Positions 1 through 64,000 of a stretch of 64,000 bases of DNA are shown here, one piece after another. The stretch's first letter is position 1, and every line of letters begins with the position of its first letter. The notes under the pieces were generated by a model. The model ran no database searches. It saw only the letters and a program-made list of their open reading frames with translations, and had not been told where the DNA came from. Both the position numbers and the translations under genes were made by a program. This DNA comes from an uncultured Eubacteriales bacterium (lineage in GTDB: Bacteria; Bacillota; Clostridia; Oscillospirales; CAG-272): assembly GCA_934486825.1 (NCBI GenBank), contig CAKSQF010000012.1, positions 14,751 to 78,750 of the forward strand. Reading direction: 5' to 3'.

Positions 1-248
1 GTTTCGGTTTTTCTGCATTCCATGTGTTTCTCTCCCTCATTTTTATTTACCGCAGAGGCGGCATCGGCCGAAGATCATTCCACTTTTCGATCTCCGATTT
101 CAGTATATACCATTATCAGGGAATAATTGTTAACTCATTGTAAATTATTAACAAGATATTCAATGTTTTTTCAAATTATATAACCGTTATGCACCACAAA
201 AAAGCTTTCTCCGATCGTCCGACCGCTTTTTTCGGCGTCTTCTGACGT

Positions 249-276
249 TTTACATTGATTTTACATTGATTTGTCA
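249..276 (+). promoter_or_regulatory. Pho-box-like phased hexamers (TTTACA N5 TTTACA N5 TTGTCA)
   Basis: Hexamers at 249-254, 260-265 and 271-276 have exact 11-bp phasing. They resemble the TT(A/T/C)ACA direct repeats bound by Firmicute PhoP. A TAAAAT -10-like hexamer lies at 309-314, and the site sits in front of pstS. Confidence 0.5.
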
Positions 277-350
277 AAAGAGTGATAGCAGTCCTCTGCC
301 CGTTTTGCTAAAATAAAGCCGTGCAAAGAAAAAACAAAAGAAAAAAAGAT

Positions 351-430
351 AACTGCCGCGGGATGCGGCAGAACGCGGCAGAATGCCGCAGAACGCGGCT
401 GAACGCCGCAGAACGCGGCTGAACGCCGCA
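351..430 (+). repeat. Eight tandem 10-bp GC-rich units (approx GAACGCSGCW); last 40 bp are two exact copies of GAACGCGGCTGAACGCCGCA
   Basis: Read directly: units start at 351, 361, 371 ... 421. The array ends immediately before the GGGAGG RBS (431-436) of pstS. The alternating GCGGC/GCCGC cores are reverse complements of each other. Confidence 0.9.
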
Positions 431-444
431 GGGAGGAAAAAACA

Positions 445-1323
445 ATGAAAAAAACAATTACGAAAATCATAAGCATTGCGCTTGTGGCGGCGACTGCCGC
501 GCTGTCGTTTACCGGATGCGGCAAAGCGGGCGGCTTTGATCAAAGCAAAAACATCAGTGTTGTCGCACGTGAGGACGGAAGCGGAACAAAGTCGGCGTTC
601 ATGGAAATCATCGGACTCAAGGGCAAGTCGGACATCAGCGGCATCATCGTTGCGGCAAGCACCGCGGCAGTACTTAACGAGGTCAAGGGCAATCCGCTTG
701 CGATCGCATACGAAAGCCTCGGATATGTCACCGACGACGTAAAGATGCTCAAGGTCAACGGAGTTGCGCCTACCGTCGAAAACATCAAGAACGGCAGCTA
801 CAAGATCGCAAGACCGCTGAACATAGTCTTCAAGGAAGACACGGTAAAGGACGGCATCAACAAAGCGTTTTACGAATTTCTGCAGAGCAGCGACGCACAG
901 ACGATAATCAGTGCCGAGGGTTATGTCTCGACCAAAGAGGGTGCGGTCGAATACAAGATTCAGTCGGGACTTTCGGGCGAGATCGGCGTCTCGGGCAGCA
1001 CATCACTCCAGCCTCTGATGCTCAAGCTTGCCGCAAAGTTCATGGAACTTCAGAAGGATGTCAAGGTATCGGTATCGGGCGGCGGAAGCGGCACCGGCTA
1101 CAAGAACGCGGAAGGCGGCGTCAGCAACTTCGGCATGATCTCCGAAAGCTTCAACATTGAAAAGGCTCCCGGATGCACATACTACGAAGTGGCAAAGGAC
1201 GGCATCGCAATCATTGTCAACAAGTCAAACACCTTTGACGACATCTCGACCGACACGCTGAAGAAGATATACGATGTCGATGCGGGCGACGATGCGGTAA
1301 AGGTATGGAATCAGGTAAAGTAA
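445..1323 (+). CDS. pstS: Phosphate ABC transporter substrate-binding lipoprotein PstS
   Basis: 292 aa with a lipoprotein-type signal (LSFTGCGK). PBP motifs SGSTSLQPL and GGGSGTGY are present. RBS GGGAGG lies 8 nt upstream, and it is the first gene of the pstCAB block. Confidence 0.85.
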   Translation: MKKTITKIISIALVAATAALSFTGCGKAGGFDQSKNISVVAREDGSGTKSAFMEIIGLKGKSDISGIIVAASTAAVLNEVKGNPLAIAYESLGYVTDDVKMLKVNGVAPTVENIKNGSYKIARPLNIVFKEDTVKDGINKAFYEFLQSSDAQTIISAEGYVSTKEGAVEYKIQSGLSGEIGVSGSTSLQPLMLKLAAKFMELQKDVKVSVSGGGSGTGYKNAEGGVSNFGMISESFNIEKAPGCTYYEVAKDGIAIIVNKSNTFDDISTDTLKKIYDVDAGDDAVKVWNQVK

Positions 1324-1324
1324 T

Positions 1325-2239
1325 ATGAGATCCGCTTACCGTTTCATCAATTCAAGAGAAAAGATCATGAAGGGCGTATTCCTTGCGAGTGCGCTCTTCT
1401 CGGTCGTTGCGCTTGCAACAATCACGGTCTTCCTGCTTATGAACGGTGTACCGTTCATTGCAAAGACCGGGTTCGGCAACTTCATTTTCGGCACGAAATG
1501 GGCACCGATCGCCGATTCGCCCGCTTACGGCATCTTCTCGATGATCGTCGCAAGTCTTTATGTGACCGCACTTTCGGTGCTTTTCGGGGTCGGAGTCGGA
1601 CTTTTCACGGCGGTCTGTCTTTACAAGTTCTGTCCGAAGAAGCTCGCCGCCTTTATCAGGCAGACGGTCAATCTGCTTGCGGGCATCCCGTCGGTCATAT
1701 TCGGACTGTTCGGTATGACCGTGATAGTCCCCTTCATCAGGGATTACATATCCCCGACCGGGGTCGGCTACGGCATCCTTTCATCCTCGATAGTGCTCGG
1801 CATAATGGTACTGCCGACGATCGTGAGCGTCAGTCTTGACGCCATGAACGCGGTTCCGGGGAGCTATTTTGAAGGAGCGCTTGCACTCGGTGCGACGAAG
1901 GAGGAGGCGACCTTCAAGGTAATGCTTCCCGCGGCGAAAAGCGGCATACTTGCGGGTGTAGTGCTTGCAATCGGACGTGCGATCGGCGAGACAATGGCGG
2001 TCATCATGGTGATCGGCGGCTCTGCCGAAATGCCGAGAAGTCTGTTCCAGAGTGTGCGGACGCTTACCGCAAACATCGCCATGGGTGCTACCGAGATCAA
2101 AGGCGAAGCCGAATATGCGCTGATTGCCACCGGAGTCGTGCTCTTTGTATTCACTCTTCTGCTCAACGTAAGTTTCTCGCTCCTGAAGCGCGACGGCGAC
2201 GGCAAAGTCAAGAAGAAGGCGAGGACGGGCAAAAAATGA
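1325..2239 (+). CDS. pstC: Phosphate ABC transporter permease PstC
   Basis: 304 aa multi-TM permease with an EAA-type loop (ALALGATKEEATFKVMLPAA). Positioned between pstS and pstA. Confidence 0.85.
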   Translation: MRSAYRFINSREKIMKGVFLASALFSVVALATITVFLLMNGVPFIAKTGFGNFIFGTKWAPIADSPAYGIFSMIVASLYVTALSVLFGVGVGLFTAVCLYKFCPKKLAAFIRQTVNLLAGIPSVIFGLFGMTVIVPFIRDYISPTGVGYGILSSSIVLGIMVLPTIVSVSLDAMNAVPGSYFEGALALGATKEEATFKVMLPAAKSGILAGVVLAIGRAIGETMAVIMVIGGSAEMPRSLFQSVRTLTANIAMGATEIKGEAEYALIATGVVLFVFTLLLNVSFSLLKRDGDGKVKKKARTGKK

Positions 2240-3084
2240 AAAAAGGCAACCGCAACACGGGGCGTGTCTTTTACACTGCCCTGCGCATACTGAGCATATT
2301 TATGACGGTCATATCTGTCATATCGCTTTTTACCATTATTATATATCTGCTGATAAACGGATGCGACAAGCTTTCATGGCAGCTCCTTTTCGGAAAATAC
2401 GGTGACAAGCCGTCCATCCTTCCCGCATTCATCGGCACGCTTTATCTTGTCGTCACAGCGATGCTCATCGCCGTCCCGATCGGGATATTTACAGCCGTCT
2501 ACCTTGTCGAATACATGAACAACAAAGGCAAAACGGTAAAGATCATCCGCATTGCCGCCGAAACGCTCGCGGGAATCCCGAGCATAGTCTACGGTCTGTT
2601 CGGATATCTTGTGTTTGTCGTCACTCTCGGATGGGGCTATTCACTGCTCGGCGGCGGCATTACGCTCGCCATAATGATACTTCCGGTTATCGTCAGATCG
2701 ACCGAGGAAAGTCTGCTTGCCGTCCCCGACAGCTACCGCGAGGGTTCGCTCGCACTCGGTGCGGGCAAGGTCCGCACGGTATTCAGCGTCGTACTTCCCG
2801 CGGCGGCAAGCGGCATCGTAACATCGGTTATTCTTGCGGTCGGACGTGTCGTCAGCGAGAGCGCGGTACTCATTCTGACGATCGGAATGGTGGTCAACAA
2901 TCTTCCCGAAACAATAATGAGTCAGGGCACAAGCCTCGCGCTCGACATATACTATTTCGCAAGCAACGGCTATCCGGATGAGGCATCCGCGACATCGGTA
3001 GTCCTTCTCGCGGTGGTTCTGCTCCTCAATGCCGCGGCAAACGGAATCGGCAAATTACTGAAAAAGAAGACAGGAGAAACATAA
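2236..3084 (+). CDS. pstA: Phosphate ABC transporter permease PstA
   Basis: 282 aa TM permease with loop [26 protein letters not shown] overlap with pstC. Confidence 0.85.
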
Positions 3085-3854
3085 TGCAACAATTCAACGA
3101 TAAAATGGATATTTCGGTAAAAGACTGCCGGCTGTGGTACAATGATTTTCAGGCGCTAAAGGGAATCAACATGGAAATAAGCGAAAAAGAAATCACCGCC
3201 TTCATCGGTCCCTCCGGCTGCGGAAAGAGCACCTTTCTGAAAACGCTCAACCGCATGAACGATCTTGTCGACGGCTGTCGCATCGAAGGCAGCTTCATCA
3301 TCGGCGGGATCGACATATACGCAAAGGACACCGACGTGAATCTGCTGCGGAAAAAGGTCGGCATGGTCTTTCAGAAGCCGAATCCCTTCCCGATGAGCAT
3401 ATACGACAACATCGCCTTCGCACCGAGAACCTTCGGTACAAAAAGCAAATCGGTACTTGACGGAATCGTCGAAACCAGTCTGCGACGCGCCGGCATATGG
3501 GACGAGGTGAAGGACAGACTCAAAAAGAGTGCGCTCGGCATATCGGGCGGACAGCAGCAGCGTCTCTGCATCGCGCGCGCACTTGCCGCCGATCCGAGCA
3601 TACTGCTTATGGACGAGCCGACCTCCGCGCTCGACCCGATTTCGACCGGCAAGGTTGAGGATCTTATGACCGAGCTGAAAAAAGAACTTACGATAGTCAT
3701 CGTGACCCACAACATGCAGCAGGCAACGCGCATTGCCGATAAAACCGCCTTTTTCTACCTCGGCGAGCTTATCGAATACGACAGAACCGAAAAGCTCTTC
3801 TCCTGCCCGTCCGACAAGCGTACCGAAAATTATATTACCGGCCGTTTCGGATAA
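3084..3854 (+). CDS. pstB: Phosphate ABC transporter ATPase PstB
   Basis: 256 aa with Walker [10 protein letters not shown], signature LSGGQQQRL and Walker [21 protein letters not shown]. Confidence 0.9.
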
Positions 3855-3895
3855 AACGCAAAAAATAATTGACAAATGAAAGGGTTTATTGTATC

Positions 3896-4549
3896 ATGAG
3901 TATAAGAAACAAATACGAAGATGAACTCATGCAGGTTTCGGGAAAGCTGATAAAAATGTGCCGTGCCACCGAGCTTGCGATCGAAAATTCGATAAAGGCG
4001 CTGGTCAACCGCGACAACGAAATGTCAAAAGAGGTAATCGCCGAGGACAAGACGATCGACAACATGGAGCACGACATTGAGCAGGACTGCCTGAAGATAC
4101 TGCTCATGGAGCACCCGGTGGCGGGCGACTTCCGCGATGTGAGCGCCGCTCTCAAAATGATAACCGATCTTGAGCGGATTGCCGATCAGGCTGCCGACAT
4201 CTCGGAGATCGCGCTCTCGTTCGGAGACGAAGAGTTCATCAAGGAACCGGAGCACATATCGCTCATGGCAAAGCTTGCAATCGGCATGGTAAAGGACGGT
4301 GTCCAGAGCTATATAAACCGTGATCTGGAGCTTGCGCTTTCGCTTGACCGCCGTGACGACCGCGTCGATATGCTTTTCGAAACGGTCAAGAACGATCTTG
4401 TCGAGCTTATAAAGCAGTCGGCAAAGAACGCCGATCAGGCGATACTTTTCATGATGATCGCCAAATATCTGGAGCGGATTGCCGATCACGCCGTCAACAT
4501 CGGCGAATGGGTGGAATATGCGGTCACCGGAAATCACAAAATAGGATAA
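3896..4549 (+). CDS. phoU: Phosphate signalling regulator PhoU
   Basis: The ORF runs 3869-4549; the ATG at 3896 (MSIRNKYEDEL) is preferred. Two PhoU repeats carry DLERIADQAADI and YLERIADHAVNI motifs. Confidence 0.85.
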   Translation: MSIRNKYEDELMQVSGKLIKMCRATELAIENSIKALVNRDNEMSKEVIAEDKTIDNMEHDIEQDCLKILLMEHPVAGDFRDVSAALKMITDLERIADQAADISEIALSFGDEEFIKEPEHISLMAKLAIGMVKDGVQSYINRDLELALSLDRRDDRVDMLFETVKNDLVELIKQSAKNADQAILFMMIAKYLERIADHAVNIGEWVEYAVTGNHKIG

Positions 4550-4570
4550 AACAAAAAGGAGTTTACCCCT

Positions 4571-5254
4571 ATGGCGGAAAAACAACTTATCTATGCGGTT
4601 GATGACGAGGACGGGATACGGGATCTGTATTACTGCGTCCTTGAAAGCGCGGGCTTTGAGCCTGTCTGCTTTGCCGACGGCGACATGCTTTTCGATGCGC
4701 TCTCCGACAAGGAAAAAAGGATGCCGTCGCTGATTCTTCTTGACATAATGCTTGCCGGCACCGACGGATTCGAAATTCTCGCAAAGCTGAGACGCACCTC
4801 CTCCACAAAGAACATTCCGGTAATCATGGTTTCCGCCAAGGGAGAGGAAATAAGCAAGGTCAGGGGACTAAATCTCGGCGCGGACGATTACATATCGAAG
4901 CCGTTCGGGGTACTTGAACTTATTGCGCGCATAAACGCAAATCTCAGGCGGACAACCGCGGCGGACAGCCTGCTTGTCTGCGGGGACATCGAGCTTGACG
5001 ACGGCAGACACGAGGTCAGGGCAAACGGAAGAGAGGTCACGCTGACGCTGAAGGAGTACGAGCTGCTCAAGCTGCTCATGAAGCGCTCGCCCGACATAGT
5101 TCCGCGCGGCGAGATCCTCGGCACGGTCTGGGGTGACGATTACATCGGAGAAACGCGCACGCTTGACATACACATAGGCACGCTGAGAAAAAAACTCGGC
5201 GAAACAAAGGCACAGATCAGTACGGTACGAGGGGTAGGGTATATTCTGAAATGA
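4571..5254 (+). CDS. OmpR-family response regulator (PhoP/PhoB-like by context)
   Basis: 227 aa. The receiver domain (LLDIMLAGTDG) is followed by a winged-helix C-terminus (TRTLDIHIGTLRKKL, VRGVGYIL). AGGAG RBS; directly follows phoU. Confidence 0.85.
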   Translation: MAEKQLIYAVDDEDGIRDLYYCVLESAGFEPVCFADGDMLFDALSDKEKRMPSLILLDIMLAGTDGFEILAKLRRTSSTKNIPVIMVSAKGEEISKVRGLNLGADDYISKPFGVLELIARINANLRRTTAADSLLVCGDIELDDGRHEVRANGREVTLTLKEYELLKLLMKRSPDIVPRGEILGTVWGDDYIGETRTLDIHIGTLRKKLGETKAQISTVRGVGYILK

Positions 5255-6945
5255 AAAAGAAAATAGTGATTCTTAATCTGCTGATCGTAATAGTCGCTCT
5301 TATCATGATGTTCGGACTCGGCATCATAGTCACGCGGAGCAATCATTACGAAATGGCAAGGCAGAAAATAACAGAGCTTACCGAAATATATGCAAACAAT
5401 TACAGTCCGGACGAAAGGTTCACCGAAAAGATTGACAGCGACATACGTGTCACGGTTATAGATTCGGACGGTCGGGTCATCGCGGACAGCGAACAGATCA
5501 ATCTTTCGGGCATGGAAAATCATCTCGGCAGAGAAGAAATAATTGCCGCAGCCGAAGGAAAAATGACGATTGTCACACGCCAGAGCGACTCGGTCAATCA
5601 GGACATGATGTACTGCGCAAAGCGCATCGAATACGGAGGAAGTCACCTTTTCGTGCGTGTTGCGATTCCGATCGAAAGCGTAAACTCATACATAGTCAAA
5701 AGCGTCGTGCCGATGATATTCATAATGATATTCGCGCTTTCCTGCTCGCTTTTTGCAAGCATCTTCTTTGTCGGCGGTCTCATGAAGCCGCTCCGGAAGG
5801 TAAGAAGCTGCCTTGTCGGACTGAGTACCGGAGAAGATTATTCGCCGGTTCCGCCGATGACCGATGACGATGACGTAAACAAGCTGCTTGCCGAAATAAA
5901 CGAGATCGGCGTCAGACTGCATGACAGTATTGACGAGACAAAGCATGAAAAGGAAAAGCTCGGCTACATTCTCGACAACATCTCGGACGGTATCGTGGTA
6001 GCCGACAGCTCGCTTGACATTGTAATCACAAACCGCGTTGCGAAAAACATATTCGGGGTGAACGACAGCGTCGGCAGACACGTCGATATACTCACGTCAA
6101 GCGGCGACTATCTTTCGGCAATGTCCGAATGTGCAAAGGGCAAAAACGAAAGCATATTCCAGATGCAGTCGGACGACAGATGGTATCTCTGCACGGTCAG
6201 GCACACCGACAGCGATTTTGTGATATCCGTCCTCTCGGACATCACCGCAAGCAAGACGGGCGAGAATCTCCGCCTTGAATTTTTCGCAAACGCATCGCAT
6301 GAGCTGAAAACTCCGCTTACGACAATCAAGGGCTTCAACGATATGATCTCACTCAAGGCGGACAGCGAGATAAAGGACTATTCGGACCGGATCGACAAGG
6401 AAGTCACACGCATGACAAACCTTATCGACGACATGCTCGGACTGAGCAGGCTTGAAAACTCAAGCGAAAAACAGCTTATGCCGACCGAGCTTTCGCTGAA
6501 CCGGATTGCATGCGATGTAATAGACGGGCTGAGCGTGCTTGCCGGTCAGAAGAAGGTATCTGTCAGCATCGAAGGAGACGCGACCGTTTATGCCGAACGC
6601 GAACACATGTATGAGCTTATAAAGAATCTTGCCGAAAACGCGATCCGCTACAACAACGACGGCGGCAGGGTCGATATTCTGCTTGCCGACAAAAAGGAAG
6701 GTGCCGAACTTACGGTATCCGACAACGGCATCGGCATAGACAACGAGCACCAGAGCCGCATATTCGAACGCTTCTACCGCGTTGACAAGTCGCGCTCGCG
6801 CTCGACCGGCGGAACCGGTCTCGGTCTTGCGATAGTAAAGCACATCTGCGAGCTTTATCATGCGCGCATTACGCTGAAATCCAAACTCGGAGTCGGAACC
6901 ACTGTAACCATTCTCTTTCCCGACAGAGTAAAAGGAACAAAATAA
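5251..6945 (+). CDS. Sensor histidine kinase (PhoR-like by context)
   Basis: 564 aa with N-terminal TM segments, H-box FFANASHELKTPLT, and ATP-lid motifs DNGIGI and GGTGLGLAIV. ATGA overlap with the regulator. Confidence 0.85.
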   Translation: MKKKIVILNLLIVIVALIMMFGLGIIVTRSNHYEMARQKITELTEIYANNYSPDERFTEKIDSDIRVTVIDSDGRVIADSEQINLSGMENHLGREEIIAAAEGKMTIVTRQSDSVNQDMMYCAKRIEYGGSHLFVRVAIPIESVNSYIVKSVVPMIFIMIFALSCSLFASIFFVGGLMKPLRKVRSCLVGLSTGEDYSPVPPMTDDDDVNKLLAEINEIGVRLHDSIDETKHEKEKLGYILDNISDGIVVADSSLDIVITNRVAKNIFGVNDSVGRHVDILTSSGDYLSAMSECAKGKNESIFQMQSDDRWYLCTVRHTDSDFVISVLSDITASKTGENLRLEFFANASHELKTPLTTIKGFNDMISLKADSEIKDYSDRIDKEVTRMTNLIDDMLGLSRLENSSEKQLMPTELSLNRIACDVIDGLSVLAGQKKVSVSIEGDATVYAEREHMYELIKNLAENAIRYNNDGGRVDILLADKKEGAELTVSDNGIGIDNEHQSRIFERFYRVDKSRSRSTGGTGLGLAIVKHICELYHARITLKSKLGVGTTVTILFPDRVKGTK

Positions 6946-6954
6946 CATCTTATG

Positions 6955-6985
6955 TGACCGACCGCATGGTCGGTCATATTTTTTT
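6955..6985 (+). terminator. Rho-independent terminator after the kinase gene
   Basis: TGACCGACC-GCAT-GGTCGGTCA hairpin followed by a T7 run. Confidence 0.8.
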
Positions 6986-6995
6986 GCGCGGTCTA

Positions 6996-7024
6996 TTGAC
7001 AAAGCACTCACGGTCGGTTATAAT
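6996..7024 (+). promoter_or_regulatory. Sigma-A type promoter for the GH42 gene
   Basis: TTGACA(6996-7001)-17 bp-TATAAT(7019-7024). This leaves a leader of about 130 nt. Confidence 0.6.
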
Positions 7025-7158
7025 GAGTCAAAAACAAACCGCAGGAGAAAAAATCCGGAATCGGGGGCGGACTTGCACTCAAACCGTTTCCGGACTCCGC
7101 TTGTGCTTTTCAAAAAGCACATATATTCACATATATTAAGGAAGGAAAGGTCATAAAC

Positions 7159-9123
7159 ATGAAAAAACCGTTTCTCGGATGTGCGTACTATCCCGAAGAC
7201 TGGGATGAAGATCAGATCGATTTCGACATATCCATGATGAAGAAGGCAGGTATCACCTGCGCGCGCATTGCCGAATTTGCATGGCGAAAAATGGAGCCGA
7301 GCCGCGGACATTACGATTTCGGCTGGCTGCACAATGTGGTGGACAAGCTCGCCGCCGCCGACATTTCGGTCGTTATGGGCACACCGACAGCCTGCCCGCC
7401 GATATGGCTCATAAAGGAATATCCCGACGTCGCGGAGCTCGGACCGAACGGGGTAAGAAAAAGTCACGGCGGCAGACGTCACTGCTGCTCGAACAATCCG
7501 CACTATCTCGAAGCGTCCGACGCGATAGTCACCGCTCTCGCAAAGGAATTCGGAAGCGATCCGAACATCATCGGATGGCAGATCGACAACGAAATCTATT
7601 CATGGGGTACCGGGTGCGTTTGCGGGCACTGCATCGACCGCTTTCACAAGGCGCTCGAAAAGAAGTACGGCAGCATTGAAAATCTCAACGCGCGCTGGAA
7701 TCTGAATCTGTTCAGTCAGGCGTACGACAGCTTCGATGAAATCCCGGCTGCGGTCAACGCATGGCACAATCCCCACATACGCATGGAATGGATTGTTTCG
7801 AACCGCGAGGCTCAGATCGATTTCGTACACCGTCAGGCGGCGATCCTCAGAAAGTACACCAAGGCTCCCATCGGCACCGACATGATGCCGGTGAACGGAG
7901 AGGATTACGAAAAAATGAACGAATGTCTCGACATCGCAATGTTCAATCATTACAACGAGCCGTCGAATCTCCCGGGTCTTCCCTTCTGGTACAACTTCAT
8001 CCGCACGGTCAGGGACACTCCCTTCTGGAACACCGAAACGGCTACAACATGGAACGGCAGTGAGGCGATCACTCAGTTCCTGAAGCCGGAGGGCTTCTGC
8101 CGTGTAAACAGCTGGATACCGATCGCGCTCGGCGGCGAGGCAAACATGTACTGGCTCTGGAGACAGCACTGGGCGGGTCACGAGCTTATACACGGGGCGG
8201 TTCTCTACCCCGACGGCAAGCCGATGCACACCTTCGGAGAGATACGGCAGACAGCCGCCGAATTTGAAAAGGCGTCCGATTTCATCACATCGACAAAGGT
8301 TGACACCGAGGTTGCGATACAGTTTACATCAAAGAACTGGAACATGTTCGAATGTCAGTCGGTCATCGCAAACTACGGCTACCTTGACGGTCCGAGCGAC
8401 ACCATGCATGCGCTGACTCCTCTCGGCGTCTGCCCGGACATCATAGGTGCACGCGCTCCGCTTGACAAATACAAGGTCCTCTTCTCAAGGAGCATGCTTA
8501 CCCTTGAGGACGGCGACATGCCCGAAAGACTCGAAAAGTGGGTCAGAGACGGCGGAGTCTGGGTGGTCGGTCCGATGACCGACATCCGCGACTCGGTCGG
8601 CGCACATTACAAAAAGAGCGCCACCGGCATGACGGAACGACTGACCGGAGCGGAAATGCTCCACACCATCCCGACCGACGGGAAATATCTCGCGGCGGAA
8701 TGGACAGACGGCTCGGGCGAGCTTAAGTTCGGCAGATGGACCGAGGTTTACAGCGAGGGCGGAAATGTACTTGCGCGGATAACCAAGGGACATTCGGAGC
8801 TTGTCGGAAAGAGCGTTATCGCCTCCTTCGACTGCGGAAAGGGCAAGATCATCCTCTGCGGTGCGATGCTTGACAGAGACGAGCTTACAAAGCTTGCAAA
8901 GCTCGCCCTCGATATGGCAGGCATAAAGCAGAGAAAGGTCGAAGGCAAGCTGACCGTCGTTCCGAGAAAGGGAGACGGCAGGGACGGACTCGTCCTCTGC
9001 GAGCTGGGATATGAAAACGCATCGGTTGAGCTTGACCGTCCGATGACCGACATCCTTACGGGAAAGAGCTATCCCGCCGGCAGACTTTGCGTTGAGCCTT
9101 ACGGGGTATACGTACTCGAATAA
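7159..9123 (+). CDS. GH42 beta-galactosidase
   Basis: 654 aa with the N-terminal GCAYYPEDW motif, IIGWQIDNEIY (acid/base NE) and a length typical of GH42. Confidence 0.85.
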   Translation: MKKPFLGCAYYPEDWDEDQIDFDISMMKKAGITCARIAEFAWRKMEPSRGHYDFGWLHNVVDKLAAADISVVMGTPTACPPIWLIKEYPDVAELGPNGVRKSHGGRRHCCSNNPHYLEASDAIVTALAKEFGSDPNIIGWQIDNEIYSWGTGCVCGHCIDRFHKALEKKYGSIENLNARWNLNLFSQAYDSFDEIPAAVNAWHNPHIRMEWIVSNREAQIDFVHRQAAILRKYTKAPIGTDMMPVNGEDYEKMNECLDIAMFNHYNEPSNLPGLPFWYNFIRTVRDTPFWNTETATTWNGSEAITQFLKPEGFCRVNSWIPIALGGEANMYWLWRQHWAGHELIHGAVLYPDGKPMHTFGEIRQTAAEFEKASDFITSTKVDTEVAIQFTSKNWNMFECQSVIANYGYLDGPSDTMHALTPLGVCPDIIGARAPLDKYKVLFSRSMLTLEDGDMPERLEKWVRDGGVWVVGPMTDIRDSVGAHYKKSATGMTERLTGAEMLHTIPTDGKYLAAEWTDGSGELKFGRWTEVYSEGGNVLARITKGHSELVGKSVIASFDCGKGKIILCGAMLDRDELTKLAKLALDMAGIKQRKVEGKLTVVPRKGDGRDGLVLCELGYENASVELDRPMTDILTGKSYPAGRLCVEPYGVYVLE

Positions 9124-9190
9124 AAGGCGGATATTATCCGCACAGCATATACCGTCGGACGCAGCCGGTCCGTACTTTTGATATCGTTTC

Positions 9191-9230
9191 AGCGCCGTTT
9201 TTGTGCATCATGTACAAAAACGGCGCTTTT
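9191..9230 (+). terminator. Terminator after GH42
   Basis: 14-bp stem AGCGCCGTTTTTGT / ACAAAAACGGCGCT followed by TTT. Confidence 0.7.
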
Positions 9231-9274
9231 GCATTGTCTAATATAGGGAATTTTATCTTTTCGGCTGAAATCGG

Positions 9275-9303
9275 TTGAAAATAATCGGCAGATGGTATAT
9301 AAT
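9275..9303 (+). promoter_or_regulatory. Promoter of the EF-G-like gene
   Basis: TTGAAA-17 bp-TATAAT. Confidence 0.6.
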
Positions 9304-9385
9304 AAACGAAAAGACCTCGTAATTACGCGACAATTTGTGCATCTTTACAACTATCTGAAAAGCCATTGAAAGGGGCGGTAAAACT

Positions 9386-11452
9386 TTGAAACAGTACAAT
9401 GCAAAGAACATAAGAAACGTTGCGCTTGTCGGTCACGCAAGTGCAGGCAAAACTTCTCTTGCGGAAGCGGCATACTATCTTACCGGAAAAGCCGACAGGC
9501 TCGGCAAGGTGGTTGACGGAACGACTATTTCCGATTTTGACCCCGAGGAGATCAAGCGCAAAAGCTCGGTATCCACATCTCTTATTCCCGTTGAGTGGAA
9601 GGATGTTAAAATAAATCTTCTGGACAGTCCCGGACTTTTCGATTTTGCCGGCGGCGTGAGCGAGGCAATAAGAGCGGCGGGCTCTGCCGTAATCGTCGTA
9701 TCCGGAAAGAGCGGCGTTGCGGTCGGAACCGAAAAGGCGTTTGCGGCGGCATCCAAAAAAGGAATAGCAAAGCTCTTTTTCATAAACAAGCTTGACAGCG
9801 AGCATGCCGATTTCTACAAGGTATTCGAAGAGCTGAAATCGACCTTCGGTCCCATGATCTGCCCGCTGGTTGTCCCCTACGTGGTCGATCACAAGGTAAA
9901 ATCATACATAAATCTGCTTGAATACCGTGCATACGAATACAAAAACGGCAAGGCAACCGAGGTTCCGATGCCCGACATGGGACACAGACTTGATGGTCTG
10001 CGCGCCGCAATTTCCGAAGCCGTCGCCGAAACAAGCGAAGAGCTTATGGAAAAATATTTCGCCGGCGAGGAATTCACTCCCGACGAGCTTATCATGGGTA
10101 TCGCAAACGGCGTGCGCAGAGGCGAGATAGCACCGGTATTCTGCGGCGCAACGCAGATACTCGAAGGCGTCGATCAACTTCTGAACGGACTTATCTGGCT
10201 TGCTCCGTGGGCTGAAACGGTTGCGGGCGAGACCGGTCACGACATGGCGGGCGAGCCGGTAAAGCTGACCGTCAATGAGGAGGCGCAGCCTGTCGTTACC
10301 GTATTCAAGACGGTCGTTGACCCGTTCGTCGGAAAGCTCCAGTATTTCAAGGTAATAAGCGGCAAGGTCACATCCGACACGGCTCTGCTGAACGTCCGCA
10401 CCGGAACAATAGAAAAATTCAACAAAATAATGTATGTCTGCGGCAAAAAACAGGAAAATGCGCAATGCATCGTTGCGGGTGACATAGGCGCGGTGGCGAA
10501 GCTTGCGTCCACATCGACAGGCGACACGCTCTGTTCGCCTTCAAGACCTATATCGCTTCCCGGAGTCGCGTTTGACCGTCCCTGCCTTTCGATGGCTGTC
10601 TTCCCGGTCAACAAGGGGGACGAAGAGAAAATCTTTGCCGGACTTGCGCGTCTTGCCGAGGAGGATCCGACGATATCCTTTGAAACCAACCGCGAAACGA
10701 GAGAAACCGTGCTTTCCGGACTCGGCGAGCAGCATCTTGACGTCATTGTATCCAAGCTGAAATCCAAATTCGGTGTCGATGTCACGCTTGCCGTGCCGAA
10801 GGTTGCTTACAGAGAGACAATACGCAAAAAGGTACAGGTACAGGGACGTCACAAGAAGCAGTCGGGCGGTCGCGGACAGTTCGGCGACATCTGGGTGGAA
10901 TTTGAGCCCTGCGACTCGGAAGAAATGATATTCGACGAAAGAGTTGTCGGCGGAGCGGTTCCGAAGAACTACTTCCCCGCAGTCGAAAAGGGACTTCGCG
11001 AATCGGCTCAGAAGGGCGTGCTCGCCGGATTCCCGATGGTCGGGCTGAAGGCAACCCTTTACGACGGCTCATATCATCCGGTTGACTCTTCCGAAATGGC
11101 ATTCAAGCTGGCGGCAAACATAGCATACAAAAACGGTATACCGCAGGCGGCTCCGGTTCTTCTTGAGCCGATCGGCAGACTCTGCGCATATGTACCCTCC
11201 TACAATACCGGCGACATCATGGGCGACATCACCAAGCGTCGCGGCAGAGTTATCGGAATGAATCCCGCCGAGGACAATCTGACCTGCATTGAGGCAGAGG
11301 TCCCGATTGCCGAGACAGGCGATTTTGCGACTATGCTCCGCTCGACGACTCAGGGCAGAGGTCATTACACCATCGATTTCGCGCGCTACGAGGAAGCTCC
11401 CGCGGCGGTTGCGCAAAAGGTAACCGAAGCATACAAATCGGACGAAGAATAA
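9386..11452 (+). CDS. Elongation factor G paralogue (EF-G2 type)
   Basis: 688 aa with a TTG start and AAAGGGG RBS. G1 is GHASAGKT, G3 is DSPGLFDF (no His after PG) and G4 is NKLD. The length fits a full five-domain EF-G. Confidence 0.8.
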   Translation: MKQYNAKNIRNVALVGHASAGKTSLAEAAYYLTGKADRLGKVVDGTTISDFDPEEIKRKSSVSTSLIPVEWKDVKINLLDSPGLFDFAGGVSEAIRAAGSAVIVVSGKSGVAVGTEKAFAAASKKGIAKLFFINKLDSEHADFYKVFEELKSTFGPMICPLVVPYVVDHKVKSYINLLEYRAYEYKNGKATEVPMPDMGHRLDGLRAAISEAVAETSEELMEKYFAGEEFTPDELIMGIANGVRRGEIAPVFCGATQILEGVDQLLNGLIWLAPWAETVAGETGHDMAGEPVKLTVNEEAQPVVTVFKTVVDPFVGKLQYFKVISGKVTSDTALLNVRTGTIEKFNKIMYVCGKKQENAQCIVAGDIGAVAKLASTSTGDTLCSPSRPISLPGVAFDRPCLSMAVFPVNKGDEEKIFAGLARLAEEDPTISFETNRETRETVLSGLGEQHLDVIVSKLKSKFGVDVTLAVPKVAYRETIRKKVQVQGRHKKQSGGRGQFGDIWVEFEPCDSEEMIFDERVVGGAVPKNYFPAVEKGLRESAQKGVLAGFPMVGLKATLYDGSYHPVDSSEMAFKLAANIAYKNGIPQAAPVLLEPIGRLCAYVPSYNTGDIMGDITKRRGRVIGMNPAEDNLTCIEAEVPIAETGDFATMLRSTTQGRGHYTIDFARYEEAPAAVAQKVTEAYKSDEE

Positions 11453-11457
11453 AAACC

Positions 11458-11493
11458 GAAACGGGTCTGCATTTTGCGGACCCGTTTCTTCGT
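11458..11493 (+). terminator. Hairpin after the EF-G-like gene
   Basis: GAAACGGGTC ... GACCCGTTTC stem with a weak T tail (TTCTTCG). Confidence 0.5.
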
Positions 11494-11571
11494 CGGTATC
11501 GTCATTTTTTCATTCTGCACCGAAACATGCGCCTTGCGGCAAAAATTTTTGTTTATTTTTTCGTCAATCAC

Positions 11572-11600
11572 TTGACAAACGTGACATCCGATGTTATACT
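11572..11600 (+). promoter_or_regulatory. Promoter of the GH2 tandem
   Basis: TTGACA-17 bp-TATACT. Confidence 0.6.
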
Positions 11601-11670
11601 TGCGGTGAAAATCGGCGAAATTTTCGCCGGACATATTGCATACTTTGCACATATTTAAGGAGAACTTTAT

Positions 11671-13383
11671 ATGAACATTCCGAAGACAGAATATCCGCGT
11701 CCGTCTCTCGTGCGTGACAACTGGATAAACTTAAACGGACAGTGGCAGTTCGAAATCGATCATGCCAACACCGGAATGGAACGCAAATTCTGGGAGCGCG
11801 AGACGCTTTCGGACAAAATTCTCGTTCCGTATGCACCCGAATCTGTACTCTCCGGCATAGGATATACCGATTTTATGCTGGCGGTCTGGTACAGACGCGA
11901 ATTTGACCTGCCCGCAGAGCCGTCGGACGGCAGAATACTCTTCCATATCGACGCCTGCGACTACCGCACCGTTGTCTTCATCAACGGCAAAAAGGTCGGT
12001 GAGCATGTCGGCGGCTACACTCCGTTTGCCTTCGATATCACCGATGTCGCGGTCCGCGGAGGAAAGAACACGGTTGTTGTATATGCATACGACAACACAA
12101 GAGATCCGCTCCAGCCTACCGGCAAGCAGGACAATGTCTACGACAATGTACACAAGTGCTGGTACTACACCAGAACGACCGGCATATGGCAGACGGTATG
12201 GATCGAATTTGTTCCGGATACATACATCGAAAAAATCAAGCTGACCCCCGACGTTGACAACAAAAAACTCAGAGTCAGGGTAAGCGCAAACAAGGTCGTC
12301 ACCGACGGCACTCTTTCGGTCAGAACAAGCTACAAGGGCAAAGATACCGGAAGCGCAGAGCTTAAATTCGACGGCAGATATGCCGAATTTGACCTTGATA
12401 TAACCGAACTGCATCTCTGGAATCCGGGTGCGCCCGAGATCTACGACATAGAGTTCACACTCAACTCGGACAGAGTCAAAAGTTATTTCGCAATGCGCAA
12501 GGTTGCAATCAAAGGCTATGCGATCGAAATAAACGACGTTCCGGTCTTCCAGCGTCTGGTTCTCGATCAGGGCTACTGCGGCGAAGGGCTGTACACGGCT
12601 CCTTCTTCCGATTACTACAAGCGCGAGATCGAATACGCGCTTGAAGCCGGCTTCAACGGTGCGCGTATGCACGAAAAGATTTTTGAGCCTTACTATCTTT
12701 ACTGGGCGGACATGCTCGGATATCTGCTCTGGGGTGAGTATCCGAACTACCACTGGAACGATTCGGATCCCGCGGCACTTGATTCGATGCTTCCCGAATG
12801 GATCGAAGCGGTCGAACGCGACTACAACCATCCGTCGATAATCGGCTGGTGTCCCGGAAACGAGGTCACATCCTACCGTATCGACAGAATCTACATTTTC
12901 CTTTACGATGTAACCCGTGCGATAGACCCCATGCGTCCGATAATCGACACATCGGGTTGGATACACGCAAAAACGGACATCTACGATTCGCATGACTATA
13001 CCGGTGACCCGGTCGAATTTGCAAAGCATTACGAATCGCTCAACACAGGTGTCGGTGATGTCTACATCAGCTACGGCTGGGGCAAGGTTCCCCCCGTACC
13101 CTATGAGGGACAGCCCTACTTTGTCTCCGAATTCGGCGCGTCGGCAGTCAACATTGAAAATCACGAGCCGACAGAGGAGGAATTCGAACGCTTCTACAAA
13201 ACCTTCAAGGAGCATGTGGACATTCTCATGGACAACAAGAGAATGTGCGCGTTCTGCTACTGCCAGTGGTGCGACTCCGCCGAGCATGAATGTAACGGCT
13301 TCATCACACAGGACAGACGCAAGAAATACGACTTCGCACGTACCCGCGAAATAATGGGACGCAAAGCGGAAATAGAGAAATAA
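11671..13383 (+). CDS. GH2-family glycosidase (beta-glucuronidase/galactosidase-like), copy 1
   Basis: 570 aa. GH2 sugar-binding N-domain (GGYTPFAFDITD), TIM-barrel motifs GFNGARMHEKIFEP and WCPGNE, AAGGAG RBS. Confidence 0.75.
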   Translation: MNIPKTEYPRPSLVRDNWINLNGQWQFEIDHANTGMERKFWERETLSDKILVPYAPESVLSGIGYTDFMLAVWYRREFDLPAEPSDGRILFHIDACDYRTVVFINGKKVGEHVGGYTPFAFDITDVAVRGGKNTVVVYAYDNTRDPLQPTGKQDNVYDNVHKCWYYTRTTGIWQTVWIEFVPDTYIEKIKLTPDVDNKKLRVRVSANKVVTDGTLSVRTSYKGKDTGSAELKFDGRYAEFDLDITELHLWNPGAPEIYDIEFTLNSDRVKSYFAMRKVAIKGYAIEINDVPVFQRLVLDQGYCGEGLYTAPSSDYYKREIEYALEAGFNGARMHEKIFEPYYLYWADMLGYLLWGEYPNYHWNDSDPAALDSMLPEWIEAVERDYNHPSIIGWCPGNEVTSYRIDRIYIFLYDVTRAIDPMRPIIDTSGWIHAKTDIYDSHDYTGDPVEFAKHYESLNTGVGDVYISYGWGKVPPVPYEGQPYFVSEFGASAVNIENHEPTEEEFERFYKTFKEHVDILMDNKRMCAFCYCQWCDSAEHECNGFITQDRRKKYDFARTREIMGRKAEIEK

Positions 13384-13414
13384 CGCAAAAATCAACACAG
13401 CAAAAGGAGAAAAA

Positions 13415-15136
13415 ATGAACACAGAAAACAGAATCCCCCGTCCCGAATATCCCCGTCCGAGGATGGTCAGAAACGAATGGATGAATCTTAACGGACAGTG
13501 GCAGTTTGAAATCGACCATTCGGACACCGGAGTCGAGCGCAAGTTCTACGAGCGCACCGATTTTGACCGCGAAATAACCGTTCCGTTTGTTCCCGAGTCA
13601 AAGCTGTCCGGAATCGAATATATTGACTTCATGAAGGCTGTATGGTACCGCCGTACCTTCACCCTTCCCGCTTCCTGGAAAGGCGGTCGCACGCTCATTC
13701 ACTTCGGTGCGGTAGATTACAGAAGCCAAGTCTGGATAAACGGCAAGCTCGTCGGCAAGCACACCGGCGGCTACACTCCGTTCGCCTTCGATATCACCGA
13801 CAGCCTTAATGACGGCGAAAACAGCGTTGTCGTATACGCATTCGACGACACCCGCGACAGACTCCAGCCGAGCGGCAAACAGTCAATGAAATACAGCAAC
13901 TATGCGGCTCAATATACCCGCTGCACCGGCATATGGCAGACCGTATGGCTTGAGCACGTACCCGATATCTATGTTGAAAAGCTGAAGCTGACGCCCGATG
14001 TCGATGCGGGCAGGCTCCTTGCGCTTGTAAGCCTCAACGCACGTTATGAAGGCAAGGTAACCGCGGTCGTAAGCTACAAGGGTGAAGAGATCGCACGCAA
14101 AGAGGTCTGCTGTGCGGCAAAATATGTTGAATTTTCGGTTGATATCCCCGACGCACACCTTTGGTTCCCCGAATCCCCCGAGCTTTACGATCTTGAAATC
14201 CTTGCCGGCAATGACAGCGTAAAAACCTATTTCGGCATGAGAAAGGTTGCCATCAAGGGCAACGCGATCGAAATCAACGACCGTCCGATATATCAGAGAC
14301 TCGTTCTCGATCAGGGCTATTATCCGGACGGAATCTACACCGCTCCCACCGAAGAGGACATAAAGCACGACATCGAACTGTCGATGGCAGTCGGCTTCAA
14401 CGGCGCGCGCATGCACATGAAGGTCTTCGAACCCGCCTTCTCATACTGGGCAGACCACATGGGCTATCTCATCTGGGGCGAATACCCCAACTGGGGACTT
14501 GACGTAAGCAAGCCTGCGGCACTTCTTTCGATGCTTCCCGAATGGCTTGAGGCGGTTGAGCGCGACTACAACAGTCCTGCGCTTGTCGGATGGTGCCCTT
14601 TCAACGAAACCCAGGGCGACCGCAAGGCAAGCATATTCACGACAGTTTACGACGTGACACGCGCGATAGACCCGATGCGTCCGATCATCGACTCGTCCGG
14701 ATGGACACATGCCGACAAGACCGACATCTTTGACGTGCACGACTACGATCAGAACCCTGTCACCTTTGCCGAGCGCTACAAGCCGCTTATCACAGGTGAA
14801 GGAGACATCTACTATTGCCGCAACGCCGCCGAAACATATAAGGGTCAGCCTTATTTCGTATCCGAATTCGGCGGAACGCACTGGGACATCGACAGCGACG
14901 GTACCGAGGGCTGGGGCTACGGCAACGCACCGAAGGACATCGATGAAGTGTACTACCGCATAGAGGGCTTTGTCACGGCACTGCTTGAAAATCCCAAGAT
15001 GTGTGCATTCTGCTACACTCAGCTTACCGACGTCATGCAGGAAAAGAACGGCATCTATTCGTACGATCGCCGCGAAAAATTCGACCGCGAGCGTCTCTAT
15101 AAGATAATGACCAAGAAAGCTGCAATCGAGAAATAA
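13415..15136 (+). CDS. GH2-family glycosidase, copy 2 (paralogue of 11671-13383)
   Basis: 573 aa, roughly 60 percent identical by eye to copy 1 (NLNGQWQFEIDH, GGYTPFAFDITD, GFNGARMH, WCPFNE). AAGGAG RBS 31 nt after copy 1. Confidence 0.75.
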   Translation: MNTENRIPRPEYPRPRMVRNEWMNLNGQWQFEIDHSDTGVERKFYERTDFDREITVPFVPESKLSGIEYIDFMKAVWYRRTFTLPASWKGGRTLIHFGAVDYRSQVWINGKLVGKHTGGYTPFAFDITDSLNDGENSVVVYAFDDTRDRLQPSGKQSMKYSNYAAQYTRCTGIWQTVWLEHVPDIYVEKLKLTPDVDAGRLLALVSLNARYEGKVTAVVSYKGEEIARKEVCCAAKYVEFSVDIPDAHLWFPESPELYDLEILAGNDSVKTYFGMRKVAIKGNAIEINDRPIYQRLVLDQGYYPDGIYTAPTEEDIKHDIELSMAVGFNGARMHMKVFEPAFSYWADHMGYLIWGEYPNWGLDVSKPAALLSMLPEWLEAVERDYNSPALVGWCPFNETQGDRKASIFTTVYDVTRAIDPMRPIIDSSGWTHADKTDIFDVHDYDQNPVTFAERYKPLITGEGDIYYCRNAAETYKGQPYFVSEFGGTHWDIDSDGTEGWGYGNAPKDIDEVYYRIEGFVTALLENPKMCAFCYTQLTDVMQEKNGIYSYDRREKFDRERLYKIMTKKAAIEK

Positions 15137-15156
15137 TTTCGGAACTTACCGAAAAA

Positions 15157-15190
15157 ATATCCGCGAAAAAGCTTTTCGCGGATATTTTTC
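15157..15190 (+). terminator. Terminator after the GH2 tandem
   Basis: ATATCCGCGAAAA / TTTTCGCGGATAT stem followed by TTTT. Confidence 0.8.
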
Positions 15191-15208
15191 ATTTTGTACG
15201 CTTTTCTA

Positions 15209-15237
15209 TTGAAATTTTTGTTTTTTTATGATAGAAT
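15209..15237 (+). promoter_or_regulatory. Promoter of the 739-aa gene
   Basis: TTGAAA-17 bp-TAGAAT. Confidence 0.55.
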
Positions 15238-15282
15238 ATTCGAACATACCGTCCGATGGTCTGAAATCCGGGGAGAGCCGAT

Positions 15283-17502
15283 ATGAAAGATATTCTGCCG
15301 ACCGAAAAAGGAAAAAAACTTGAATTTTCTCACTTTCCCGACCCCCTTTGCGCATTTGTTTACCGCAACTGGGGCATAATTCCCGCCGCAACCATGGCAA
15401 AAACGGTAGAGGCGACCGAGGACGGGATATGCCGTCTTGCCGCCGACATGGGACTGCCCCCCGCAGAGCCCGACCCACGCACTCTCGCGTGCGGGTATCT
15501 GACCGTTATCCGTGCAAACTGGCATCTGCTTGATTACGAACAGCTTTGCACTCTTCTGGGATGGTCGGAGGAGAAGCTTACATATGTCATCAGAGAAGAA
15601 GACTTTTTCGGCGAAAAGCTCGGCGGTTTCAAGCCGGATACCGGAAAGCTGCTCTGGCATGATTTCGACCGTTCATCCCTGGAGCCGATCCGCAGAGCGA
15701 CGATCGACTTTTATGACCGTCTCCCCGCAAAAACAGCATCCCTGTTCGACTTTGTGAAATCCTTCGAAAAGGCTGCGGTCGGCGGTGTCGGGTCAGCCTC
15801 CTTCCATGACGCGCGTTTTGAAGATCGGATTGTCTATCCATATTGCGCACTGTACGGAGACACCTTCCTTTCGGATACCGATTTTTCTTTTCCAGACGAG
15901 CTTCTTGAAGCTTATCGTGCGGTCGGTGTTAACGGGATATGGTGTCAGGCGGTCCTCTATACACTGGCTCCCTTCCCTTTTGATCGGTCACTGTCCGAGC
16001 ATTACGAAATGCGGCTTGCGAACATGAAAGCTCTGACCGAACGCATGGCAAAGTTCGGTCTGAAGCTCTATTTATATCTGAACGAGCCGCGCTCAATGCC
16101 GATTTCCTTCTTTGAAACGCATCCCGGGCTCAAAGGAGCCGTTCACGGTGATTATGCCTCTCTTTGCACCTCTGTACCCGAGGTACAGCACTACATTAAG
16201 GACGCGGTAGCGACGATTACCCGCTCGGTGCCGCTGCTCGGCGGATTTTTTACCGTCGTTGCCTCCGAAAATCGTACAAACTGCTATTCTCATTATGAAG
16301 ACGGTCAGACCGATTGTCCCCGTTGCCGACACCGGAGGCGAGCCGATGTGCTTGCGGAAGTCAATGAGCTCATCCGCGAGGGTGTCTCGTCGGTTAATCC
16401 CTCGGTGAAGGTCATCGCATGGAATTGGGGAATGTACGGAGAGCTTCCCGCCGAATTTACCGACGCCCTGCCGACCGATGTTGCCGTAATGGGAGTCAGC
16501 GAACAGGCTGTCGAAAAGACGGTCGGCGGGGTCGTGACCCGTGTGATCGACTACTCGATATCGGTGGTGGGACCGGGTAATTTTGCGCGTGAGATATGGC
16601 GGCGTGCCGCCCGAAGAGGACAGAAGCGATATGCAAAATGTCAGTTCAACAACACGTGGGAGTGTTCGTTTGTTCCGTTTCTGCCGGCATTCCGACAGGT
16701 TTACACCCACATGAAGGGACTTTGCAGGGAGCAGGTAAACGGCATTTTTCTCAGCTGGACCCTCGGAGGATTCCCGTCGGTGACCCTCCGCATACTCTCT
16801 CCGATGTTTGACAGAGGCGAAATTCCGTCTCTCCGTTCATTGTACGAAAGGGTATTTCCCGCCGAAGCCGTCGATATCGTGGAGCGGGCGGGAGAATATT
16901 TCAGCAACGCTTTCGATAATTTTCCGTTTGATCTTCAGGTTGCGTATCTCGCGCCTCAGAATTACGGTCCGGCTTGTCTTTTGTTCGAAAAGCCGACCGG
17001 ATGCAAGGCAACCATGATCGGATACCCCTATGACGACCTTGACAGCTGGCGTTCGATATACCCCGAGGATGTCTTTGAAAATCAGTTTTTGCTCCTTTCC
17101 GACGGGTGGGAGCGCGGGAACCGATTGCTCGGAGAGCTACCCGTGAAGTCGTCTGCACTCGATGAACTGATTGACTGCGCAGAAGCTGCCTACTGCCATT
17201 TTCGCTCGACCTATCTGCAGATACGTTTCGTCCGCGTCAGGGACGGCAGAGAAAAAGGTGATCTTGCCGAAATTGCCGAAGAGGAGGCATCGCTTGCCCT
17301 GCGTCTTGCGGCGGTGCAGCGGCACAATCCCTGCATAGGCTACGAATCCTCCAATCATTATTTCTACAACACCGCACTGCTGGCGGAAAAATACATTAAC
17401 TGCCGCTACCTGTCCGACCGTATGAGGCGGGGCGGGTCACTGTCCGGCGAAAAACAACAAAGGAGAGGGGAGCCGATCACGGCGCCCCGGCTGAATCAAT
17501 GA
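15283..17502 (+). CDS. Hypothetical 739-aa protein, possibly a clan GH-A-like TIM-barrel glycosidase
   Basis: Long ORF with a GGGGAGAG RBS. The central segment KLYLYLNEPRSMP carries an NEP motif as in clan A acid/base strands. I recognise no family; it lies in glycosidase context. Confidence 0.6.
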   Translation: MKDILPTEKGKKLEFSHFPDPLCAFVYRNWGIIPAATMAKTVEATEDGICRLAADMGLPPAEPDPRTLACGYLTVIRANWHLLDYEQLCTLLGWSEEKLTYVIREEDFFGEKLGGFKPDTGKLLWHDFDRSSLEPIRRATIDFYDRLPAKTASLFDFVKSFEKAAVGGVGSASFHDARFEDRIVYPYCALYGDTFLSDTDFSFPDELLEAYRAVGVNGIWCQAVLYTLAPFPFDRSLSEHYEMRLANMKALTERMAKFGLKLYLYLNEPRSMPISFFETHPGLKGAVHGDYASLCTSVPEVQHYIKDAVATITRSVPLLGGFFTVVASENRTNCYSHYEDGQTDCPRCRHRRRADVLAEVNELIREGVSSVNPSVKVIAWNWGMYGELPAEFTDALPTDVAVMGVSEQAVEKTVGGVVTRVIDYSISVVGPGNFAREIWRRAARRGQKRYAKCQFNNTWECSFVPFLPAFRQVYTHMKGLCREQVNGIFLSWTLGGFPSVTLRILSPMFDRGEIPSLRSLYERVFPAEAVDIVERAGEYFSNAFDNFPFDLQVAYLAPQNYGPACLLFEKPTGCKATMIGYPYDDLDSWRSIYPEDVFENQFLLLSDGWERGNRLLGELPVKSSALDELIDCAEAAYCHFRSTYLQIRFVRVRDGREKGDLAEIAEEEASLALRLAAVQRHNPCIGYESSNHYFYNTALLAEKYINCRYLSDRMRRGGSLSGEKQQRRGEPITAPRLNQ

Positions 17503-18854
17503 AAAAAAGACTTACACTATCCGAAACACTCGCCGTCGGCAGTATGCTGTTCGGACTCTTCTTCGGAGCCGGAAATCTGATATTCCCTGTTTTCATGGGA
17601 CAATCGGCAGGCTCGAACGTATGGACCGCAATCATCGGATTTCTGATTACGGGCGTCGGCATACCGCTTCTCGGCGTGGCATCGCTCGGAATGAGCCGAA
17701 GCGAGGGGCTGCTTGAAATGAGCGGAAAGATCGGCAAAAAATATGCCGTTTTCTTCACGATCGCACTTTATCTGACGATAGGGCCCTTCTTTGCAATCCC
17801 CCGTTGTGCCTCCACCTCCTTTTCGGTCGGGCTGAGACCGATGATAAGCGACAGTGCGACGGCAACTATTGCGACATGGGTATTTTGCTTCCTCTTTTTT
17901 GCCGCCGTCCTCTGGTTTTCACTGCGACCCGGCAAAATACTTACATGGGTCGGTCGCATACTTACCCCGCTTTTCCTTGTCTGCCTTGCGATCCTCATTG
18001 TAACGGCGCTCGTAAGACCCGCCGGCGATTATACCGCCGTTGAGCCGCAGACGGCATACAAAAGCGCCGCCTTCTTTACCGGCTTCATTGACGGCTACAA
18101 CACGATGGATGCACTCGCAAGCCTTGCGTTCGGCATCGTCATAGTCAACGCGATAAGGGGAATCGGCGTAAAGGAGCCTGCGGCAATCGCAAAAAACACC
18201 GTAATTTCCGGTATTCTCGGCTGTGCGGTAATGGCACTGATCTACGGCGCTCTTGCGATAGCGGGAGCACAGAGCAGAGCGATCTATCCGCTCTCCGCCG
18301 ACGGAGGCGAAGCGCTCAATCTGATAGCAAGGCATTACTTCGGTAACGTCGGCGGCATTGTACTTGCAGTGACGGTTACCCTTGCATGTCTTAAGACTGC
18401 GGTCGGACTGATTACAAGCTGCGGTGAAACTTTTTGCGAAATATTCCCGAAGGGTCCGAAATATCATCATTTTGCGATCGGCTTCTGCGTCCTGTCATTT
18501 CTGATCTCGACGATCGGACTGTCGGCGATCATTTCGTGGTCGCTCCCGGTGCTTATGTTCCTCTATCCGCTTGCAATAACGCTGATTCTGCTTGCGCTCT
18601 GCGGAAATCTGTTCGGAAATGACCGCAGGGTATACGTTTCGGTGACGGTATTCACCTTTGCCGCCGCGATCTTCGATTTTACAAAATCGCTCCCGGGGAA
18701 GCTTCCGGAGGCGCCCGTGATAAAGCAGATAAACCACATCGGAAGCCTGCTTCCGTTTTCGGATATCGGACTCGGATGGGTCTGCCCTGCGGCGGTCGGT
18801 CTTGTCGTCGGACTCATTTTAAAGCTTATTTTCGGGAAGCGCAAAAAAGCATAA
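17499..18854 (+). CDS. brnQ: Branched-chain amino acid transporter BrnQ (LIVCS family)
   Basis: 451 aa with about 12 TM segments and the N-terminal signature MLFGLFFGAGNLIFPVFMGQ. ATGA overlap with the upstream gene. Confidence 0.85.
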   Translation: MKKRLTLSETLAVGSMLFGLFFGAGNLIFPVFMGQSAGSNVWTAIIGFLITGVGIPLLGVASLGMSRSEGLLEMSGKIGKKYAVFFTIALYLTIGPFFAIPRCASTSFSVGLRPMISDSATATIATWVFCFLFFAAVLWFSLRPGKILTWVGRILTPLFLVCLAILIVTALVRPAGDYTAVEPQTAYKSAAFFTGFIDGYNTMDALASLAFGIVIVNAIRGIGVKEPAAIAKNTVISGILGCAVMALIYGALAIAGAQSRAIYPLSADGGEALNLIARHYFGNVGGIVLAVTVTLACLKTAVGLITSCGETFCEIFPKGPKYHHFAIGFCVLSFLISTIGLSAIISWSLPVLMFLYPLAITLILLALCGNLFGNDRRVYVSVTVFTFAAAIFDFTKSLPGKLPEAPVIKQINHIGSLLPFSDIGLGWVCPAAVGLVVGLILKLIFGKRKKA

Positions 18855-18875
18855 TCACAAACAAAACCCAAAAAA

Positions 18876-18899
18876 GGAGCGCAATTGCGCTCCTTTTTT
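18876..18899 (+). terminator. Terminator after brnQ
   Basis: GGAGCGC-AATT-GCGCTCC followed by T6. Confidence 0.85.
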
Positions 18900-18967
18900 G
18901 CTCTGCCGTATAGCGTCACATATTTTCGGAAATACTGACTGCAAAAACAAGGAGTGTGATTGTAATT

Positions 18968-19531
18968 ATGTCGCTTATCGGCAAAGAAATCGCCGACTTC
19001 TCGGTAATGTCATACAGGGACAACAGATTTGAAAAAATCGCAAAAAAAGATCTTCTCGGCAGATGGAGTCTGCTTTTCTTCTATCCCGCCGACTTCTCGT
19101 TCGTCTGTCCGACCGAGCTTGAGGATCTTCAGGAGCATTATGACGACTTCAAAGGTGAGGGTTGCGAAATATACGCGGTTTCGACCGACAGCCATTTTGT
19201 ACACAAGGCATGGCACGACTCTTCCGAAAAGGTTGGAAAGGTGACATATCCGATGCTTGCCGATCCCGCCCATCGGCTTTCGCTTGACTTCGATGTTCTT
19301 TCGGACGACGACGGCATGTCCGAGCGCGCGGTCTTCATTCTCGATCCGAAAGGCAAAATAGTTTCGTGCGCAATAAATTCAGGCGGAGTCGGACGCAATG
19401 CCGCCGAGCTGTTGCGGATTCTGCGTGCCTGCAAATTCGTGGACGAGCACGGCGACAGAGTCTGTCCCGCAGGCTGGCAGAAGGGCGACGACACGCTTGC
19501 CCCGAGTCTCGATCTTGTAGGTAGCCTGTGA
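18968..19531 (+). CDS. ahpC: Peroxiredoxin AhpC (typical 2-Cys)
   Basis: MSLIGKEIADF start, peroxidatic motif FFYPADFSFVCPTEL and resolving Cys in RVCPAGW. The ATG at 18968 is preferred over the GTG at 18956. Confidence 0.9.
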   Translation: MSLIGKEIADFSVMSYRDNRFEKIAKKDLLGRWSLLFFYPADFSFVCPTELEDLQEHYDDFKGEGCEIYAVSTDSHFVHKAWHDSSEKVGKVTYPMLADPAHRLSLDFDVLSDDDGMSERAVFILDPKGKIVSCAINSGGVGRNAAELLRILRACKFVDEHGDRVCPAGWQKGDDTLAPSLDLVGSL

Positions 19532-21171
19532 TGGAAAACGCAAAATTTTATGACGCGATCATAATCGGAGCGGGTCCCGCGGGACTTACCTCGGCGATCT
19601 ATCTTGCCCGCGCGGGATACGGCGTACTTGTAATTGAAAAGGAAAAGATCGGCGGTCAGATAACGATAACCTCCGAGGTAGTCAACTATCCGGGGGTGAT
19701 GAGAACCGACGGATATGCGCTTACCGATACAATGTACAGACAGGCAAAAGCCTTCGGAGCCGATTTTGTTTCCGCAACAGTTTCGGAAATATCGGCTTCG
19801 GACAACAAAAAGAGAGTTTCAACATCGGTCGGAGCGTTCGCCTGTACAGGCATAATCATTGCGACGGGTGCAAAACCGAAAAGCCTCGGCTTCCCGGGCG
19901 AGGAAGAATTCCGCGGGCACGGGGTCGCCTACTGTGCGACCTGCGACGGCGAGTTTTTTGACAAAAAAGAGATTTTCGTCATCGGCGGCGGATTTTCGGC
20001 AGCGGAGGAAAGCATTTTTCTGACGCGCTACGCAAGCCGCGTTACCGTTCTCGTCCGCGGGCACGATTTTTCCTGTGCGCAATCTGCCGCACACGCGGTC
20101 TATGACCATCCGAAAATAAGGGTACTGACCGATACCGAGATCGTAAGTCTGCACGGCGACACTCTTCCGCGCAGAATAGTTTACAGAAACAGGATAAGCG
20201 GAGAAGTGACCGGATATTCGCCCGAAAACGGCGACGCCTTCGGTGTTTTTGTCTTTGTCGGATACGAACCTGAGAGCGGACTTCTCAAAAACCTCGCCAA
20301 AATCGACGAACAGGGCTATATAATTACAGACGAACGTCTTATGACCTCGGCGGACGGCATTTTTGCCGCAGGCGATGTCCGCAAAAAGGTCTTACGGCAG
20401 GTCGTCACCGCAGTCGGCGACGGCGCGACCGCCGCAACCGAGCTTGAAAAATATATTTCGGCGGCAGGCGGAGACGCTGCGAGGTCGGGCATGCGAAAAG
20501 ACGATGCCGGAGGAAAATCGCCCGCTCCGCAGGATGGCGGCAGAGATTCCGATTCGGTATTTCCCGCGGAAATACGGGAGCAGCTTGCACTGCTCTTCGA
20601 AAAGATCGATCGCAAAATCATATTTGAGCTTTACCGCTCCCCCGATCGATCGGACAAACGCTCGTCGGAGCTTGAAAAATATCTGCGCGGACTTTGCGGC
20701 ATCTGCGGAATGTTTTCGATCGAATACGCGGACGGAAAAGACGGGGAGTATCTCCCCGCGGTGCGTATACTCGGGGAAGACCGCAGTTACAGCGGACTTG
20801 CATTTCACGGGATCCCGGGCGGACATGAATTTTCGTCATTTGCCGTCGGCATATGCAATGCGGCAGGCGTCGGACAGCCGATCTCCGACGATCTGCGCCA
20901 AAAGATCGAAGAACTGAAAACTCCGCTTGGAATGAAAGTGCTCGTTTCGCTCGGATGCACGAACTGCCCTGCCCTTGTCATCGCCGCCCAGCAGATCGCG
21001 GCACTGAGAGACGGTGTCTCGGCAGAGGTCTACGACGTGACCCTTTATCCGGAGCTGCGCGAAAAATACAACGTAATGAGTGTGCCCTGCCTTGTGATAA
21101 ACGACAGCAGGGTAAGCTTCGGTCGCCGCGGGCTTGATGAACTTCTGGAATACATCGGGGAGCAGTCGTGA
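19531..21171 (+). CDS. AhpF-like NADH:peroxiredoxin reductase with permuted domain order (TrxR module N-terminal, double Trx-fold module C-terminal)
   Basis: N-terminus has the FAD motif IIIGAGPAGLTSAIYLARAG and redox CATCDG. The C-terminal ~200 aa carry FHGIPGGHEFSSF and GCTNCP motifs like the AhpF N-terminal domain. 1-nt overlap with the ahpC stop. Confidence 0.75.
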   Translation: MENAKFYDAIIIGAGPAGLTSAIYLARAGYGVLVIEKEKIGGQITITSEVVNYPGVMRTDGYALTDTMYRQAKAFGADFVSATVSEISASDNKKRVSTSVGAFACTGIIIATGAKPKSLGFPGEEEFRGHGVAYCATCDGEFFDKKEIFVIGGGFSAAEESIFLTRYASRVTVLVRGHDFSCAQSAAHAVYDHPKIRVLTDTEIVSLHGDTLPRRIVYRNRISGEVTGYSPENGDAFGVFVFVGYEPESGLLKNLAKIDEQGYIITDERLMTSADGIFAAGDVRKKVLRQVVTAVGDGATAATELEKYISAAGGDAARSGMRKDDAGGKSPAPQDGGRDSDSVFPAEIREQLALLFEKIDRKIIFELYRSPDRSDKRSSELEKYLRGLCGICGMFSIEYADGKDGEYLPAVRILGEDRSYSGLAFHGIPGGHEFSSFAVGICNAAGVGQPISDDLRQKIEELKTPLGMKVLVSLGCTNCPALVIAAQQIAALRDGVSAEVYDVTLYPELREKYNVMSVPCLVINDSRVSFGRRGLDELLEYIGEQS

Positions 21172-21192
21172 ACTGCTTCCCCGATCTTTTTT
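21156..21192 (+). terminator. Terminator after the AhpF-like gene
   Basis: CGGGGAGCAGT ... ACTGCT(T)CCCCG stem spanning the stop codon, followed by ATCTTTTTT. Confidence 0.6.
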
Positions 21193-21223
21193 CAAAAAAA
21201 GTTGATTTTTTTCGCCGAGACTA

Positions 21224-21251
21224 TTGACAAAAGGAAAAAACATGCTATAAT
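21224..21251 (+). promoter_or_regulatory. Promoter of tRNA-Lys
   Basis: TTGACA-16 bp-TATAAT, about 33 nt upstream of the tRNA. Confidence 0.65.
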
Positions 21252-21283
21252 ATCATATGTTCCGTGACATGCGGACGAAATAT

Positions 21284-21359
21284 GCACCCTTAGCTCAGTT
21301 GGTAGAGCAACTGACTCTTAATCAGTGGGTCCGGGGTTCGAGTCCCCGAGGGTGCACCA
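21284..21359 (+). tRNA. tRNA-Lys (anticodon CTT)
   Basis: Manual cloverleaf: acceptor GCACCCT/AGGGTGC, anticodon loop CTCTTAA, T-loop TTCGAGT, encoded CCA. Confidence 0.9.
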
Positions 21360-21369
21360 AAATAGTGAT

Positions 21370-21400
21370 GGTCTGTAAGTTTTTCTTACAGACCGTTTTT
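21370..21400 (+). terminator. Terminator after tRNA-Lys
   Basis: GGTCTGTAAG / CTTACAGACC followed by GTTTTT. Confidence 0.8.
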
Positions 21401-21402
21401 AT

Positions 21403-21582
21403 ACGGCAGCAAAACAGCTCGGATTTAAGATATTACAGTTTAATGCCGTTGTCGAAAGCAATATTCATGCCCGACATCTGTACGAGCGGCTCGGATTCGT
21501 TCACATCGGAACGGTTCCGAACGCCTTTCGCATGAAGGACGGGACGCTTGAGAGCATTTGCCTGTATTATCACAGGCTTTAA
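21403..21582 (+). pseudogene. 3' remnant of a GNAT N-acetyltransferase gene (about 59 codons, no start)
   Basis: The frame reads TAAKQLGFKILQFNAVVESNIHARHLYERLGFVHIGTVPNAFRMKDGTLESICLYYHRL*, a typical GNAT C-terminus. The upstream part is replaced by the tRNA-Lys terminator, and it retains its own terminator downstream. Confidence 0.6.
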
Positions 21583-21613
21583 ACAATCAATTTTGCGGAT
21601 ATTATCCGAAAAA

Positions 21614-21638
21614 GCAGGCTTTATGCCTGCCTTTTTTA
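21614..21638 (+). terminator. Terminator after the GNAT remnant
   Basis: GCAGGC-TTTAT-GCCTGC followed by CTTTTTT. Confidence 0.7.
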
Positions 21639-21678
21639 CGCAAAGTAAAAAAAGTATACAAAAAAATCGATACAGGTT

Positions 21679-21707
21679 ATTGATTTTTTTACACTCTCAT
21701 GCTAAAA
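21679..21707 (+). promoter_or_regulatory. Promoter of the GH78 gene
   Basis: TTGATT-17 bp-TGcTAAAAT (extended -10). Confidence 0.6.
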
Positions 21708-21744
21708 TCAGATCAGATTACAAAGAATGATCGGAGTATACGCC

Positions 21745-24084
21745 ATGAACTTTCCTATGTCATTTTACTGTGCAACCCGTGATTTTGCCGATTTTTCGCA
21801 TCCCGTACCCGCGCCCGCAATGAGACGCTCGTTCACGGTTGAAAAGGTCGGCGCTCCCGCAAAGCTTCTGATCTGCGGACTCGGTCTTTACAGACTGTTT
21901 GTAAACGGATCGGAAATCACACGGACAATACTCGCGCCTTACATATCAAATCCCGATGATATTTTATATTACGACAGCTACGATCTGTCCGATCTGCTGA
22001 AGGTCGGCGAAAACGTGATCGGCGTTATCCTCGGAAACGGCATGCTGAACTGCCCGGGCGGAACCGTCTGGGATTTTCAGAAGGCAACCTTCCGCAGCGC
22101 ACCGAAGCTTGCGCTTTCGTTTGAGTGCGGAGAGCTGTCATTTGACGCCTCCACCTTTGTATGGGCAGAATCGCCGATTATTTTCGACGACATACGCTGC
22201 GGATGCTTCTATGACGCGCGAAAGGAGCTTCCCGGGTGGAACGCGCCCGGCTTTAACGGCTCCGGATGGAAGCCCGTCATAAAAGCCGAAACGCCGCGCG
22301 GAACGCCGCGCATCTGCGACGTTGACCCGATCGGCTGTACCCGCACGCTTTCTCCCGTATCGACAGAGCGAAATGCTTCGGTTACATCAAGAGACTCGAC
22401 ATGGCACATGCATCCGATGATTGCGGGTCAGTCCGCATTTGAAAAATATCTGCCGGCAAACGGCGGAGTCTGCTTTGATTTCGGAGAAAACACGACAGGC
22501 GTTGTGCGGCTTGTGCTGAAAAACACGACACCCGGGCAGAAAATAGACCTCCAATTTGCCGAAATGCTCACCGACGACGGTGTCGTCCAGCCCGAAAACA
22601 TCGCAAGATTCTACCCCGACGGATTCGGTCAGCGCGACATTTACATCTGCCGCGGTGCGGATGAAGAAATCTTTGTTCCGTCGTTCACCTATCACGGCTT
22701 CCGTTACTGCTACGTGGTCGGTCTGCGCGGGGATCAGATATCCGAAGACACGCTGACATACATGGTGTGCAGCACCGAACTTAAAGAGATCGGCAGCTTC
22801 GAATCCTCCTCCCACGTTCTGAACACCCTTCAGAAGATAGTGCGCAACTCCGATCTTTCGAATTTCTGGCATTTTCCGACCGACTGCCCGCACCGCGAGA
22901 AAAACGGCTGGACGGGCGACGCGTCGATATCGTCCGAGCATTTTCTTCTGAATCTCGATGCAACGCGCAATCTGCGCGAATGGATGAGAAATATCCGCGC
23001 CGCACAGCTTGACGACGGAAGGGTCCCCGGGATCGTTCCGACCGGCGGATGGGGTTTTGCATGGGGCAACGGACCCGCATGGGACGCGGTACTGTTCAAC
23101 ATTCCGTATTTCTGCTATGTCATGAGAGGCTGTCGCGGGATCGTCGAAGAAAATGCCGATTCGATGTTCAGATACCTCTACTATGCGGCGGGAAAACGGG
23201 ACGCCGACGGGATCCTTGCCTACGGTCTTTCCGACTGGTGCGCATGCGATGAGGACAGCGGCGAGACAAAGAACACCCCGCTCGCAGTCACCGACACGCT
23301 TGTGATCGCCGACTGTGCGCAGAAAGCGGCATACATGTTCGGACAGCTCGGCAGGCAATCGGAAGCCGATTATGCTATGAAGTTGCACGATGAACTTATT
23401 GCCTCGTTCAGAAGGAAATTTGTCGATCCCGACAGTCTGCTTGTTGCGACCGGAAGTCAGACCGCTCAGGCATGCGCGCTCTTTTACGGTGTTTTCAGCC
23501 GCGACGAGGATGAAAAAGCCTTCGGCGTACTGCTTGATCTTATAAGAAAAAACAATTACCACATGTCGGGCGGATGCATAGGTCTGCGCACGCTCTTCCA
23601 CGTGCTTGCCGACCGCGGCGAAGCCGATCTTGCATACCGCATGGTCACACAGCCCGACGCGCCCTCCTTCAGAACGATCGTTGACGAAGGGTTCACCTCG
23701 CTTCCCGAAGTAATTACTTCAAAAGAAAGGCTGTGGAGGCGCAGACCCTCGCTCAATCACCATTTCTTCGGCGACATATCGAATTTCTTCATAAGAGACA
23801 TTGCGGGAATCCGGGTAAACCCCGACCTTGACAACCCGTCAAGGGTCGGAATTTGTCCCGCATTTATCGACGGACTTGAGTTTGCCGACGCCTTCTACGA
23901 AACGGTCGGCGGAACGGTCAGCGTCCGCTGGGAGAGAAGCGGAGACTGTTGCATCGATCTGCACATTTCTGCCGACGAAGGCGTATCCGGCTACATCAGA
24001 CTGCCCCGCGGATGGCATTTCGAAGACGGCAGTATAGGCTCGAAAAAGCTTGCCTCCGGAATATACAAGGCTGTCCGTAACTGA
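21745..24084 (+). CDS. GH78 alpha-L-rhamnosidase
   Basis: Hallmark FWHFPTDCPHREKNGWTGDA, ~780 aa. The ATG at 21745 with a GGAG RBS is preferred over 21727. Confidence 0.85.
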   Translation: MNFPMSFYCATRDFADFSHPVPAPAMRRSFTVEKVGAPAKLLICGLGLYRLFVNGSEITRTILAPYISNPDDILYYDSYDLSDLLKVGENVIGVILGNGMLNCPGGTVWDFQKATFRSAPKLALSFECGELSFDASTFVWAESPIIFDDIRCGCFYDARKELPGWNAPGFNGSGWKPVIKAETPRGTPRICDVDPIGCTRTLSPVSTERNASVTSRDSTWHMHPMIAGQSAFEKYLPANGGVCFDFGENTTGVVRLVLKNTTPGQKIDLQFAEMLTDDGVVQPENIARFYPDGFGQRDIYICRGADEEIFVPSFTYHGFRYCYVVGLRGDQISEDTLTYMVCSTELKEIGSFESSSHVLNTLQKIVRNSDLSNFWHFPTDCPHREKNGWTGDASISSEHFLLNLDATRNLREWMRNIRAAQLDDGRVPGIVPTGGWGFAWGNGPAWDAVLFNIPYFCYVMRGCRGIVEENADSMFRYLYYAAGKRDADGILAYGLSDWCACDEDSGETKNTPLAVTDTLVIADCAQKAAYMFGQLGRQSEADYAMKLHDELIASFRRKFVDPDSLLVATGSQTAQACALFYGVFSRDEDEKAFGVLLDLIRKNNYHMSGGCIGLRTLFHVLADRGEADLAYRMVTQPDAPSFRTIVDEGFTSLPEVITSKERLWRRRPSLNHHFFGDISNFFIRDIAGIRVNPDLDNPSRVGICPAFIDGLEFADAFYETVGGTVSVRWERSGDCCIDLHISADEGVSGYIRLPRGWHFEDGSIGSKKLASGIYKAVRN

Positions 24085-24096
24085 AAAACAGAGTAA

Positions 24097-24127
24097 GGGA
24101 CTGCACAAAAAGCGCAGTCCCTTTTTG
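24097..24127. terminator. Bidirectional terminator between convergent GH78 and GH2 genes
   Basis: GGGACTGC ... GCAGTCCC stem flanked by A- and T-runs. Confidence 0.75.
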
Positions 24128-24128
24128 T

Positions 24129-26456
24129 TTAATTCAGTTCAAATGTTATCACCGCAGAATCAAGACCGTCCGCATGGGCATAAAGCTTCGCTTTGCCCGC
24201 GGATTTTCCGACCGCAACCGCAACCGATATTCTTCCTGCGCGCATCCTGCGCGAGGTCTCGGTTACCGGGATGTGATCGGATATATCCGACCCGGTTCCG
24301 ATCACTCTGCAAAGTCCGTTCGTATTGAAGGACACAAAGGGAGCGGCTGTCGGAACCTCTCTGCCCTTTTCATCGACGACAATACAGCTGAACATAATTA
24401 CATCGCGTCCGTTTGCGCTCTCGCCGTCGCTCTCCTTTATCAGCTTCAGCGCGACCCCCCTGCCGGTGGTCTCACGTCTGTCGCAGGCGACCGCTTTGCC
24501 GTCTTTATACCCTGCCGCACAGAGCACACCGGGAGTGTACGGAAGGTCAAACTCGGCATATCCGTAAGGCTCGACCGCGACTCTGCCGACCGCTTTGCCG
24601 TTCAGCTCCAGCGACACCTCGGGCAGATTGGTGTAAACACGCACTTTTTTCGTCTCGCCCTCCTCGCCGGCAAAATTCCAGTGAGTGGCGATGTGCAGGA
24701 TCGGTCTGTCGGTTATGAAAAGTGACTGATTCTGATAAAACGCATCCTTTTTCTGCAGGAACAGGTCGATTGCGCCCGATTGCGAGCAAAGTCTCGGCCA
24801 GACCGCCTCTCCGCGATGCTCAAACGCAATCCACTGGAATCCGCCCGCGACATAGGGCAGACTGTGCAGAAACTTCCATGTTTCGGTGCGCGATCTGAAC
24901 CACGAATCGGTATTGTGATCGAGCGCGTTTATATATCCCTTTGAGCTGTCGTCCGGATAATACCATCCTCTTGTTGTGCCCGTCGCACAGCACTCGGATG
25001 AAAAGATCGGCTTGTCGGGGAAGAGCGCGTGAGTCTCCTCGTAGCTTTGGTGGTTGTAATTCATACCGATCGCGTCAAGCAAACCGTTGACCGTCGATTT
25101 CGGCGGCTCGTTTGAAACAGCCGCCATTATCATGCGGGTGTTGTCGAGCGCCATCACCTTTGCGATCATCGTCTGCGCGATACGTCTGCCGTCGTCCGAG
25201 AGGAACTTCATTTCCTCGTTACCGATCGACCACAGCACGACCGACGGGTGATTGCGGTCACGCTTTATAAGCGTTTCAAGCTGTTCAAGACCCTCAACCG
25301 ACGATTCAAAGTGCCGCGTTTCGTCCATGACAAGTATACCTGCCTCGTCAAGAGCGTCCATTGTCGCTTCGTTGTGCGGATAATGACTGCAACGGTAGCC
25401 GTTAGCTCCCATTTCCTTTATCAGCTTCACCTTATAGCGGCAGATACTGTCGGCGACCGCCCTGCCGGTGAGTCCGAAATCCTGATGTGCGCAGACTCCG
25501 TTTATGAATATTTTTCTTCCGTTGAGATAGAAGCCGTTGCCGTCGCCCGTAAAGGTGCGGAAGCCGAAGTTTGTTTTGCAGCTGTCGATTGCCGCCCCGT
25601 TTTCGTAAATGGTTGCCGTCGCGGTATAGAGATACGGATCGTCGATATCCCAGAGATGCGGGGCTTTTATATCTGCGCAAAGCTTTAGTTTCACAGAAGA
25701 TTTCGGCCCTGCGGTAATTTGTCCGTCGATCTTTGTGACAGCCCCGCTCCGATCGGCAAACTCCACGACTGCGCTTACTTCGGCGGCACTCACGCGGTCA
25801 TTCTTTATTTCAAGCTCTGTCGGAAGCTCCCAGCTTCCGTCTTCCCTTTTCGACGGCGCGACATACAGACCGTATGTATCCGCATGAAGGGTATTCGTCT
25901 TTATCAGATATACATGGCGGTTGATTCCGCCGCCCTCGTACCACCAGCCCTCGTGCTCGTCGGTCGTGACGTATACCGCAAGGACGTTGTCCTTTCCGAA
26001 AATGACAAAATCGGTTATATCGACCGTAAACGGAGTGTACGCGCAGAAATTGTGCCTTAAAAGGCATCCGTTGAGATAGACGGTTGCGCCGGTTGCCACC
26101 CCCTCGAAATAAAGGACAAGCTGCCTGTCCCTGTCGCCGTCGCCCAGGGTGAAATGCTTACGGTACCAGCCGTTTGTATATTCGAAAAATCCGTTCGAGC
26201 AGTTGTTTTCTTTGCTGATCTCGCCCGATATTATATAGTCGTGCGGCAGGCTGACCTTCTCCCAGCCGTCGACCGAAAGCTCGTGATCCCAGCCGTAATC
26301 ATCGGGGGCATCGTTGTAATAGCGGGATGCGGGTCCGACGCGTCTGCGCTCGGTCTTTGACTGCATATAGGTCGGTCCCTTCGATCTCCATGTGTGCGGT
26401 CCCAGCTCCCCTCTGTGGAAAAGCCAGCCGTCGTCAAAAAGTATTTTCTCTCTCAT
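24129..26456 (-). CDS. GH2 beta-galactosidase/glucuronidase-like enzyme
   Basis: MREKILFDDGWLFHRGE N-terminus typical of GH2, with HYPHNE and WSIGNEE motifs. The start is set at 26456 (GGGAGG RBS 6 nt upstream) rather than the ORF maximum of 26498. Confidence 0.8.
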   Translation of the reverse strand: MREKILFDDGWLFHRGELGPHTWRSKGPTYMQSKTERRRVGPASRYYNDAPDDYGWDHELSVDGWEKVSLPHDYIISGEISKENNCSNGFFEYTNGWYRKHFTLGDGDRDRQLVLYFEGVATGATVYLNGCLLRHNFCAYTPFTVDITDFVIFGKDNVLAVYVTTDEHEGWWYEGGGINRHVYLIKTNTLHADTYGLYVAPSKREDGSWELPTELEIKNDRVSAAEVSAVVEFADRSGAVTKIDGQITAGPKSSVKLKLCADIKAPHLWDIDDPYLYTATATIYENGAAIDSCKTNFGFRTFTGDGNGFYLNGRKIFINGVCAHQDFGLTGRAVADSICRYKVKLIKEMGANGYRCSHYPHNEATMDALDEAGILVMDETRHFESSVEGLEQLETLIKRDRNHPSVVLWSIGNEEMKFLSDDGRRIAQTMIAKVMALDNTRMIMAAVSNEPPKSTVNGLLDAIGMNYNHQSYEETHALFPDKPIFSSECCATGTTRGWYYPDDSSKGYINALDHNTDSWFRSRTETWKFLHSLPYVAGGFQWIAFEHRGEAVWPRLCSQSGAIDLFLQKKDAFYQNQSLFITDRPILHIATHWNFAGEEGETKKVRVYTNLPEVSLELNGKAVGRVAVEPYGYAEFDLPYTPGVLCAAGYKDGKAVACDRRETTGRGVALKLIKESDGESANGRDVIMFSCIVVDEKGREVPTAAPFVSFNTNGLCRVIGTGSDISDHIPVTETSRRMRAGRISVAVAVGKSAGKAKLYAHADGLDSAVITFELN

Positions 26457-26546
26457 ATTATCCTCCCGTACCTTTCGATTCTGACTGAATTTTAGCATCG
26501 GCGCGCATTTTTGTAAATATATTAAAATGAAAAAATATATAAAATA

Positions 26547-26575
26547 TTGCTTTTTTTAATTGCATATGCTAAAAT
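26547..26575 (+). promoter_or_regulatory. Promoter of the AraC-family gene
   Basis: TTGCTT-17 bp-TAAAAT in an AT-rich divergent region. Confidence 0.5.
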
Positions 26576-26597
26576 ACCGTAAACGGAGGTGACAGGC

Positions 26598-27398
26598 TTG
26601 AAAATCGAATACGCAAAAGGAGACAGTCCGACCGACTGCGTCAGCGAAAACTACTTTAAGCTGAATAACTGCGGTTTTTACATAAATATCGGGAGCGAGC
26701 TTGAGACAAACAGGCGCAGCGGGCGCTCGGATTATCAGATCATATGCGTCACCGACGGTGAAATGAAGGTTCTCCGCGAAAATGACGAGATAACGGCAGG
26801 CGCGGGGAGCTGTCTGCTTTTCAGACCGTGGGAGCCGCAGTGCTACTGCGTAAAGCAGGGCGGGCATGTAAGTTTTTGCTGGATGCATTTCACCGGAAGC
26901 ATTGTCCGAGACATGCTTGACGACCTGTCGGCAGACGGTTTTCTGCACAATGTTGACAGACCGTCAAGATTTCTTGAAGAAACCGGCAGACTGGTACGGC
27001 TCATACGCGAAGGCGCACCAGAGACCTACATCAACGGTCTTGCAATCTGCCTTATCTCGGGATTTTTCCTGCCGTCAAAAAGCTCCGGGCTTCTGCGCAC
27101 CTTCCGCCGCATGGAAGCCGACATCGACAGCGGCATTTTCGACAGGGACTTTGCAAAGTTCTCCGGACTCAGTCAGAGCCGTTTTATCAGACTTTTCAAG
27201 TCGGATTTCGGGATCACCCCGCACGCCTGCTTCACAAAGCTGAGAATGGAGCGGGCGGCGGTATATCTCAGAGAAACATCACTGCCGATAGGAAGGATTG
27301 CCGAGCTTGTCGGATATCCCGACCAGTTTTATTTCTGCAACCTTTTCAGGCGCTATTCGGGCGAGCCGCCGTCCTCGTTCAGGAAAAACACGCTCTGA
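26598..27398 (+). CDS. AraC-family transcriptional regulator
   Basis: Cupin-like N-domain plus a C-terminal double HTH (FAKFSGLSQSRFIRLFK ... IAELVGYPDQFYFCNLFRR). The TTG at 26598 after GGAGGTG is preferred over the GTG at 26589. Confidence 0.8.
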   Translation: MKIEYAKGDSPTDCVSENYFKLNNCGFYINIGSELETNRRSGRSDYQIICVTDGEMKVLRENDEITAGAGSCLLFRPWEPQCYCVKQGGHVSFCWMHFTGSIVRDMLDDLSADGFLHNVDRPSRFLEETGRLVRLIREGAPETYINGLAICLISGFFLPSKSSGLLRTFRRMEADIDSGIFDRDFAKFSGLSQSRFIRLFKSDFGITPHACFTKLRMERAAVYLRETSLPIGRIAELVGYPDQFYFCNLFRRYSGEPPSSFRKNTL

Positions 27399-27426
27399 AA
27401 AAACACCCCCGAATTTAAAAAATCCA

Positions 27427-27455
27427 TTGACATATTGTCGGCAATATACTAAAAT
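27427..27455 (+). promoter_or_regulatory. Promoter of the beta-mannosidase-like gene
   Basis: TTGACA-17 bp-TAAAAT. Confidence 0.6.
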
Positions 27456-27500
27456 GAAAGCGGAACCGACATATCTTTTTAAAGGAGACTGCCACCAACC

Positions 27501-29813
27501 ATGACCTTACACAACAAAATGACAAGCCTTGACGGAACATGGCGTTTGTACATCGCCGAAAATCGGTTTTGCAAAGCTTTTGCGAAAGAGCTTTGCGACG
27601 AGAATTCGCTGTCACGCCTGAATATCGGACCGATAGACGGAAGCGTGCCGGGAAACTTTGAGCTCGATATGCTACGGGACGGTCTGATCGACGACCCGTT
27701 CTTCGGGACGAATGTTCTTGAACTTCAGAAGCTTGAAAACCGCCATCTCTGGTATGTACGCAATTTCGATTACAAAAAGGAAGCAGACGGCATACCGACG
27801 CTCAGGTTTGAGGGCATCGACACCTTTGCCGATATCTACCTGAACGGTCGGCTGATCGGCTCGTCGGATAACATGCTCATTGAGCACGAATTTGAAGCGG
27901 CGGCGATAAGGGAAGGCACAAACGAGCTTGTGGTGCATATAACGCCGTCGGTGATCGCCGCAAGAAATTACGGCGAAAACATGGGCGTTTTTACCTCCAT
28001 GAAATACAATGCCGGCTCATTGCAGGTCAGAAAAGCCGCCCACTCCTACGGATGGGACATCTGTCCGCGGATCATTTCGGGCGGGCTCTGGAAGAGCGTT
28101 TACCTGTACGTTAAAAAAGCGGACAGGATAGACGACGTTTATCTTCAGACTTTTTCGCTTGAAAAGAACCGTGCGCGTCTTTTTCTGAGCTATGAGACTA
28201 CCCTTTCGGGCGATTATTCAACCGATTATTCACTGAGTATAAGCGGAAGCTGTAAAGACAGCTCCTTCTCGTATCATCTTGACAGGCTGTGGCACAATTG
28301 CGGCGGTGCGGAATTCGATCTTTGGGATCCGCTTGTCTGGTGGCCGCGCGACATGGGCGATCAGCCGCTCTACCGTGTAAAGGTGGTCCTTTCTTACAAA
28401 GGAGAGCCTGTTGACAGCAAAGAATTTGATTTCGGCGTGCGGACGGTAAAGCTCGTAAAGACCGACACGACGGACGACAACGGAAGCGGCGAGTTCTGTT
28501 TTTACGTAAACGGCGCAAGGTTCTACGCACGCGGAACGAACTGGGTTCCGCTCGACGCGTTTCATTCACGGGATCGGGAAAGGCTTGGAAAAGCGCTAGA
28601 TCTGCTTTACGAATCTAACTGCAACTGTGTGCGCTGTTGGGGCGGAAACGTCTACGAATCTGAGGAATTCTTCGATTACTGCGACAGGCACGGCATAATG
28701 GTCTGGCAGGACTTTGCCATGGGCTGTGAAAAATATCCGCTTGACCCCTCCTTCGCCGTCCGACTGGCAAAAGAGGTCGAATCGGTGGTTCGCAGGCTCC
28801 GCATCCACCCGTCGCTTGCGCTCTGGGCGGGCGACAACGAGTGCGATCTTGCGTTTGCATACTGGTGCCGCGCACTGCCCGACGATCCCGGCAGGAACAC
28901 CGTTACGAGAAAAACCGTACCCGATGTCGTAAAAAGGCTGGACCCGTGGCGAGATTATCTTCCCTCATCGCCTTATATCAGCGAGGCGGCATACCGTTCG
29001 GGCGCAAAACTGCCCGAGGATCATCTCTGGGGACCGCGCGACTATTTCAAAGGCGATTTTTACAGAAACGCCGCCGCGCATTTTGCAAGCGAAATAGGCT
29101 ACCACGGCTGTCCTGCCCCCGATTCGATAAAGAAATTCATAAGCCCGGGCAAGCTGTGGAGTCCGGTTGACAACGACGAATGGCAGGTACATGCGGCATG
29201 CATGGAGACCGAAAAGGATGTCCCCTACGCTTACCGCATCCCGATGATGAGCAATCAGATAAAGCTCTTTTTCGGCGATCAGCCCGACTCTCTCGAAAGA
29301 TTTTCGCTTGAAAGCAGATATTGTCAGGCTGAGGCATTCAAATATTTTATCGAACATTTCCGCTCCGAAAAATGGAGACGCACCGGTCTTATCTGGTGGA
29401 ATCTGCTTGACTGCTGGCCGCAGTTTTCGGACGCCGTAGTCGATTACTATTTCGAAAAAAAGGAAGCGTTCGACTTCATAAAGAGATCGCAGGAGCCTGT
29501 CGCCCTTATGGTAAGGGAGGAAAAGGACAAGAGTCTCACTCTCGTCGGGGTGAACGAATTCCCGTCCGACAGGCAGGTGAGCTTTACGGTCACCGATCTT
29601 GCCGACAACTCTCTCGCGGCAAAGGGAATAATTACTCTCGGATCGGCTTCCGCCTTCCCGATAGGAAAGCTCGCATGCGACGAAAAGGCGCATTTCTTCC
29701 TCATCGAATACGAATCGGACGGGAAAAAGCTGAAAAACCACTATCTTGCAGGACAGCCTCCCTTTGATTTTGACACGTATTACAAATGGATCAGGGCGGC
29801 ATACAACATATAA
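27501..29813 (+). CDS. GH2 beta-mannosidase-like glycosidase
   Basis: 770 aa with an LDGTWRL N-terminus and VRCWGGNVYESEEFFDYCDRHGIMVWQDFAMGC typical of GH2 mannosidase-type enzymes. Confidence 0.75.
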   Translation: MTLHNKMTSLDGTWRLYIAENRFCKAFAKELCDENSLSRLNIGPIDGSVPGNFELDMLRDGLIDDPFFGTNVLELQKLENRHLWYVRNFDYKKEADGIPTLRFEGIDTFADIYLNGRLIGSSDNMLIEHEFEAAAIREGTNELVVHITPSVIAARNYGENMGVFTSMKYNAGSLQVRKAAHSYGWDICPRIISGGLWKSVYLYVKKADRIDDVYLQTFSLEKNRARLFLSYETTLSGDYSTDYSLSISGSCKDSSFSYHLDRLWHNCGGAEFDLWDPLVWWPRDMGDQPLYRVKVVLSYKGEPVDSKEFDFGVRTVKLVKTDTTDDNGSGEFCFYVNGARFYARGTNWVPLDAFHSRDRERLGKALDLLYESNCNCVRCWGGNVYESEEFFDYCDRHGIMVWQDFAMGCEKYPLDPSFAVRLAKEVESVVRRLRIHPSLALWAGDNECDLAFAYWCRALPDDPGRNTVTRKTVPDVVKRLDPWRDYLPSSPYISEAAYRSGAKLPEDHLWGPRDYFKGDFYRNAAAHFASEIGYHGCPAPDSIKKFISPGKLWSPVDNDEWQVHAACMETEKDVPYAYRIPMMSNQIKLFFGDQPDSLERFSLESRYCQAEAFKYFIEHFRSEKWRRTGLIWWNLLDCWPQFSDAVVDYYFEKKEAFDFIKRSQEPVALMVREEKDKSLTLVGVNEFPSDRQVSFTVTDLADNSLAAKGIITLGSASAFPIGKLACDEKAHFFLIEYESDGKKLKNHYLAGQPPFDFDTYYKWIRAAYNI

Positions 29814-29833
29814 TTATAAAAGGAGCAAAAAGA

Positions 29834-30469
29834 ATGAATCTCAAAGACGCTTACCGCTTTCAGAACAGACTCAATTCACACACCGATGAAATAATCGCGA
29901 TAATATCCGACAACACGAACGTGACAAAAGTAAAATCCACCCTGTACAAGAGCAGGGTCATGCCCGAAGCAAAGGACGAGGAAGTTGACAGACTTCCGAC
30001 AACCGAATATGCCGACCGTATCACATCGCTCTGCGATCTTGCCGTTTTTCTGATGGACGAGCGGGAGAAGCTGGCGATAGCGATAAGAAGCGCCAAGCTT
30101 GCGCTTGAAATCGACATCGACAGCGAGGTCGGACTGAACGGCAAGCGCCGCGAGCTTGCCGACGTACTCAGATCGATGAACTCACTGCGCGGAAGCGAAC
30201 GCCTCGTGAAAAACGGCGGGACTGCCTACCGCTTCAACGCCGACGGCGAGCAGGTGTCCTATTTCTGCGACATGAAGGAGGTCACCACCATAAATTTCGA
30301 CCGCAATGTCACCCGCAGATACGAAAACGCGCTGAACAGAAAGAGCGACGAAATATCGGCTGAGATCGACAAATGTCTTGTCATGACCGAGGTTGATTAT
30401 CAGCCCCCGTTTGACGTAAACGACAGCTTTTCCGAGGTTTTTGAGAGCTTCGTTTCAAAAACAGAATAA
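29834..30469 (+). CDS. Hypothetical 211-aa protein, predicted helical, no recognised family
   Basis: AAGGAG RBS 8 nt before the ATG at 29834. Clean ORF with coding-like composition and no signal peptide. Confidence 0.6.
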   Translation: MNLKDAYRFQNRLNSHTDEIIAIISDNTNVTKVKSTLYKSRVMPEAKDEEVDRLPTTEYADRITSLCDLAVFLMDEREKLAIAIRSAKLALEIDIDSEVGLNGKRRELADVLRSMNSLRGSERLVKNGGTAYRFNADGEQVSYFCDMKEVTTINFDRNVTRRYENALNRKSDEISAEIDKCLVMTEVDYQPPFDVNDSFSEVFESFVSKTE

Positions 30470-30478
30470 ACAGCCCCT

Positions 30479-30765
30479 TCCGGCTGTCTGTGATGCGACA
30501 GAGAGGACGGCTCCGCCGAAGTCGGTTCGTGCGCGGGTGAACTGTAATGCCGTGCGTTTTTATATCGTTTGATATACTTTTTATTGGATCAGGTGCGCCT
30601 CCGAAGCCGCAATTTTCGAAAGCCGTACTTCCGCAAAGAGCGTTGTCCCGCAAATCCATCGATCATTCTCACGCTTCAGCGATTTTTGGATTTTGCCTTT
30701 GTGCAGTTTTATGTTTAAAGGACGGAGGCGGCGCCGAAATCTCTGTCGTATCACAGACAGTCGGA
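30479..30765. repeat. 287-bp non-coding element bounded by ~26-bp imperfect inverted repeats
   Basis: Left arm 30479-30504 (TCCGGCTGTCTGTGATGCGACAGAGA) and right arm 30740-30765 (TCTCTGTCGTATCACAGACAGTCGGA). Core 21 bp has 1 mismatch. No credible ORF inside. Confidence 0.7.
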
Positions 30766-30772
30766 CAAACGC

Positions 30773-30807
30773 AAAAACGACCCGTGCAATGCACGGGTCG
30801 TTTTTTT
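30773..30807. terminator. Bidirectional terminator downstream of proS
   Basis: CGACCCGTGC-AAT-GCACGGGTCG flanked by A5 and T7. Confidence 0.85.
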
Positions 30808-30830
30808 GCCGCACCATGTTGGCGGTCTTT

Positions 30831-32558
30831 TTATTCATACATACTCATGAGCTCATCGACAAGTGCCTTAATCTCGCTTGCGGCACCCGCTATCGGTATA
30901 TCCTTTTTGATCGTTTTGTCGCGGGTCGTAAGCTCTATCACACCGCGCTCACAGGTCTTGGGACTGACCACCGCGCGTACCGGGATACCGAACAGATCGG
31001 CATCGGCAAACATCGATCCGGGACGTATGTCGCGGTCATCATAAAGCACCTCGACACCTGCCGCTTCAAGCTCTGCGTAAAGCGCCTCCGCGGTGCTGTT
31101 CACCTTTTCGTCGTCGCGGCGCAGATTGCATACCTCGACCTGCCACGGTGCTATCGGCATGGGCCAGATCGGACCGTACTGATCGTGACTCTCCTGACAG
31201 ATCGACGCGCAGAGTCGTCCGACGCCTATTCCGTAACAGCCCATGATCGGATACTGCCGCTGTCCCTGTGCGTCAAGATATGTCATGTCCATTGATTTTG
31301 TATACTTCGTTCCGAGCTGGAATATATTGCCGACCTCGATTCCCTTGAAAAGCTTTATCGAATGTCTGCCGCAGACCGGGCAGATTCCGCCCGGGGTCGC
31401 CTTTGCCACATCCACATAGGTCGCATCCGACGGCAGATCGCGCGCGGGATTGAAGCCCGTGTAATGAGTGTCGGCTTTATTTGCCCCGCAGACGAAATTC
31501 GATCCGCCCTCTACCGAGCGATCATATACCACGGTTGCCTTCCCGCCGAAGTTCACGGGTCCTATAAATCCGGGAACAATTCCGCTCTCTTCCGTTATCT
31601 CGGTCGCGGGATGAATGTTCCTGCCGAGATAATTGCGCAGTTTGGTCTCGTTGACCTCAAGATCGCCTCTTATAAAGACCACGACATAGTCGTCGGTGTC
31701 GTTTTCCTGATAGACAACCGCCTTGCAAAGCTTCTTCGCCTTCATGTGAAGCATATTGCAGAGTGCCTCTATTGTTTTGACATCGGGAGTGGATATTTCG
31801 CAAAGCGCCTCCGGCTCTTCGGGCTTTCCCTTATCGACTATACATTCAGCCGCCTCGACGTTCGCCTTGTAATCGCAATCGGTACAGATTGCGAGCGTAT
31901 CCTCGCCTATCTCCGAAAGGAGCATGAACTCATGCGATACGGCGCCGCCCATCATGCCCGAGTCGGACTTGACCGCAACCACGTTTTTCGCGCCCGCACG
32001 CTTGTAAATGCGCACGTATGCGTCATAGCAGCGCTTATAGTAGCGCTCCAGATCCTCCTGACTTGTATGGAAGGAATACGCATCTTTCATCGTAAATTCG
32101 CGCACACGGATAAGTCCGCCGCGCGCACGGGGTTCGTCCCTGAACTTTGTCTGGAGCTGGTAGATCATGAACGGAAAATCGGTATACGATTTTGCGGTAT
32201 CGCGGGCAAGCTGGACAGCCGCCTCCTCATGTGTCATTCCGAGAACCATGGGATTGCCCGACCTGTCGGTGAATCTCGCCATTTCGCTTCCGATCGAAGT
32301 ATATCTGCCCGATTCCTCCCAGAGGGACGCAGGCATTACCACCGGGAAAAGAACCTCCTGACCGTCGATCTTATCCATTTCCTCGCGGATTATGTTTTCG
32401 ATCTTTTTTGTTATCCGTCTTGCCGGCATGAAGAGAGAGTAGCTGCCGTTGCTTACATATTTCATGTATCCGCCCCTTATCATCAGGGCATGGCTTTCTA
32501 TCACACAGTCCTTAGGAGCTTCCTTCAGACGCTCACCGAGCATTTTACTGACACGCAT
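30831..32558 (-). CDS. proS: Prolyl-tRNA synthetase (bacterial type with editing insertion)
   Basis: 575 aa with N-terminus MRVSKMLGERLKEAPKDCVIESHALMIRGGYM and class II motifs throughout. Confidence 0.9.
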   Translation of the reverse strand: MRVSKMLGERLKEAPKDCVIESHALMIRGGYMKYVSNGSYSLFMPARRITKKIENIIREEMDKIDGQEVLFPVVMPASLWEESGRYTSIGSEMARFTDRSGNPMVLGMTHEEAAVQLARDTAKSYTDFPFMIYQLQTKFRDEPRARGGLIRVREFTMKDAYSFHTSQEDLERYYKRCYDAYVRIYKRAGAKNVVAVKSDSGMMGGAVSHEFMLLSEIGEDTLAICTDCDYKANVEAAECIVDKGKPEEPEALCEISTPDVKTIEALCNMLHMKAKKLCKAVVYQENDTDDYVVVFIRGDLEVNETKLRNYLGRNIHPATEITEESGIVPGFIGPVNFGGKATVVYDRSVEGGSNFVCGANKADTHYTGFNPARDLPSDATYVDVAKATPGGICPVCGRHSIKLFKGIEVGNIFQLGTKYTKSMDMTYLDAQGQRQYPIMGCYGIGVGRLCASICQESHDQYGPIWPMPIAPWQVEVCNLRRDDEKVNSTAEALYAELEAAGVEVLYDDRDIRPGSMFADADLFGIPVRAVVSPKTCERGVIELTTRDKTIKKDIPIAGAASEIKALVDELMSMYE

Positions 32559-32609
32559 AGCTGTTTTTTCCTTTTCTGTAACCGATTGATTTTTTATAAA
32601 TACAGGGTA

Positions 32610-32638
32610 ATTTTATCACTTTTCGGTCGCAATGTCAA
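32610..32638 (-). promoter_or_regulatory. Promoter of proS
   Basis: Minus strand TTGACA-17 bp-TAAAAT. The leader is only about 45 nt, with no T-box. Confidence 0.6.
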
Positions 32639-32827
32639 TAGAAAGCGCAAAAAAACGGATTCTCCCGGCAAAATATCGCCGCCCCGCCGTCGTTCAAAGT
32701 TCTCATATGTGCAAAAGTACAAAAAAATATGGAGAATAAGAGACTTTTTTTGTCTTGAATAATGATTGAATTGAGTGTAGACTGAAATCGTCTTTTAATA
32801 CCTAATAAAATAAGGAAGGGTTTGAGA

Positions 32828-33679
32828 ATGAAAAATCTTCTTAAAACACTGATCTGTGTTTCGCTTCTTGCCGCAATGTCGGTATCGATGCTTGCATGCG
32901 GCGGCGACAGCCAGACAACAACAACCGCTGCTGCGGGAGTTACCACAACTCCGGCGACAACCACAACCGTACCCAAGCAGACGACCACTGTTCCCGCGCA
33001 GACAACCACTGTTCCGGATACGACAAACGTACCCGACAAGCCCAAGGATGAGCCCTCCTCTTATTATGAAGAGGATGAGATTTATGTCATCGACGGCGTG
33101 AAGCTTGTCGCTTCAAACGGCTACTGCGAATTTGCGGAAGACGGCGGTCTTGAGGCAAAGTACGAGAGAGTTGACCTCGTTGCATGGGACACAAACTTCA
33201 CCTACGGCAAGATCACGGTTACAATGTCGGGCAAACCCGAGAGCGAAGACAACGACAACGGACTCTTCCTCAATATAGCAAGCGGCAGCATGAAGGACAG
33301 AGTTCTTTCCGAGTCGTTCAACGAGGGCGATCAGTATGATCTCAAAACATCGGGCGGATATTACATGTTCTTCATCGGAGACAAGACATCCGGTCTCAGA
33401 CTTGCAAAAGCCAATGTTCCCACTCTTGACAAGACATGGGTAGAGTGTGCGATCGTTGACGGAACAAGAAATGTCAAAGAGCTTGGCTATCAGCACGGCG
33501 ACAAGTTCACGATCACAATCGAAGTTCTTCCCGGCGGCATTTTCAAGGGCTACTACGGCGATACCCTCATGTGGACATATACCGACGAGGCTCCCCTTCA
33601 GGGAACCGGTATCGGCGTAAGACTTGAGCATGTCGGCGTTAAGCTTTACAGCATCAAGATTGAGCCGGCAGAAGGCTGA
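32828..33679 (+). CDS. Secreted lipoprotein with a Thr-rich linker and a jelly-roll (DUF1080/LamG-like) C-domain
   Basis: Lipobox MLACGG. Linker with TTTVP(K/A)Q repeats. C-terminal GTGIGVRLEHVGVKLYSIKIE resembles DUF1080-type ends. Confidence 0.65.
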   Translation: MKNLLKTLICVSLLAAMSVSMLACGGDSQTTTTAAAGVTTTPATTTTVPKQTTTVPAQTTTVPDTTNVPDKPKDEPSSYYEEDEIYVIDGVKLVASNGYCEFAEDGGLEAKYERVDLVAWDTNFTYGKITVTMSGKPESEDNDNGLFLNIASGSMKDRVLSESFNEGDQYDLKTSGGYYMFFIGDKTSGLRLAKANVPTLDKTWVECAIVDGTRNVKELGYQHGDKFTITIEVLPGGIFKGYYGDTLMWTYTDEAPLQGTGIGVRLEHVGVKLYSIKIEPAEG

Positions 33680-33691
33680 TACATATCAGAC

Positions 33692-33724
33692 AAAAGGACT
33701 GCACCTTGCGGTGCAGTCCTTTTC
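33692..33724. terminator. Bidirectional terminator between convergent genes
   Basis: AGGACTGCACC-TTGC-GGTGCAGTCCT flanked by A4 and T3. Confidence 0.8.
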
Positions 33725-33729
33725 CGTTT

Positions 33730-34974
33730 TTATTTCCTGTTTTCAGCCATAAAGCGCTCGATCTCGTCGGGATCGCGTATGATGTCGGCTGAGAGGACTT
33801 CGCAGCCGTTTCCGGTAATCAGCAGGTCATCCTCAATGCGTATACCGATTCCCTCTTCATCGATGTAAAGTCCCGGCTCGTCGGATATGATCGCTCCCTC
33901 GCAAAGCTCCTTGCCCTCGGCAATGTCGGCGTCGTGCACATCGATTCCGATGTGGTGGCTCACTCCGTGCATATAGTATTTTGACAGCTCGGAGCGGTCT
34001 GCTATCTTGCCCATTTTTATAAGTCCGTCGGCAAGCACCTCCTTGCAGATCTCGTTGAGTTCACGGGTGGTGATACCCGGTCTTGCCTGTCTTGCAACCT
34101 CACGGTTCGCCGCAAGCACGATGTCGTAATAGCTGCGCTGGCGGTCGGTATATTTACCGTTTATCGGATATGTACGGGTTATATCGGCGCAGTATCCGTT
34201 CGTTTTTGCGCCGAGATCAAGCAGAAGCAGATCGCCGTCACGGCAGATTTCCCTGTTTGTTTCGTAATGAAGCATGGTTCCGTTCGGTCCGGCGCCCGCG
34301 ATCGTCGGGAATGATGTACCCTCCGCGCCGCAGCAGGCGATCTCGTATTCGAACTCTGCCTGTGCCATGTATTCGTACATTCCGGGGCGGAGCGTTGACA
34401 TTACCCGTTCAAGTCCTGCCTTTGTTACGGCAACCGCACCTCTCATCAGCGCGACCTCGTCTTCGTCCTTCACTCTGCGCAGTTTTGCGAGCGGGGTGTG
34501 AAGATTGCGAAGCTTCACGTACGGGTATTTTCTCATAAAATCCCCGGCTTTTTCAAGATTGTAATCGGGCAGATCGGAGAGCGAATGTCTCTGACAGTCA
34601 AACCAGACGGTTTCGGTCGTGTCGTATGCCATATACGCCGAGATATCCCCATCGATTCTGTCGGTGTAGCGGACATCCTCAATCCCGCTTATTTCCTTTG
34701 CTTCCTCTGCTGTTATCATTTTGCCGGTCCAGCGGATGTTGTACGGGTCAGGCTCTTCGATGTAGAGTGTGGACAGTGTTCTGCCCCCTCTTTTTGTCAT
34801 AAAAAGCAGCATATTTTCGGCAGAAAGTCCTGTCAGATAAAAGAAATTGCGGTTGACACGGAAGGGATAGTATTCGTCCTGGCTGACATGCAGGGCGACA
34901 CCCGAATAAAGAAGCAGCATACAGTTATCGTCAAGCATTTCCGCCAGACGTTCACGATGCGATATTACAGACAT
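33730..34974 (-). CDS. Xaa-Pro aminopeptidase (M24B)
   Basis: 414 aa with metal-ligand motifs DLGAKTNGYCADITRT, HGVSHHIGIDVHD and GIRIEDD. Confidence 0.85.
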   Translation of the reverse strand: MSVISHRERLAEMLDDNCMLLLYSGVALHVSQDEYYPFRVNRNFFYLTGLSAENMLLFMTKRGGRTLSTLYIEEPDPYNIRWTGKMITAEEAKEISGIEDVRYTDRIDGDISAYMAYDTTETVWFDCQRHSLSDLPDYNLEKAGDFMRKYPYVKLRNLHTPLAKLRRVKDEDEVALMRGAVAVTKAGLERVMSTLRPGMYEYMAQAEFEYEIACCGAEGTSFPTIAGAGPNGTMLHYETNREICRDGDLLLLDLGAKTNGYCADITRTYPINGKYTDRQRSYYDIVLAANREVARQARPGITTRELNEICKEVLADGLIKMGKIADRSELSKYYMHGVSHHIGIDVHDADIAEGKELCEGAIISDEPGLYIDEEGIGIRIEDDLLITGNGCEVLSADIIRDPDEIERFMAENRK

Positions 34975-35005
34975 GTTATATCATCCTTTCAGACTTTTTT
35001 CTGTA

Positions 35006-35034
35006 ATTATATACCCGATCCGATTTAAAATCAA
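35006..35034 (-). promoter_or_regulatory. Promoter of the aminopeptidase gene
   Basis: Minus strand TTGATT-17 bp-TATAAT. Confidence 0.55.
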
Positions 35035-35042
35035 GCGGACTG

Positions 35043-35071
35043 TTGAAAAAAAGCGAAAAATATGATAGAAT
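35043..35071 (+). promoter_or_regulatory. Promoter of the phosphoesterase gene
   Basis: TTGAAA-17 bp-TAGAAT. Confidence 0.55.
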
Positions 35072-35101
35072 AAAACAAAAAACTCCGGAAGGACAATGCT
35101 T

Positions 35102-35647
35102 ATGAAATATCTTATAGCCTCTGATATACACGGCTCGGCGAAATACTGCCGTCTGCTTGTCGAAAGCTTCGAAAAAGAAAAGGCAGACCGCCTGCTTCTG
35201 CTCGGCGATCTGCTCTATCACGGTCCGCGCAACGATCTGCCCGACGGATACGCTCCGAAGGAGGTCATAGCTCTTCTCAATCCGCTTGCGGACAGGATCA
35301 CGGCGGTCAGAGGAAACTGCGACGCCGAGGTTGATCAGATGGTGCTTGATTTTCCGATAACCGCCGATTACGCGATCATAAACGCGGGAGAGCACACGAT
35401 ATTTGCGACGCACGGACATCTGTACACTCCCGATTCGGTAAAAAACCTCAGAGAGGGGGACGTTTTCCTCTACGGACACACCCACATCCCCGACAGCAGT
35501 CTGAAAAACGGGATTTTATGCATCAATCCGGGGTCTGTGTCGATTCCGAAGGCGGGCAGTGCGCACGGATATATCATATTTGACGGGAACGGGTTCATCC
35601 GCAAGGAACTTGAAAGCGGGAAAATTCTCGAAACTATCGGTCTTTGA
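35102..35647 (+). CDS. YfcE/MJ0936-family metallophosphoesterase
   Basis: LIASDIHGS, LLLGDLLYHGPRN, VRGNCD and GHTH motifs. ATG at 35102 is 8-9 nt after GGAAGGA. Confidence 0.8.
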   Translation: MKYLIASDIHGSAKYCRLLVESFEKEKADRLLLLGDLLYHGPRNDLPDGYAPKEVIALLNPLADRITAVRGNCDAEVDQMVLDFPITADYAIINAGEHTIFATHGHLYTPDSVKNLREGDVFLYGHTHIPDSSLKNGILCINPGSVSIPKAGSAHGYIIFDGNGFIRKELESGKILETIGL

Positions 35648-36338
35648 TCGCAAGCGTCCGCAGATACGCCTTCCTTTCATCCGGTATGCGATAGCTTTCG
35701 ATCGCTTTTCTTATCGTTTTGTTGTGCACCCATTTATCAAGACGGCGCTCTTCAAGAAAGACCGCCGCACTACCGTACTGCTTTGCAAGCGCGGTGGCGA
35801 ACAGCCACGCAATCATCATATTGACGTAATATTCATCCGATCTGACAGCAGCAGCCTTTTCAAGGATCGCGGGCGAAAAGCGGTCGTCAAGATAATATCT
35901 CATCAGTATACCCAGTCCGAAGCGGATGGTGTAGGTGTGTTCAGACGCTGTCCACAGCTCCGCTTTTTCAAGCAGGCGGTCGGAATATTCCTTCTTTCCG
36001 AACACCATCGGAGAGAGCTGATCGCAGGTTGCCCAGTTATCGACAAAAGGAAGAAAACGGTCGCAGGCGGCGATCGCACTGTCAAAATCCTTTATCAGCG
36101 ATATTATAAAAGCATGCAGATTTTGCTCTTCAAAATATTTATGCGGCAGATCGGCGAGAAAATCGTCGGTCTGCCCTTTTTTTGCAAGCTCCGAGGCAAA
36201 GGCTCTGACTATCGGCGTGCTCACTCCGATCACCCTCTCCCGATCGACGGTCGGCATAAGCTTTGCCTGAAAACTGCCGTATTCCGGGTCGGCGGCTTCA
36301 AAAAGCCGCTCTCTTATCATTTCGATCTCATTATTCAT
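35634..36338 (-). CDS. AlkD-like HEAT-repeat protein (DNA alkylation repair enzyme family)
   Basis: Start at MNNEIEMIRERLFEAADPEYGSFQAKLMPT with a GAAGGA RBS. Family recognised from the N-terminal FQ.K..P pattern and helical repeats. The upstream part of the 343-aa ORF overlaps the S-component gene and is rejected. Confidence 0.65.
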   Translation of the reverse strand: MNNEIEMIRERLFEAADPEYGSFQAKLMPTVDRERVIGVSTPIVRAFASELAKKGQTDDFLADLPHKYFEEQNLHAFIISLIKDFDSAIAACDRFLPFVDNWATCDQLSPMVFGKKEYSDRLLEKAELWTASEHTYTIRFGLGILMRYYLDDRFSPAILEKAAAVRSDEYYVNMMIAWLFATALAKQYGSAAVFLEERRLDKWVHNKTIRKAIESYRIPDERKAYLRTLAIKDR

Positions 36339-36349
36339 AAAAATTCCTT

Positions 36350-37036
36350 CTAAATCCTGTATCGCATTTTTATCCGCCCGAGCTTTTTGATAAACGAGGG
36401 TGCAAGAGCATAAAGGAAAAGTGCGTTTGAAAAAGCATAAAGCAGGGTAAACGGAAGCGCAGTCACCGTTGCCGTAAGGTAAAGAGCAGGAGAAAAGCTC
36501 CCGCTGTACCACACGACCGTCCACACATCCATTATGAGTGAGAAAACAAATCCGGACAGTCCGCCGAAGCCGACGAGCAGAACACGGTTTTTTTCGAGAA
36601 CCGACGAAAAAAGTCCGCCGAGCAAGCCGATCGTTCCCCATGCAATCATGCGGAAGGGGGTCCACGGTCCCTGCCCGAAGAAAAAATCGGAGACAAATGC
36701 CGAAAATGAGCCGACAAGAAATCCGGTCTGCGGTCCGAGAGTCACTCCGCTGATAATTGCAAGTGCCGCCGTCGGCTTGACAATCGGAACAAATCTGCCG
36801 ATGACCGCAAGTGCGGTCATTACGGCGGACAGGGCGAGCCTTCTTGCTCCCCTGCTCTTCGAATCGTATCCGCAGGCAAAGAGCAACAGCGAAAATGCGG
36901 CGACAAGCGTCGATATCAGCAGATATTTTCGCCCGTCTGCGGCAAAAAGCGATACCGCGAGCAGTGTCGGCATTACGACGAGCAGTAAAACAAGTCCGAG
37001 CACCCGCCTTGTGCGGAAATTACGGATGAGGATCAT
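36350..37036 (-). CDS. ECF transporter substrate-specific (S) component, CbrT-like by context
   Basis: 228 aa with ~6 TM segments and a GQGPWTPFRMIAWG motif. ATGA overlap with the ATPase gene. The operon is under a cobalamin riboswitch. Confidence 0.75.
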   Translation of the reverse strand: MILIRNFRTRRVLGLVLLLVVMPTLLAVSLFAADGRKYLLISTLVAAFSLLLFACGYDSKSRGARRLALSAVMTALAVIGRFVPIVKPTAALAIISGVTLGPQTGFLVGSFSAFVSDFFFGQGPWTPFRMIAWGTIGLLGGLFSSVLEKNRVLLVGFGGLSGFVFSLIMDVWTVVWYSGSFSPALYLTATVTALPFTLLYAFSNALFLYALAPSFIKKLGRIKMRYRI

Positions 37037-38682
37037 TCCGCACTTCCTCCTTCCGGTTCACGCAGACGCGCACATATCTCTCCGACCGTCGTACAGCCGT
37101 CAAGAACACCATGCGACATTGCCGCCGCCGCAGTCGTATAGAATCTGCTGTCGGTGAGAAAGTCGGTCCTGTCCGACCGCGATATTATCCTGCCGTCGAA
37201 AAAGAGCGCACAGCTGTCGGCGGTACAGGCGGCAAATTCGGCGTCATGCGTGACGCAGACGATTGTCATATCATTGCCGTCGCGGAGAGCTTTGAGCGCT
37301 TTTGCAAGCGTCAGCACCGATGCGCGGTCAATCCCCTTTGTCGGCTCGTCGAGCAGGAGAAGCGACGGCTTTTTTGCCGTGACCTTGGCGAGCGCGACAA
37401 GCTGCTGCTCACCCCCCGACAGGTCATACGGATGGCGGTCGTAAAAAGGCGACAGATCAAACGGAAAAGATTTTTCGTCGAATCCCACCTCGGCAAGCTC
37501 CTCTCTTACGCTGTCAAAGACAAAAAGCTCTCTGACATCCTGCGGCATGAGCGAAACGAACGAGGCGAAAAGACTCCCGTTTTTATAATCCCGATGCTTT
37601 TTTCCAAACAGCCGCACACTGCCCGCATAGCAGGGGAGAAGTCCCGCGGCAACCGACAGAAGTGTCGATTTTCCGCATCCGTTGCCGCCGAAAAGACAGA
37701 ATATCTCTCCCCTGTACACCTCAAGTGACAGATCGCGCAGAACATCGGGCAGTTCCCTCCGGTATCTGAAGCAGACATTTTTCAAAGAAAGTGCGATTTC
37801 CCCGCTTTTTACGGGTTTTGCGGATTTTTCGGACACCCGCGACCCCGACGGATGATATTCCGAAATCAGAAAGCTCCTGCCATCCCTTACCGTAAGCGGG
37901 CATCTGCCGCCGTCCCCTTTTTTCAGTTCGTTGTACATACGCACGGGTGCGGGCATCAGTGACAATATCTCCGGCATCCCCGAAAGTCTGCCGCACACCT
38001 CGGACGGCTTGCCGTTTGCGACAACTCTGCCGCCGTCAAGTATAATTATACGATCGGCAAAGGGGAGAAGGCGGTCAAGTCTGTGTTCGGACAGTATGAC
38101 CGTAACTCCGTTTTCGCGATTCAGTCTGACCAGCGTATCGGTAAACGCCGTCGCGGCTATCGGATCGAGCCTTGCCGTCGGCTCATCGACAATAAGAAGC
38201 TCGGGATCACCCGCCATAACCGACGCAAGGCAGAGAAGCTGTTTCTGCCCGCCCGAAAGCTCGCAGACTCTTTTGCCCATTATATCCGAAAATCCGAAAC
38301 AGCCCGCAGTTTCCGCGACCGTTTTTTCAAGCCTTGCGGGATCGGGTCCCATATTCGACAGCGCAAACGATATCTCGTGTCTTACCGTATCGGTGACGAT
38401 CTGCGCCTCGGGATACTGCATGACATACCCGATTGAAAAAGCCGCGCTCTTACCGTCAAGCTCTTCGATCGGCGTGTTTTTGAACAGAATACTACCCGAT
38501 TTCTCCCCGCTCGGGGCAACGGAACTCTTTATAAGCGAAAAAAGAGTGGATTTGCCGCTTCCGGTCGCGCCGCAGACAAGGACAAATTCACCCTCGGAAA
38601 CCGAAAAACCGACCGAGTCAAGCGCGCCACGATCGCTTCCGGCATAGCGGAAGCTCAGATTTTCGACATCAAGTATTTCCAT
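37033..38682 (-). CDS. ECF transporter fused duplicated ATPase (EcfA-EcfA')
   Basis: Two ABC cassettes: Walker A GATGSGKST and GGNGCGKST, signatures LSGGQKQ and LSGGEQQ. ATG at 38682 is 9 nt after GGAGG. Confidence 0.85.
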   Translation of the reverse strand: MEILDVENLSFRYAGSDRGALDSVGFSVSEGEFVLVCGATGSGKSTLFSLIKSSVAPSGEKSGSILFKNTPIEELDGKSAAFSIGYVMQYPEAQIVTDTVRHEISFALSNMGPDPARLEKTVAETAGCFGFSDIMGKRVCELSGGQKQLLCLASVMAGDPELLIVDEPTARLDPIAATAFTDTLVRLNRENGVTVILSEHRLDRLLPFADRIIILDGGRVVANGKPSEVCGRLSGMPEILSLMPAPVRMYNELKKGDGGRCPLTVRDGRSFLISEYHPSGSRVSEKSAKPVKSGEIALSLKNVCFRYRRELPDVLRDLSLEVYRGEIFCLFGGNGCGKSTLLSVAAGLLPCYAGSVRLFGKKHRDYKNGSLFASFVSLMPQDVRELFVFDSVREELAEVGFDEKSFPFDLSPFYDRHPYDLSGGEQQLVALAKVTAKKPSLLLLDEPTKGIDRASVLTLAKALKALRDGNDMTIVCVTHDAEFAACTADSCALFFDGRIISRSDRTDFLTDSRFYTTAAAAMSHGVLDGCTTVGEICARLREPEGGSAE

Positions 38683-39536
38683 CTGCACGCACCTCCGATC
38701 TCATAAAAAACAGGCAAAAACGAAATTGCCGCACAGCATGCGGTCGCCGTATAAAAAAGCGGTCCGTCGTGCGGAAGGCTGACCGTCGGATAAAAGGTCG
38801 CCGAAAACACCCCTCCGAAGCCTCCGACCGCAACGCAGGCGGTCGCCGCAACAGTCAGCGATATGATAACGGCGTCTCCGATATGCATCGGGAAACGCTC
38901 GGCGAAGGTCGGTCTGCCGATGCCGTAGCCGCGCGCACTCATGCTGTCTGCGGTCGTTACCCCGTTTTCGATCGCCCATGATGCGACCGACATGAATATC
39001 CGGAGCTTTGCGCGGAAAAAATCAATGAGATTGCCGTCCTTATACAGCCCGAGCGTTTTCTGTGCGTCGGAAGTCCGCCTGAACTGCTCTCTGAAAAGCG
39101 GGACAAATCTCACCGTCATCGAAAAAAGCAGCGACAGTCTGGGCGACAGTCTCCGAAGCAGATAGGCTGTCCGTTCCGCGTCGGTTATTTTTGAAAAAAC
39201 GGCGAAACGGCAGACCGCCGAAAGGATCACCGCCGCCGAGGTCATCCCGTAAAGCAGATCCTCAAGCGTTATGCGCATATCGTTGACAAAAAAAAGAACT
39301 GTCGCGCCGTTGTGCGAAAAAATCGGATTTATTGCCGACAAAATGCAGAAAAACGCCGCTGTTCCGACTGTTTTCCCGACAATAGCGGCGCGGTCTGTGT
39401 AAAAAAGCAGGTGCAGATATGCTCCCGCAAACGATATTCCCGCAACGCGCGGGTCAAAAATAAAAACAGGTATGCAGATCGCCGCCGCGTAATAGACAAA
39501 AAGCGCGGTCGGGCAACGGTCCTCAAAGCTTTTCAC
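38655..39536 (-). CDS. ECF transporter transmembrane (T) component, CbiQ family
   Basis: 293 aa multi-TM with RFVPLFREQFRRTSDAQKTLG and SMSARGYG motifs. GTG start 6 nt after GGGAGG. Confidence 0.8.
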   Translation of the reverse strand: MKSFEDRCPTALFVYYAAAICIPVFIFDPRVAGISFAGAYLHLLFYTDRAAIVGKTVGTAAFFCILSAINPIFSHNGATVLFFVNDMRITLEDLLYGMTSAAVILSAVCRFAVFSKITDAERTAYLLRRLSPRLSLLFSMTVRFVPLFREQFRRTSDAQKTLGLYKDGNLIDFFRAKLRIFMSVASWAIENGVTTADSMSARGYGIGRPTFAERFPMHIGDAVIISLTVAATACVAVGGFGGVFSATFYPTVSLPHDGPLFYTATACCAAISFLPVFYEIGGACRWKYLMSKI

Positions 39537-41179
39537 TGCGTACCTCCCCCGTCATCGGCGTAAACGCGGCTCACATCCCTGCCGAAATCCAGGGTATAAT
39601 GCCATTCGACAAGATCGCCGTCCGACAGAACAAATTCGTCGCATCCGACCGACGGCATAACGCCGTTTACAAAATAGACCCAGCCCGACAGATCGCCGTA
39701 AACGTGATCCCTTATAAACGCGATCGACAAAACATATCCGTTTCTTTCGTCGAACTGTATTTTTCCCCGCTTTGCGGCTTCAACAAGCAGATCAAGCACG
39801 GTTTCTCCCTCGTGTATATCGATCGCCATGTCTTTTATAATTACTCCGTCCTTCGGAACAGCATCGTCGCCGCTGTCGGCAATAACGTCGCAGCGTATCG
39901 AAATCCTTACCGTTCCGAAGCCCTTTTCGGCGGCATCCGTTTCCGAATAATAGCCACCCGGAGATCTGATGTCGGTAAAGGCGGTCGCCGCGATTATCAG
40001 CGCCGCGGCAAGGATCAGCGGCAGAATATGCTTCGGTCCCCTTTTTCCTTTGACATAAAGTATCAGGCAGACCGCCGCCGCAAGAAGTGCGACCGACACG
40101 CCGACCACGAGCTTGTATATCGGTACCTTATGACCGGAATCGGTCTTTCCGCCGTCCGTGACCGTCGGTGCTTTTTCGGTCGTCGGCTGGCGCACTGTCG
40201 TCGGAGCCTTGGTTGTCACACGGTCGTCGGTGACCGGAGGCGGCTCGGGAGCGCCGTCCTCATACATGTAAAACGTTCCCCCGTCGGTGTGGAAAAGCTT
40301 TGCGGAAACAAGCGCGCAGAGCGCCTGAACGGTCGCCGTTTTGTTTGAAGCTCCGTCCGGGAAATGCGCAAATCCGCCGTCTGCCGTCCGATAGGAGAGA
40401 AGCCTGTCGGTCATCGGCAGGAAGCTGTCGGAGCTGTCGGGATCGACCCCGATTGCGTGAAGCGCGATCATCACCTGAGCAAGGCTCTCGCAGTTTTCCT
40501 TTCCGAACGAGGCAAATCCGCCGTTTTCAAGCTGTCTTGCCGACAAAAATGCCGCCGCTTTGTCGATCGCATCCGAAACATCGCTTCTGTTTTCCCTGTG
40601 CGGTGCGATCGCCTGCATCACCATAGCGGTGGTATCGACATCGGGATTTGTCCCGATGACCGCCCAGCCGCCCGACGGAAGTGCCGCCCCGAGAATTTCG
40701 TCAAGCAGGTCGGACGCCGTATATGCCTCCGAGCCTGCACCGTTATTTATCAGATGAAGGGCAAAAACAAGGCTCATTATTCCCTGCCTGCCCGCGGTTC
40801 TGTCAACCGCATCCCCGACTTTTTCGGGTCTGCCCGAAAAGATGAGTGCAAGGCTTACGCGCTGTATCGCAACCGCCCCTTCGATCTCCCCGTCCGAAAG
40901 CCTTTTTTCAAGCTTTTCGGCATACGCCGAAAGGTCGATTCCGAAATGAGCTCTCGAAAGAGCGATTGCATACCAGTCTGTCGAAAGTCCCGCGCCGTCG
41001 GCTATCTTTTCGGACAGTCCGGAAAGAGAGGAAGCCGAAAGCTCTTCGGCGATTCTGTCAACGGTCGTTGCGATTTCGCTGTCGTAATCGGTGATTTCAG
41101 CCGCACTCCGCGCCATGGGTGCGACGATAAGACAGACTGCCGCCGCGACTGCGGACAAAAATCCGACATACTTTTTCAT
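39533..41179 (-). CDS. Membrane-tethered transcobalamin-like protein (prenyltransferase-like alpha/alpha barrel + TM hairpin + DUF4430)
   Basis: Signal peptide. GGW/NGGF/DGGF repeats (residues ~150-290). Thr/Pro linker. Two TM helices. C-terminal GWVYFVNG...PSVGCDEFVLSDGDLVEWHY. ATG at 41179 is 8 nt after GGGAGGG. Confidence 0.7.
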   Translation of the reverse strand: MKKYVGFLSAVAAAVCLIVAPMARSAAEITDYDSEIATTVDRIAEELSASSLSGLSEKIADGAGLSTDWYAIALSRAHFGIDLSAYAEKLEKRLSDGEIEGAVAIQRVSLALIFSGRPEKVGDAVDRTAGRQGIMSLVFALHLINNGAGSEAYTASDLLDEILGAALPSGGWAVIGTNPDVDTTAMVMQAIAPHRENRSDVSDAIDKAAAFLSARQLENGGFASFGKENCESLAQVMIALHAIGVDPDSSDSFLPMTDRLLSYRTADGGFAHFPDGASNKTATVQALCALVSAKLFHTDGGTFYMYEDGAPEPPPVTDDRVTTKAPTTVRQPTTEKAPTVTDGGKTDSGHKVPIYKLVVGVSVALLAAAVCLILYVKGKRGPKHILPLILAAALIIAATAFTDIRSPGGYYSETDAAEKGFGTVRISIRCDVIADSGDDAVPKDGVIIKDMAIDIHEGETVLDLLVEAAKRGKIQFDERNGYVLSIAFIRDHVYGDLSGWVYFVNGVMPSVGCDEFVLSDGDLVEWHYTLDFGRDVSRVYADDGGGTQ

Positions 41180-41229
41180 TATCATTCCCTCCCATTCCGT
41201 AATTTCCGTAATTATACCGACCCTTCGGT

Positions 41230-42009
41230 TCAGTCCTCCCTGCTGCGGCGTCTGCCGACCGCAACGGCGGTTCCCGCAAACATGAGCGCAATGAAGGTGA
41301 TAACAAACGGAATAAATGTCATATCGCCGGTCTTGGGTACATCGGTCACGCCGACAAGTGCCACCGGCGGAACGATAGCGCTCCCCTCAACCGATGCGCT
41401 TATGACATGATTGCCCGCTTTAAGCGACGCAAGCTCGACCTTGCCCGATTCGTCGGTTTTCAGCTCCGTCGCCTTGCCGTCAATATAAATAACCGCACCT
41501 GCGACAGGAGAAACGACGGTATTGTAGTTGTCATCATAGCCGAGCCTGCTCAGCATAAGGGCTACCTTCTCTCCCTCAACGGCGGATACCGTAATCTTAT
41601 CGAAATAGCAGTATGCGTCCGAGAAGTTCTGCGTATCGGTGTAGATGTAAGCGGCAACATAGTCGCCGTTCTTAACCTCGTCGAAAAGCCCGGAAGCCGG
41701 GACGTTGTTTACGCAGTAGCCGACATTCGATGTCGAAACGCCCCACAGCTTTGTGATATAACGGCCGTACTGTCCGTCAGCCGTTTCGTATCCGTCCTTT
41801 TTGTACTTTTCGTGTGTAATTACAAGCACGTCGTTGACGGTAAGCTTGCCGTCGCCGTCGGCGTCGGTAAGCGCAACCTTTTCGGCTGACAGCTCAAGCT
41901 TGCCGTTTGCGACCGTAACGTAGACCGACGCTTCGTCGGCAGACAAAGCGGGCATCATCAGTCCGACCGCAATGGCAACAACGGTCAGCAGACAAATAAA
42001 TTTTTTCAT
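41230..42009 (-). CDS. Sortase-anchored surface protein with an N-terminal DUF4430-like domain
   Basis: Signal peptide. VYVTVANG...TVNDVL...YITKLWGV...VKNGDYVAAYIY pattern. C-terminal sorting signal VPKTGD + hydrophobic helix + RRRSRED. Confidence 0.7.
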   Translation of the reverse strand: MKKFICLLTVVAIAVGLMMPALSADEASVYVTVANGKLELSAEKVALTDADGDGKLTVNDVLVITHEKYKKDGYETADGQYGRYITKLWGVSTSNVGYCVNNVPASGLFDEVKNGDYVAAYIYTDTQNFSDAYCYFDKITVSAVEGEKVALMLSRLGYDDNYNTVVSPVAGAVIYIDGKATELKTDESGKVELASLKAGNHVISASVEGSAIVPPVALVGVTDVPKTGDMTFIPFVITFIALMFAGTAVAVGRRRSRED

Positions 42010-42293
42010 GACAGATCATTTCCTTTCTTGTTTTTTTCGGCAAGCCGCCTTGCCCGGGCGGCACGTGCGCGTTTTTCGCGGTTTTTCTCAATGCGGTCGC
42101 CGCTTCTTGCCTCTTTAAGACCCGCCGCTTCAAGTGCGCGCGGCCACGGTCCGAGAAACGCCTTGATAGCGACCACCTCGGCTTCTTCGAAATCCGAACG
42201 CTTCGGAAGACGCGACTCGCCTGATGCCCGGAGCTTTTCCTGCTTTTCGACAAGCAGTCGGGTACAGTCGGCAAAGTCATATTTCTTCTTCAT
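42006..42293 (-). CDS. Small basic protein (95 aa) with an FLGPWPRALEAAGLK motif
   Basis: First ORF after the riboswitch, with an ATGA overlap to the next gene. The motif resembles the homing-endonuclease-associated repeat as I recall it. Lys/Arg-rich tail. Confidence 0.55.
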   Translation of the reverse strand: MKKKYDFADCTRLLVEKQEKLRASGESRLPKRSDFEEAEVVAIKAFLGPWPRALEAAGLKEARSGDRIEKNREKRARAARARRLAEKNKKGNDLS

Positions 42294-42390
42294 TTCCAAA
42301 GTCACAACCCTTCAGTTTCCGAATAAATGCAAAAACGCTTTCTGACGGCATTTTCGGGGTGCCGACAAAAAGCGCAACAATGACAGGCTG

Positions 42391-42621
42391 AAAAAGGCAG
42401 AGACCCCCCTTGTCCGGAGGCTGTGTTTTTTTACAGCCGATCGGTTGCACTTTTCTCTGCCCAAAAATGTCGGACGGCATATATAAAACCGTCACCGAAG
42501 CAGATACGGCAAGTATTCCGACTTACGGGCAGGTTCTGCCCGCTCACGGTAATGGCGGTTGCGTCGGATTTTCACCGATCTTCCCTCTGATCCGACAGCC
42601 TGAGCCGTCGGAACCGTATCC
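42391..42621 (-). promoter_or_regulatory. Cobalamin (B12) riboswitch with putative terminator expression platform
   Basis: Aptamer 42503-42621 (minus strand): P1 GATACGG/CCGTATC, GGTTCC, AGAGGGAAGATCGGTGAAAATCCGA, CGCCATTACCGTGAGC, and B12 box AAGTCGGAATACTTGCC. Downstream, GGCAGAGA (42454-42461) pairs with TCTCTGCC (42396-42403) followed by U5. Confidence 0.85.
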
Positions 42622-42639
42622 GCATATTCGATTTCTGTT

Positions 42640-42668
42640 ATTTTACCACAGACAAAGAGAATTGTCAA
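42640..42668 (-). promoter_or_regulatory. Promoter of the riboswitch-controlled operon
   Basis: Minus strand TTGACA-17 bp-TAAAAT, about 12 nt upstream of the aptamer P1. Confidence 0.65.
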
Positions 42669-42675
42669 TCACCGC

Positions 42676-42709
42676 AAAAAAACTTCCGGCGGTTGCCGGA
42701 AGTTTTTTG
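42676..42709 (-). terminator. Terminator after the GH43-like gene
   Basis: AACTTCCGGC-AACC-GCCGGAAGTT followed by T7 on the minus strand (A/T runs on both sides). Confidence 0.85.
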
Positions 42710-42718
42710 TGATTATAC

Positions 42719-44941
42719 TTACCAGACGGGAGTGATCTTCATCGACTGCACGCCGAAACATTCGCCGGTGACACGCAGTCCCGCACGTCCCGAAACATTG
42801 CCCATCGGGATGTCGTATGAGAAAAGCTCCTTCCCATCGACCGAAACCGCGATCCTCTGCCCCTTTGCGGCAACCGAAACATCGTGCTCAAATCTGCCGC
42901 AATCGTCAAGCGTATAGTTTACGAGTATTTTTTCTCCGTAATTCCATTCGATAAGCGATATGTTTCCGCAACCGATGCGCACCGAATATCCGTAGCCCGC
43001 ACGCGCCGGCTGTGAGCCGAAATAGCTCTCCTTCTGCATCCTGAACATGAACTCACAGCCGCCGGTCGAATTCATGTAACCGGTCATATGAGCGTCGATG
43101 CGGTAGTCGGTCCAGCCGTGTCCGCCGACGTATACAAAACCGTCGTTTTCCGAGCAGGAATAGCCGACCTCCTTGCTTATCATACTGCCGCGACCCTTCC
43201 AGCCGAATATATCGGCGTCATGGCAGAGCCTGCCGTCCTCCACGAGAGTAAGTTTTTCGACGTCCTCAACCTCTGCAAGCTCAAAGCTGTCAATCACAAA
43301 GTCGCATCCCGCTCTGACGACCAGCTTCCCGAGTCCGCCGCAGAGCTTCACCCTGCCGAGCAGGACCTTTGCCGAGCCGTCATGATCGTAGGCGGTCGGT
43401 GCGGCTGCAACCAGCTCTCTGCCGTTTACATCGACTCTCACACCCGCGTCTGCCTGTCTGACATGCGCGCATACCGTGTACAGTCCGTCCGCCTTTACGT
43501 TTATCGGGAAGGTGAAAACGCTTCCTACGGTTGCCTTTACGCAGTAAATATCTCTGCCGTTTTCGATGCATGCAAGCTTTGCGTGATCCTCGATTGCATG
43601 AACCGCATCCATGCGTCCCGGAACCGCCTTTGTGACAAATTTGTCACTGCTTCCGTCCGAATATGACGAAAATCCGACAAATCCGACTGTCGCGTTTTCG
43701 GGAAGGAGCGAAAATCCGATCCTTCCTCCCTTGCAGGACGAGTTCCACTTCAGAAATTCCTGATTGTTGTTGAGCATCAGAAGCATCTTTCCGTCGTGAT
43801 GTCTCGTAAAGCGGTAAGAGTTGTTCGAACGCATTACAATATTGGAAGGAAGTTCGCCGATCGCAAGCACCCTGCCGCCCTCGGTGACCCGCACGGTACG
43901 TCCGTTTACCGCGATCCTGCCCTTGCCGCCCGCATATACAAGCTCAAAATCCTCTCCCTTTGCGTTGACGTTTATCTCCGCCGTATAGAGAGCGGGTGTC
44001 GCCTTTTTCGTAAGCAGCAGTTTTTCGCCGTCCTTTTCGGAGCCTGCAAGCTCATCGGTGCCGCGCACCGAATAATCGGCAAGTGACGGCTTTTCCTGAT
44101 CCCACCATATCGTGTTCGCATACATTCTCGAACCGTTGAAGAAGAGTCTGTCAACATTCATGCTGCGGTGATGCGGTTCTTTGACAAGCTCATACGTGTG
44201 ATATATGATGTAAGCACCGTCCATGTCGGGCGCAAGCGCGCTTGAGCTGTGTCCGAGGGCATGAAAATCGTCGCCGACCTCGGCAAGCACCACCCGGTTC
44301 TTCATGTTGGTATAGCCGGACACGGGTGAACTGTCGGATACCGAGTAGGCAACCTTGTAGCACTTGCTGAGCAGATGGTTGCCCGTATATGTAAGGAAGT
44401 ATTTGCCGCCGTGGCGAAGCACCATCGGACCCTCGGTCCAGCCGTTCAGACAGCTCTCGCCGATCGGCGTTCCGGGCAGATCGACCGTTTTCGGGTCGGA
44501 CATTGTATGAAAATTGATTCCGTTCCCTTCCGCGCGGTAAAAATAGCTTCTGCCGTCGTCGTCGATGAAGAAGGAGCCGTCGATGCGCTGACCGAATCTT
44601 CCGGTGACCTGCTTGTACGGACCCTCGGGCTTCGACGCTTCAAGGATGAAATGCCCGTTTCCGTGCGGAGATGTACACATATAGAATTTGCCCTTGTTGT
44701 AGATGACCTCGGGCGCATAACCGCCGATTATGTCGGGCAGTTTGCACGCAACTCCGAGATATGTCCAGTCAACAAGGTTATCGGAGCGCCAGCAGTGCAG
44801 ATCATGGGTCATTTTCCCCATTGAAAAGAAACCGCCTGCCGAAAAATAAAGATAATACCGTCCGTCGTATCTCATTACAAACGGATCGCCTGTGTTGCCC
44901 GCGTCGGGCGCCTTGAACGGGTTTCTGTACATATTTTCCAT
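42719..44941 (-). CDS. GH43-like beta-propeller glycosidase with C-terminal beta-sandwich domains
   Basis: N-terminus MENMYRNPFKAPDAGNTGDPFVMRYDGRYYLYFS, with later GYAPEVIYNKGKFYM and IDGSFFIDDDG (propeller Asp/Glu motifs). ATG at 44941 preferred over the GTG at 44971. Confidence 0.7.
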   Translation of the reverse strand: MENMYRNPFKAPDAGNTGDPFVMRYDGRYYLYFSAGGFFSMGKMTHDLHCWRSDNLVDWTYLGVACKLPDIIGGYAPEVIYNKGKFYMCTSPHGNGHFILEASKPEGPYKQVTGRFGQRIDGSFFIDDDGRSYFYRAEGNGINFHTMSDPKTVDLPGTPIGESCLNGWTEGPMVLRHGGKYFLTYTGNHLLSKCYKVAYSVSDSSPVSGYTNMKNRVVLAEVGDDFHALGHSSSALAPDMDGAYIIYHTYELVKEPHHRSMNVDRLFFNGSRMYANTIWWDQEKPSLADYSVRGTDELAGSEKDGEKLLLTKKATPALYTAEINVNAKGEDFELVYAGGKGRIAVNGRTVRVTEGGRVLAIGELPSNIVMRSNNSYRFTRHHDGKMLLMLNNNQEFLKWNSSCKGGRIGFSLLPENATVGFVGFSSYSDGSSDKFVTKAVPGRMDAVHAIEDHAKLACIENGRDIYCVKATVGSVFTFPINVKADGLYTVCAHVRQADAGVRVDVNGRELVAAAPTAYDHDGSAKVLLGRVKLCGGLGKLVVRAGCDFVIDSFELAEVEDVEKLTLVEDGRLCHDADIFGWKGRGSMISKEVGYSCSENDGFVYVGGHGWTDYRIDAHMTGYMNSTGGCEFMFRMQKESYFGSQPARAGYGYSVRIGCGNISLIEWNYGEKILVNYTLDDCGRFEHDVSVAAKGQRIAVSVDGKELFSYDIPMGNVSGRAGLRVTGECFGVQSMKITPVW

Positions 44942-45004
44942 ATAGATAACACTTCCCTTCGGAAATCCCACCCTCTTGCATGGGAATACTGATTTTTCAC
45001 GGTC

Positions 45005-45033
45005 ATTTTAACAGATTGCACAGTGGATGTCAA
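45005..45033 (-). promoter_or_regulatory. Promoter of the GH43-like gene
   Basis: Minus strand TTGACA-17 bp-TAAAAT. Confidence 0.6.
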
Positions 45034-45207
45034 TAGTTTTTTGTATATTGTCACAAAAAATAATTTTCAAAAATTTTTTAAAATTTTCAGATTTTTTGTC
45101 ACACCTTATTCTTTTTTTACGTCCTACTGTGTGAAAAGAAAAATTCATATATGTTCGTTTCGCAAAACGGATGCGTCCCGCATTTTTGTAATCAAAGGAG
45201 AACAGCA

Positions 45208-46641
45208 ATGAAAAAAACACTATCGGTTATTCTTTCGCTGGTAATGGCGTTCACGGCAATCTGCGCCGTCGCCGCCTTGCCTTCATTCGCCGCCGACGGC
45301 AACGGATACAAAAACAAATACAGAGATCGGGCAACTTGGTCCAGTCCGTTTTACGGTCGCTGGTCATTCAACGCAGGTCCGATCACCGCCTACGTCGAAA
45401 AAAGCGAAATAGACAAATTTGCGGGCGAAGGCGGCATCGGCGCTTACAGCTCGCGTCCCAAGGAGCTGCCTGTCGTATATCTGCTGATAAAGCATTTCGG
45501 AATCAGCAAGGAACAGTTCACGACGGCTGTCAGAAACGGCGCAAAGGATTATCTCCTTCTCGACGAAGACAAGGAGTTTGACTTTTATTCAAACTGCTCC
45601 TTCACCGACGAAATGATCGAAATCCTCTATTCGGGTGACGAGGATCTCATAAAACAGACGCTTCACCGCCCGACGGTCTTCTACTACAAAGGACAGCTCT
45701 ACACATTCAAGGAGCTTCGTTCCGTCGAATACACCCCGACCGCAACACTCCGGGAAATGCAGAAAAGCGGCGGGCTTGACGATTATCTGCACACCCTTTT
45801 CGTCGCGGCAGCCTTAGGCGGAAGCAGGGGGAACGTAAAGTTTTACAGACTTTTCGATGACAGAGCTTTCGATCGGTACTACGACTTTTTCGGCAACAGC
45901 TGCGACGAGACATTTGATTATATAACGCAGATCTACAAACGTCTCGGTCAGGAGCCTCCCTTCGATATGACCGTATCCCCCGACTACGGAAACACATACG
46001 ACATGACCGAAAAGACAGACATTGAATTTTCCGCATACCGCCGTTTTTACGACCTGTGGTCGGTAAACATCGGTCCGGTCATGGCATGTCTCGGGATAGA
46101 CAGTCCGGAAAGATTCCTGTCACCGGAGTATGCCTACACCCCGGAATCGGAGGCACAGCTTCCGCTTGTGTATCAGCTTATAAAACGTTTCAAAATCAGC
46201 AAAGACCGCTTTAAAAAAGCGGTCAGGAGCGGCTCCAAAAAATATGTTCTCGAAGACGGCACAAAAGCGGATCCCGCTTCAAGCTGCACCTTCACCGACG
46301 AAATAATCGAAATTCTCTATTCGGGTGACGAGGATCTTATAAAGCGGACGCTCCACCGCCCGACAGTCTTTTATTACAAAGGACAGCTCTACACCTTCGG
46401 TGAACTGATGCATTACAGCCTGCCGCTCGGAGAGATGCAGAAAAACGGCGGACTTGACGATTATCTGCAAACGGTCTTTCTCACAAGCAGGCTTGCCGAC
46501 AGCTACGGCGGGCTTGACGGCTATGGCGACATTTACTTTCATAACTACGACTGCTACCGCAAAAACGATGTTGTCGCATGCATAAAGGACATTTACGAAC
46601 GTCTCGGACAAAAGCCTCCGTTTGAAACGGATCCGAAATAA
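45208..46641 (+). CDS. Secreted protein of unknown function, two copies of a ~210-aa domain (paralogue family member 1)
   Basis: Signal peptide MKKTLSVILSLVMAFTAICAVAALPSFA and AAAGGAG RBS. Internal duplication with FTDE(M/I)IEILYSGDEDLIK(Q/R)TLHRPTVFYYKGQLYTF present twice. Confidence 0.75.
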   Translation: MKKTLSVILSLVMAFTAICAVAALPSFAADGNGYKNKYRDRATWSSPFYGRWSFNAGPITAYVEKSEIDKFAGEGGIGAYSSRPKELPVVYLLIKHFGISKEQFTTAVRNGAKDYLLLDEDKEFDFYSNCSFTDEMIEILYSGDEDLIKQTLHRPTVFYYKGQLYTFKELRSVEYTPTATLREMQKSGGLDDYLHTLFVAAALGGSRGNVKFYRLFDDRAFDRYYDFFGNSCDETFDYITQIYKRLGQEPPFDMTVSPDYGNTYDMTEKTDIEFSAYRRFYDLWSVNIGPVMACLGIDSPERFLSPEYAYTPESEAQLPLVYQLIKRFKISKDRFKKAVRSGSKKYVLEDGTKADPASSCTFTDEIIEILYSGDEDLIKRTLHRPTVFYYKGQLYTFGELMHYSLPLGEMQKNGGLDDYLQTVFLTSRLADSYGGLDGYGDIYFHNYDCYRKNDVVACIKDIYERLGQKPPFETDPK

Positions 46642-46667
46642 CAAAAAGGAGGGCAAACAGACAGGAA

Positions 46668-47444
46668 ATGAAAAAGATCATATCGGTTTTTCTCTCGCTT
46701 GCAACGACGCTCGGCACGGCAATGCTGTTATGCTTCTCCGTACCGACGGTAACGGCGTTTGATTATACCAAGAGCGAATGCCCGTACAATCACATAGTAA
46801 ACGACTGCCTCGGCTATTACGGGCTGTGGTCGGTCAGTGCGGGACCCGTATACCGATATGTCGGAAAATCGGAAACGGACAAATTCGCAATAAGCTATTA
46901 CGACAATTACCCGTACAGCGATCTGCCGCTTGTCTACCTTATGATAAAAAAATTCGGCATATCGAAGGAGAAATTCACAGCAGCATGCGAGGAGGGCAAA
47001 AAGACCCTCCGACCGTCCGACAGCGAAGTCTCCGATGATTATTACGAAAACTGCATATTTACCTCCGAGATCATAGAAATACTCTACTCGGGCGACGAAA
47101 ATCTCATAAGAAAAACGCTCCACCGCCCGGAAGTATTTTATTTCGACGGCAGACTTTACACGCTCGGCAAGCTTGCCGGTCTGTCTGCCGAAACGCTCGG
47201 AAAAATGCGGGAAAACGGCGACCTGGACGAATATCTGCGCGACAGCTTCATTATGTCGGTACTGCTCAGGCGCTACGACGGCGGGGACATGTACACCAAA
47301 AAAACACTGTCCTTCTGCAATTTCGCCGGAAAATCCTACGATCCGGTCGATTCGACCGTTAAATCAATATACCAAAAGCTCGGGCAGGAGCCGCCGTTCG
47401 ATCTGACGGCGACCGCGAAGCCCTACGACATTTATACAAATTAA
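46668..47444 (+). CDS. Secreted protein, single copy of the same domain (family member 2)
   Basis: Signal peptide. WSVSAGPV, LPLVYLMIKKFGISKEKF, FTSEIIEILYSGDENLIRKTLHRPEVFYFDGRLYTL and YQKLGQEPPFD match member 1. Confidence 0.75.
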   Translation: MKKIISVFLSLATTLGTAMLLCFSVPTVTAFDYTKSECPYNHIVNDCLGYYGLWSVSAGPVYRYVGKSETDKFAISYYDNYPYSDLPLVYLMIKKFGISKEKFTAACEEGKKTLRPSDSEVSDDYYENCIFTSEIIEILYSGDENLIRKTLHRPEVFYFDGRLYTLGKLAGLSAETLGKMRENGDLDEYLRDSFIMSVLLRRYDGGDMYTKKTLSFCNFAGKSYDPVDSTVKSIYQKLGQEPPFDLTATAKPYDIYTN

Positions 47445-47464
47445 AGAAGTAAGGAGATTCAATC

Positions 47465-48391
47465 ATGAAAAGAACAATATCTGCTTTCCTCGCCATAATA
47501 TTTACAGTCATTTTCGCCGCAACAATGGCGGTTTCCTGCAACAGAACCGACGCCGGTTCAACGACAGCCGGCAATACTGCCGACACTTCCGCAAGCATCG
47601 GAACGACAGCCGCTCCTTCGACAACGGTCAACCCGACAACGACACTGCCGACCACCTCAAAGGACCCGGCATCCTCCACTACGGCAAGAACCGGCTTTGT
47701 TGAGCCGGAGGGCACGCCCGATCCGATCGCAGAGCTTGACCCGATCTTCACCGTCCCCGCAAAGCGCCCGCCGAACACACTGCGCAATGCGGAAGAGCTT
47801 CGCCGCCGCTATCCCGACTATCTCTACGATTACACCGTTTTCAACAAATATGTGGGCAAATGGAAGGTTCACAACATAGTCAGCGAATACATAAAAAGAG
47901 ACGACTACGATCAGCTTCCGATCGCCTACATAATCATACAGGACCTTCTCAAAAACCCGACACAGGACGCACTCGACTACATAAAGCAGTGCAGAGAGAA
48001 CCCCGACTGCGGTGAATCGGAGCTCTGGCTGATGAATCAGTATGTGAACATCATAATCAGCCGCTCGGTATCCGAGATCAGTTACAGCTCCAAAAATTAC
48101 AGCTCGTACGGCTCAAGCCCGACCGATCTGCTCTATCTGCAGATGTACGGCATCGAAGGATATGAAAATCTGCTCAAAAAGCAGCTGAAATCGGTTACAA
48201 CCTACTATTACGACGGCGAGCTTTACACGATATACGATCTGAACGACGAAAAGGTCGTCAGCGCGGAGCTTCTCGGCGAAATGGTCTCGAAGGGCATGCT
48301 TGAGGACTACATCAGAACGATGGAAAAGCTCGAAAGAGGGATCGACGTCAAAAAACTCGTATCGGCAGTCAAAACACGTGCCGGACTGTAA
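47465..48391 (+). CDS. Lipoprotein with a Thr/Ser-rich linker and a divergent copy of the same domain (family member 3)
   Basis: Lipobox MAVSCN and AAGGAG RBS. LPIAYIIIQDL ... LLKKQLKSVTTYYYDGELYTIYDL aligns with the conserved core of members 1 and 2. Confidence 0.7.
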   Translation: MKRTISAFLAIIFTVIFAATMAVSCNRTDAGSTTAGNTADTSASIGTTAAPSTTVNPTTTLPTTSKDPASSTTARTGFVEPEGTPDPIAELDPIFTVPAKRPPNTLRNAEELRRRYPDYLYDYTVFNKYVGKWKVHNIVSEYIKRDDYDQLPIAYIIIQDLLKNPTQDALDYIKQCRENPDCGESELWLMNQYVNIIISRSVSEISYSSKNYSSYGSSPTDLLYLQMYGIEGYENLLKKQLKSVTTYYYDGELYTIYDLNDEKVVSAELLGEMVSKGMLEDYIRTMEKLERGIDVKKLVSAVKTRAGL

Positions 48392-48404
48392 AAAACAAAT
48401 CCCC

Positions 48405-48434
48405 AAAAAGCCGACTTCGGTCGGCTTTTATTTT
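48405..48434 (+). terminator. Terminator after the paralogue cluster
   Basis: AAAAAGCCGAC-TTCG-GTCGGCTTTT followed by ATTTTA. Confidence 0.8.
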
Positions 48435-48438
48435 ATTC

Positions 48439-48467
48439 TTGACAGAAAGATTGCATTGTGCTAAAAT
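48439..48467 (+). promoter_or_regulatory. Promoter of the dehydrogenase/hslO unit
   Basis: TTGACA-17 bp-TAAAAT. Confidence 0.6.
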
Positions 48468-48502
48468 ATAGCCACAAATCACGAAAGGTCGGACAAACAG
48501 CA

Positions 48503-49471
48503 ATGATCCCGGATAAAAAGAAACCGAAAATAGTCTTTACCGATGCGGCGACCGTATCGCAGGACGACATTTCGCTCGATCCGATAAGAAAACTCGGCGA
48601 GCTTGTCTGCTACAAATCAACCTCTCCGGAGTTGCTCGGAGAACGGATCGCCGATGCCGATATAGTTCTCTGCAACAAAACAAAAATCGGAAAAGCGGAC
48701 ATGGAAGCCGCACCGCGGCTCTCATGCATTGCACTGTTTGCGACCGGCTACAACAACATCGACACCGTCGCCGCGGCAGAGCGCGGAATTGCCGTCTGCA
48801 ATGCGGGAAGCTATTCGACAAACGCGGTCGCACAGCACACCTTTGCGCTCCTGCTTGAGCTTTGTTCAAGAGTCGGCGGCTACAACGACTTTGTAAGAGA
48901 GGGCGGCTGGAAAAGCAGTTCGCTGTTCTCGGTATTCCGTTACCCGATGACCGAACTTCACGGCAAAACCTTCGGCATTGTCGGACTCGGTTCAATAGGC
49001 TGTGCGGTCGCAAGGATCGCCGCAGCCTTCGGCATGAAGGTGATCGCATACACGAGAACGTCGAAAAACATCGACGGCGTGACTCTTGTCGGGTTTGACG
49101 AACTGCTCGCCGAAGCGGATGTTATAAGCGTACACTGTCCGCTGACTCCCGAAACAAAGGAACTGTTCGGCGAAAAGGAATTTACCGCGATGAAGGAGTC
49201 GGCGTTTTTCATAAACACCTCGCGCGGCGGAGTCGTGAACGAGACCTCTCTCGCAAAAGCGATCGACTCGGGCATGATCGCGGGCGCGGCGCTCGACGTA
49301 CTTTGCAACGAGCCGCAAAGTCCCGATTGTCCGCTTGTCGCGGGAGATCGGCTTATAATTACTCCGCACGTCGCATGGACACCGCTCGAAACAAGGCAGC
49401 GCCTTGTCGGAACGGTTGCCGGAAACATCGCAAATTTCCTTGCGGGACATCCGACAAACAAGGTAAACTGA
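48503..49471 (+). CDS. D-isomer-specific 2-hydroxyacid dehydrogenase (glycerate dehydrogenase-like)
   Basis: NAD fold GIVGLGSIGCAVARIAAAFGMKV plus catalytic-region motifs INTSRGG and ITPHVAW. The ATG at 48503 lies downstream of the predicted TSS. Confidence 0.8.
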   Translation: MIPDKKKPKIVFTDAATVSQDDISLDPIRKLGELVCYKSTSPELLGERIADADIVLCNKTKIGKADMEAAPRLSCIALFATGYNNIDTVAAAERGIAVCNAGSYSTNAVAQHTFALLLELCSRVGGYNDFVREGGWKSSSLFSVFRYPMTELHGKTFGIVGLGSIGCAVARIAAAFGMKVIAYTRTSKNIDGVTLVGFDELLAEADVISVHCPLTPETKELFGEKEFTAMKESAFFINTSRGGVVNETSLAKAIDSGMIAGAALDVLCNEPQSPDCPLVAGDRLIITPHVAWTPLETRQRLVGTVAGNIANFLAGHPTNKVN

Positions 49472-49494
49472 TAAAGAAGGAAGGATATGATATT

Positions 49495-50430
49495 ATGTCG
49501 AAAATTCTGCGTGCAATGACGACCGACGGGTCGGCACAGATAATTATGATAAATTCAACCGATACGGTAAAAGAGGCTGTGCGCATACATCACACAAGTC
49601 CGACCGCGACTGCGGCTTTTTCAAGGGTGCTTACCGCCGCATCGCTTATGGGCTCAACACTTAAGGACAAGGGCAACACTCTGACGCTCAGCATACGCGG
49701 AAACGGTCGCAACGGTCACATACTTGCGGTCGCGGACTACATGGGCAATGTCAAGGGCTATATCGAAAATCCCGAGCTTGACAGTCCGCGCAAGCCGGAC
49801 GGAAGAATCGACGTTGCGGGTGCGATCGGCAAGGGAACGCTGAATGTCGTGCGCGATACGGGCGAAAAAGAACCGTATGTCGGCGTTATCGACATGCCGT
49901 CGGGCGAGATCGCCGAGGATATAACCCATTACTACGGCGATTCGGAACAGATACCGTCGGTCTGTGCGCTCGGCGAAATAATCACCCCCGAGGGCGGACT
50001 TGAAGCCGCAGGCGGATTTTTGCTTATGCTTCTCCCTATGGCTGACGACGGGGTAGTCAAAAAGATCGAGGACAATGTATCAAAGCTTGACGGAATGTCG
50101 GCTCTCCTTGCAAAGGGACTGTCGAACAAAGGAATTGCAGAGCTTGTCCTTGAAGGCATACCCTTTGACGTTTTCGACGAATACGAAGTCGGATTTTCCT
50201 GCGACTGTTCGAGAGAGAGGATGGGCAATGCCCTGCTGACGCTTAACCCTGTCGATCTTTACAATATACTTGTTAAAGACGGAGCGATAGAGGTCGGATG
50301 CCAGTTCTGCAGGAAGACGTTTTCGTTCACGGGTTCGGACATCGAAAAGATAAGGATAGCAAAAGGACTTGCAAAGCCGAGAAAGAACACCGGAAGCACC
50401 GATGAAAAGGCTGAGAAAAAGGAAGACTGA
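49495..50430 (+). CDS. hslO: Redox-regulated chaperone Hsp33
   Basis: MSKILRAMTTDGSAQIIMINSTD N-terminus, with the C-terminal zinc centre CDCSRERM ... CQFCRKTF. Confidence 0.85.
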   Translation: MSKILRAMTTDGSAQIIMINSTDTVKEAVRIHHTSPTATAAFSRVLTAASLMGSTLKDKGNTLTLSIRGNGRNGHILAVADYMGNVKGYIENPELDSPRKPDGRIDVAGAIGKGTLNVVRDTGEKEPYVGVIDMPSGEIAEDITHYYGDSEQIPSVCALGEIITPEGGLEAAGGFLLMLLPMADDGVVKKIEDNVSKLDGMSALLAKGLSNKGIAELVLEGIPFDVFDEYEVGFSCDCSRERMGNALLTLNPVDLYNILVKDGAIEVGCQFCRKTFSFTGSDIEKIRIAKGLAKPRKNTGSTDEKAEKKED

Positions 50431-50523
50431 ACACACATCCGGACAAAAAAGCGACGAAAAAAGGTGCCGCTTTTGCGCCCCATGAAAATTTTTATAATTT
50501 TTTTGATTTTTTCAAAAAAACTA

Positions 50524-50552
50524 TTGACAAATAAAAGGTGCTATGATATAAT
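50524..50552 (+). promoter_or_regulatory. Promoter of the five-tRNA operon
   Basis: TTGACA-17 bp-TATAAT preceded by a T/A tract (TTTTTTCAAAAAAA). Confidence 0.7.
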
Positions 50553-50587
50553 TACATCCGCCGCGATAAGTAAATCGCGGGCGGTAT

Positions 50588-50663
50588 GGAAGTTTAGCTC
50601 AGCTGGGAGAGCATCTGCCCTACAAGCAGAGGGTCATAGGTTCGAGCCCTATAACTTCCACCA
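50588..50663 (+). tRNA. tRNA-Val (anticodon TAC)
   Basis: Manual cloverleaf: acceptor GGAAGTT/AACTTCC, anticodon loop CCTACAA (note C at position 33), encoded CCA. Confidence 0.8.
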
Positions 50664-50689
50664 ACAGTTCCGGCAATAGTCGGAGCTTT

Positions 50690-50766
50690 GGCCTGGTAGC
50701 TCAGTTGGTTAGAGCGCTAGCCTGTCACGCTAGAGGTCGTGGGTTCGAGCCCCATCCGGGTCGCCA
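50690..50766 (+). tRNA. tRNA-Asp (anticodon GTC)
   Basis: Acceptor GGCCTGG/CCGGGTC with two G-T pairs, anticodon loop CTGTCAC, T-loop TTCGAGC, encoded CCA. Confidence 0.85.
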
Positions 50767-50797
50767 ACGACCGACGCAGAAGCGTCGGTCGCTATTT

Positions 50798-50873
50798 GCC
50801 TCTGTAGCTCAGTTGGTAGAGCGAGGGACTGAAAATCCCTGTGTCGTTGGTTCGATTCCGACCGGAGGCACCA
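50798..50873 (+). tRNA. tRNA-Phe (anticodon GAA)
   Basis: Acceptor GCCTCTG/CGGAGGC, anticodon loop CTGAAAA, T-loop TTCGATT, encoded CCA. Confidence 0.9.
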
Positions 50874-50947
50874 ATCCCGAGAGGGGTTGATGAGGACTTT
50901 GGACACGAGTCCGACAACCCGCCGAAAGTTGTAAAATATCGGCATCC

Positions 50948-51023
50948 GCGGATTTAGCTCATTTGGTAGAGCGCCACCTTGCCAAGGTGGAGGTGGCGGG
51001 TTCGAGCCCCGTAATCCGCTCCA
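50948..51023 (+). tRNA. tRNA-Gly (anticodon GCC)
   Basis: Acceptor GCGGATT/AATCCGC, anticodon stem CCACC/GGTGG with loop TTGCCAA, encoded CCA. Confidence 0.9.
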
Positions 51024-51113
51024 AAAAAGGAAGTCCATGGCAAAGGCGCAGGAAGAGAAAGCCGTACTGAGCCGTGGATTTTTTCATAGAACGCCGTCGT
51101 AAAGACGGCGGAC

Positions 51114-51187
51114 GGCGCCATAGCCAAGCGGTAAGGCAGAGGTCTGCAAAACCTTTATCCCCGGTCCGATTCCGGGTGGCGCCTCCA
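51114..51187 (+). tRNA. tRNA-Cys (anticodon GCA)
   Basis: Acceptor GGCGCCA/TGGCGCC, anticodon loop CTGCAAA, T-arm CCCGG-TCCGATT-CCGGG (unusual C at position 55), encoded CCA. Confidence 0.8.
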
Positions 51188-51194
51188 AAATACA

Positions 51195-51222
51195 AAACAC
51201 CCCTTGCGGGTGTTTTTGTGTT
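51195..51222 (+). terminator. Terminator of the tRNA operon
   Basis: ACACCC-CTTGC-GGGTGT followed by TTTTGTGTTTT. Confidence 0.75.
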
Positions 51223-51429
51223 TTGGACCTGTTAAATATCGCCTTCGGTATCAATCGGATATTTCACTTATTCTTTGCCGTTTCACTTGACACAACAAAA
51301 AATATATGTTACACTGACTGCGAAAGGCGGTGCCGCTGCGTTTGCCTGCCGATATTTGATATGGTTTATGATATAACTGTCACGCAGACAGTTCGGGTGC
51401 CGTTTTGTCATCCCCGGATCGGAGTTATT

Positions 51430-51771
51430 ATGTTCGGAATGTTTTACATAATGTTTTATATAGTATTTTTTCTTGTAATCGCGGTATTTGTTTTTGTGTT
51501 TGTTAAAGGTATCGGCGAATGGATCGGCAATAACAACTCGCCGAGGTTATCGGTAGAAGCGAAGATTGTGGACAAGAGAACGGCAACGCACCACCACAAC
51601 GGCGCTCACTGTCACACTGCGCACTCTTATCACATCACATTTGAGGTCCGTAGCGGAGATCGCATGGAGCTTGCCGTACCGGAAAGCGAGTTCGGCTTGC
51701 TTATCGAAGGCGATGAAGGTATTCTGTCGTTTCAGGGAACACGCTATCTCGGATTTGAAAGAAAACACTGA
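51430..51771 (+). CDS. DUF2500-like small membrane protein
   Basis: 113 aa with a GGAG RBS and an N-terminal TM helix. Then SVEAKIVDKRT...YHITFEVRSGDRMELAVPESEFGLLIEGDEGILSFQGTRYLGFER, a pattern I associate with DUF2500. Confidence 0.6.
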   Translation: MFGMFYIMFYIVFFLVIAVFVFVFVKGIGEWIGNNNSPRLSVEAKIVDKRTATHHHNGAHCHTAHSYHITFEVRSGDRMELAVPESEFGLLIEGDEGILSFQGTRYLGFERKH

Positions 51772-51810
51772 TCGTGTACATCGGCAGGCTACCGCCCCGG
51801 AAGCATATTT

Positions 51811-51850
51811 TTACGCCAAATCACTTTTTTCGGTGATTTGGCGTAAATTC
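51811..51850. terminator. Bidirectional terminator between convergent genes
   Basis: TTACGCCAAATCAC-TTTTTTCG-GTGATTTGGCGTAA. Confidence 0.75.
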
Positions 51851-51940
51851 TTTTCCGAAGGGCACAAACGCATGGTATTGCAGGCAGACACTTTGTCTGT
51901 ATGCACGTCGGAGCGCATCCGACCGTCCTATATCATGCTG

Positions 51941-53179
51941 TTACCGCACCGACTCCGATTTTCTTTTTGCGAACCGATTCCAACGTCCGATGACCGATCC
52001 GCAGCAGACCGTACCGAAAAGCGCAATCAGCGCCCAGATGCCTGTTGTGAACTCCCAGCCTCTTCTCTCCGAAATGGCGGCAAAGCCGTAGGAGGAGAGC
52101 GCACTGCCCACATAAGTGAAGGTGTTCAGAACACCGGAAATCGTCGAAACCTTTCCGTATCCGGAAAAATACGCCGGAAGACGGCTTATCAACAGCATAT
52201 TTACGCCATGCATACAGCCTGTTATCAGCATCATGCAGACGACCGACACAACCGCACCCGTCTGACCGAGCAGACGCAGGATCACTCCCGACAGGCAGGC
52301 AAGTCCGAACAGCAGAGTCGAAGCGGTCAGATCGCTCCCGACCTTTTTCTGCAACAGCGAGGCGGCTGAAATACTTACGATGCCGAATATCGGAAGTACG
52401 ACGGTTGTAAGAACGGACATGTCGGTCCCGAAACTGTAATTATCCGCAATATATGCCGGCATCCATGTCGTGATGCCGTCGCGCAGCATTCCCTGCAACA
52501 CAATGCCGAGGATGATCGGAACAAGTCCGGTCGCATGTATAATATGACGCACCCAGTGACCGGCCGCGACCCGTGCTGCGTCATCGTTTTTTTGTATTTT
52601 TGTCGGAGACTCACAGCGCTTTTCGGAAAAAATCCATACAAAAGCGACACATACACCGATCAGAGCGGGAACGAAGAACGCGCTCCTCCAACCGGATGCC
52701 GCTATGCATGCCGGCACCAGCAGATAAACAGCGATCGAACCCACAGATGCGGCGATTGACACAAGCAGGCTTGCCTTACGGTAATTTCCGTCGTCCAGAT
52801 TTTCCGTCATTATACGGACAAGCGGCGGCCAGAGCATCGCCTGTGCAAAGCCGTTTATACACCACAATACCGTCATACCGATAATATCGGATAGAAAAAC
52901 CATTCCGAAATTGCAGAGCGAGGTCGCGAAAATGCCGACGGCAATGACGATCCGGGGAGAAAATCTGTCCCCGAGCCAGCCGCTGAAAAGCTGTCCCGCG
53001 CCGTAGGTGACAAACATCCCTGTCAGCGCACAGCTTCCGGTTTCCTTATCGATTCCCATATCGCGCACAATTTCCACAAGCGCCGCCGCATAATTATGCC
53101 GCGTCAGATAGCTTGTAAAATAGACCGCACAGCACAAAAAAATCAGCAGACCCGACCGCTTCCTTACGGACCTTATCAT
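51941..53179 (-). CDS. MFS transporter (organophosphate:Pi antiporter-like)
   Basis: 412 aa with 12 TM segments. The N-terminal YFTSYLTRHNYAAAL motif resembles the GlpT/UhpC group. ATGA overlap with the upstream gene. Confidence 0.7.
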   Translation of the reverse strand: MIRSVRKRSGLLIFLCCAVYFTSYLTRHNYAAALVEIVRDMGIDKETGSCALTGMFVTYGAGQLFSGWLGDRFSPRIVIAVGIFATSLCNFGMVFLSDIIGMTVLWCINGFAQAMLWPPLVRIMTENLDDGNYRKASLLVSIAASVGSIAVYLLVPACIAASGWRSAFFVPALIGVCVAFVWIFSEKRCESPTKIQKNDDAARVAAGHWVRHIIHATGLVPIILGIVLQGMLRDGITTWMPAYIADNYSFGTDMSVLTTVVLPIFGIVSISAASLLQKKVGSDLTASTLLFGLACLSGVILRLLGQTGAVVSVVCMMLITGCMHGVNMLLISRLPAYFSGYGKVSTISGVLNTFTYVGSALSSYGFAAISERRGWEFTTGIWALIALFGTVCCGSVIGRWNRFAKRKSESVR

Positions 53180-53955
53180 ATTACGCTCTGCCCTTCCCAG
53201 TCACGGTTTGCGGGAATTCCGAGCAGCTTGGTTACCGTAGGTGCGATATCCAGAATACTTACATTTTCAAGCCGTTTTCCGCCCTCAAACTCGGGACCGC
53301 AAAACAGGATCGGAATTGTCATGTCCTCGGGCATTTCGCTTCCGTGACAGCGATCGTGACCGCCGTGATCCGCCGTTATAATTACGCGATATTCATCCGG
53401 GAGAACCGAGATAACCTTCTGCATGGCATCCACTGCCTCATACAGCGAATCGAGATACTCCTTCCCCATCCAGCCGTACTTGTGTCCGCACTCGTCGGGC
53501 AGACCGATATAGAAAAAGACGAAATCGGGCAATTCCTCCGGTATGTATCCGCATATCTCGCGGAGAGTCATTTTCAGTGATCTGTGCATCCCCTCCGCGC
53601 ATCTTCCCGCCGCCATATAACTGAAATCCAACGTACCCGGGCGGGACAGATCACGCAGTTGTTCCCAGTCATAGAAGCTTGCCGTTTTCCCCTCAAAGCG
53701 GTTGACCTGCTCAAACAGACCGACGATCGGACGCACCTGCGGAGCGTAGTCGTTTGTCAGCGTATTGTGCCGCTGCGGCGTCACGCTGTGAAAAAGCGAC
53801 ATATGACAGGGCAGTGTCACGCTCGGCATGACCGTCCTTCCCTCCATGGTATAACTGCATGTCTTCATCAGCTCCCCGACAAACGGATGTCCGCAGTTTT
53901 GCAGACCGTCCGGACGCATGCCGTCAGCCAATATCAGAATTACTTTGTTTTTCAT
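53176..53955 (-). CDS. Alkaline-phosphatase-superfamily phosphodiesterase/nucleotide pyrophosphatase-like enzyme
   Basis: 259 aa with ILADGMRPDGL, nucleophile region PSVTLPCHMSLF, and metal ligands ITADHGGHD..HG. Confidence 0.7.
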   Translation of the reverse strand: MKNKVILILADGMRPDGLQNCGHPFVGELMKTCSYTMEGRTVMPSVTLPCHMSLFHSVTPQRHNTLTNDYAPQVRPIVGLFEQVNRFEGKTASFYDWEQLRDLSRPGTLDFSYMAAGRCAEGMHRSLKMTLREICGYIPEELPDFVFFYIGLPDECGHKYGWMGKEYLDSLYEAVDAMQKVISVLPDEYRVIITADHGGHDRCHGSEMPEDMTIPILFCGPEFEGGKRLENVSILDIAPTVTKLLGIPANRDWEGQSVI

Positions 53956-54745
53956 ATTCTTTTCCCCCTTTATTATTTACAGAGCATACCCGCACGCCCT
54001 TCGCGCGGCAGTCTCTGACAAAGCCGGATGAAACCCCGCTGTCGGTTGCAATTACCATGGCGGGCGTAAGCTCGGCGATCCGATAGGGCGCGGCTTGCCC
54101 GAGTTTGGCGGCATCGGCGGCGACGATCACCTCGTCCGCACATTCGGTCAGCAGCTTCTGATTCGGGATCAGCTCCGGAATATAATCATAAATTCCGTCG
54201 GCGACCGAGACTGCGCTCGGGCAGAGGATCGCCTTCCCCGCATGCAGACCGCGAAGCATCTCCTGCGCCATATATCCGCAGAACACCTGCTCACTGCCGA
54301 GATACTCCCCGCCGATCTGGATCAGCCGGAACCCCTCCTTGCGCGACAGCGTCTGCATAACCTCCATGGAATAGCTAATAACCGTCAGGTGCTGAAATGT
54401 TTCAGCCATCAGTTGTGCAATCTCTCTTGCGGTAGTTCCGCTGTCCAGCATAACGTGATCCCCTTCCTTCAGCAGGGATATCACCGCCCGAGCCGTCTCC
54501 ACCTTCTCGGGAAGATGCTGCTTTGCCCTCTCGGAAAGCTTTTCGAATTGCTGCATCCGACCGGGCGAAACGGCGCCTCCGTGCACGCGGCGTATAAGAT
54601 TGTCCCGCTCCAGAAGCTCCAGATCTCTCCTTATGGTTTCAATTGACACGCGGTACCGCCCGGTAAGCTCGCTTACCGTTACCGTTTTCTGTGCATTTAC
54701 CAGCATTACAATGTCTGCTCTGCGTTCATCTGCAAACAAACACAA
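53924..54745 (-). CDS. DeoR-family transcriptional regulator
   Basis: N-terminal HTH VSELTGRYRVSIETIRRDLELLE plus a C-terminal sugar-phosphate sensor domain. TTG start region; a start at 54739 is also possible. Confidence 0.8.
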   Translation of the reverse strand: MCLFADERRADIVMLVNAQKTVTVSELTGRYRVSIETIRRDLELLERDNLIRRVHGGAVSPGRMQQFEKLSERAKQHLPEKVETARAVISLLKEGDHVMLDSGTTAREIAQLMAETFQHLTVISYSMEVMQTLSRKEGFRLIQIGGEYLGSEQVFCGYMAQEMLRGLHAGKAILCPSAVSVADGIYDYIPELIPNQKLLTECADEVIVAADAAKLGQAAPYRIAELTPAMVIATDSGVSSGFVRDCRAKGVRVCSVNNKGGKEYEKQSNSDIG

Positions 54746-54769
54746 TCACCTCCAACAATATACAACATC

Positions 54770-54798
54770 ATTATACAGTCACAACCGCGATCTGTCAA
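54770..54798 (-). promoter_or_regulatory. Promoter of the DeoR operon
   Basis: Minus strand TTGACA-17 bp-TATAAT. Confidence 0.6.
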
Positions 54799-54802
54799 GC
54801 AC

Positions 54803-54844
54803 TTTTTGCAAAAAATCCGATCGCAGACCCTTTTTTTGCAAAAA
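54803..54844. promoter_or_regulatory. Two copies of the 12-bp palindrome TTTTTGCAAAAA (candidate operators)
   Basis: Copies at 54803-54814 and 54833-54844, 30 bp centre to centre. Each abuts the -35 of one of two divergent promoters. Confidence 0.5.
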
Positions 54845-54847
54845 CAC

Positions 54848-54876
54848 TTGCAATGCCGCCCGTATTATGTTATAAT
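54848..54876 (+). promoter_or_regulatory. Promoter of the 148-aa gene
   Basis: TTGCAA-17 bp-TATAAT. Confidence 0.55.
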
Positions 54877-54965
54877 TGCCTTGCGGACGGGGGAGATACC
54901 CATAACAAAAAACGAAAACCGCAAAAGCTTATCATAACAAGGGGGCGGCACCCATAGAAAAAAAC

Positions 54966-55412
54966 GTGATTGTTGTTGACGAGCAGGGAAACGAATATGA
55001 AGCGACCTACCCGAAACGGGCAAAAGGTCTTGTAAAAAACGGCAGGGCACGCTTCGTAGGTGAAAACAGAATATGCCTTGCGTGTCCTCCGTATGAGTTA
55101 ATGGAGGATAATGAAATGACAAAGATAAACGAACCCGCAATATCGGAGAAAAAGTCGGAAGACATGCTGTACACGATCGGTTACGCGCTCGGACAGCTCG
55201 AAAAGGTAAAAAGCGAAGCTTCCGCTTTTTTCACCGAAATGTCAAAAAAGCTTATGGAGATACAATCTGGCGGACCGGGAGATGTCGGAGCGCAGTCCAA
55301 AGGGATGGCGTTCCAGGCACTGATTGAAGAACAGGGGAGTTTCTACCGCAAGCTGATCGATTTTTACATCGGAATGATTTCCGATCTGAAAAAAGATGCT
55401 CCGCGGGCATAG
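54966..55412 (+). CDS. Hypothetical 148-aa protein
   Basis: ORF with a GTG start and a weak RBS. Own promoter and a strong terminator. No family recognised. Confidence 0.5.
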   Translation: MIVVDEQGNEYEATYPKRAKGLVKNGRARFVGENRICLACPPYELMEDNEMTKINEPAISEKKSEDMLYTIGYALGQLEKVKSEASAFFTEMSKKLMEIQSGGPGDVGAQSKGMAFQALIEEQGSFYRKLIDFYIGMISDLKKDAPRA

Positions 55413-55434
55413 TCCGCAGGAAAAAGACACAAAA

Positions 55435-55468
55435 ATATACCCCGTTCTTCGGAACGGGGTATATTTTG
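55435..55468 (+). terminator. Terminator after the 148-aa gene
   Basis: ATATACCCCGTTC-TTCG-GAACGGGGTATAT followed by TTTT. Confidence 0.85.
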
Positions 55469-55499
55469 TACCGCGATATATTCTGAAAGAAGGTGCATT

Positions 55500-55757
55500 A
55501 TGAAAAGAAAAATCGTGTTTTTCGGGATTTTATACTATCCGCTTGTCATGCTCGTGTATCTGACCGCACTGAAATTGACCTCGCCGGTCTTCAACGCACT
55601 GCCGGATGTCGGACTCGGCGGGCTTGCCGTGCTGATCCATGGCATGGTCTTTGTCGAACTACCCGCAATCACAGCCGTGATGATGCGGTTCAGTCTCTTC
55701 AATGGTATGTTGACCCGATCGCGGCAGCCGAAATGCCGCTTCTTTTGTACGTCCTGA
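55500..55757 (+). CDS. Small hydrophobic protein (85 aa), possibly the 5' half of a frameshifted membrane-protein gene
   Basis: GAAAGAAGG RBS and two predicted TM helices. The hydrophobic reading continues in another frame (see 55733-55981). Confidence 0.45.
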   Translation: MKRKIVFFGILYYPLVMLVYLTALKLTSPVFNALPDVGLGGLAVLIHGMVFVELPAITAVMMRFSLFNGMLTRSRQPKCRFFCTS

Positions 55758-55981
55758 TGCTCGCAAAGCAGATAAAAAGCTCCGGATCATTCGGAAGTGC
55801 TTTTGTCGGACTTAACCGCATGCTGTGTGATAACGGAGTATGGCTGTATCTCGTCTGCCTGTTTGTTTTCGGACTTGCCCTCTCCTTCTCGGTTGCAAGA
55901 AAAAACGGACAGAACATCTCATACCGACTGATCTCCGGGCGCTCCGGCAAAAAAACCAACGGCTCCGCGCCCGTCGTCTGA
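55733..55981 (+). CDS. Small hydrophobic protein (82 aa) or the 3' half of the same disrupted gene
   Basis: Frame of ORF 55493-55981. TM-like segments MPLLLYVLMLA and VWLYLVCLFVFGLALSF. Poor RBS. Confidence 0.35.
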   Translation: MPLLLYVLMLAKQIKSSGSFGSAFVGLNRMLCDNGVWLYLVCLFVFGLALSFSVARKNGQNISYRLISGRSGKKTNGSAPVV

Positions 55982-56125
55982 CAAAAAGCAGATCTGCGCC
56001 GCCCGAATATTGGCGCGGCTCTGTCGGTATGCCGAAAACAGTCCGAAGCGTCTCTCAAGCGGCGCTTGAGGCAAAAAATCCGAAACTCAATTATCGCTTG
56101 CTGGTATTGTCCGCGACTTTGTGAT

Positions 56126-56281
56126 AGAGTGATGACAGTCGGGCGCGCACCTGTACCGGGCGTGGTTCAGAGTGATGCGTGGGGCGAAAATCGAAGGATT
56201 CCGGGTTTCCCGAGATTTCCGGTCACGCAAAGCGACGAAAAGCCGCGGCGGGAACGGTCCGTGTCCGACTGTCATCACTCT
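56126..56281 (+). other. 156-nt GC-rich element closed by a 26-bp stem (candidate structured RNA / cis-regulatory leader)
   Basis: 56126-56151 pairs with 56256-56281: 17 perfect bp AGAGTGATGACAGTCGG/CCGACTGTCATCACTCT, then 9 more positions with 2 G-U pairs and 1 mismatch. A second AGAGTGATG at 56169-56177 offers an alternative partner. It lies 43 nt upstream of the XRE gene. Confidence 0.5.
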
Positions 56282-56323
56282 TAATGTACAGCCGACCGAA
56301 AAGGGCGGCGGAAAGGAAAAAAT

Positions 56324-57076
56324 ATGTTTGACACTATGGTAGTGGGAAAAAGAATTGCAGAACTGAGAAAGCGGAACAACCTTACACAGCCGGAGCTTGC
56401 CGACGCAATGGGCGTCAGCTTTCAGGCAGTATCCAACTGGGAGAGAGGAAACTCCATGCCCGATATTTCAAAGCTCTCCGACCTTGCCGGAATACTCGGA
56501 ACAACCGTGGACGATCTGCTCGGAAAGAAAAATCCCGTGGTCGAAAAGCTCGCGAAGAACGAGGAACCCGATTTCGGAAATGTCAGCCGCGAGGAGCTGA
56601 CAGAGGCGGCTGAGATCGCAAAGCCGCATGTCGTTGAGAAAATGGCGGAAAAGGTTGACGGCAAGGATGTCGTTCTGCTTCTACCCTTCCTCGGCGAGGA
56701 GTATATCGCAAAGCTTGCGAATGAAGCGTACTCGGAGGGACGCGACATTTCCGTCTTTCTCCCCTTTCTTGCCGAAACCGACGCAGACGCGCTCTTCTCC
56801 CGCGCGATTGCCGACGGACGGGAGGATATCGCAAAATTTCTGCCCTTCGCATCCGACAAAAAGCTCACCGAAGCGGCGGCTGCATACAAAAAAGCGGGAA
56901 AGGATGTCGTATTGTTTCTTCCGTTTCTGGACGACAAGACAGTGAGAACACTTGCGTCCGACGCACTGAAAAGCGGCGGACTCACGGCGGCACTTCCCTA
57001 TCTTGCCTTTCTGGACAACGGTGACGCCGAATCGATAGCCGAGCGAATACTGCACAAAAAGGCGGATAACGAATAA
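56324..57076 (+). CDS. XRE-family HTH protein with C-terminal ~27-aa LPF(L) repeats
   Basis: N-terminal HTH (LTQPELADAMGVSFQAVSNWERG). Residues ~115-243 contain 4-5 repeats of D(V/I)xxFLPFLxxxxxxxLxxxAxxxG. Confidence 0.75.
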   Translation: MFDTMVVGKRIAELRKRNNLTQPELADAMGVSFQAVSNWERGNSMPDISKLSDLAGILGTTVDDLLGKKNPVVEKLAKNEEPDFGNVSREELTEAAEIAKPHVVEKMAEKVDGKDVVLLLPFLGEEYIAKLANEAYSEGRDISVFLPFLAETDADALFSRAIADGREDIAKFLPFASDKKLTEAAAAYKKAGKDVVLFLPFLDDKTVRTLASDALKSGGLTAALPYLAFLDNGDAESIAERILHKKADNE

Positions 57077-57160
57077 TCGCCGTTGAATCCGTCCGAAAGT
57101 CCGCGCAAAATAACAGCTCTTCCCTGTCGGGGTCCGCAAAAACAGCAGTTTACCTCTCTT

Positions 57161-57194
57161 CCCGCCGTTTGAAAAAACGGCGGGTTGTCTTTTT
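57161..57194 (+). terminator. Terminator after the XRE-repeat gene
   Basis: CCCGCCGTTT-GAAA-AAACGGCGGG followed by TTGTCTTTTT. Confidence 0.75.
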
Positions 57195-57279
57195 GTAAAG
57201 TCCCGCCGCCGCGGTCATATCGACTCTGCGGGACGCAGTCGGCTTTGCCGCCCGATCGGGCAGAATCGCCGATGCGCTG

Positions 57280-57513
57280 TCACTTCTTGTCTTCAACGCT
57301 CTGCGTTTTTTTATCGTCGGTGCGGACGGCTCCCACCGCAGGAGTACTGCCGTCGTCTTTGCGGCAGTTTCGGCGTTTGAGCTTTGCGTAAAGATCACAC
57401 ATTTTCTTGATCGTTGCGGCATCGAGAAAGCCGCGAAGCTCCGCATACGGCTTTCTCATCAACGCTTCGAATATTTTTTCGGTGACAACCTTGTCGTTTT
57501 CGGTAAATCTCAT
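57280..57513 (-). CDS. Hypothetical 77-aa protein
   Basis: ATG at 57513 is 8 nt after GGGAGG, with an ATGA overlap to the preceding 39-codon ORF. MRFTENDKVVTEKIFEALMRKPYAELRGFLDAATIKKMCDLYAKLKRR then a charged tail. Confidence 0.5.
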   Translation of the reverse strand: MRFTENDKVVTEKIFEALMRKPYAELRGFLDAATIKKMCDLYAKLKRRNCRKDDGSTPAVGAVRTDDKKTQSVEDKK

Positions 57514-57629
57514 TTGTTTTTCCTCCCGTGAGCGCAAACGAACGCACATACGCCGTCCGGCTCGTCCGCAAGCCAAAGCGTGTGTCTGTGTAATATTTCG
57601 TTAAGTTCTTCTTTTGTGTAGGTTTTCAT
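57510..57629 (-). CDS. Mini-ORF, 39 aa (MKTYTKEELNEILHRHTLWLADEPDGVCAFVCAHGRKNK)
   Basis: GGGAGG RBS 6 nt upstream of the ATG at 57629. Translationally coupled to the 77-aa ORF. Below the ORF-track size cutoff, translated by hand. Confidence 0.4.
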   Translation of the reverse strand: MKTYTKEELNEILHRHTLWLADEPDGVCAFVCAHGRKNK

Positions 57630-57691
57630 TGGTTTCCTCCCTGTTTGCGGATTATTCAGCCAATCGTCCGATTTGCGTTTTTGTTGGTAGA

Positions 57692-57907
57692 TTATTGGTC
57701 TATCATTTTGGTAAAAAAAATATTCTCGATTTGCCCGTCAAGATGAAATAATTTGCGAAACGCAATTATCTCCTTTGAATTGAATTCAGCCTTTCCGTTT
57801 ATCTTTGCATTGAGCGATTGCGGTGAAATGCCGATTTTGCGGGCAGTTTCCGACTGTGACAAACCCGCTCCGCGGATAACTCCTTTTAACTTGTTGCCGT
57901 CTATCAT
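57692..57907 (-). CDS. Cro/XRE-type small HTH regulator (71 aa)
   Basis: GLSQSETARKIGISPQSLNAKINGK HTH, GGGAGGTG RBS, divergent from the cI-like gene. Confidence 0.8.
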   Translation of the reverse strand: MIDGNKLKGVIRGAGLSQSETARKIGISPQSLNAKINGKAEFNSKEIIAFRKLFHLDGQIENIFFTKMIDQ

Positions 57908-57946
57908 TTTTTCACCTCCCTCTCGGTTGATTTTTTATCTACTCGC

Positions 57947-57975
57947 AGTATATCACGTCTTACATGATTTGTCAA
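57947..57975 (-). promoter_or_regulatory. Promoter of the cro-like gene
   Basis: Minus strand TTGACA-17 bp-TATACT. The GATTTTTTATCT operator-like repeat at 57929-57940 lies just downstream. Confidence 0.6.
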
Positions 57976-58025
57976 TAGCATTTTTAAAAAAAATCAAAAA
58001 AAGTAGATTTTTTATCTCAGCAAGG

Positions 58026-58054
58026 TTGACAAGTTGATTTTCTCATGATATAAT
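58026..58054 (+). promoter_or_regulatory. Promoter of the cI-like gene
   Basis: TTGACA-17 bp-TATAAT. A second copy of GATTTTTTATCT sits at 58006-58017, with a related GATTTTCTCAT at 58035-58045. Confidence 0.6.
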
Positions 58055-58077
58055 TCGCTTATGAGAGGGGTGTAAAA

Positions 58078-58749
58078 ATGGAAACCACCGGGGAACGTAT
58101 AAAGAAACTAAGACTTCAAAGAGGAATGTCGCAAGAAGAACTTGCAAAACTGTTGGGGTACTCGCATAAATCTGCTATAAATAAAATCGAATTAAATATC
58201 AACGGGGTTCCTTCCTCAAAGATAGTAAAGTTGTCCAAAATCTTCGGAGTGTCGATATCATACCTGATGTGTGACGACGATTCCCGTCCCGCCCCCGACG
58301 GGGACGCGATCGACCTGTCAAAATTAAATAACGTGCGCCGCATAAACCCGAGAAGATTCCCGCTACTCGGCAAAATCGCATGCGGTCAGCCGATACTTGC
58401 CGTCGAAGAGCATGACAGCTATGTAACGGCAGACCGCGACATTGACGCCGATTTCTGCGTCATCGCAAAAGGTGATTCAATGAGACAATCCCGCATATGC
58501 GACGGCGATACAGTATTCATAAAACGGATGCAGGCAGTCGGGGACATCAGAAATGTCGCTGCCGCAGGAGTCGTTGCGATCATCATCAACGACGAGGTGA
58601 CCCTCAAACGCGTTTATTACAATAAGGACAACGACACTCTTATTCTCGCCGACGACAACTCAAAACGCCCGCCGATTCTCCTTACCGGCAGTGAAATCGA
58701 CAATCTGAACTGCATAGGCAGGGCGGTCTGTTTTATGAGCTTATTGTAA
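58078..58749 (+). CDS. cI/LexA-like repressor (XRE HTH + S24 peptidase domain)
   Basis: N-terminal HTH (MSQEELAKLLGYSHKSAINKIE). C-terminal S24 motifs AKGDSM and VTLKRV (Ser/Lys dyad). Confidence 0.8.
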   Translation: METTGERIKKLRLQRGMSQEELAKLLGYSHKSAINKIELNINGVPSSKIVKLSKIFGVSISYLMCDDDSRPAPDGDAIDLSKLNNVRRINPRRFPLLGKIACGQPILAVEEHDSYVTADRDIDADFCVIAKGDSMRQSRICDGDTVFIKRMQAVGDIRNVAAAGVVAIIINDEVTLKRVYYNKDNDTLILADDNSKRPPILLTGSEIDNLNCIGRAVCFMSLL

Positions 58750-58785
58750 GTTATCGGCAGAGCACAAACCGTTTTCGCAAAACAT

Positions 58786-58820
58786 TCACCCGCAGTTCAA
58801 ATCCTGCGGGTGAGTTTTTA
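58786..58820 (+). terminator. Terminator after the cI-like gene
   Basis: TCACCCGCAG-TTCAAATC-CTGCGGGTGA followed by GTTTTTA. Confidence 0.75.
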
Positions 58821-58893
58821 TACAAGAAATCACAAAAAGCATGTAATAGAATGATTTTTTTACAAAAATTGTTCATTTTAACCGAATCATGTC

Positions 58894-58922
58894 TTGTATA
58901 ACCGGTTTTTTTATGCTATAAT
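58894..58922 (+). promoter_or_regulatory. Plus-strand promoter upstream of cas9 (cas9 leader)
   Basis: TTGTAT-17 bp-TGcTATAAT (extended -10). The predicted TSS is about 58929, 174 nt before the cas9 ATG. Confidence 0.6.
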
Positions 58923-58945
58923 ATACCTGTGGGAAACAATGGCAA

Positions 58946-59066
58946 CAAAAAGCGGTGCCGTAAGCACCGCTTTTGCGCACACACCTGTGCAGTCGGAGAG
59001 TCCCGACGATCTGAGTTAACTTTTATTTGAACTCAATAGTGCAGATTTACAGGGGACTATAAATCT
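58946..59066 (-). ncRNA. Putative tracrRNA (about 120 nt)
   Basis: Own minus-strand promoter (59073-59101). Internal hairpin GUCGG-GACUCU-CCGAC (58992-59007). Terminal hairpin GCGGUGC-UUACG-GCACCGC followed by U5. The segment GAGUUCAAAUAAAAGUUAA resembles the repeat/anti-repeat-to-nexus junction of known type II-A tracrRNAs. Its location upstream of and antisense to cas9 matches S. pyogenes. The cognate repeat is not in the window, so complementarity is untested. Confidence 0.5.
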
Positions 59067-59072
59067 GTCTGA

Positions 59073-59101
59073 AGTATATCACGAAAAGGACGGCTTGTCA
59101 A
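59073..59101 (-). promoter_or_regulatory. Promoter of the putative tracrRNA
   Basis: Minus strand TTGACA(59101-59096)-17 bp-TATACT(59078-59073). The -35 ends 2 nt before the cas9 ATG. Confidence 0.6.
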
Positions 59102-59102
59102 T

Positions 59103-62100
59103 ATGAAATCCGAAAATTATTATATCGGTCTTGACATCGGCACCGACTCTGTCGGATACGCCGTAACGGACACCTCCCCGCAGTACGGTCTGATGAAATT
59201 CAACGGCGAGCCGATGTGGGGCGTGACTCTCTTTGATACTGCCGACCTTTGCAAAAGCAGACGCGTCCACAGAACCGAGCGGAGAAGAATCGACAGAAGA
59301 CAGCAAAGGATCACCCTCCTTCGTGAGCTTTTTGCCGGACCTATCTCGCAGGTCGATGCCGGATTTTACAATCGCATAACCGAAAGCGCACTGCTCCGCA
59401 CCGATGCGGGTGAGCCGTTCTGCCTTTTCAACGACCCCTCTTATACCGATGCCGATTATCACAAAGAGTACCCGACAATTCACCATCTGATTGTCGAACT
59501 TATGGAAAGCAATTTCCCGCATGATGTCCGACTTGTTTACATCGCCTGTGCATGGCTGATTGCACACCGCGGTCACTTTCTCAGCGACATTTCGATTGAA
59601 AATGTCAACGGAATAAGCAGTATAAAGTCTTTGTACGACAAACTTATAGACTATTTACTTATAGACTATTTAAATGAAGAGACTGACGAAATCCGCATAC
59701 CGCGGACGCCTGATGACGACAAAATCGGAGATTTCGAAGAAATACTAAAGAAAAAGGGAATCAACCGCAAGCTTGAAGGCTTGCAGAATCTCTTAAACGG
59801 CGGCAAAAAGTTCGACAGCAACCCATCCGAAAGCTTTCCGTTCAGTCCGGAAGGAATCATGAAGCTTCTCTGCGGCGGCTCCTATCCGCCTGCCAAGCTG
59901 TTCAAAGAAGGCAAAGAAAAATACGCCGACCTCGGCAATCTCTGTCTTGACACCGACGAAGAGACCTTTGCGGAATCGCTGGCGGCGCTCGGGGACGACG
60001 GCGAGCTTATCCGCCGTCTCAAAGAGATCTTTGACCGGGCAGTTCTTGCCGATCTGCTGAACGGCTGCGAATACATTTCTCCGGCAAAGGTCAAAACATA
60101 CGAACAGCACAGGAAAGACCTTGACTATATCAGGCATTTTGTCTCGGACAATTATCCCAAAGACGTTTACAGGCGGCTTTTCCGCAGATATGAAAAAGAC
60201 AACTATGTGGCTTACAGCGGAAACACAAAAAACTGCCCGAACACCGAAAAATACGAAAAATGCCACAGCAGGGGGGACTTCTGCAAGCATCTGATGAAGG
60301 TACTTGAACTTGACAAGGACGAACAAAAGCGAAGCATGATCGACCCGGAAGTGCTTGAGCGGATAGAAAACGGGACTTTTATGCCGAAGCAGGTGAGCAG
60401 TGAAAACAGCGTAATTCCCTGCCGGCTCTATTACGTCGAACTTCGGAAGATACTCGAAAACGCCTCCGCATATCTTCCGTTTCTGAACGAAAAAGACGCG
60501 GACGGCTATGTCACAAAGGAAAAGATACTGTCGATCATGCGTTTTCGTATTCCCTACTATGTCGGACCGCTGAACAGAAACGGCAGTGAACATGCATGGA
60601 TCGAGCGCAAGGCTGACGGCAGAATTTATCCGTGGAACTTTGACGAAAAGGTCGATACGGCTTCCTCGGAAGAAGCGTTTATAAAACGCATGACAAACAA
60701 ATGCACATATCTCGCCGGCGAGGATGTTCTGCCGAAAAATTCCCTGCTCTGCAAAAGCTTTGAGGTACTGAACGAGATCAACTGTCTGAAAATAAACGGC
60801 GTTCCCATCGGAGTTGCCGAAAAGCAGATGATTTTTGATGACCTTTTCATGAACTATAAAAAGGTCACACCAAAGAAAATCAGCGATTATCTCGTACAGA
60901 ACAACCTTTGCTCAAAAGAGGATGCCGAAACTCTTTCGGGAATCGACACGGAGATAAAATCGTCGCTCACGTCCCGGATTTCCTTCAACAATCTGATCAC
61001 GTCGGGCGTTCTGTCCGAGGCGGATGTCGAAAAAATCATACTGAGAAGGACATACGCGCAGGACAAAAACAGATTCCGGAAATGGCTCGGCAAAAACTAT
61101 CCGGGACTTGGCGAAAAAGACTCGGACTACATCTGCAAACTGTCCTTTAAAGATTTCGGCAGACTTTCCAAGGCTCTTTTAAACGGCATTACCGGGCAGA
61201 AGATCGACAGCAAAACGGGCAAAGTCTGCGGCGACGAAAAAACCGTAATCCGATTCATGTGGGAATCGAATGTAACCCTTTCCGAGCTGCTCCTGTCGGA
61301 CAGATACACCTTTGCGGAGCAGATCAGAAAGCGTAACACCGACTATTATTCGGAGCATCCGAAAACGTTGGACGAGCGTCTTGACGAAATGTACATTTCG
61401 AATGCGGTCAAGCGTCCGATCATACGCACGCTTGACGTGGTAAGCGACATCGTAAAGGCGACGGGACACGCCCCCGAAAAGATATTTATCGAAATGGCGC
61501 GGGGCGGACAGACCGAAAAGAAACGGACGACTCCGAGAAAACAGCAGCTTCTCGATCTGTACAAGAAGATAGAGGACGAAGAACTGTCCGAATTAGTCAA
61601 AGAGCTTAAAATAAAGCTCGAAGGCGAAAGCGAAAACCGTCTGCAAAGCGACAAACTCTTTCTCTTTTACACACAGCTCGGCAGATGCATATATTCGGGC
61701 GAGGAGATTAACCTCCGGTCACTGATGGACGAAAACAGCATCTACGACATAGATCACATTTATCCGCAGTCGAAGGTCAAGGATGACAGCATCCTTAACA
61801 ACAGAGTGCTGTCCCTCAAAACAATTAACGGAACAGAAAAAGGGGATAAATACCCGATTGATGCGGCAATCCGATCGAAAATGCACGGTTTCTGGAAGAA
61901 ACTGAAGGAAAACGGGCTGATCGGCGAGGAAAAGTACAGGCGTCTGACGCGCAGCACCGGATTTTCGGACGAGGAAAAGTGGGATTTTATAAACCGTCAG
62001 CTTGTCGAAACAAGACAATCGACAAAAGCGGTCGCCTCACTGCTTTCCGAAAAATATCCCGACTCCGAAATAGTCTGCGTCAAAGCGGGACTTGTCTCCG

Positions 62101-63245
62101 ATTTCAGACAAGAATTCAACTTGCCGAAATCAAGAGCGCTGAACGATCTGCATCACGCAAAGGACGCTTATCTGAATATCGTGTGCGGAAATGTATATCA
62201 CGAACACTTTACAAAGCAGTGGTTTCTGAAACACGTTGATGATTACACGGTCAAGACAAAGGCACTGTTCGGAGACGATATCACCGTCGGAAGCAAAACG
62301 ATATGGGGAGGCGGGCGGTCGATCGAAGCAGTCAAAAAAAACATGCGGAAAAACAACTGCCACATGACCTTCTATCCGATAAAGAAGAAGCACGGACAAA
62401 ACGGCGGATTTTTTGACCAGAATCCGCTGCCTGCCGATAAAAATTTATTCCCGAGGAAGAAGGGGCTGTCACCCGAAAAATACGGTGGCTACAACAGTCT
62501 CACGACCGCATTTTCGGTCATCGTGCGCTACACCCTCGGAAAGAAGGATGTGACCGAATTTGTTCCCGTTACCCTGTTGTGTGCCGAAAAATTCATGTCC
62601 GACCGCGATTATGCGCTGAACGGATACATAAAAGAGTATTTTGACAAAAAATTTGAAGAAAAAGACGTAAAAGAGACAGACATAAGACTGCTGTTCAACG
62701 GACGTCCGATAAAGATCGGCACCGAACTTGTCCTTGACGGACTCAGCGTGCTTTTCGGAGGTCAGGGTAAATCGGACGGTATAATCGGGGTAAAAGTATT
62801 CAGTCCTCTTATCCTGCCGGAAAATGATGCCGCATACGTGAAAGCGGTCGAATCTTTTGTTCGCAAGACAGACAAGAACCACGACATCGGCTACTCGCAG
62901 GAGGAAACGGTGTCCGCCGAGAAAAACCTCGGGCTCTTCGATCTGCTTGTCGAAAAATACGGCAAAAAGCCGTATTCCATGCGACCCGAGAGCGGACTCA
63001 AAAAGCTGACAGACGGCAGAGACACGTTTGCCCGACTCGACGTGAAGGAGCAGTGCAGAACGCTTATGAACATCCTTTCGCATTTCAACCGAACTGCTTT
63101 GGCTGATACCAATCTCAAACTCGGGCGCAACTGTCGGCTCAATGCAAATATAAACAATTGGAAATACTCGGACGTCAGAATAATTGACCGCTCCCCCTCC
63201 GGACTTTGGAAGCGGGAATCGGTCAATCTCAAAAAGCTGTCATGA
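59103..63245 (+). CDS. cas9: Cas9 (type II effector, II-A-like architecture)
   Basis: 1380 aa. RuvC-I YYIGLDIGTDSVGYAV, RuvC-II IFIEMAR, HNH YDIDHIYPQSKVKDDSILNNRVL, RuvC-III NDLHHAKDAYLN, and the arginine-rich bridge helix RRRIDRRQQR. Followed directly by cas1. Confidence 0.95.
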   Translation: MKSENYYIGLDIGTDSVGYAVTDTSPQYGLMKFNGEPMWGVTLFDTADLCKSRRVHRTERRRIDRRQQRITLLRELFAGPISQVDAGFYNRITESALLRTDAGEPFCLFNDPSYTDADYHKEYPTIHHLIVELMESNFPHDVRLVYIACAWLIAHRGHFLSDISIENVNGISSIKSLYDKLIDYLLIDYLNEETDEIRIPRTPDDDKIGDFEEILKKKGINRKLEGLQNLLNGGKKFDSNPSESFPFSPEGIMKLLCGGSYPPAKLFKEGKEKYADLGNLCLDTDEETFAESLAALGDDGELIRRLKEIFDRAVLADLLNGCEYISPAKVKTYEQHRKDLDYIRHFVSDNYPKDVYRRLFRRYEKDNYVAYSGNTKNCPNTEKYEKCHSRGDFCKHLMKVLELDKDEQKRSMIDPEVLERIENGTFMPKQVSSENSVIPCRLYYVELRKILENASAYLPFLNEKDADGYVTKEKILSIMRFRIPYYVGPLNRNGSEHAWIERKADGRIYPWNFDEKVDTASSEEAFIKRMTNKCTYLAGEDVLPKNSLLCKSFEVLNEINCLKINGVPIGVAEKQMIFDDLFMNYKKVTPKKISDYLVQNNLCSKEDAETLSGIDTEIKSSLTSRISFNNLITSGVLSEADVEKIILRRTYAQDKNRFRKWLGKNYPGLGEKDSDYICKLSFKDFGRLSKALLNGITGQKIDSKTGKVCGDEKTVIRFMWESNVTLSELLLSDRYTFAEQIRKRNTDYYSEHPKTLDERLDEMYISNAVKRPIIRTLDVVSDIVKATGHAPEKIFIEMARGGQTEKKRTTPRKQQLLDLYKKIEDEELSELVKELKIKLEGESENRLQSDKLFLFYTQLGRCIYSGEEINLRSLMDENSIYDIDHIYPQSKVKDDSILNNRVLSLKTINGTEKGDKYPIDAAIRSKMHGFWKKLKENGLIGEEKYRRLTRSTGFSDEEKWDFINRQLVETRQSTKAVASLLSEKYPDSEIVCVKAGLVSDFRQEFNLPKSRALNDLHHAKDAYLNIVCGNVYHEHFTKQWFLKHVDDYTVKTKALFGDDITVGSKTIWGGGRSIEAVKKNMRKNNCHMTFYPIKKKHGQNGGFFDQNPLPADKNLFPRKKGLSPEKYGGYNSLTTAFSVIVRYTLGKKDVTEFVPVTLLCAEKFMSDRDYALNGYIKEYFDKKFEEKDVKETDIRLLFNGRPIKIGTELVLDGLSVLFGGQGKSDGIIGVKVFSPLILPENDAAYVKAVESFVRKTDKNHDIGYSQEETVSAEKNLGLFDLLVEKYGKKPYSMRPESGLKKLTDGRDTFARLDVKEQCRTLMNILSHFNRTALADTNLKLGRNCRLNANINNWKYSDVRIIDRSPSGLWKRESVNLKKLS

Positions 63246-64000
63246 GCTGGCGCACAGTCATAATATCCACGCGGTGCAAGCTCGACCTCAAAATGGGCTA
63301 CATGGTGGTGCGCGGTGAGGAGACCAGACGGATATATCTCGACGAGATCGCAATGCTGATGATAGAAAATCCCGCGGTCTCGCTCACCGGCTGTCTGCTG
63401 GAAGCACTTATCGAAAAAAAGGTAAGGGTGATATTCTGCAACGGAAAGCGCTCACCCATGGCAGAGCTTGCGCCCTACTACGGTTCGTACGACTGCTCGC
63501 GTAAGATCAGAGTTCAGCAGGAATGGAACGACGACATCAGGGGAGCGGTCTGGACAGACATAATCTCCGAGAAGATCAAAAATCAATGTCTCTTCCTTTC
63601 GGAGCTCGGAAAAGAGCGTGAGACCTCGCTTCTGAAAACGTACATCGGACAGGTGGAGCTTTACGACGCGACAAACCGGGAGGGTCATGCGGCAAAAGTA
63701 TACTTCAACGCCCTGTTCGGCACCGATTTCACCAGAACCGAGGACAATGTCACAAACGCCGCACTGAATTACGGCTACACGATCATCCTTTCTGCTTTCA
63801 ACAGAGAGATCACCTCCTGCGGATATCTTACCCAGCTCGGACTATGTCACTGCAACCTGTTCAACTACTACAATCTGAGCTGTGATCTGATGGAGCCTTT
63901 CCGTACACTTGTTGACAGAAAGGTATTTGACGGCAAATATACCGTCTTTTCAGCCGCCGAGAAGCACGCGCTCTGGGGTATTCTGAACGAAACCGTCTAT
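63242..64000 (+). CDS. cas1: Cas1 (5' partial, runs off the window)
   Basis: ATGA overlap with the cas9 stop, then 253 open codons to the window edge. MSWRTVIISTRCKLDLKMGYMVVRG ... NAALNYGYTIILSAFNREI is typical of type II Cas1. Absent from the ORF track because no stop is reached. Confidence 0.85.
   Translation, partial: MSWRTVIISTRCKLDLKMGYMVVRGEETRRIYLDEIAMLMIENPAVSLTGCLLEALIEKKVRVIFCNGKRSPMAELAPYYGSYDCSRKIRVQQEWNDDIRGAVWTDIISEKIKNQCLFLSELGKERETSLLKTYIGQVELYDATNREGHAAKVYFNALFGTDFTRTEDNVTNAALNYGYTIILSAFNREITSCGYLTQLGLCHCNLFNYYNLSCDLMEPFRTLVDRKVFDGKYTVFSAAEKHALWGILNETVY

Follow-up and report, generated by a model that had tools for sequence, protein, structure and literature searches.

Surface capture of corrinoids on behalf of a transporter is familiar from Bacteroides, in which BtuG and BtuH act with BtuB as surface scavengers and are encoded behind B12 riboswitches; BtuG is a beta-propeller lipoprotein, and the system as a whole is an outer-membrane TonB system. 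For Gram-positive bacteria, the relevant portion of the study by Burroughs, Balaji, Iyer and Aravind (2007; PMC1796856) describes secreted or wall-anchored transcobalamin-like SLBB proteins encoded in CbiO/CbiQ operons, and predicts that they are B12 scavengers. These proteins are described there as having signal peptides, Gram-positive anchor motifs and SLBB-toroid fusions, with the toroid N-terminal in some, and their operons often contain a second paralogous SLBB protein, with genes for the ECF-type ATPase and T components adjoining. On the transporter side, CbrT is an experimentally proven S component for cobalamin (Cbl) and cobinamide (Cbi), with which hemin does not compete (PMC5997447).

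The operon described here lies in a 64,000-nt stretch of DNA, the whole of which we refer to as the window, and we consider it quite probable that it serves a Clostridia-class Gram-positive to scavenge and import corrinoids (vitamin B12 or cobinamide), and that B12 represses it through a riboswitch. A B12-capture system had been proposed in the first-pass annotation, and the riboswitch (found at 65 of 80 related loci), the CbrT-family S component and the carrier fold of g3 uphold the proposal; its inclusion of an AlkD-like gene, the assignment of g2 to DUF4430 and the claim of novelty do not survive.

All features of the operon lie on the minus strand. The sigma-70-type promoter (42640..42668; TTGACA-17 nt-TAAAAT, with a TG extension) had been noted before as a consensus promoter and is near-consensus, with one mismatch among 12 positions (11 of 12). 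In a motif scan of 35400-42800 it ranks first among promoter-like sites, the total number of which is at chance level in that interval. It stands directly downstream of a hairpin and T-run (~42703-42677) that terminate the upstream GH43 gene, so that the operon has its own promoter. The cobalamin riboswitch aptamer that had been recognized ahead of the operon (42491..42633) scores 55.8 bits (E=3.7e-11) with Rfam RF00174, whose gathering score is 31.5. It is followed by a leader, or expression platform (42327..42462), that is a candidate terminator/antiterminator region with two hairpins and a U-run after each; the first hairpin occupies 42462-42394, and the second, at 42375-42335, is followed by UUUUGCAUUU. 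On folding, the second hairpin reaches -21.9 kcal/mol (z=-3.6; equalled by 0 of 200 shuffles), and the full leader shows alternative pairing between the two hairpin regions. At other loci, a hairpin and T-run are present ~40 nt before g1 in all 50 of 50 riboswitch-to-g1 spacers, compared with 28 of 50 shuffles. B12 would switch the operon off through the riboswitch, the most likely mechanism being termination of transcription in the leader.

Seven co-directional genes (g1 to g7) follow with 4-nt overlaps or short gaps, an arrangement that is as first described except that the overlap between EcfT and EcfA-A' is longer, and HMM searches bear out the proposed domains: g4 has CbiQ, g5 has two copies of ABC_tran, g6 matches ECF S-component families and g7 has DNA_alkylation. 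About 70 of 80 related loci in Clostridia keep the order g2-g3-EcfT-EcfAA'-S, and the recurring cassette can be written riboswitch-[g1]-g2-g3-EcfT-EcfAA'-S, with g1 bracketed. A check of co-occurrence behind B12 riboswitches, which had been suggested at the outset, shows such elements upstream of the cassette in those 65 loci, from different species, using a home-built model (R1); in the 15 where no riboswitch was detected, the contig in some cases ends there. Variant loci have g2-g3 and g1-ECF each behind a separate riboswitch, and in one variant g2-g3 precede a FecCD-family ABC importer (a permease family that includes BtuC) that replaces the ECF module. Operons of this type belong to Clostridia of gut and rumen and serve uptake under the control of vitamin B12.

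The first gene, g1 (42006..42305, with a start at ATG 42293 or GTG 42305), encodes a basic cytoplasmic protein of ~95 aa that is HNH_repeat-like, scoring 25.4 bits with PF18780, just below the gathering score of 26, and has an Arg/Lys-rich C-terminal tail. At 90% identity its family falls into at least 2514 clusters; it has an invariant GPWPRALE core, and shows twice as many differences at the third codon position as at positions 1 and 2. A cobalamin riboswitch lies upstream of g1, with g1 as the first gene, in 61 of 69 evaluable loci, and the genes after it vary between B12-uptake genes and cobT/U/S genes; g1 also heads cobT-cobU-cobS operons elsewhere. The g1 proteins are a large family that generally accompanies cobalamin riboswitches, recognized as such in the present analysis.

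The transporter genes comprise EcfT (g4, 38655..39536), a CbiQ-family T component (PF02361, E=7e-9; its match to TIGR02454 is below the cut-off) that overlaps g3 by 4 nt; a fused EcfA-EcfA' ATPase (g5, 37033..38688, start at 38682 or 38688) that overlaps EcfT by 28-34 nt and matches ABC_tran twice (E=1e-51) and ECF_ATPase_1 and ECF_ATPase_2 at ~290 bits; and an S component (g6, 36350..37036) that has a 4-nt overlap with EcfA-A'. Because Pfam and NCBIfam name the T and A components as cobalt transport proteins (CbiQ, CbiO), and B12 riboswitches control cobalt uptake in B12 producers, the operon could be read as a CbiMNQO-like cobalt or nickel ECF transporter that feeds B12 biosynthesis under riboswitch control. 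We regard this as extremely unlikely, since CbiQ and CbiO are generic names for ECF T and A subunits, CbiM and CbiN are absent from the operon, the S component is CbrT-like and the accessory proteins look like corrinoid carriers.

Among PDB entries the S component matches L. delbrueckii CbrT best (6fnp_A, E=4e-6), and a profile of its family aligns with 6FNP_A over residues 7-176 of 182 at E=1.7e-14; the next S component, 4hzu_S, is at 1e-3, and no other solved S component comes near, which supports the corrinoid-uptake reading put forward at the outset. A rival reading would make heme, or some other non-corrin tetrapyrrole, the imported substrate. This has been proposed for L. sakei lsa1836-1840 in the sole experimental study of a homologous locus, where docking and genetics were read by the authors as heme uptake (bioRxiv 10.1101/864751). 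CbrT, the nearest characterized S component, moves Cbl and Cbi without competition from hemin (PMC5997447), the cassette stands behind cobalamin riboswitches as described above, the operon's first gene also heads cobT-cobU-cobS operons elsewhere, and a survey of the neighbourhood found no heme-related genes near the operon; heme import seems to us quite improbable.

Corrinoid capture outside the cell would fall to g3 and g2. The g3 product (39533..41185, 44 nt after g2) is a 550-aa transcobalamin-like protein with a signal peptide, an alpha/alpha toroid (residues ~30-310), a linker, a TM hairpin (helices 356-378 and 384-403) and a DUF4430/SLBB beta domain (~420-540); a positively charged loop, KGKRGPKH, lies on the inner side between the TM helices and places both domains outside. 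Pfam matches to DUF4430 (E=1.4e-13) and SQHop_cyclase_C (E=4.9e-10; squalene-cyclase/prenyltransferase repeats), together with fold matches of the model, corroborate the barrel and the DUF4430 domain recognized earlier. The top nine PDB fold matches of the AF2 model (pLDDT 80.6) are haptocorrin, transcobalamin and intrinsic factor (E 2e-6 to 8e-5), in alignments of 506-562 columns that cover both domains, and the transcobalamin beta domain alone (5no0) matches with a TM score of 0.71. As modelled, g3 is a fold-level homologue of these three carriers over both domains; sequence searches with g3 gave no match to the eukaryotic carrier family or to Pfam Cobalamin_bind. Relatives of g3 are encoded in at least 526 species genomes.

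The g2 product (41230..42009, ATGA overlap with g1) is a secreted 259-aa protein (AF2 model pLDDT 89.6). Behind its signal peptide the N-terminal domain is beta-grasp-like and contains a DxDGDG loop; a prealbumin/CarboxypepD_reg-like beta-sandwich comes next, and the C-terminus carries a VPKTG sorting signal, TM segment and RRRSR. The earlier label 'DUF4430-like' is to be taken only as a statement of remote similarity, since Pfam DUF4430 has no match in g2 or, up to E<=1, in 40 homologues; a colinear weak profile match (hhalign probability 5-30%) and an agreeing beta-grasp topology are what stands of it. The sortase anchoring, putative for g2, is read from this C-terminal signal alone; Gram_pos_anchor matches 8 of the 40 homologues, and the 64,000-nt window contains no sortase gene. 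Among related loci, g2 is always directly upstream of g3.

It could be argued that ECF-CbrT alone handles B12 and that g2 and g3 are co-regulated for some other job, such as adhesion, glycan or isoprenoid binding, or a terpenoid-type enzyme activity. At the sequence level the alpha domain of g3 is closest to cyclases of squalene-hopene and drimenyl diphosphate, the prealbumin/Ig-like domain and EF-hand/dockerin-like loop of g2 are both typical of adhesins, and L. delbrueckii ECF-CbrT functions without accessory proteins (PMC5997447). However, the cyclase motif DxDDTA is degenerate (DVDTTA in g3, DVDVTA in the family consensus), B12 carriers rank ahead of cyclases in full-length fold matches, DUF4430/SLBB corresponds to the B12-contacting beta domain of transcobalamin as presented in the pertinent part of PMC1796856, and g2-g3 either keep strict synteny with the transporter or have a separate B12 riboswitch. 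We therefore judge a separate role for g2 and g3 unlikely, and favour corrinoid scavenging.

The last gene, g7 (35634..36338), is an AlkD-like HEAT-repeat gene (DNA_alkylation PF08713, E=1.5e-13) that begins 11 nt after the S component and is probably co-transcribed with the operon in the window. Its supposed membership of the system is not borne out by conservation, as homologues occur near the cassette in 2 of 80 loci, convergent in one and far upstream in the other, and in neither is the homologue placed co-directionally right behind the S gene.

We propose that when B12 is scarce the cell would express the importer, g3, g2 and g1. EcfT, the fused EcfA-A' and the CbrT-family S component would form a dedicated importer in which the S component carries the corrinoid through the membrane, while g3 would act as the membrane-tethered bacterial equivalent of transcobalamin, intrinsic factor and haptocorrin. 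The toroid and beta domain of g3, outward-facing on the two sides of the TM hairpin, would clamp the corrinoid between them. As a partner anchored in wall or membrane, g2 would probably either dock to g3 or carry capture further out into the wall, and may itself bind corrinoid; the two would form a wall-to-membrane relay handing over to the S component. The small basic cytoplasmic protein g1 would be made along with them.

Among known systems, g3 resembles mammalian transcobalamin, intrinsic factor and haptocorrin in its two-domain alpha6/alpha6 toroid plus beta (SLBB) construction, but a hairpin within the linker between its domains tethers it to the membrane, and it has no sequence-level match to them. 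The likeness of g2 and g3 to Bacteroides BtuG and BtuH is one of functional analogy, with unrelated folds, a different envelope and no homology. By description, L. sakei lsa1836-1840 is similar, with an S component, ATPases, a T component and two extracellular proteins modelled on transcobalamin alpha and beta (bioRxiv 10.1101/864751), although there the counterparts of alpha and beta are made as two proteins whereas g3 is one polypeptide split by the TM hairpin; that study claims a heme substrate and the word 'riboswitch' is absent from its text, whereas the cassette described here is consistently behind a B12 riboswitch. L. delbrueckii ECF-CbrT (6FNP; Santos et al. 2018, PMC5997447) shares the ECF architecture and an S component homologous over nearly its full length, but it uses a general (group II) ECF module where the window has a dedicated one with A and A' fused, its S component lacks an N-terminal extension of ~60 residues, and the paper describes no transcobalamin-like partners corresponding to g2 and g3. 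The first-pass annotation knew of no experimental characterization of such an accessory surface layer in Firmicutes, but the concept is not new: a 2019 study dealt with a homologous locus of L. sakei (bioRxiv 10.1101/864751), and Burroughs et al. had predicted the same layer in 2007 (PMC1796856). Their account is purely computational and appeared before ECF S components and CbrT were recognized; its pertinent part does not mention the alpha-beta TM hairpin, riboswitch statistics, g1 or the g2 family in the form defined here. Its description fits the window cassette, and the idea of B12 scavenging by the transcobalamin-like clade was already known from this independent prediction.

We think it likely that the minus-strand operon extending from 42668 to 35634 is a corrinoid uptake system, a reading that is well supported computationally, and we place less confidence in the further idea that its surface proteins form a wall-to-membrane relay. 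The first-pass annotation had proposed a B12-capture operon here; the operon itself and its probable role in corrinoid uptake stand, whereas the membership of its last gene and the domain label given to one of its surface proteins do not. The promoter, the cobalamin riboswitch and the seven co-directional ORFs of the proposed layout are all present. The promoter (TTGACA-17-TAAAAT with a TG extension, 42668-42640, minus strand) matches at 11 of 12 positions and is the top-ranking site of the region, starting just beyond the hairpin and T-run in which the upstream GH43 gene ends. It is followed on the same strand by a member of the Rfam cobalamin riboswitch family RF00174 at 42491-42633, which scores 55.8 bits where the gathering threshold is 31.5 (E=3.7e-11) and spans the full length of the model (positions 1-189). 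Downstream of the aptamer, the leader preceding the first ORF contains two hairpins, each followed by a U-run, the second of which (42375-42335) has a predicted energy of -21.9 kcal/mol (z=-3.6), and the fold of the full leader includes an alternative pairing between both hairpin regions; control by transcription termination at these candidate terminators is plausible. The seven ORFs, separated by ATGA-type overlaps or by gaps of no more than 44 nt, encode in order a small basic protein (g1), a secreted anchored protein (g2), a transcobalamin-like protein (g3), EcfT (g4), a fused EcfA-A' (g5), an S component (g6) and an AlkD-like protein (g7).

HMM searches bear out several of the expected families: g4 is a CbiQ-family EcfT, g6 carries Pfam families of ECF S components, and g3 (550 aa) contains a DUF4430 domain (E=1.4e-13, 51.5 bits against a threshold of 23.8, residues 460-531) together with squalene-cyclase/prenyltransferase-type repeats. 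The g5 protein has two ABC_tran domains and matches both ECF_ATPase_1 and ECF_ATPase_2 at about 290 bits each, scores that fall under the equivalog cut-offs because both ATPases are fused. Overlapping genes therefore encode an EcfT, a pair of ABC ATPase domains and an S component together, the arrangement of a dedicated (group I) ECF transporter. The best solved relative of g6 alone is the Lactobacillus delbrueckii CbrT (E=4e-6), and a profile of 21 g6 orthologues matches CbrT (6fnp_A) with E=1.7e-14 over residues 7-176 of 182, the runner-up being 4hzu_S with E=1.2e-3. By sequence, and among solved structures only, g6 thus appears closer to the characterised CbrT than to any S component with another specificity; Pfam and NCBIfam hold no CbrT-specific HMM. 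We also considered a cobalt or nickel transporter and rejected it, since CbiM and CbiN are both absent and g6 is CbrT-like. CbrT has been shown experimentally to be a cobalamin and cobinamide S component for which hemin is no competitor (PMC5997447).

The g3 protein resembles the eukaryotic B12 carriers transcobalamin, intrinsic factor and haptocorrin in its fold. An AlphaFold2 model built from 30 homologues (pLDDT 80.6) consists of a signal peptide, an alpha/alpha toroid (residues ~30-310), a disordered linker and a beta-grasp domain (~420-540), with transmembrane helices at residues 356-378 and 384-403. The short loop joining these helices, KGKRGPKH, is positively charged, which implies that both globular domains are extracellular. 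When this model is compared with the PDB by Foldseek the nine best matches are all haptocorrin, transcobalamin or intrinsic factor, with alignments covering 506-562 columns and thus both domains; terpenoid cyclases rank lower. The alignments to 4kki, 8ixu, 2pmv, 2bb5 and 4zrp have E values from 2e-6 to 8e-5 and TM scores, normalised to the target, of 0.30-0.50, and the isolated transcobalamin beta domain 5no0 aligns with a TM score of 0.71 and an rmsd of 2.7. The domain order, an alpha6/alpha6 toroid and then a beta domain, is also that of the three carriers. At the sequence level g3 has no match to Pfam Cobalamin_bind (E<=0.01), and PDB sequence and profile searches recover terpenoid cyclases and no transcobalamin, intrinsic factor or haptocorrin chain (E<=10), so that the link to the B12 carriers stands at the level of fold and architecture. 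A weak match to HmuS (E=0.11) aligned to the transmembrane region and was dismissed.

The catalytic motif of squalene cyclases is DxDDTA, and in g3 it is degenerate, reading DVDTTAM in the window (residues 182-188, ~40622-40642, minus strand) and DVDVTAM in the family consensus, with D184, T186 and M188 invariant in the family. Further invariant residues of g3 include H144, N148, W502, N507 and Y530. This hints that the toroid may have descended from a cyclase-like ancestor with the loss of one motif Asp.

In the second surface protein, g2 (259 aa), a signal peptide precedes an N-terminal domain whose DxDGDG-type loop is invariant, and this domain is followed by a prealbumin/CarboxypepD_reg-like sandwich (AlphaFold2 model, pLDDT 89.6). 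The g2 C-terminus (VPKTGD, 23 hydrophobic residues and RRRSRED) has the form of an LPXTG-type sorting signal, making it a putative sortase substrate; PxTG is kept in most homologues and Pfam Gram_pos_anchor is matched in 8 of 40, and no TLxTC sortase signature is present within the 64-kb window. The first-pass annotation called g2 a DUF4430-type protein, a label that is too strong, as none of 40 family members matches Pfam DUF4430 at E<=1. Across 92-100 columns the N-domain profile is nonetheless colinear with that of the g3 DUF4430 domain, with secondary structure matching element by element and a shared beta-beta-alpha-hairpin-beta-beta topology. The profile score is 20.3, where 30 column shuffles reach 15.9 at most, and the hhalign probability is 5%, rising to 30% when AlphaFold2 secondary structure is included; g2 is probably a divergent SLBB protein. 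This comparison has to be made at the domain level, since the full-length g2 and g3 profiles yield only a spurious match of 13 columns. Foldseek with the whole g2 model gives generic Ig-like tandem-domain matches only, driven by the C-terminal sandwich.

To ask how widely this arrangement occurs we used a pattern scan for g3 relatives in one genome per GTDB species, which found them in at least 526 genomes, of which the best 80 loci form the comparison set. All of those 80 that are classified below phylum are Clostridia, and they include Oscillospiraceae, Ruminococcus (with the cultured R. flavefaciens, in which L022, L025 and L037 are examples of the cassette), Lachnospiraceae and Acutalibacteraceae. 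By tblastn the order [g1]-g2-g3-EcfT-EcfAA'-S, in which g1 may be absent, is found in about 70 of the best 80 loci, the remaining 10 or so being mostly cut by contig ends or containing g2 and g3 only. Of 13 loci scanned with Rfam, 8 have a cobalamin-class riboswitch upstream, and a covariance model (R1) built on the window riboswitch and six of the Rfam-detected elements finds elements directly upstream on the operon strand in 65 of the 80. At one locus (L021) the strand opposite to the cassette carries a TPP riboswitch (8693-8795, minus strand), located a few kb downstream and unrelated to the cassette.

Seven loci (L039, L040, L054, L058, L072, L076 and L080) have two riboswitches, one preceding g2-g3 and the other preceding g1-EcfT-EcfAA'-S; in L080, for example, riboswitches at 8889-9035 and 11644-11797 are followed by g2 (9227) and g3 (10001-11632), and by g1 (11950) and ecfT (12122), respectively. 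In a metagenomic locus (L163, 217-5521) two FecCD-family permeases and a 250-aa ATPase come after the genes for g1, a g2-like protein and a shorter g3-like protein (426 aa), so that an importer of the FecCD family, which includes BtuC, replaces the ECF module and the surface module is not bound to a single transporter type. Two further loci encode a g2-like N-domain and sandwich (L091, 661-1881, hhalign probability 76%; and L090, 520-1233); the L091 protein, which sits after a second riboswitch-like element, runs on into what looks like the beginning of an alpha/alpha toroid and is then cut off by the contig end. Four loci (L001, L002, L065 and L069) have the riboswitch-[g1]-g2-g3 segment alone with no adjoining ECF genes, the ORFs after g3 in L001 being on the opposite strand, and in these the transporter must be elsewhere or shared. 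The split and swapped arrangements indicate that surface module and transporter are separable units, both under B12 control. A heme substrate has been argued for a related system, the Lactobacillus sakei lsa1836-1840 ECF locus, in a 2019 preprint (bioRxiv 10.1101/864751), but separability under B12 control is what a capture-plus-import system for corrinoids predicts and is hard to reconcile with heme.

The AlkD-like gene g7 (Pfam DNA_alkylation, 51.4 bits) had been taken as the seventh member of the system. We reject this on conservation, because a homologue is near the cassette in only 2 of the 80 loci, one convergent and the other 8 kb away; g7 is a local neighbour and not a cassette component. 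Its 3' end overlaps a convergent metallophosphoesterase gene (35096-35647, plus strand) by 14 nt (35634-35647). Elsewhere in the window, a plus-strand ORF of 285 aa (32822-33679) likely encodes another surface protein, with an N-terminus that resembles a signal peptide or lipoprotein (LACGG) and with a long linker rich in Thr and Pro (TTTPATTTTVPKQTTTVPAQTTTVP). Five tRNA genes lie within 600 nt on the plus strand (50588-51184), and there is a single tRNA at 21284-21356.

The association of g1 with cobalamin riboswitches was unexpected and is the most novel lead here. This first ORF behind the riboswitch (42006-42305, minus strand) encodes the best-conserved protein of the operon, with 55-75% identity where g3 has 33-48%, and is clearly coding, given that differences number 5741 at third codon positions compared with 3186 at first and 2643 at second positions. 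Clustering at 90% identity leaves at least 2514 clusters in the family, with proteins of ~95-105 aa that share an invariant GPWPRALE core and have a basic, Arg/Lys-rich C-terminal tail. The match to Pfam HNH_repeat (PF18780) is borderline (25.4 bits against a gathering score of 26); many close homologues bear a precomputed PF18780 match, and some are named 'homing endonuclease associated repeat-containing protein' by NCBI. A profile match to the spliceosomal PRP17 (E=0.0015), confined to an N-terminal segment sharing FLGPW, is probably due to chance and was judged uninformative.

In a sample anchored on g1 (80 metagenomic loci, L088-L167, of which 69 are evaluable) 61 of the 69 have a same-strand cobalamin riboswitch at a distance of 110-420 nt upstream, and in the eight that lack an R1 element there is no riboswitch of any Rfam family; the association was also noted with loci L083-L087. 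A hairpin and T-run occur about 40 nt before g1 in 50 of 50 spacers, by criteria loose enough to be passed by 28 of 50 shuffled spacers as well. The genes that follow g1 are mostly g2-g3-ECF, with others being the nucleotide-loop assembly genes cobT-cobU-cobS-cobC, genes for other DUF4430 proteins, among them DUF4430-only operons, and DUF2284. Our literature search, which was of incomplete coverage, did not find the family described. That g1 is a previously unrecognised factor working with cobalamin riboswitches is a tentative proposal that we regard as rather doubtful. As a guess, g1 might bind nucleic acids and act as a regulator produced only when B12 is limiting, so that the cis control of the riboswitch would be extended into a trans regulon; equally speculatively, it might be a cytoplasmic factor for corrinoid hand-over or a chaperone. 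Whatever its role, the association provides a separate and inexpensive lead.

Bacteria of the gut and rumen compete for corrinoids. Corrinoid capture at the surface is understood for Bacteroides (BtuG/BtuH) and, to our knowledge, not for the abundant Gram-positive Clostridia. The cassette, with g3 relatives in at least 526 species-level genomes, offers a concrete target in which bacterial transcobalamin-like proteins are coupled to an ECF-CbrT transporter.

The type to which the operon belongs is nevertheless already predicted. Burroughs et al. defined the SLBB superfamily in 2007 and described a transcobalamin-like clade whose bacterial members are secreted or Gram-positive-anchored, with alpha/alpha-toroid fusions, another SLBB paralogue encoded in the same operon, and CbiO/CbiQ neighbours (PMC1796856). 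The authors also state that the hosts usually lack key B12-biosynthesis enzymes, predict B12 scavenging, and propose that the animal B12 carriers were acquired from low-GC Gram-positives (PMC1796856). With this prediction and the 2019 analysis of the L. sakei locus the window operon is not conceptually new, and the statement in the first-pass annotation that such a layer is uncharacterised in Firmicutes holds for corrinoid binding only: within its incomplete coverage, our literature search found no characterisation of B12 binding by bacterial transcobalamin-like proteins. Corrinoid-binding data would validate the 2007 prediction, bear on the Gram-positive origin of the animal B12 carriers, and resolve the disagreement between B12 and heme arising from the L. 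sakei work, at whose lsa1836-1840 locus the transcobalamin alpha-like and beta-like parts are separate proteins, whereas here they are joined in g3.

Follow-up and report, generated by a model that had tools for sequence, protein, structure and literature searches.

A predicted transcobalamin-like protein split by a transmembrane hairpin, encoded in a riboswitch-headed ECF transporter operon of an uncultured Clostridia bacterium

Introduction

In textbook accounts, ECF transporters are ABC importers that do without a substrate-binding protein. The capture of vitamin B12 and other cobamides by Gram-positive gut and rumen bacteria is poorly understood, and a survey of human gut genomes from 2019 treated the identification of B12 transporters as an open problem (PMC6593275). 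Several described systems come close to the one considered here. Burroughs, Balaji, Iyer and Aravind (2007) predicted that proteins combining a toroid with an SLBB domain, encoded in CbiO/CbiQ operons, are B12 scavengers (PMC1796856). In L. sakei, Lsa1836-1840 form an ECF-like system whose reported ligand is heme (10.1101/864751). The structure 6fnp is that of the vitamin B12 transporter ECF-CbrT (PMC5997447), and the words 'accessory', 'operon' and 'riboswitch' are absent from the text describing it.

Here we report a protein, called the binder below, that probably acts as a membrane-tethered, two-lobed corrinoid catcher serving a dedicated ECF-type corrinoid importer. Its gene lies in a 64,000-nucleotide stretch of DNA from an uncultured Eubacteriales bacterium, which was analysed as a whole and is referred to as the window. 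The general idea of such a catcher goes back to the 2007 prediction, with a separate-gene precedent in L. sakei; the hairpin-split form is the new part.

Results

The binder gene occupies positions 39533..41185 of the reverse strand and encodes 550 amino acids (aa), numbered throughout from the ATG at 41185, or 548 aa from the ATG at 41179. The latter (MKK...), used in the first-pass annotation of this DNA, is probably the true start, because the Shine-Dalgarno sequence GGGAGGG stands about 8 nt before it, compared with a spacing of just 1-2 nt for the ATG at 41185, and because the homologs also begin at MK. The same annotation, made from the sequence without database searches, had described a signal peptide, prenyltransferase-like repeats, a Thr/Pro-rich linker, two hydrophobic helices and a DUF4430-like C-terminus, and all of these were recovered. 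The signal peptide MIMKKYVGFLSAVAAAVCLIVAPMARSAA (41099..41185, reverse strand as for all features below; aa 1-29, by hydropathy) is signal-peptide-like over aa 3-29; the confidence of the AlphaFold2 (AF2) model falls at aa 23-29, and a hydrophobic N-terminal segment is common to all homologs. An N-terminal lipoprotein anchor was considered and rejected, since AAVC makes a poor lipobox and the homologs lack the Cys.

The alpha domain (40271..41098, aa 30-305) is a predicted alpha/alpha toroid of 12-13 helices with GG(W/F) and Q-x-x-x-AL repeats, represented by the motifs PSGGWAV, ENGGFAS and ADGGFAH and by VMQAIAP, AQVMIAL and VQALCAL. It is followed by a disordered leash rich in Thr, Pro and Ser, EPPPVTDDRVTTKAPTTVRQPTTEKAPTVTD (40121..40270, aa 306-355), with pLDDT values below 50 at aa 312-353 of the AF2 model. 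The leash leads into transmembrane (TM) helix 1 (40052..40120, aa 356-378, by hydropathy and AF2), the putative cytoplasmic loop KGKRGPKH (40028..40051, aa 379-386) and TM helix 2 (39977..40027, aa 387-403). A short tether (39917..39976, aa 404-423), of low AF2 confidence at aa 407-421, connects TM helix 2 to the beta domain, a DUF4430 / SLBB beta-grasp (39581..39916, aa 424-535). Pfam PF14478 (DUF4430) matched aa 460-531 with an E-value of 1.4e-13 and 51.5 bits against a cutoff of 23.8, covering profile positions 1-71 of 72, and is carried by all full-length homologs.

The hairpin is a constant feature of the family. The AF2 model contains an antiparallel helical hairpin (H356-378 and H384-403), and the stretch from the alpha domain to the beta domain contains exactly two TM segments in 178/178 aligned relatives. 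Among 144 new representatives of clusters at 50% identity, 141 have exactly two internal TM segments with a loop of 5-12 aa. The loop has the family motif [KG]-K-R-x-x-K-N-[YF] and contains on average 3.8 K+R residues versus 0.03 D+E residues (179 sequences). Because this loop, 8 aa long in the binder, is rich in K/R and nearly free of acidic residues throughout the family, both globular parts are predicted to lie outside the cell, as had been proposed from the positive-inside rule; an exported, hairpin-anchored topology with outward lobes is thus strongly supported by sequence. The alpha leash, rich in T, S, A, E and P, varies from 21 to 209 aa across the family (median 63), and the beta tether is always 9-23 aa long (median 19). 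Mean column identity is 0.37-0.38 in the TM helices (0.38 in TM helix 1), 0.56 in the alpha domain and 0.62 in the beta domain. The idea that the TM helices form a conserved surface for docking found no support, their conservation being no better than that of the signal peptide, and we infer that they are plain anchors.

The transcobalamin-like architecture proposed at first pass was to be checked with an AF2 model and Foldseek, and it stood up to both. The AF2 model (mean pLDDT 81.8) has as its 14 best PDB matches only haptocorrin (HC; 4kki), transcobalamin (TC; 2bb6/8ixu/4zrp) and intrinsic factor (IF; 3kq4/2pmv). These matches have E-values of 3e-6 to 6e-5 and extend over 505-565 aligned columns covering both domains, with an identity of 10-12% and a TM-score (target) of 0.44-0.56. 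Terpene cyclases and prenyltransferases rank below the cobalamin carriers and match the alpha domain alone. In the model, the beta domain (pLDDT 79-94) has the strands 424-431, 448-457, 478-481, 484-488, 501-506 and 525-531 and a helix at 463-474, as in a beta-grasp, and the whole-chain matches pair it with the beta domains of TC, IF and HC. By Foldseek, the binder thus has the toroid-then-beta-grasp architecture of the TC/IF/HC family.

At the level of sequence, Pfam Cobalamin_bind (PF01122) did not match the binder at E <= 0.01. Profiles of the whole family and of the beta domain, each run against PDB sequences, recovered no TC, IF or HC chain even at E <= 10; these searches returned terpene cyclases or chance matches only. 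A sequence-level tie to the cobalamin carriers was therefore rejected, and the link rests on Pfam DUF4430 and on the fold. In the predicted model, the resemblance to transcobalamin is one of fold level only. The DUF4430 domain corresponds to the transcobalamin-like SLBB clade of Burroughs et al. (PMC1796856).

The operon consists of a putative promoter, a cobalamin riboswitch and the genes of a 99-aa protein, a wall-anchored Ig-like protein, the binder, an ECF T component (ECF-T), fused ECF ATPases and a CbrT-like S component, in this order; packing is tight, with start and stop codons overlapping by 4 nt along the operon. The sigma-70-type promoter-like site (42640..42668; TTGACA-17-TAAAAT, TG extended), with 11/12 matches to the consensus on which its assignment is based, lies directly upstream of the riboswitch and just past the terminator-like hairpin of an upstream GH43 gene. 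The riboswitch aptamer (RF00174) in the operon leader (42491..42633) matched the full model 1-189 with 55.8 bits (gathering score 31.5) and predicts cobalamin-responsive regulation. Using a custom covariance model, same-strand relatives of the riboswitch were found in 58/82 related loci, almost always upstream of binder or ECF genes. The riboswitch was absent from the first-pass annotation.

The conserved 99-aa protein (42006..42305) has no signal peptide, a basic tail and a weak single match to HNH_repeat (helix-turn-helix-like, PF18780; E 1.8e-5, just under the cutoff). Its homologs were detected by tblastn in 41/80 related loci, always adjoining binder or ECF genes. The 259-aa surface protein (41230..42009) comprises a signal peptide, a pair of Ig-like beta-sandwich domains bearing a DxDxDGxLTxND loop, and a sortase-type anchor, in which a TM segment and then an RRRSR tail come after the motif VPKTGD. 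Its AF2 model (pLDDT 88.8) matched generic Ig folds only. In 70/76 loci a homolog immediately precedes the binder, and the homologs exchange their anchor, carrying LPXTG, LysM, dockerin or SLH modules. That this partner is a second SLBB paralog was rejected for this family, because hhalign of the partner family against the binder family matched signal peptides alone, Pfam returned only the Ig-like CarboxypepD_reg or DUF4198, and Foldseek gave Ig matches.

Directly downstream of the binder are the genes of the ECF T component (CbiQ family, 38655..39536), whose start overlaps the binder stop codon by 4 nt, the fused A-A' ATPase (37033..38688; two ABC_tran domains, ECF_ATPase_1 and ECF_ATPase_2, E ~1e-86) and the CbrT-like S component (36350..37036; Pfam ECF-ribofla_trS and ECF_trnsprt), which bears out the earlier placing of the binder next to an ECF complex. 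The best PDB sequence match of the S component is 6fnp_A (E 4.1e-6, aligned over aa 64-211). With T, A-A' and S encoded together and S homologous to CbrT, the module is of the dedicated (group I) ECF type. The three genes directly follow the binder in 54/65 loci with enough sequence. The closest relatives (48% identity; loci L001 and L004-L006) have kept the riboswitch, the 99-aa protein, the 259-aa protein and the binder and have no adjacent ECF genes, so coupling to this particular transporter is not obligatory.

In a genome scan at species level, 529 matching stretches were confirmed; the best 80 all lay in Clostridia. The binder belongs to a large family in gut and rumen Clostridia whose members are named 'hypothetical protein' or 'DUF4430 domain-containing protein' in their sources. 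In the alpha domain, D184 (within DVDTTAM), H144, H274, E233 and Q237 are at least 98% conserved in the family. In the beta domain, C432, Y484, G497, G501 and W502 are invariant (the last two within the near-invariant SGW500-502), and N507, D524 and Y530 are at least 98% conserved. One related locus, L087, encodes alpha domain, leash, TM segment and tail (542 aa) and TM segment and beta domain (188 aa) in separate, overlapping genes. The partner protein at this locus carries a DUF4430-like stretch and a dockerin. Stand-alone beta genes in L084 and L086 were discarded as split forms, the alpha part lying upstream in other frames; they look like frameshifts or pseudogenes, and L087 looks like the only real two-gene version among the three. 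Judging by L087 and L. sakei, in which the alpha and beta parts are encoded separately, the hairpin may be a relic of gene fusion, in which an alpha gene whose product had a C-terminal anchor was joined to a beta gene whose product had an N-terminal signal anchor, and the hairpin-split design would then illustrate how two separately anchored subunits become one chain.

Discussion

For the binder as a tethered corrinoid catcher, the following mechanism can be proposed. Judging from the known behaviour of cobalamin riboswitches, low cellular cobalamin would permit expression of the operon. The signal peptide would export the binder and the helical hairpin would hold it in the membrane with both lobes outward. 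The DUF4430 beta-grasp lobe would stay no more than about 20 residues from the membrane surface, and the toroid lobe, on its long, flexible, Thr/Ser/Pro-rich leash of variable length, could extend into the cell wall. As in transcobalamin, intrinsic factor and haptocorrin, both lobes may close on and sandwich a single ligand, which we infer to be a corrinoid. With the beta lobe fixed at the membrane, closure would take place beside the CbrT-like S component, which would take over the ligand and then be toppled by the T/A-A' module using ATP. The wall-anchored Ig-like protein may serve as an outer capture or scaffold layer. The corrinoid reading is strengthened by the cobalamin riboswitch at the head of the operon and by ECF-CbrT as the best match of the S component.

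A part of the evidence would fit a division of labour in which the DUF4430 lobe binds the corrinoid alone and the toroid binds a wall polysaccharide or another ligand, or is a spacer. Stand-alone TM and DUF4430 proteins occur directly ahead of ECF T, A-A' and S at two loci, both of which look frameshifted; the leash is highly variable in length (21-209 aa), and many SLBB proteins have no toroid according to Burroughs et al. (PMC1796856). However, the toroid is conserved like the beta domain (0.56 versus 0.62), contains the invariant polar residues D184, E233, Q237, H144 and H274, and occurs together with the beta domain in 178/178 relatives, and the whole-chain Foldseek matches are two-domain cobalamin carriers, which makes the absence of a single clamp unlikely. 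A two-lobed catcher for heme or another tetrapyrrole instead of a corrinoid, as claimed for Lsa1836-1840, is suggested by the L. sakei operon, which has an equal gene order (alpha, beta, T, A-A', S) and is experimentally tied to heme uptake (10.1101/864751). We consider this very unlikely here, given that a cobalamin riboswitch controls the binder operon and most related loci, that the S component matches CbrT best and that heme-related genes are absent from the neighbourhood.

The toroid might also be an extracytoplasmic enzyme, either terpenoid-cyclase/prenyltransferase-like or corrinoid-modifying, with DUF4430 as an accessory. It has sequence matches to the repeats of squalene-hopene cyclase and drimenyl diphosphate synthase. 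SQHop_cyclase_C (aa 169-253, E 4.9e-10) scored 39.4 bits, above its cutoff of 26.1, with the match confined to 85 residues, and SQHop_cyclase_N and a weak Prenyltrans match stayed below their cutoffs. D182-x-D184, with D184 invariant, corresponds to the first and second Asp of DxDD, the motif of class II terpene cyclases. The catalytic DxDD is nevertheless incomplete in the binder, where the last Asp is missing (D182-V-D184-T185), and the family consensus DVD(V/T)TAM has Thr or Val in place of the third Asp. NCBIfam cyclase matches fall far below the curated cutoffs (e.g. 29.7 bits versus 431). Class II cyclases use two toroids, whereas the binder has one; isoprenoid diphosphate is not available at its extracellular site, and the operon is transport-only and B12-regulated. 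An enzymatic role therefore appears extremely improbable.

A more far-reaching version of the tethered catcher, which we regard as doubtful, is that an entire ECF branch, spread over hundreds of Clostridia species of gut and rumen, cannot work without an external catcher, a membrane-stitched protein of transcobalamin fold whose membrane-pinned beta lobe docks onto the CbrT-like S component and hands the corrinoid over. The family would then be the living prokaryotic form ancestral to the animal B12 carriers and the main route by which Gram-positive commensals compete for B12. Under this version, handover might possibly follow once Cys432, which is invariant, or else His144 or His274, has replaced a ligand of the cobalt. 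Precedents for cobalt ligation are Cys in BtuM and His in transcobalamin.

The cassette is a concrete and widespread candidate for cobamide capture, combining a riboswitch-controlled ECF importer, an outward-facing transcobalamin-like catcher and a wall-anchored partner. Should the binder prove functional, the view that ECF transporters can do without a binding protein would need qualifying; the protein would also offer a bacterial model of the two-lobe B12 clamp found in human carriers, and its gene would be a marker of cobamide scavenging in Clostridia.

Among known systems, the Gram-positive toroid and SLBB proteins of Burroughs et al. share with the binder the two domains, the signal peptide and operons with a CbiO-like ATPase and a CbiQ-like membrane protein, which often encode a second extracellular partner protein, as the binder operon does (PMC1796856). 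A TM hairpin between the domains is not mentioned in the text of that paper, and no description of the hairpin form was found in the literature searched, which lay largely outside subscription journals. Riboswitch control and a CbrT-like S component are found here and are not part of the 2007 description. The L. sakei system resembles the binder operon in its order of alpha, beta, ECF-T, fused ATPases and S and in the extracellular location of its binder parts (10.1101/864751), and the idea of an ECF transporter with an external catcher is common to both. In L. sakei, however, alpha (Lsa1840) and beta (Lsa1839) are two polypeptides, whereas the binder unites both in a single chain that passes through the membrane, and the reported ligand is heme, whereas the B12 riboswitch here points to corrinoids. 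ECF-CbrT of Lactobacillus delbrueckii (6fnp; PMC5997447) has a homolog of the S component of the operon and the same T and A-A' architecture; as described, it works without an external binding protein, whereas here a dedicated ECF module is encoded with two extracytoplasmic proteins.

Animal TC, IF and HC (2bb6, 2pmv, 4kki) share with the binder an extracytoplasmic location and the order of domains, with an alpha6/alpha6-type toroid at the N-terminus and a beta-grasp (SLBB / DUF4430) at the C-terminus. They are soluble and have a short flexible linker, whereas about 120 residues separate the domains of the binder, including the disordered 50-aa leash and the two TM helices; unlike them, the binder is bacterial and encoded with an ECF importer. 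BtuG, BtuH and BtuF have folds that we take to be unrelated to that of the binder. For BtuF of BtuCD-F and for the B12-binding surface lipoproteins BtuG and BtuH of Bacteroides (PMC6143338, PMC8941943), the proposed role in capture and hand-off and the control by B12 riboswitches are analogous. The Btu proteins are lipid-anchored or periplasmic and serve a TonB-dependent or type II ABC transporter, whereas the binder is predicted to be held by a hairpin and to serve an ECF transporter.

Results

The gene for the transcobalamin-like protein (the binder) occupies third place in a compact minus-strand operon, in which adjacent genes overlap by 4 nt at three junctions. A promoter-like site (42668-42640; 11 of 12 consensus matches) and a cobalamin riboswitch (RF00174, 42633-42491; 55.8 bits, full model) are followed by the genes for a conserved 99-aa protein (42305-42006), a 259-aa Ig-like surface protein (42009-41230), the binder (41185-39533), an ECF T component of the CbiQ family (39536-38655), a fused A-A' ATPase with two ABC_tran domains (38688-37033) and a CbrT-like S component (37036-36350). 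Among solved structures, the S component was best matched by chain A of 6fnp (E 4.1e-6), the PDB entry of the vitamin B12 transporter ECF-CbrT (PMC5997447). Directly upstream of the operon is a GH43 gene (42719-44971, minus strand), coding for a glycoside hydrolase of 750 aa that carries a long extension at its C-terminus; the terminator-like hairpin of this gene is located just ahead of the operon promoter. A DNA_alkylation (AlkD-like HEAT repeat) protein is encoded 3' of the S component on the same strand (35634-36665); because its long ORF overlaps ecfS by about 300 nt, the true start is probably the Met near 36341. Homologs of this protein are found directly after the binder in one related locus (L006) and adjoining the cassette in another (L050).

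The binder ORF (39533-41185, minus strand) comprises 550 codons for amino acids. The ribosome-binding site GGGAGGG has good spacing to the ATG at 41179 and bad spacing to the ATG at 41185, and homologs also start at MK, so the product is likely a protein of 548 aa starting at 41179; residue numbers are counted from the ATG at 41185. The split architecture described in the first-pass annotation was confirmed: the protein starts with a hydrophobic signal sequence and continues with about 270 residues in which GGW, NGGF or DGGF motifs and Q-x-x-x-AL motifs recur; after a segment rich in Thr and Pro come two hydrophobic helices (aa 356-378 and 387-403), with KGKRGPKH between them, and finally a C-terminal DUF4430 domain (Pfam, aa 460-531, E 1.4e-13). 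Pfam also matched SQHop_cyclase_C (aa 169-253, E 4.9e-10) and, more weakly, SQHop_cyclase_N and Prenyltrans.

The two internal helices are a constant feature of the family. An initial homolog search yielded 37 full-length relatives (31-99% identity), each with a signal peptide and both helices. When 1.84 billion cluster representatives were searched with a profile, 18,632 matched at E <= 1e-3, of which 5,375 reached E <= 1e-30. Every one of the best 150 scored at least 594 bits, and nearly all of these covered the full profile length. Exactly two internal transmembrane (TM) segments with a loop of 5-12 aa were present in 141 of 144 new representatives, the other three being giant multidomain proteins without the hairpin. 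P0067 (2179 aa), P0082 (1873 aa) and P0116 (1733 aa) are giant secreted proteins in which 4-6 stretches each match the family profile; they contain several copies of the SGW motif, lack an internal TM hairpin and may represent surface proteins with toroid/SLBB in multiple copies. In all 178 profile-aligned family members, two TM segments separate the end of the alpha domain (the N-terminal toroid) from the start of the beta domain (the C-terminal DUF4430 beta-grasp).

The hairpin loop averages 8.1 residues, with 3.8 K + R and 0.03 D + E. As it is rich in K/R and nearly free of acidic residues, the positive-inside rule places it in the cytoplasm and both globular parts outside, as the first reading of the sequence had proposed. 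Mean column identity is 0.37-0.38 in the TM helices, 0.31 in the signal peptide, 0.56 in the alpha domain and 0.62 in the beta domain; being poorly conserved, the TM helices look like anchors, not specific docking surfaces. Across the family, the tethers differ greatly in length: the leash from the alpha domain to TM1 comprises 21-209 aa (median 63) and is rich in T/S/A/E/P, and the tether from TM2 to the beta domain has 9-23 aa in every case (median 19).

An AlphaFold2 model of the binder, built from a 29-sequence alignment, had a mean pLDDT of 81.8. Its only low-confidence parts are the two linkers, leash (aa 312-353) and short tether (aa 407-421), and the ends of the chain. The model consists of an N-terminal domain of 12-13 helices, an antiparallel helical hairpin (356-378 and 384-403) and a C-terminal domain with a mixed sheet and one helix. 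The Foldseek comparison with transcobalamin, intrinsic factor and haptocorrin that the first reading had called for was positive, at the level of fold only. Places 1-14 among PDB matches were held by haptocorrin (4kki), transcobalamin (8ixu, 2bb6, 4zrp, 7qb*) and intrinsic factor (3kq4, 2pmv), with E-values of 3e-6 to 6e-5 and target-normalised TM-scores of 0.44-0.56; their alignments extended over 505-565 columns and therefore spanned both domains. Terpene cyclases and prenyltransferase beta subunits ranked next, with about 220-360 columns covering the toroid alone. Identity with the cobalamin carriers in these alignments was 10-12%, Pfam Cobalamin_bind did not match the binder, and profile searches of PDB sequences found cyclases or nothing relevant. 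The binder is a member of DUF4430/SLBB and probably not a terpene cyclase; it shares the two-domain fold of the eukaryotic Cobalamin_bind family but is not a sequence member of it.

A scan with one genome per species confirmed at least 529 stretches encoding a binder relative. The best 80 of these are all from Clostridia, mostly gut and rumen MAGs, and include Ruminococcus flavefaciens, Oscillospiraceae, Acutalibacteraceae, Lachnospiraceae, Ruminiclostridium and Christensenella. Of the 65 of these 80 loci that offer enough sequence, 54 have T, A-A' and S genes immediately downstream in the same orientation as the binder, and 3 have them upstream; the 259-aa partner is directly upstream of the binder in 70 of 76, and 41 of 80 loci contain the 99-aa gene. 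With four Rfam-confirmed aptamers as its basis, a covariance model detected a cobalamin riboswitch on the same strand in 58 of 82 loci, almost always ahead of binder or ECF genes; in several loci a second one separates the two gene sets. Two cobalamin riboswitches in one cassette were seen in L003 (8644-8796), L041, L042, L052, L056, L061, L075, L078 and L083, the first ahead of the two surface/binder genes and the second between the binder and the ECF genes; the 99-aa gene often comes next after the second one. The closest relatives (L001, L004, L005 and L006; 44-48% identity) retain the riboswitch, the 99-aa and 259-aa genes and the binder without ECF genes beside them, so the binder module can exist separately from this transporter. 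In these loci, the genes on either side (Metallophos, Peptidase_M24) show synteny with the window, so the ECF genes were either inserted in the window's lineage or lost in the relatives.

In the 259-aa partner, a signal peptide precedes two Ig-like beta-sandwich domains; the protein also has a calcium-loop-like motif, DxDxDGxLTxND, that is invariant, and a sortase-type anchor (VPKTGD, TM segment, RRR). This anchor, which is exchanged in homologs for LPXTG, LysM, dockerin or SLH modules, identifies it by sequence as a wall-attached surface protein. Its AlphaFold2 model (pLDDT 88.8) matched only generic Ig folds in Foldseek, and no relation to DUF4430 was detectable. The 99-aa protein, encoded first after the riboswitch, has no signal peptide, a basic C-terminal tail and a single near-threshold match to HNH_repeat (HTH-like); its homologs always adjoin binder or ECF genes, in some loci just after the second riboswitch.

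Elsewhere in the window, three tandem paralogous secreted proteins of 496, 258 and 308 aa (45151-48391, plus strand), none with a Pfam match, share a repeated module (…IEILYSGDE(D/N)LI(K/R)KTLHRP.VFYY.G.LYT…) that is duplicated within the first. Five tRNA genes lie within 600 nt (50588-51184, plus strand) and one is isolated (21284-21356, plus strand).

Discussion

The modelled two-domain fold resembles that of cobalamin carriers, and both lobes are predicted to face outward; co-transcription-like packing with a CbrT-type ECF importer and a cobalamin riboswitch in the operon leader are conserved across many species. We propose that the two lobes would sandwich one corrinoid in the manner of transcobalamin. 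The alpha lobe on its long flexible leash would sweep the wall space, the beta lobe, about 20 residues from the membrane, would set the closed complex beside the S component, and the wall-anchored 259-aa protein might form an outer capture or scaffold layer. Candidate ligand contacts are the residues that at least 98% of family members share: D184, H144, H274, E233 and Q237 in the toroid, and C432, Y484, SGW500-502, N507, D524 and Y530 in the beta lobe. C432 is present in 178 of 178 sequences, including those in which C515 (89%), its possible partner, is missing. A role of C432 in a disulfide alone is therefore unlikely, and we speculate that it could be a cobalt ligand like the Cys in BtuM.

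Independent action of the two lobes is unlikely, since the toroid is strongly conserved and strictly co-occurs with the beta domain. Heme, the ligand claimed for L. sakei, is an improbable cargo here, as both the cobalamin riboswitch and the CbrT-like S component favour corrinoids. That the toroid is an enzyme seems very improbable: the D-x-D of the class II cyclase motif DxDD is kept, but the last Asp is absent, there is only a single toroid, it is located outside the cell, and its scores are far below the cyclase family cutoffs. The transcobalamin-like interpretation, a predicted function, is supported by every available computational test.

The hairpin is plausibly a fusion scar. In L. sakei, separate alpha-like and beta-like genes precede ECF T, A-A' and S (10.1101/864751), and in one related locus (L087, 4389-6567) two separate genes overlap by 17 nt, the first encoding 542 aa (signal peptide, toroid, long Ser/Gly leash, one TM segment and an acidic 40-aa tail) and the second 188 aa (N-terminal TM segment or lipobox and DUF4430). 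End-to-end joining of such a pair would yield exactly the alpha-TM-loop-TM-beta layout; alternatively, the two-gene forms may be fissions. The upstream partner in L087 is a DUF4430-like domain fused to dockerin, and no ECF genes are adjacent. Short beta proteins were also obtained from L084 (4670-6531) and L086 (212-1968), where the binder genes look frameshifted: the binder is in pieces, with alpha in two frames followed by TM2 and beta, and this breakage results in the calling of a 'stand-alone' DUF4430 protein. The L084 form was seen on 14 contigs, which come from several sources; it may thus be a genuine pseudogene and not a product of faulty assembly.

Database names of family members are 'hypothetical protein' or 'DUF4430 domain-containing protein'. 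Bacterial fusions of toroid and SLBB were already reported by Burroughs, Balaji, Iyer and Aravind (2007; PMC1796856), who noted their signal peptides and Gram-positive anchors and their operons, shared with CbiO/CbiQ genes and with a gene for a second extracellular partner. These authors predicted that the fusions scavenge B12 and suggested that animal transcobalamin arose from them; the text of the paper makes no mention of a TM hairpin between the domains. Within an incomplete coverage of the literature, neither the hairpin form nor its control by a riboswitch nor its scale was found described. Of note are the size of the family, its clean, testable asymmetric-tether design and its tight coupling to a riboswitch-controlled ECF-CbrT-type importer. 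The ECF transporter class is defined by needing no binding protein. As the general concept is 19 years old, the hairpin form is a new variant of it and not a new kind.

Follow-up and report, generated by a model that had tools for sequence, protein, structure and literature searches.

The window analyzed in this study is the whole stretch of 64,000 nucleotides, and its right-hand end reaches into a complete type II-A CRISPR-Cas9 locus in which the order is tracrRNA, cas9, cas1, cas2, csn2 and array. The cas9 gene occupies 59103..63245 on the plus strand, beginning with an ATG at 59103, and encodes 1380 amino acids (TIGR01865, 840 bits). The cas1 gene (TIGR03639) begins at 63206 on the same strand and runs off the window at 64000. 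The genes for Cas2 (TIGR01573) and Csn2 (TIGR01866) and a 4-repeat array lie past the window, at C12:78750-80000 and C16:1-209. All four genes scored above their profile cut-offs, and the array is downstream of them, beginning 82 nt past csn2 at C12:79927 (window-equivalent 65177). Its repeat, located just outside the window, is GTTTGAGAGTAGTGTAAATTTATAGGGGACTTAAAC. The cI/LexA-like gene upstream ends in a bidirectional terminator hairpin (58784..58815, from a terminator scan of both strands), which marks the left border of the CRISPR-Cas cassette and is where homology with an 88%-identical relative (L038) starts. This hairpin motif has one further copy in the genome, immediately past the array. 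No empty cassette site was found among 20 genomes of the genus, and the single close match (in G209) also has an array.

The tracrRNA gene lies in the intergenic region of the cas9 locus at 58947..59066 on the minus strand, separated from cas9 by 36 nt, and would give a primary transcript of ~120 nt. It is matched by our covariance model R1 with 98 bits (E 6.8e-15), and it has its own promoter and intrinsic terminator, both recognized by consensus only. The first-pass annotation had predicted a tracrRNA here, and all the motifs that it listed can be read directly from the sequence. It had also predicted the CRISPR repeat, and this expectation was confirmed when the array was found beyond cas1, cas2 and csn2. 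The array repeat and the anti-repeat (59025..59066, minus strand) form a duplex of -37.1 kcal/mol, in which a 3-nt bulge (GAG) lies between the upper stem and a lower stem of 7 bp; in the latter, UUCAAAU pairs with GUUUGAG of the repeat. A G-U-tolerant ungapped scan of the 2.07-Mb genome, followed by RNAduplex on the top candidates, ranked 59025-59066 as the top non-array partner of the repeat. The search thus turned up no better anti-repeat elsewhere in the genome, the next best candidates reaching -29 and -25 kcal/mol.

Downstream of the anti-repeat, alignment A2 places a mini-hairpin with a 2-bp stem, AGUUAACU, at 59014..59021 (minus strand). From the alignment we infer that it is nexus-like; its AG..CU stem becomes AA..UU in L027 and L030, as read from the alignment with no formal count. 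Two further hairpins on the same strand are supported by alignment covariation, GUCGG-loop-CCGAC at 58992..59007 (hairpin 1) and GCACA-loop-UGUGC at 58977..58990 (hairpin 2). The fold of the tracrRNA tail has a z-score of -4.2.

The conservation of this RNA was analyzed in related loci, which were gathered with a Cas9 alignment as query; a single Cas9 protein query gave no confirmed relatives. The clade has at least 576 relatives in the species collection. The nested tracrRNA layout is conserved in ~90 related gut-Clostridia loci. The layout is identical in 13 loci of the family, and R1 matches 77 of 80 further Cas9 loci on the minus strand at the same position, with the match ending ~36 nt before cas9. 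In the two tail hairpins, 98.7% of cells are paired and 9 of 10 pairs show compensatory changes; none of 500 shuffles was as good, and slid controls collapse. Hairpin 1 is paired in 99.5% of cells, with both-side changes at all 5 pairs, and includes G-U pairs in 22 and 6 sequences, which pair on the tracrRNA strand only. Hairpin 2 is paired in 97.9% of cells, with both-side changes at 4 of 5 pairs. RNAalifold, applied to a 14-sequence alignment, recovered only these two hairpins. The anti-repeat also covaries with the repeat: over 74 loci, pairing within a locus averages -37.4 kcal/mol versus -24.5 kcal/mol across loci.

Judged by its sequence and this conservation, the minus-strand RNA from 59066 to ~58947 is a genuine type II-A tracrRNA. 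The earlier identification was therefore upheld on two grounds: the anti-repeat fits the actual repeat and is unique in the genome, and the RNA is conserved with covariation. An Rfam search of the region gave chance-level matches only, with no tracrRNA match even at E<=10. The Rfam tracrRNA models cover other lineages, so this RNA would belong to the same functional class but to another sequence family. The missing family match speaks for regarding the repeat-like sequence as a degenerate orphan repeat rather than an expressed tracrRNA. We consider such a relic extremely improbable, as a near-consensus promoter and terminator are kept in ~90 loci, the tail hairpins carry compensatory changes, the anti-repeat co-varies with the repeat of its own locus, and the genome offers no alternative anti-repeat although the locus is otherwise complete. 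As a tracrRNA, the transcript would pair with the pre-crRNA repeats for RNase III processing and would then load into Cas9.

The unusual element of this locus is the placement of the gene, as the tracrRNA promoter is built into the translation-initiation region of cas9. The promoter, TTGACA-17-TGaTATACT, occupies 59073..59101 on the minus strand (11/12 plus TG in the consensus scan), with TTGACA at 59101-59096, a 17-nt spacer, and TATACT at 59078-59073 preceded by a TG extension. The cas9 initiation region on the plus strand (59086..59105) reads AAGGA (59086-59090), TGTCAA, one nucleotide and the ATG at 59103. The AAGGA Shine-Dalgarno sequence sits within the spacer of the tracrRNA promoter, and TGTCAA is the complement of its -35 box. 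This interlock is found throughout the clade. For example, TGTCAA is exact in 83/85 loci, and an SD-like GGAGG lies within the promoter spacer in 72/85. The spacer is 17 nt in 73 of the 85 loci and the TG extension is present in 60. The earlier observation that the -35 box touches the cas9 start codon thus holds clade-wide, with a gap of 1 nt in 77/85 loci. Taken alone, the window shows no excess of promoter motifs over chance (4 such sites versus 2.7 expected); those of the window are taken as real because they are conserved across ~90 loci.

The probable promoter of the cas operon, TTGTAT-17-TGcTATAAT, is located past the tracrRNA gene at 58894..58922 on the plus strand, with a start predicted in silico near 58929. 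Its extended -10, TGcTATAAT, is perfect and ends at 58922; its -35, TTGTAT (58894-58899), matches at just 3/6 positions, which is why the promoter is absent from the consensus scan list. It is conserved in the 88%-identical relative. When the 200 nt upstream of the tracrRNA 3' end were scanned, 47 of 87 loci had a plus-strand promoter scoring at least 10.5, versus 7/87 on the control strand, a ~7-fold enrichment beyond the tracrRNA terminator. No plus-strand promoter within the tracrRNA gene reached the threshold in any of the 87 loci, and the best internal candidate in the window scores 7. Since the sole credible cas promoter lies past the tracrRNA gene, a polymerase making any cas9 mRNA would have to cross that gene and its promoter head-on. 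The face-to-face promoters with overlapping transcription units, identified in silico, recur in 47/87 loci, and of the two promoters that of the tracrRNA has the higher score in 68/80.

These results agree with the prediction that the cas9 leader is antisense to the tracrRNA. As no internal plus-strand promoter was found and a good one lies past the terminator in 47/87 loci, the leader is very probably antisense to the whole tracrRNA. The cas9 mRNA leader, of ~175 nt, would hold its exact complement. Alternatively, cas9 could be transcribed from a weak plus-strand promoter over the tracrRNA -10 region, back-to-back with the tracrRNA promoter and with no long antisense leader. In some loci, such as L044 (GGGACA..TATAAT, score 10), the AT-rich -10 region does resemble a -10 hexamer whichever strand is read, and 40/87 loci have no strong upstream promoter by the same score. 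Nevertheless, we regard divergent transcription as improbable, given the failure of every internal candidate to reach threshold and the enrichment past the terminator; in addition, such a start would leave no more than 10 nt before the Shine-Dalgarno sequence.

The intrinsic terminator of the tracrRNA spans 58947..58974. Its hairpin, GCGGTGC-5 nt-GCACCGC at 58952-58970, is followed on the minus strand by U5 (58951-58947); on the plus strand it has AAAAA on its 5' side and TTTT (58971-58974) on its 3' side, so that the T-run there is only T4, then GCGC. The terminator scan missed this terminator, probably since pairing between the A and T tracts on either side lengthens the stem. Across the clade the structure of the terminator is conserved but its sequence is not and does not align; hence it was scored locus by locus. 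Because a minus-strand run of at least T4 was a condition of the per-locus search, the minus-strand figure of 82/82 is circular, and the informative counts are those of minus-strand runs of at least 5 and of plus-strand runs. A minus-strand T-run of at least 5 occurs in 70/82 loci. On the plus strand, the T-run is at least 4 in 27/82 loci, at least 5 in 8/82 and no more than 2 in 37/82. Hairpin stability also favors the tracrRNA strand, with averages of -9.6 kcal/mol for the minus strand versus -8.0 for the plus strand, and with a difference in this direction in 20 loci versus 2 in the other (Wilcoxon p=1.5e-9).

The first-pass annotation had described this hairpin as a bidirectional terminator shared by both transcripts, and as an attenuator that could set Cas9 levels by stopping the cas9 leader after ~45 nt. 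As a designed feature this was not sustained, and across the 82 loci we found no sign that a bidirectional terminator is maintained by selection. A truly bidirectional hairpin that sets Cas9 levels is quite unlikely in our estimation. It is favored by the hairpin of the window genome and the 88%-identical relative, in which every pair is Watson-Crick, with -12.1 kcal/mol for the plus strand and with A5/T4 flanks, and by a weak, non-significant co-occurrence of strong cas promoters with a plus-strand T-run (17/42 vs 9/38, Spearman p=0.08). Against it stand the short U-tract, interrupted after four residues by GCGC, the rarity of plus-strand T-runs and the lower stability of the plus-strand hairpins in the clade. 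Moreover, no promoter was found between the hairpin and cas9 (0/87), so efficient termination would silence the operon; for the same reason the hairpin must be leaky on the plus strand. Read on that strand, it could at best attenuate weakly, and only in this lineage.

Our preferred reading, to which we assign a probability of about 65%, is that the tracrRNA gene is nested head-on in the cas9 leader and that its stronger promoter probably damps the output of the cas operon. Interference between convergent phage promoters is established, as for pR and pL of coliphage 186. Convergent transcription from the stronger tracrRNA promoter would interfere with transcription of the cas operon, and RNase III, whose gene is encoded in this genome (252.7 bits), would cleave the duplex of cas9 leader and tracrRNA. 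Together, the two effects would hold Cas9 low relative to tracrRNA. We infer regulation by convergent transcription or RNase III purely from this arrangement, and consider it plausible. A crRNA-like guide derived from the leader and acting on the locus was set aside, the leader being complementary to the whole tracrRNA and not to the anti-repeat alone.

The nesting could also be real and yet functionally neutral, a compact layout handed down through the whole clade, in which Cas9 and tracrRNA are set independently by the strength of their promoters. Several observations fit this explanation. First, the promoter, the Shine-Dalgarno sequence and the start codon share 30 nt, so the arrangement cannot drift, and with ~9 nt between Shine-Dalgarno sequence and ATG, indels cannot be accommodated. 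Two signals with narrow tolerances packed into these 30 nt can account for the rigid 1-nt spacing, without regulatory coupling. Secondly, the spacing between cas promoter and tracrRNA terminator is unconstrained, varying from 0 to ~170 nt across loci, which leaves the nesting as the only feature that looks constrained. Third, the plus-strand U-tract is not conserved, and the G-U pairs of the hairpins and the stability of the terminator indicate selection on the tracrRNA strand only. However, with ~140-170 nt between the face-to-face promoters and the downstream one strong, interference is expected on physical grounds, and a perfect 120-bp RNA duplex is a substrate for the RNase III that this genome encodes. 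Some effect is thus hard to avoid, and we consider strict neutrality rather doubtful, although it deserves serious weight.

A stronger form of the regulatory reading is that the interlocked convergent layout is a conserved dosage circuit in a large clade of gut-Clostridia type II-A systems, a proposal we offer tentatively and think unlikely as it stands. In such a circuit the cas9 leader would be an obligatory full-length decoy for the tracrRNA, and any tracrRNA bound neither by Cas9 nor by the repeats of pre-crRNA would expose the mRNA of the cas operon to cutting by RNase III. Polymerases arriving at the cas9 start site would, in addition, be blocked by the strong tracrRNA promoter located there. 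In this way the amount of Cas9 made would follow the supply of tracrRNA and crRNA, with no natural sgRNA of the tracr-L type.

To our knowledge, control of the Cas9 level is understood mechanistically only for the S. pyogenes group. The clade described here is large and mostly uncultured, and includes relatives of the genome-editing enzyme FrCas9. A solution of the tracr-L type is impossible in it, and the tracrRNA gene is instead predicted to lie within the cas9 leader, facing cas9 transcription head-on, with its promoter sharing nucleotides with the cas9 ribosome-binding site and start codon. Should this layout prove regulatory, it would represent a second, purely cis-encoded route to Cas9/tracrRNA stoichiometry. 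For annotation, the junction GGAGG-nn-TGTCAA-n-ATG and the covariance model R1 would allow the tracrRNAs of the clade to be placed precisely. Also, anyone cloning these loci should note that a cut at the cas9 ATG loses the tracrRNA promoter.

Autoregulation of the S. pyogenes system through tracrRNA, Pcas and tracr-L was reportedly treated by Deltcheva in 2011 and Workman in 2021. The present locus resembles that of S. pyogenes SF370 in being type II-A, in having the tracrRNA upstream of cas9 on the opposite strand, in the module order of anti-repeat, nexus and hairpins, and in the physical entanglement of the tracrRNA and cas promoters. In S. pyogenes, as described in PMC12302355, these promoters are divergent with overlapping -35 boxes, which keeps the two transcripts apart; in the present locus the promoters converge, and the predicted cas9 leader covers the whole tracrRNA. 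According to PMC12302355 and PMC11417352, a long tracrRNA isoform of SF370 acts as a natural sgRNA on Pcas. In contrast, the -35 box abutting the cas9 ATG leaves no room or promoter for a 5' extension in our locus. An in silico scan found no further minus-strand promoter between 59102 and 60000, and an analogue of tracr-L was ruled out, as any 5' extension would be cas9 coding sequence. The analogy with S. pyogenes drawn in the first-pass annotation thus stands in part: the position upstream of and opposite to cas9 is shared, but the promoters are convergent rather than divergent, and there is no sign of a long isoform in the scanned region.

The closest solved Cas9 structure is that of FrCas9 (9jwk, PMC12926199), which matches over its full length with 677 bits. 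Small RNA-seq placed the tracrRNA of this Faecalibaculum rodentium system upstream of cas9 and opposite to the cas genes (PMC8931148), and the gene order of tracrRNA, cas9, cas1, cas2, csn2 and array is the same as here. The two systems also share the repeat start GTTTGAG and the anti-repeat lower stem GAGUUCAAAU. However, the FrCas9 tracrRNA tail is unrelated and has neither the GUCGG..CCGAC nor the GCACAG..UGUGC hairpin found here. The promoter architecture of the FrCas9 locus is not described in PMC8931148.

In metatranscriptomes of gut Subdoligranulum and Lachnospiraceae, tracrRNAs with signal in stranded RNA-seq were reported directly upstream of Cas9, and some of them run antisense to the cas9 mRNA predicted there (bioRxiv 10.1101/2020.03.31.018887). 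Compared by description only, those tracrRNAs resemble ours in belonging to gut Clostridia and lying directly upstream of cas9. The interlock of promoter, Shine-Dalgarno sequence and start codon and the position of the cas promoter are given in the present study and not in that report. [quoted passage not shown] Lastly, the arrangement is like that of convergent pairs such as pR and pL of coliphage 186, with face-to-face promoters and overlapping transcripts; in such pairs the weaker promoter is expected to be repressed by its stronger partner.

The cas9 open reading frame starts on the plus strand with the ATG at 59103 (TIGR01865, 840 bits), and type II cas1, cas2 and csn2 genes lie downstream of it, each exceeding the curated cut-off of its family model. 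[quoted passage not shown] The source assembly comprises 2.07 Mb in 48 contigs, and the window corresponds to positions 14751-78750 of contig C12. The array starts at C12:79927, 82 nt past csn2, and runs on into a second contig, C16. Because C12:79952-80000 is identical to C16:1-49 (49 nt), the two contigs join, and the assembly break falls within the array, which totals four identical repeats, GTTTGAGAGTAGTGTAAATTTATAGGGGACTTAAAC, and three spacers. An RNase III gene is also present in the genome. At the leader end of the array, a partial copy of the repeat start stands immediately before repeat 1, GAATTTGA-GTTTGAGAG (C12:79845-80000, or 6845-7001 of L001, a stretch taken from C12). Such copies, GTTTGAGGTTTGAGAG or ATTTGAGATTTGAGGTTTGAGAG, were seen in many related loci and put the automatic repeat calls out of register in about 12 loci.

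The first-pass annotation had predicted a minus-strand tracrRNA, running from 59066 to about 58946, and all of the motifs that it listed were found in place. Its expectation that the array repeat would be complementary to the anti-repeat was borne out. The predicted RNA:repeat duplex has an energy of -37.1 kcal/mol. Its 7-bp lower stem pairs GUUUGAG with UUCAAAU, the tracrRNA strand then bulges by 3 nt, and some 24 bp, a few of them G-U pairs, make up the upper stem. This is the canonical type II-A geometry. When both genome strands were scanned in full with G-U pairs tolerated, this site ranked first after the array's own complement and no better anti-repeat was found; the next-best candidates, at -29 and -25 kcal/mol, lie at unrelated places. 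After the anti-repeat, a 2-bp nexus-like stem, AG..CU, occupies 59014-59021 on the minus strand. In the tracrRNA alignment, two related loci (L027 and L030) have AA..UU instead, a small, compensatory change that is consistent with a nexus module.

Relatives were used to assess conservation. Of 201 genomes in the same family, 19 carry Cas9 homologues (43-59% identity), and the order of the upstream elements was the same in all 13 family loci extracted. When the species collection was searched with the Cas9 alignment, at least 576 relatives were identified. The top 80 are metagenome-assembled genomes that come from gut and rumen sampling and carry labels such as Oscillospiraceae, Acutalibacteraceae, Ruminococcaceae and Lachnospiraceae. 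Of these 80 loci, 77 were matched by a covariance model derived from 14 RNAs, every time on the strand opposite cas9. Of the three loci lacking a match, L106 and L112 are without the cas9 5' end and its upstream DNA, and L113 has just 117 nt of it. The tracrRNA 5' end lies about 36 nt upstream of the cas9 start in the matched loci, with L088 as the sole exception. In L088 the tracrRNA homologue and its TTGACA box (210-320) do not adjoin the cas9 match but stand about 1.3 kb farther upstream, which points to an insertion or a rearranged head.

In an alignment of 78 sequences, pairing in the two conserved hairpins reaches 98.7%, with changes on both sides in nine of ten pairs; none of 500 shuffles was as good, and sliding the partners dropped pairing to 20-58%. 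In addition, the anti-repeat pairs with the repeat of its own locus at -37.4 kcal/mol, versus -24.5 kcal/mol with the repeats of other loci (74 loci), and clear compensatory changes between repeat and anti-repeat were found, for example GGGAUAGAAAA with UUUCUAUCCC. Together, the conserved layout, the hairpin covariation and the own-repeat fit show a functional, co-evolving tracrRNA. Taking these results with the repeat pairing and the genome-best anti-repeat, the minus-strand RNA is almost certainly a tracrRNA, as annotated, and an ordinary member of its class. No Rfam model matched the tracrRNA region; the RNA belongs to the tracrRNA functional class, outside the curated sequence families. 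It should behave as a standard tracrRNA that pairs with the neighbouring array's repeats.

The putative tracrRNA promoter, which was reported by the consensus scan, reads on the minus strand TTGACA (59101-59096), 17 nt, TGaTATACT, with the -10 at 59078-59073 (11/12, extended -10). The window contains 4 promoter-like sites versus 2.7 expected, which is not above chance, so the case rests on comparative evidence. The -35 hexamer had been described as touching the cas9 start; the ATG is 1 base away here, and the gap is 1 nt in 77 of 85 loci. An exact TGTCAA, the complement of the -35, occurs in 83 of these 85 loci, the spacer is 17 nt in 73, the TG extension is present in 60, and a Shine-Dalgarno-like GGAGG lies within the spacer in 72, giving the junction consensus GGAGG-nn-TGTCAA-n-ATG. 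Thirty nucleotides thus appear to double as the tracrRNA promoter (as DNA, minus strand) and the cas9 ribosome-binding region (as RNA, plus strand). The spacing is rigid because neither the 17-nt spacer nor the Shine-Dalgarno-to-ATG distance of about 9 nt tolerates insertions or deletions, and this rigidity alone is no proof of regulatory coupling.

The probable cas promoter was read from the sequence on the plus strand as TTGTAT (58894-58899), 17 nt, TGcTATAAT (to 58922). Its extended -10 is perfect and its -35 matches at only 3 of 6 positions, which is why the consensus scan did not list it. Among 87 loci, none has a plus-strand promoter scoring at least 10.5 within the tracrRNA gene or the tracrRNA promoter. 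Such a promoter is found past the tracrRNA 3' end, no more than 200 nt away and mostly at 0-80 nt, in 47 of the 87, versus 7 of 87 on the control strand of the same region. L038, a relative with an 88%-identical Cas9 match, retains the cas promoter, the tracrRNA gene and the junction. These scans and this conservation indicate that the cas9 mRNA very probably begins near 58929, and its leader of about 175 nt would contain the exact complement of the tracrRNA. The proposed antisense leader is thus upheld as likely.

The terminator hairpin (58952-58970, GCGGTGC-5 nt-GCACCGC) is fully Watson-Crick, carries A5 and T4 flanks, and folds on both strands, at -13.0 and -12.1 kcal/mol. The hairpin and flanks of the annotated bidirectional terminator are therefore present in the window, but as a conserved device it did not hold up. 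Across 82 loci, the T-run is at least 5 on the tracrRNA side in 70, whereas on the plus side it is at least 4 in just 27, at least 5 in 8 and at most 2 in 37. In 20 loci the hairpin is favoured on the tracrRNA strand by 2 kcal/mol or more, against 2 loci with the opposite bias (Wilcoxon p=1.5e-9), because G-U pairs turn into A-C mismatches on the other strand. Conserved hairpin 1 has a like asymmetry, with two of its pairs being G-U in 22 and 6 sequences. These asymmetries indicate that selection acts on the tracrRNA strand. In the window, the plus-strand tail has only 4 U, followed by GCGC, and plus-strand termination must be leaky because cas9 is without another promoter. An attenuator is possible in this lineage, outside the conserved design. 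The consensus terminator scan reported this terminator (58947-58974) on neither strand, probably because the A5 and T-run pair together and count as stem, leaving too few tail T; the scan has a blind spot for symmetric terminators.

A hairpin, CACCCGCAG..loop..CTGCGGGTGAGTTTTTAT, occurs in exactly two copies in the genome, at 58775-58826 of the window and at 224-285 of L002, a stretch from C16. Their 5' flanks resemble each other over about 12 nt, and together the two copies bracket the promoter-tracrRNA-cas-array cassette. The homology with L038 begins at the left hairpin; farther upstream the two sequences are unrelated. The paired hairpins and this homology edge therefore suggest that the cassette is a unit bounded by hairpins and has moved from one context to another. 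In 20 genomes of the genus, no empty site turned up. A protospacer concerning L118, a locus in an array-carrying genome of the same genus (G209:C125), lies at 58183-58212 inside the open reading frame at 58078-58749, with the 3' flank TCCTCAAAGA. Thus, the cI/cro-like region near the cassette belongs, or formerly belonged, to a mobile element that a sister strain has targeted.

The tracrRNA and cas promoters face each other across about 140-170 bp, and the former outscores the latter in 68 of 80 loci. Polymerases from the cas promoter would meet an occupied, strong tracrRNA promoter seated on the cas9 start site. Surviving cas transcripts would be perfectly complementary over 120 nt to an abundant small RNA, and the cell encodes RNase III. 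Promoter passage and RNase III exposure would then lower cas operon output relative to tracrRNA. We place the probability of the complete reading, a tracrRNA in a nested layout with at least some damping, at roughly 0.65; a selected regulatory role seems doubtful.

The closest characterised relative of this Cas9 is that of Faecalibaculum rodentium, FrCas9 (9JWK, 677 bits), whose tracrRNA was located by small RNA-seq upstream of cas9 and transcribed opposite to the cas genes (PMC8931148). A gut metatranscriptome study, with Subdoligranulum and Lachnospiraceae among its taxa, reports tracrRNAs immediately upstream of cas9 that give stranded signal, including some that lie antisense to the predicted cas9 mRNA (bioRxiv 10.1101/2020.03.31.018887). 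Both papers lend indirect backing to the antisense leader. In S. pyogenes, Pcas and the two tracrRNA promoters are arranged divergently and their -35 boxes overlap (PMC12302355), and repression is by tracr-L, the long tracrRNA isoform, a natural single-guide RNA targeting Pcas (PMC11417352). The promoters here are instead convergent, and a long isoform would have neither space nor a promoter. The S. agalactiae tracrRNA is overlapped at its 3' end by a short antisense RNA (PMC4448216), whereas here the cas9 mRNA itself would be the antisense partner. In the published literature searched, neither the promoter/start-codon interlock nor the nested arrangement was found to be described. The conserved head-on nesting, with nucleotides common to promoter and ribosome-binding site, is a new form of the known tracrRNA-cas9 head arrangement.
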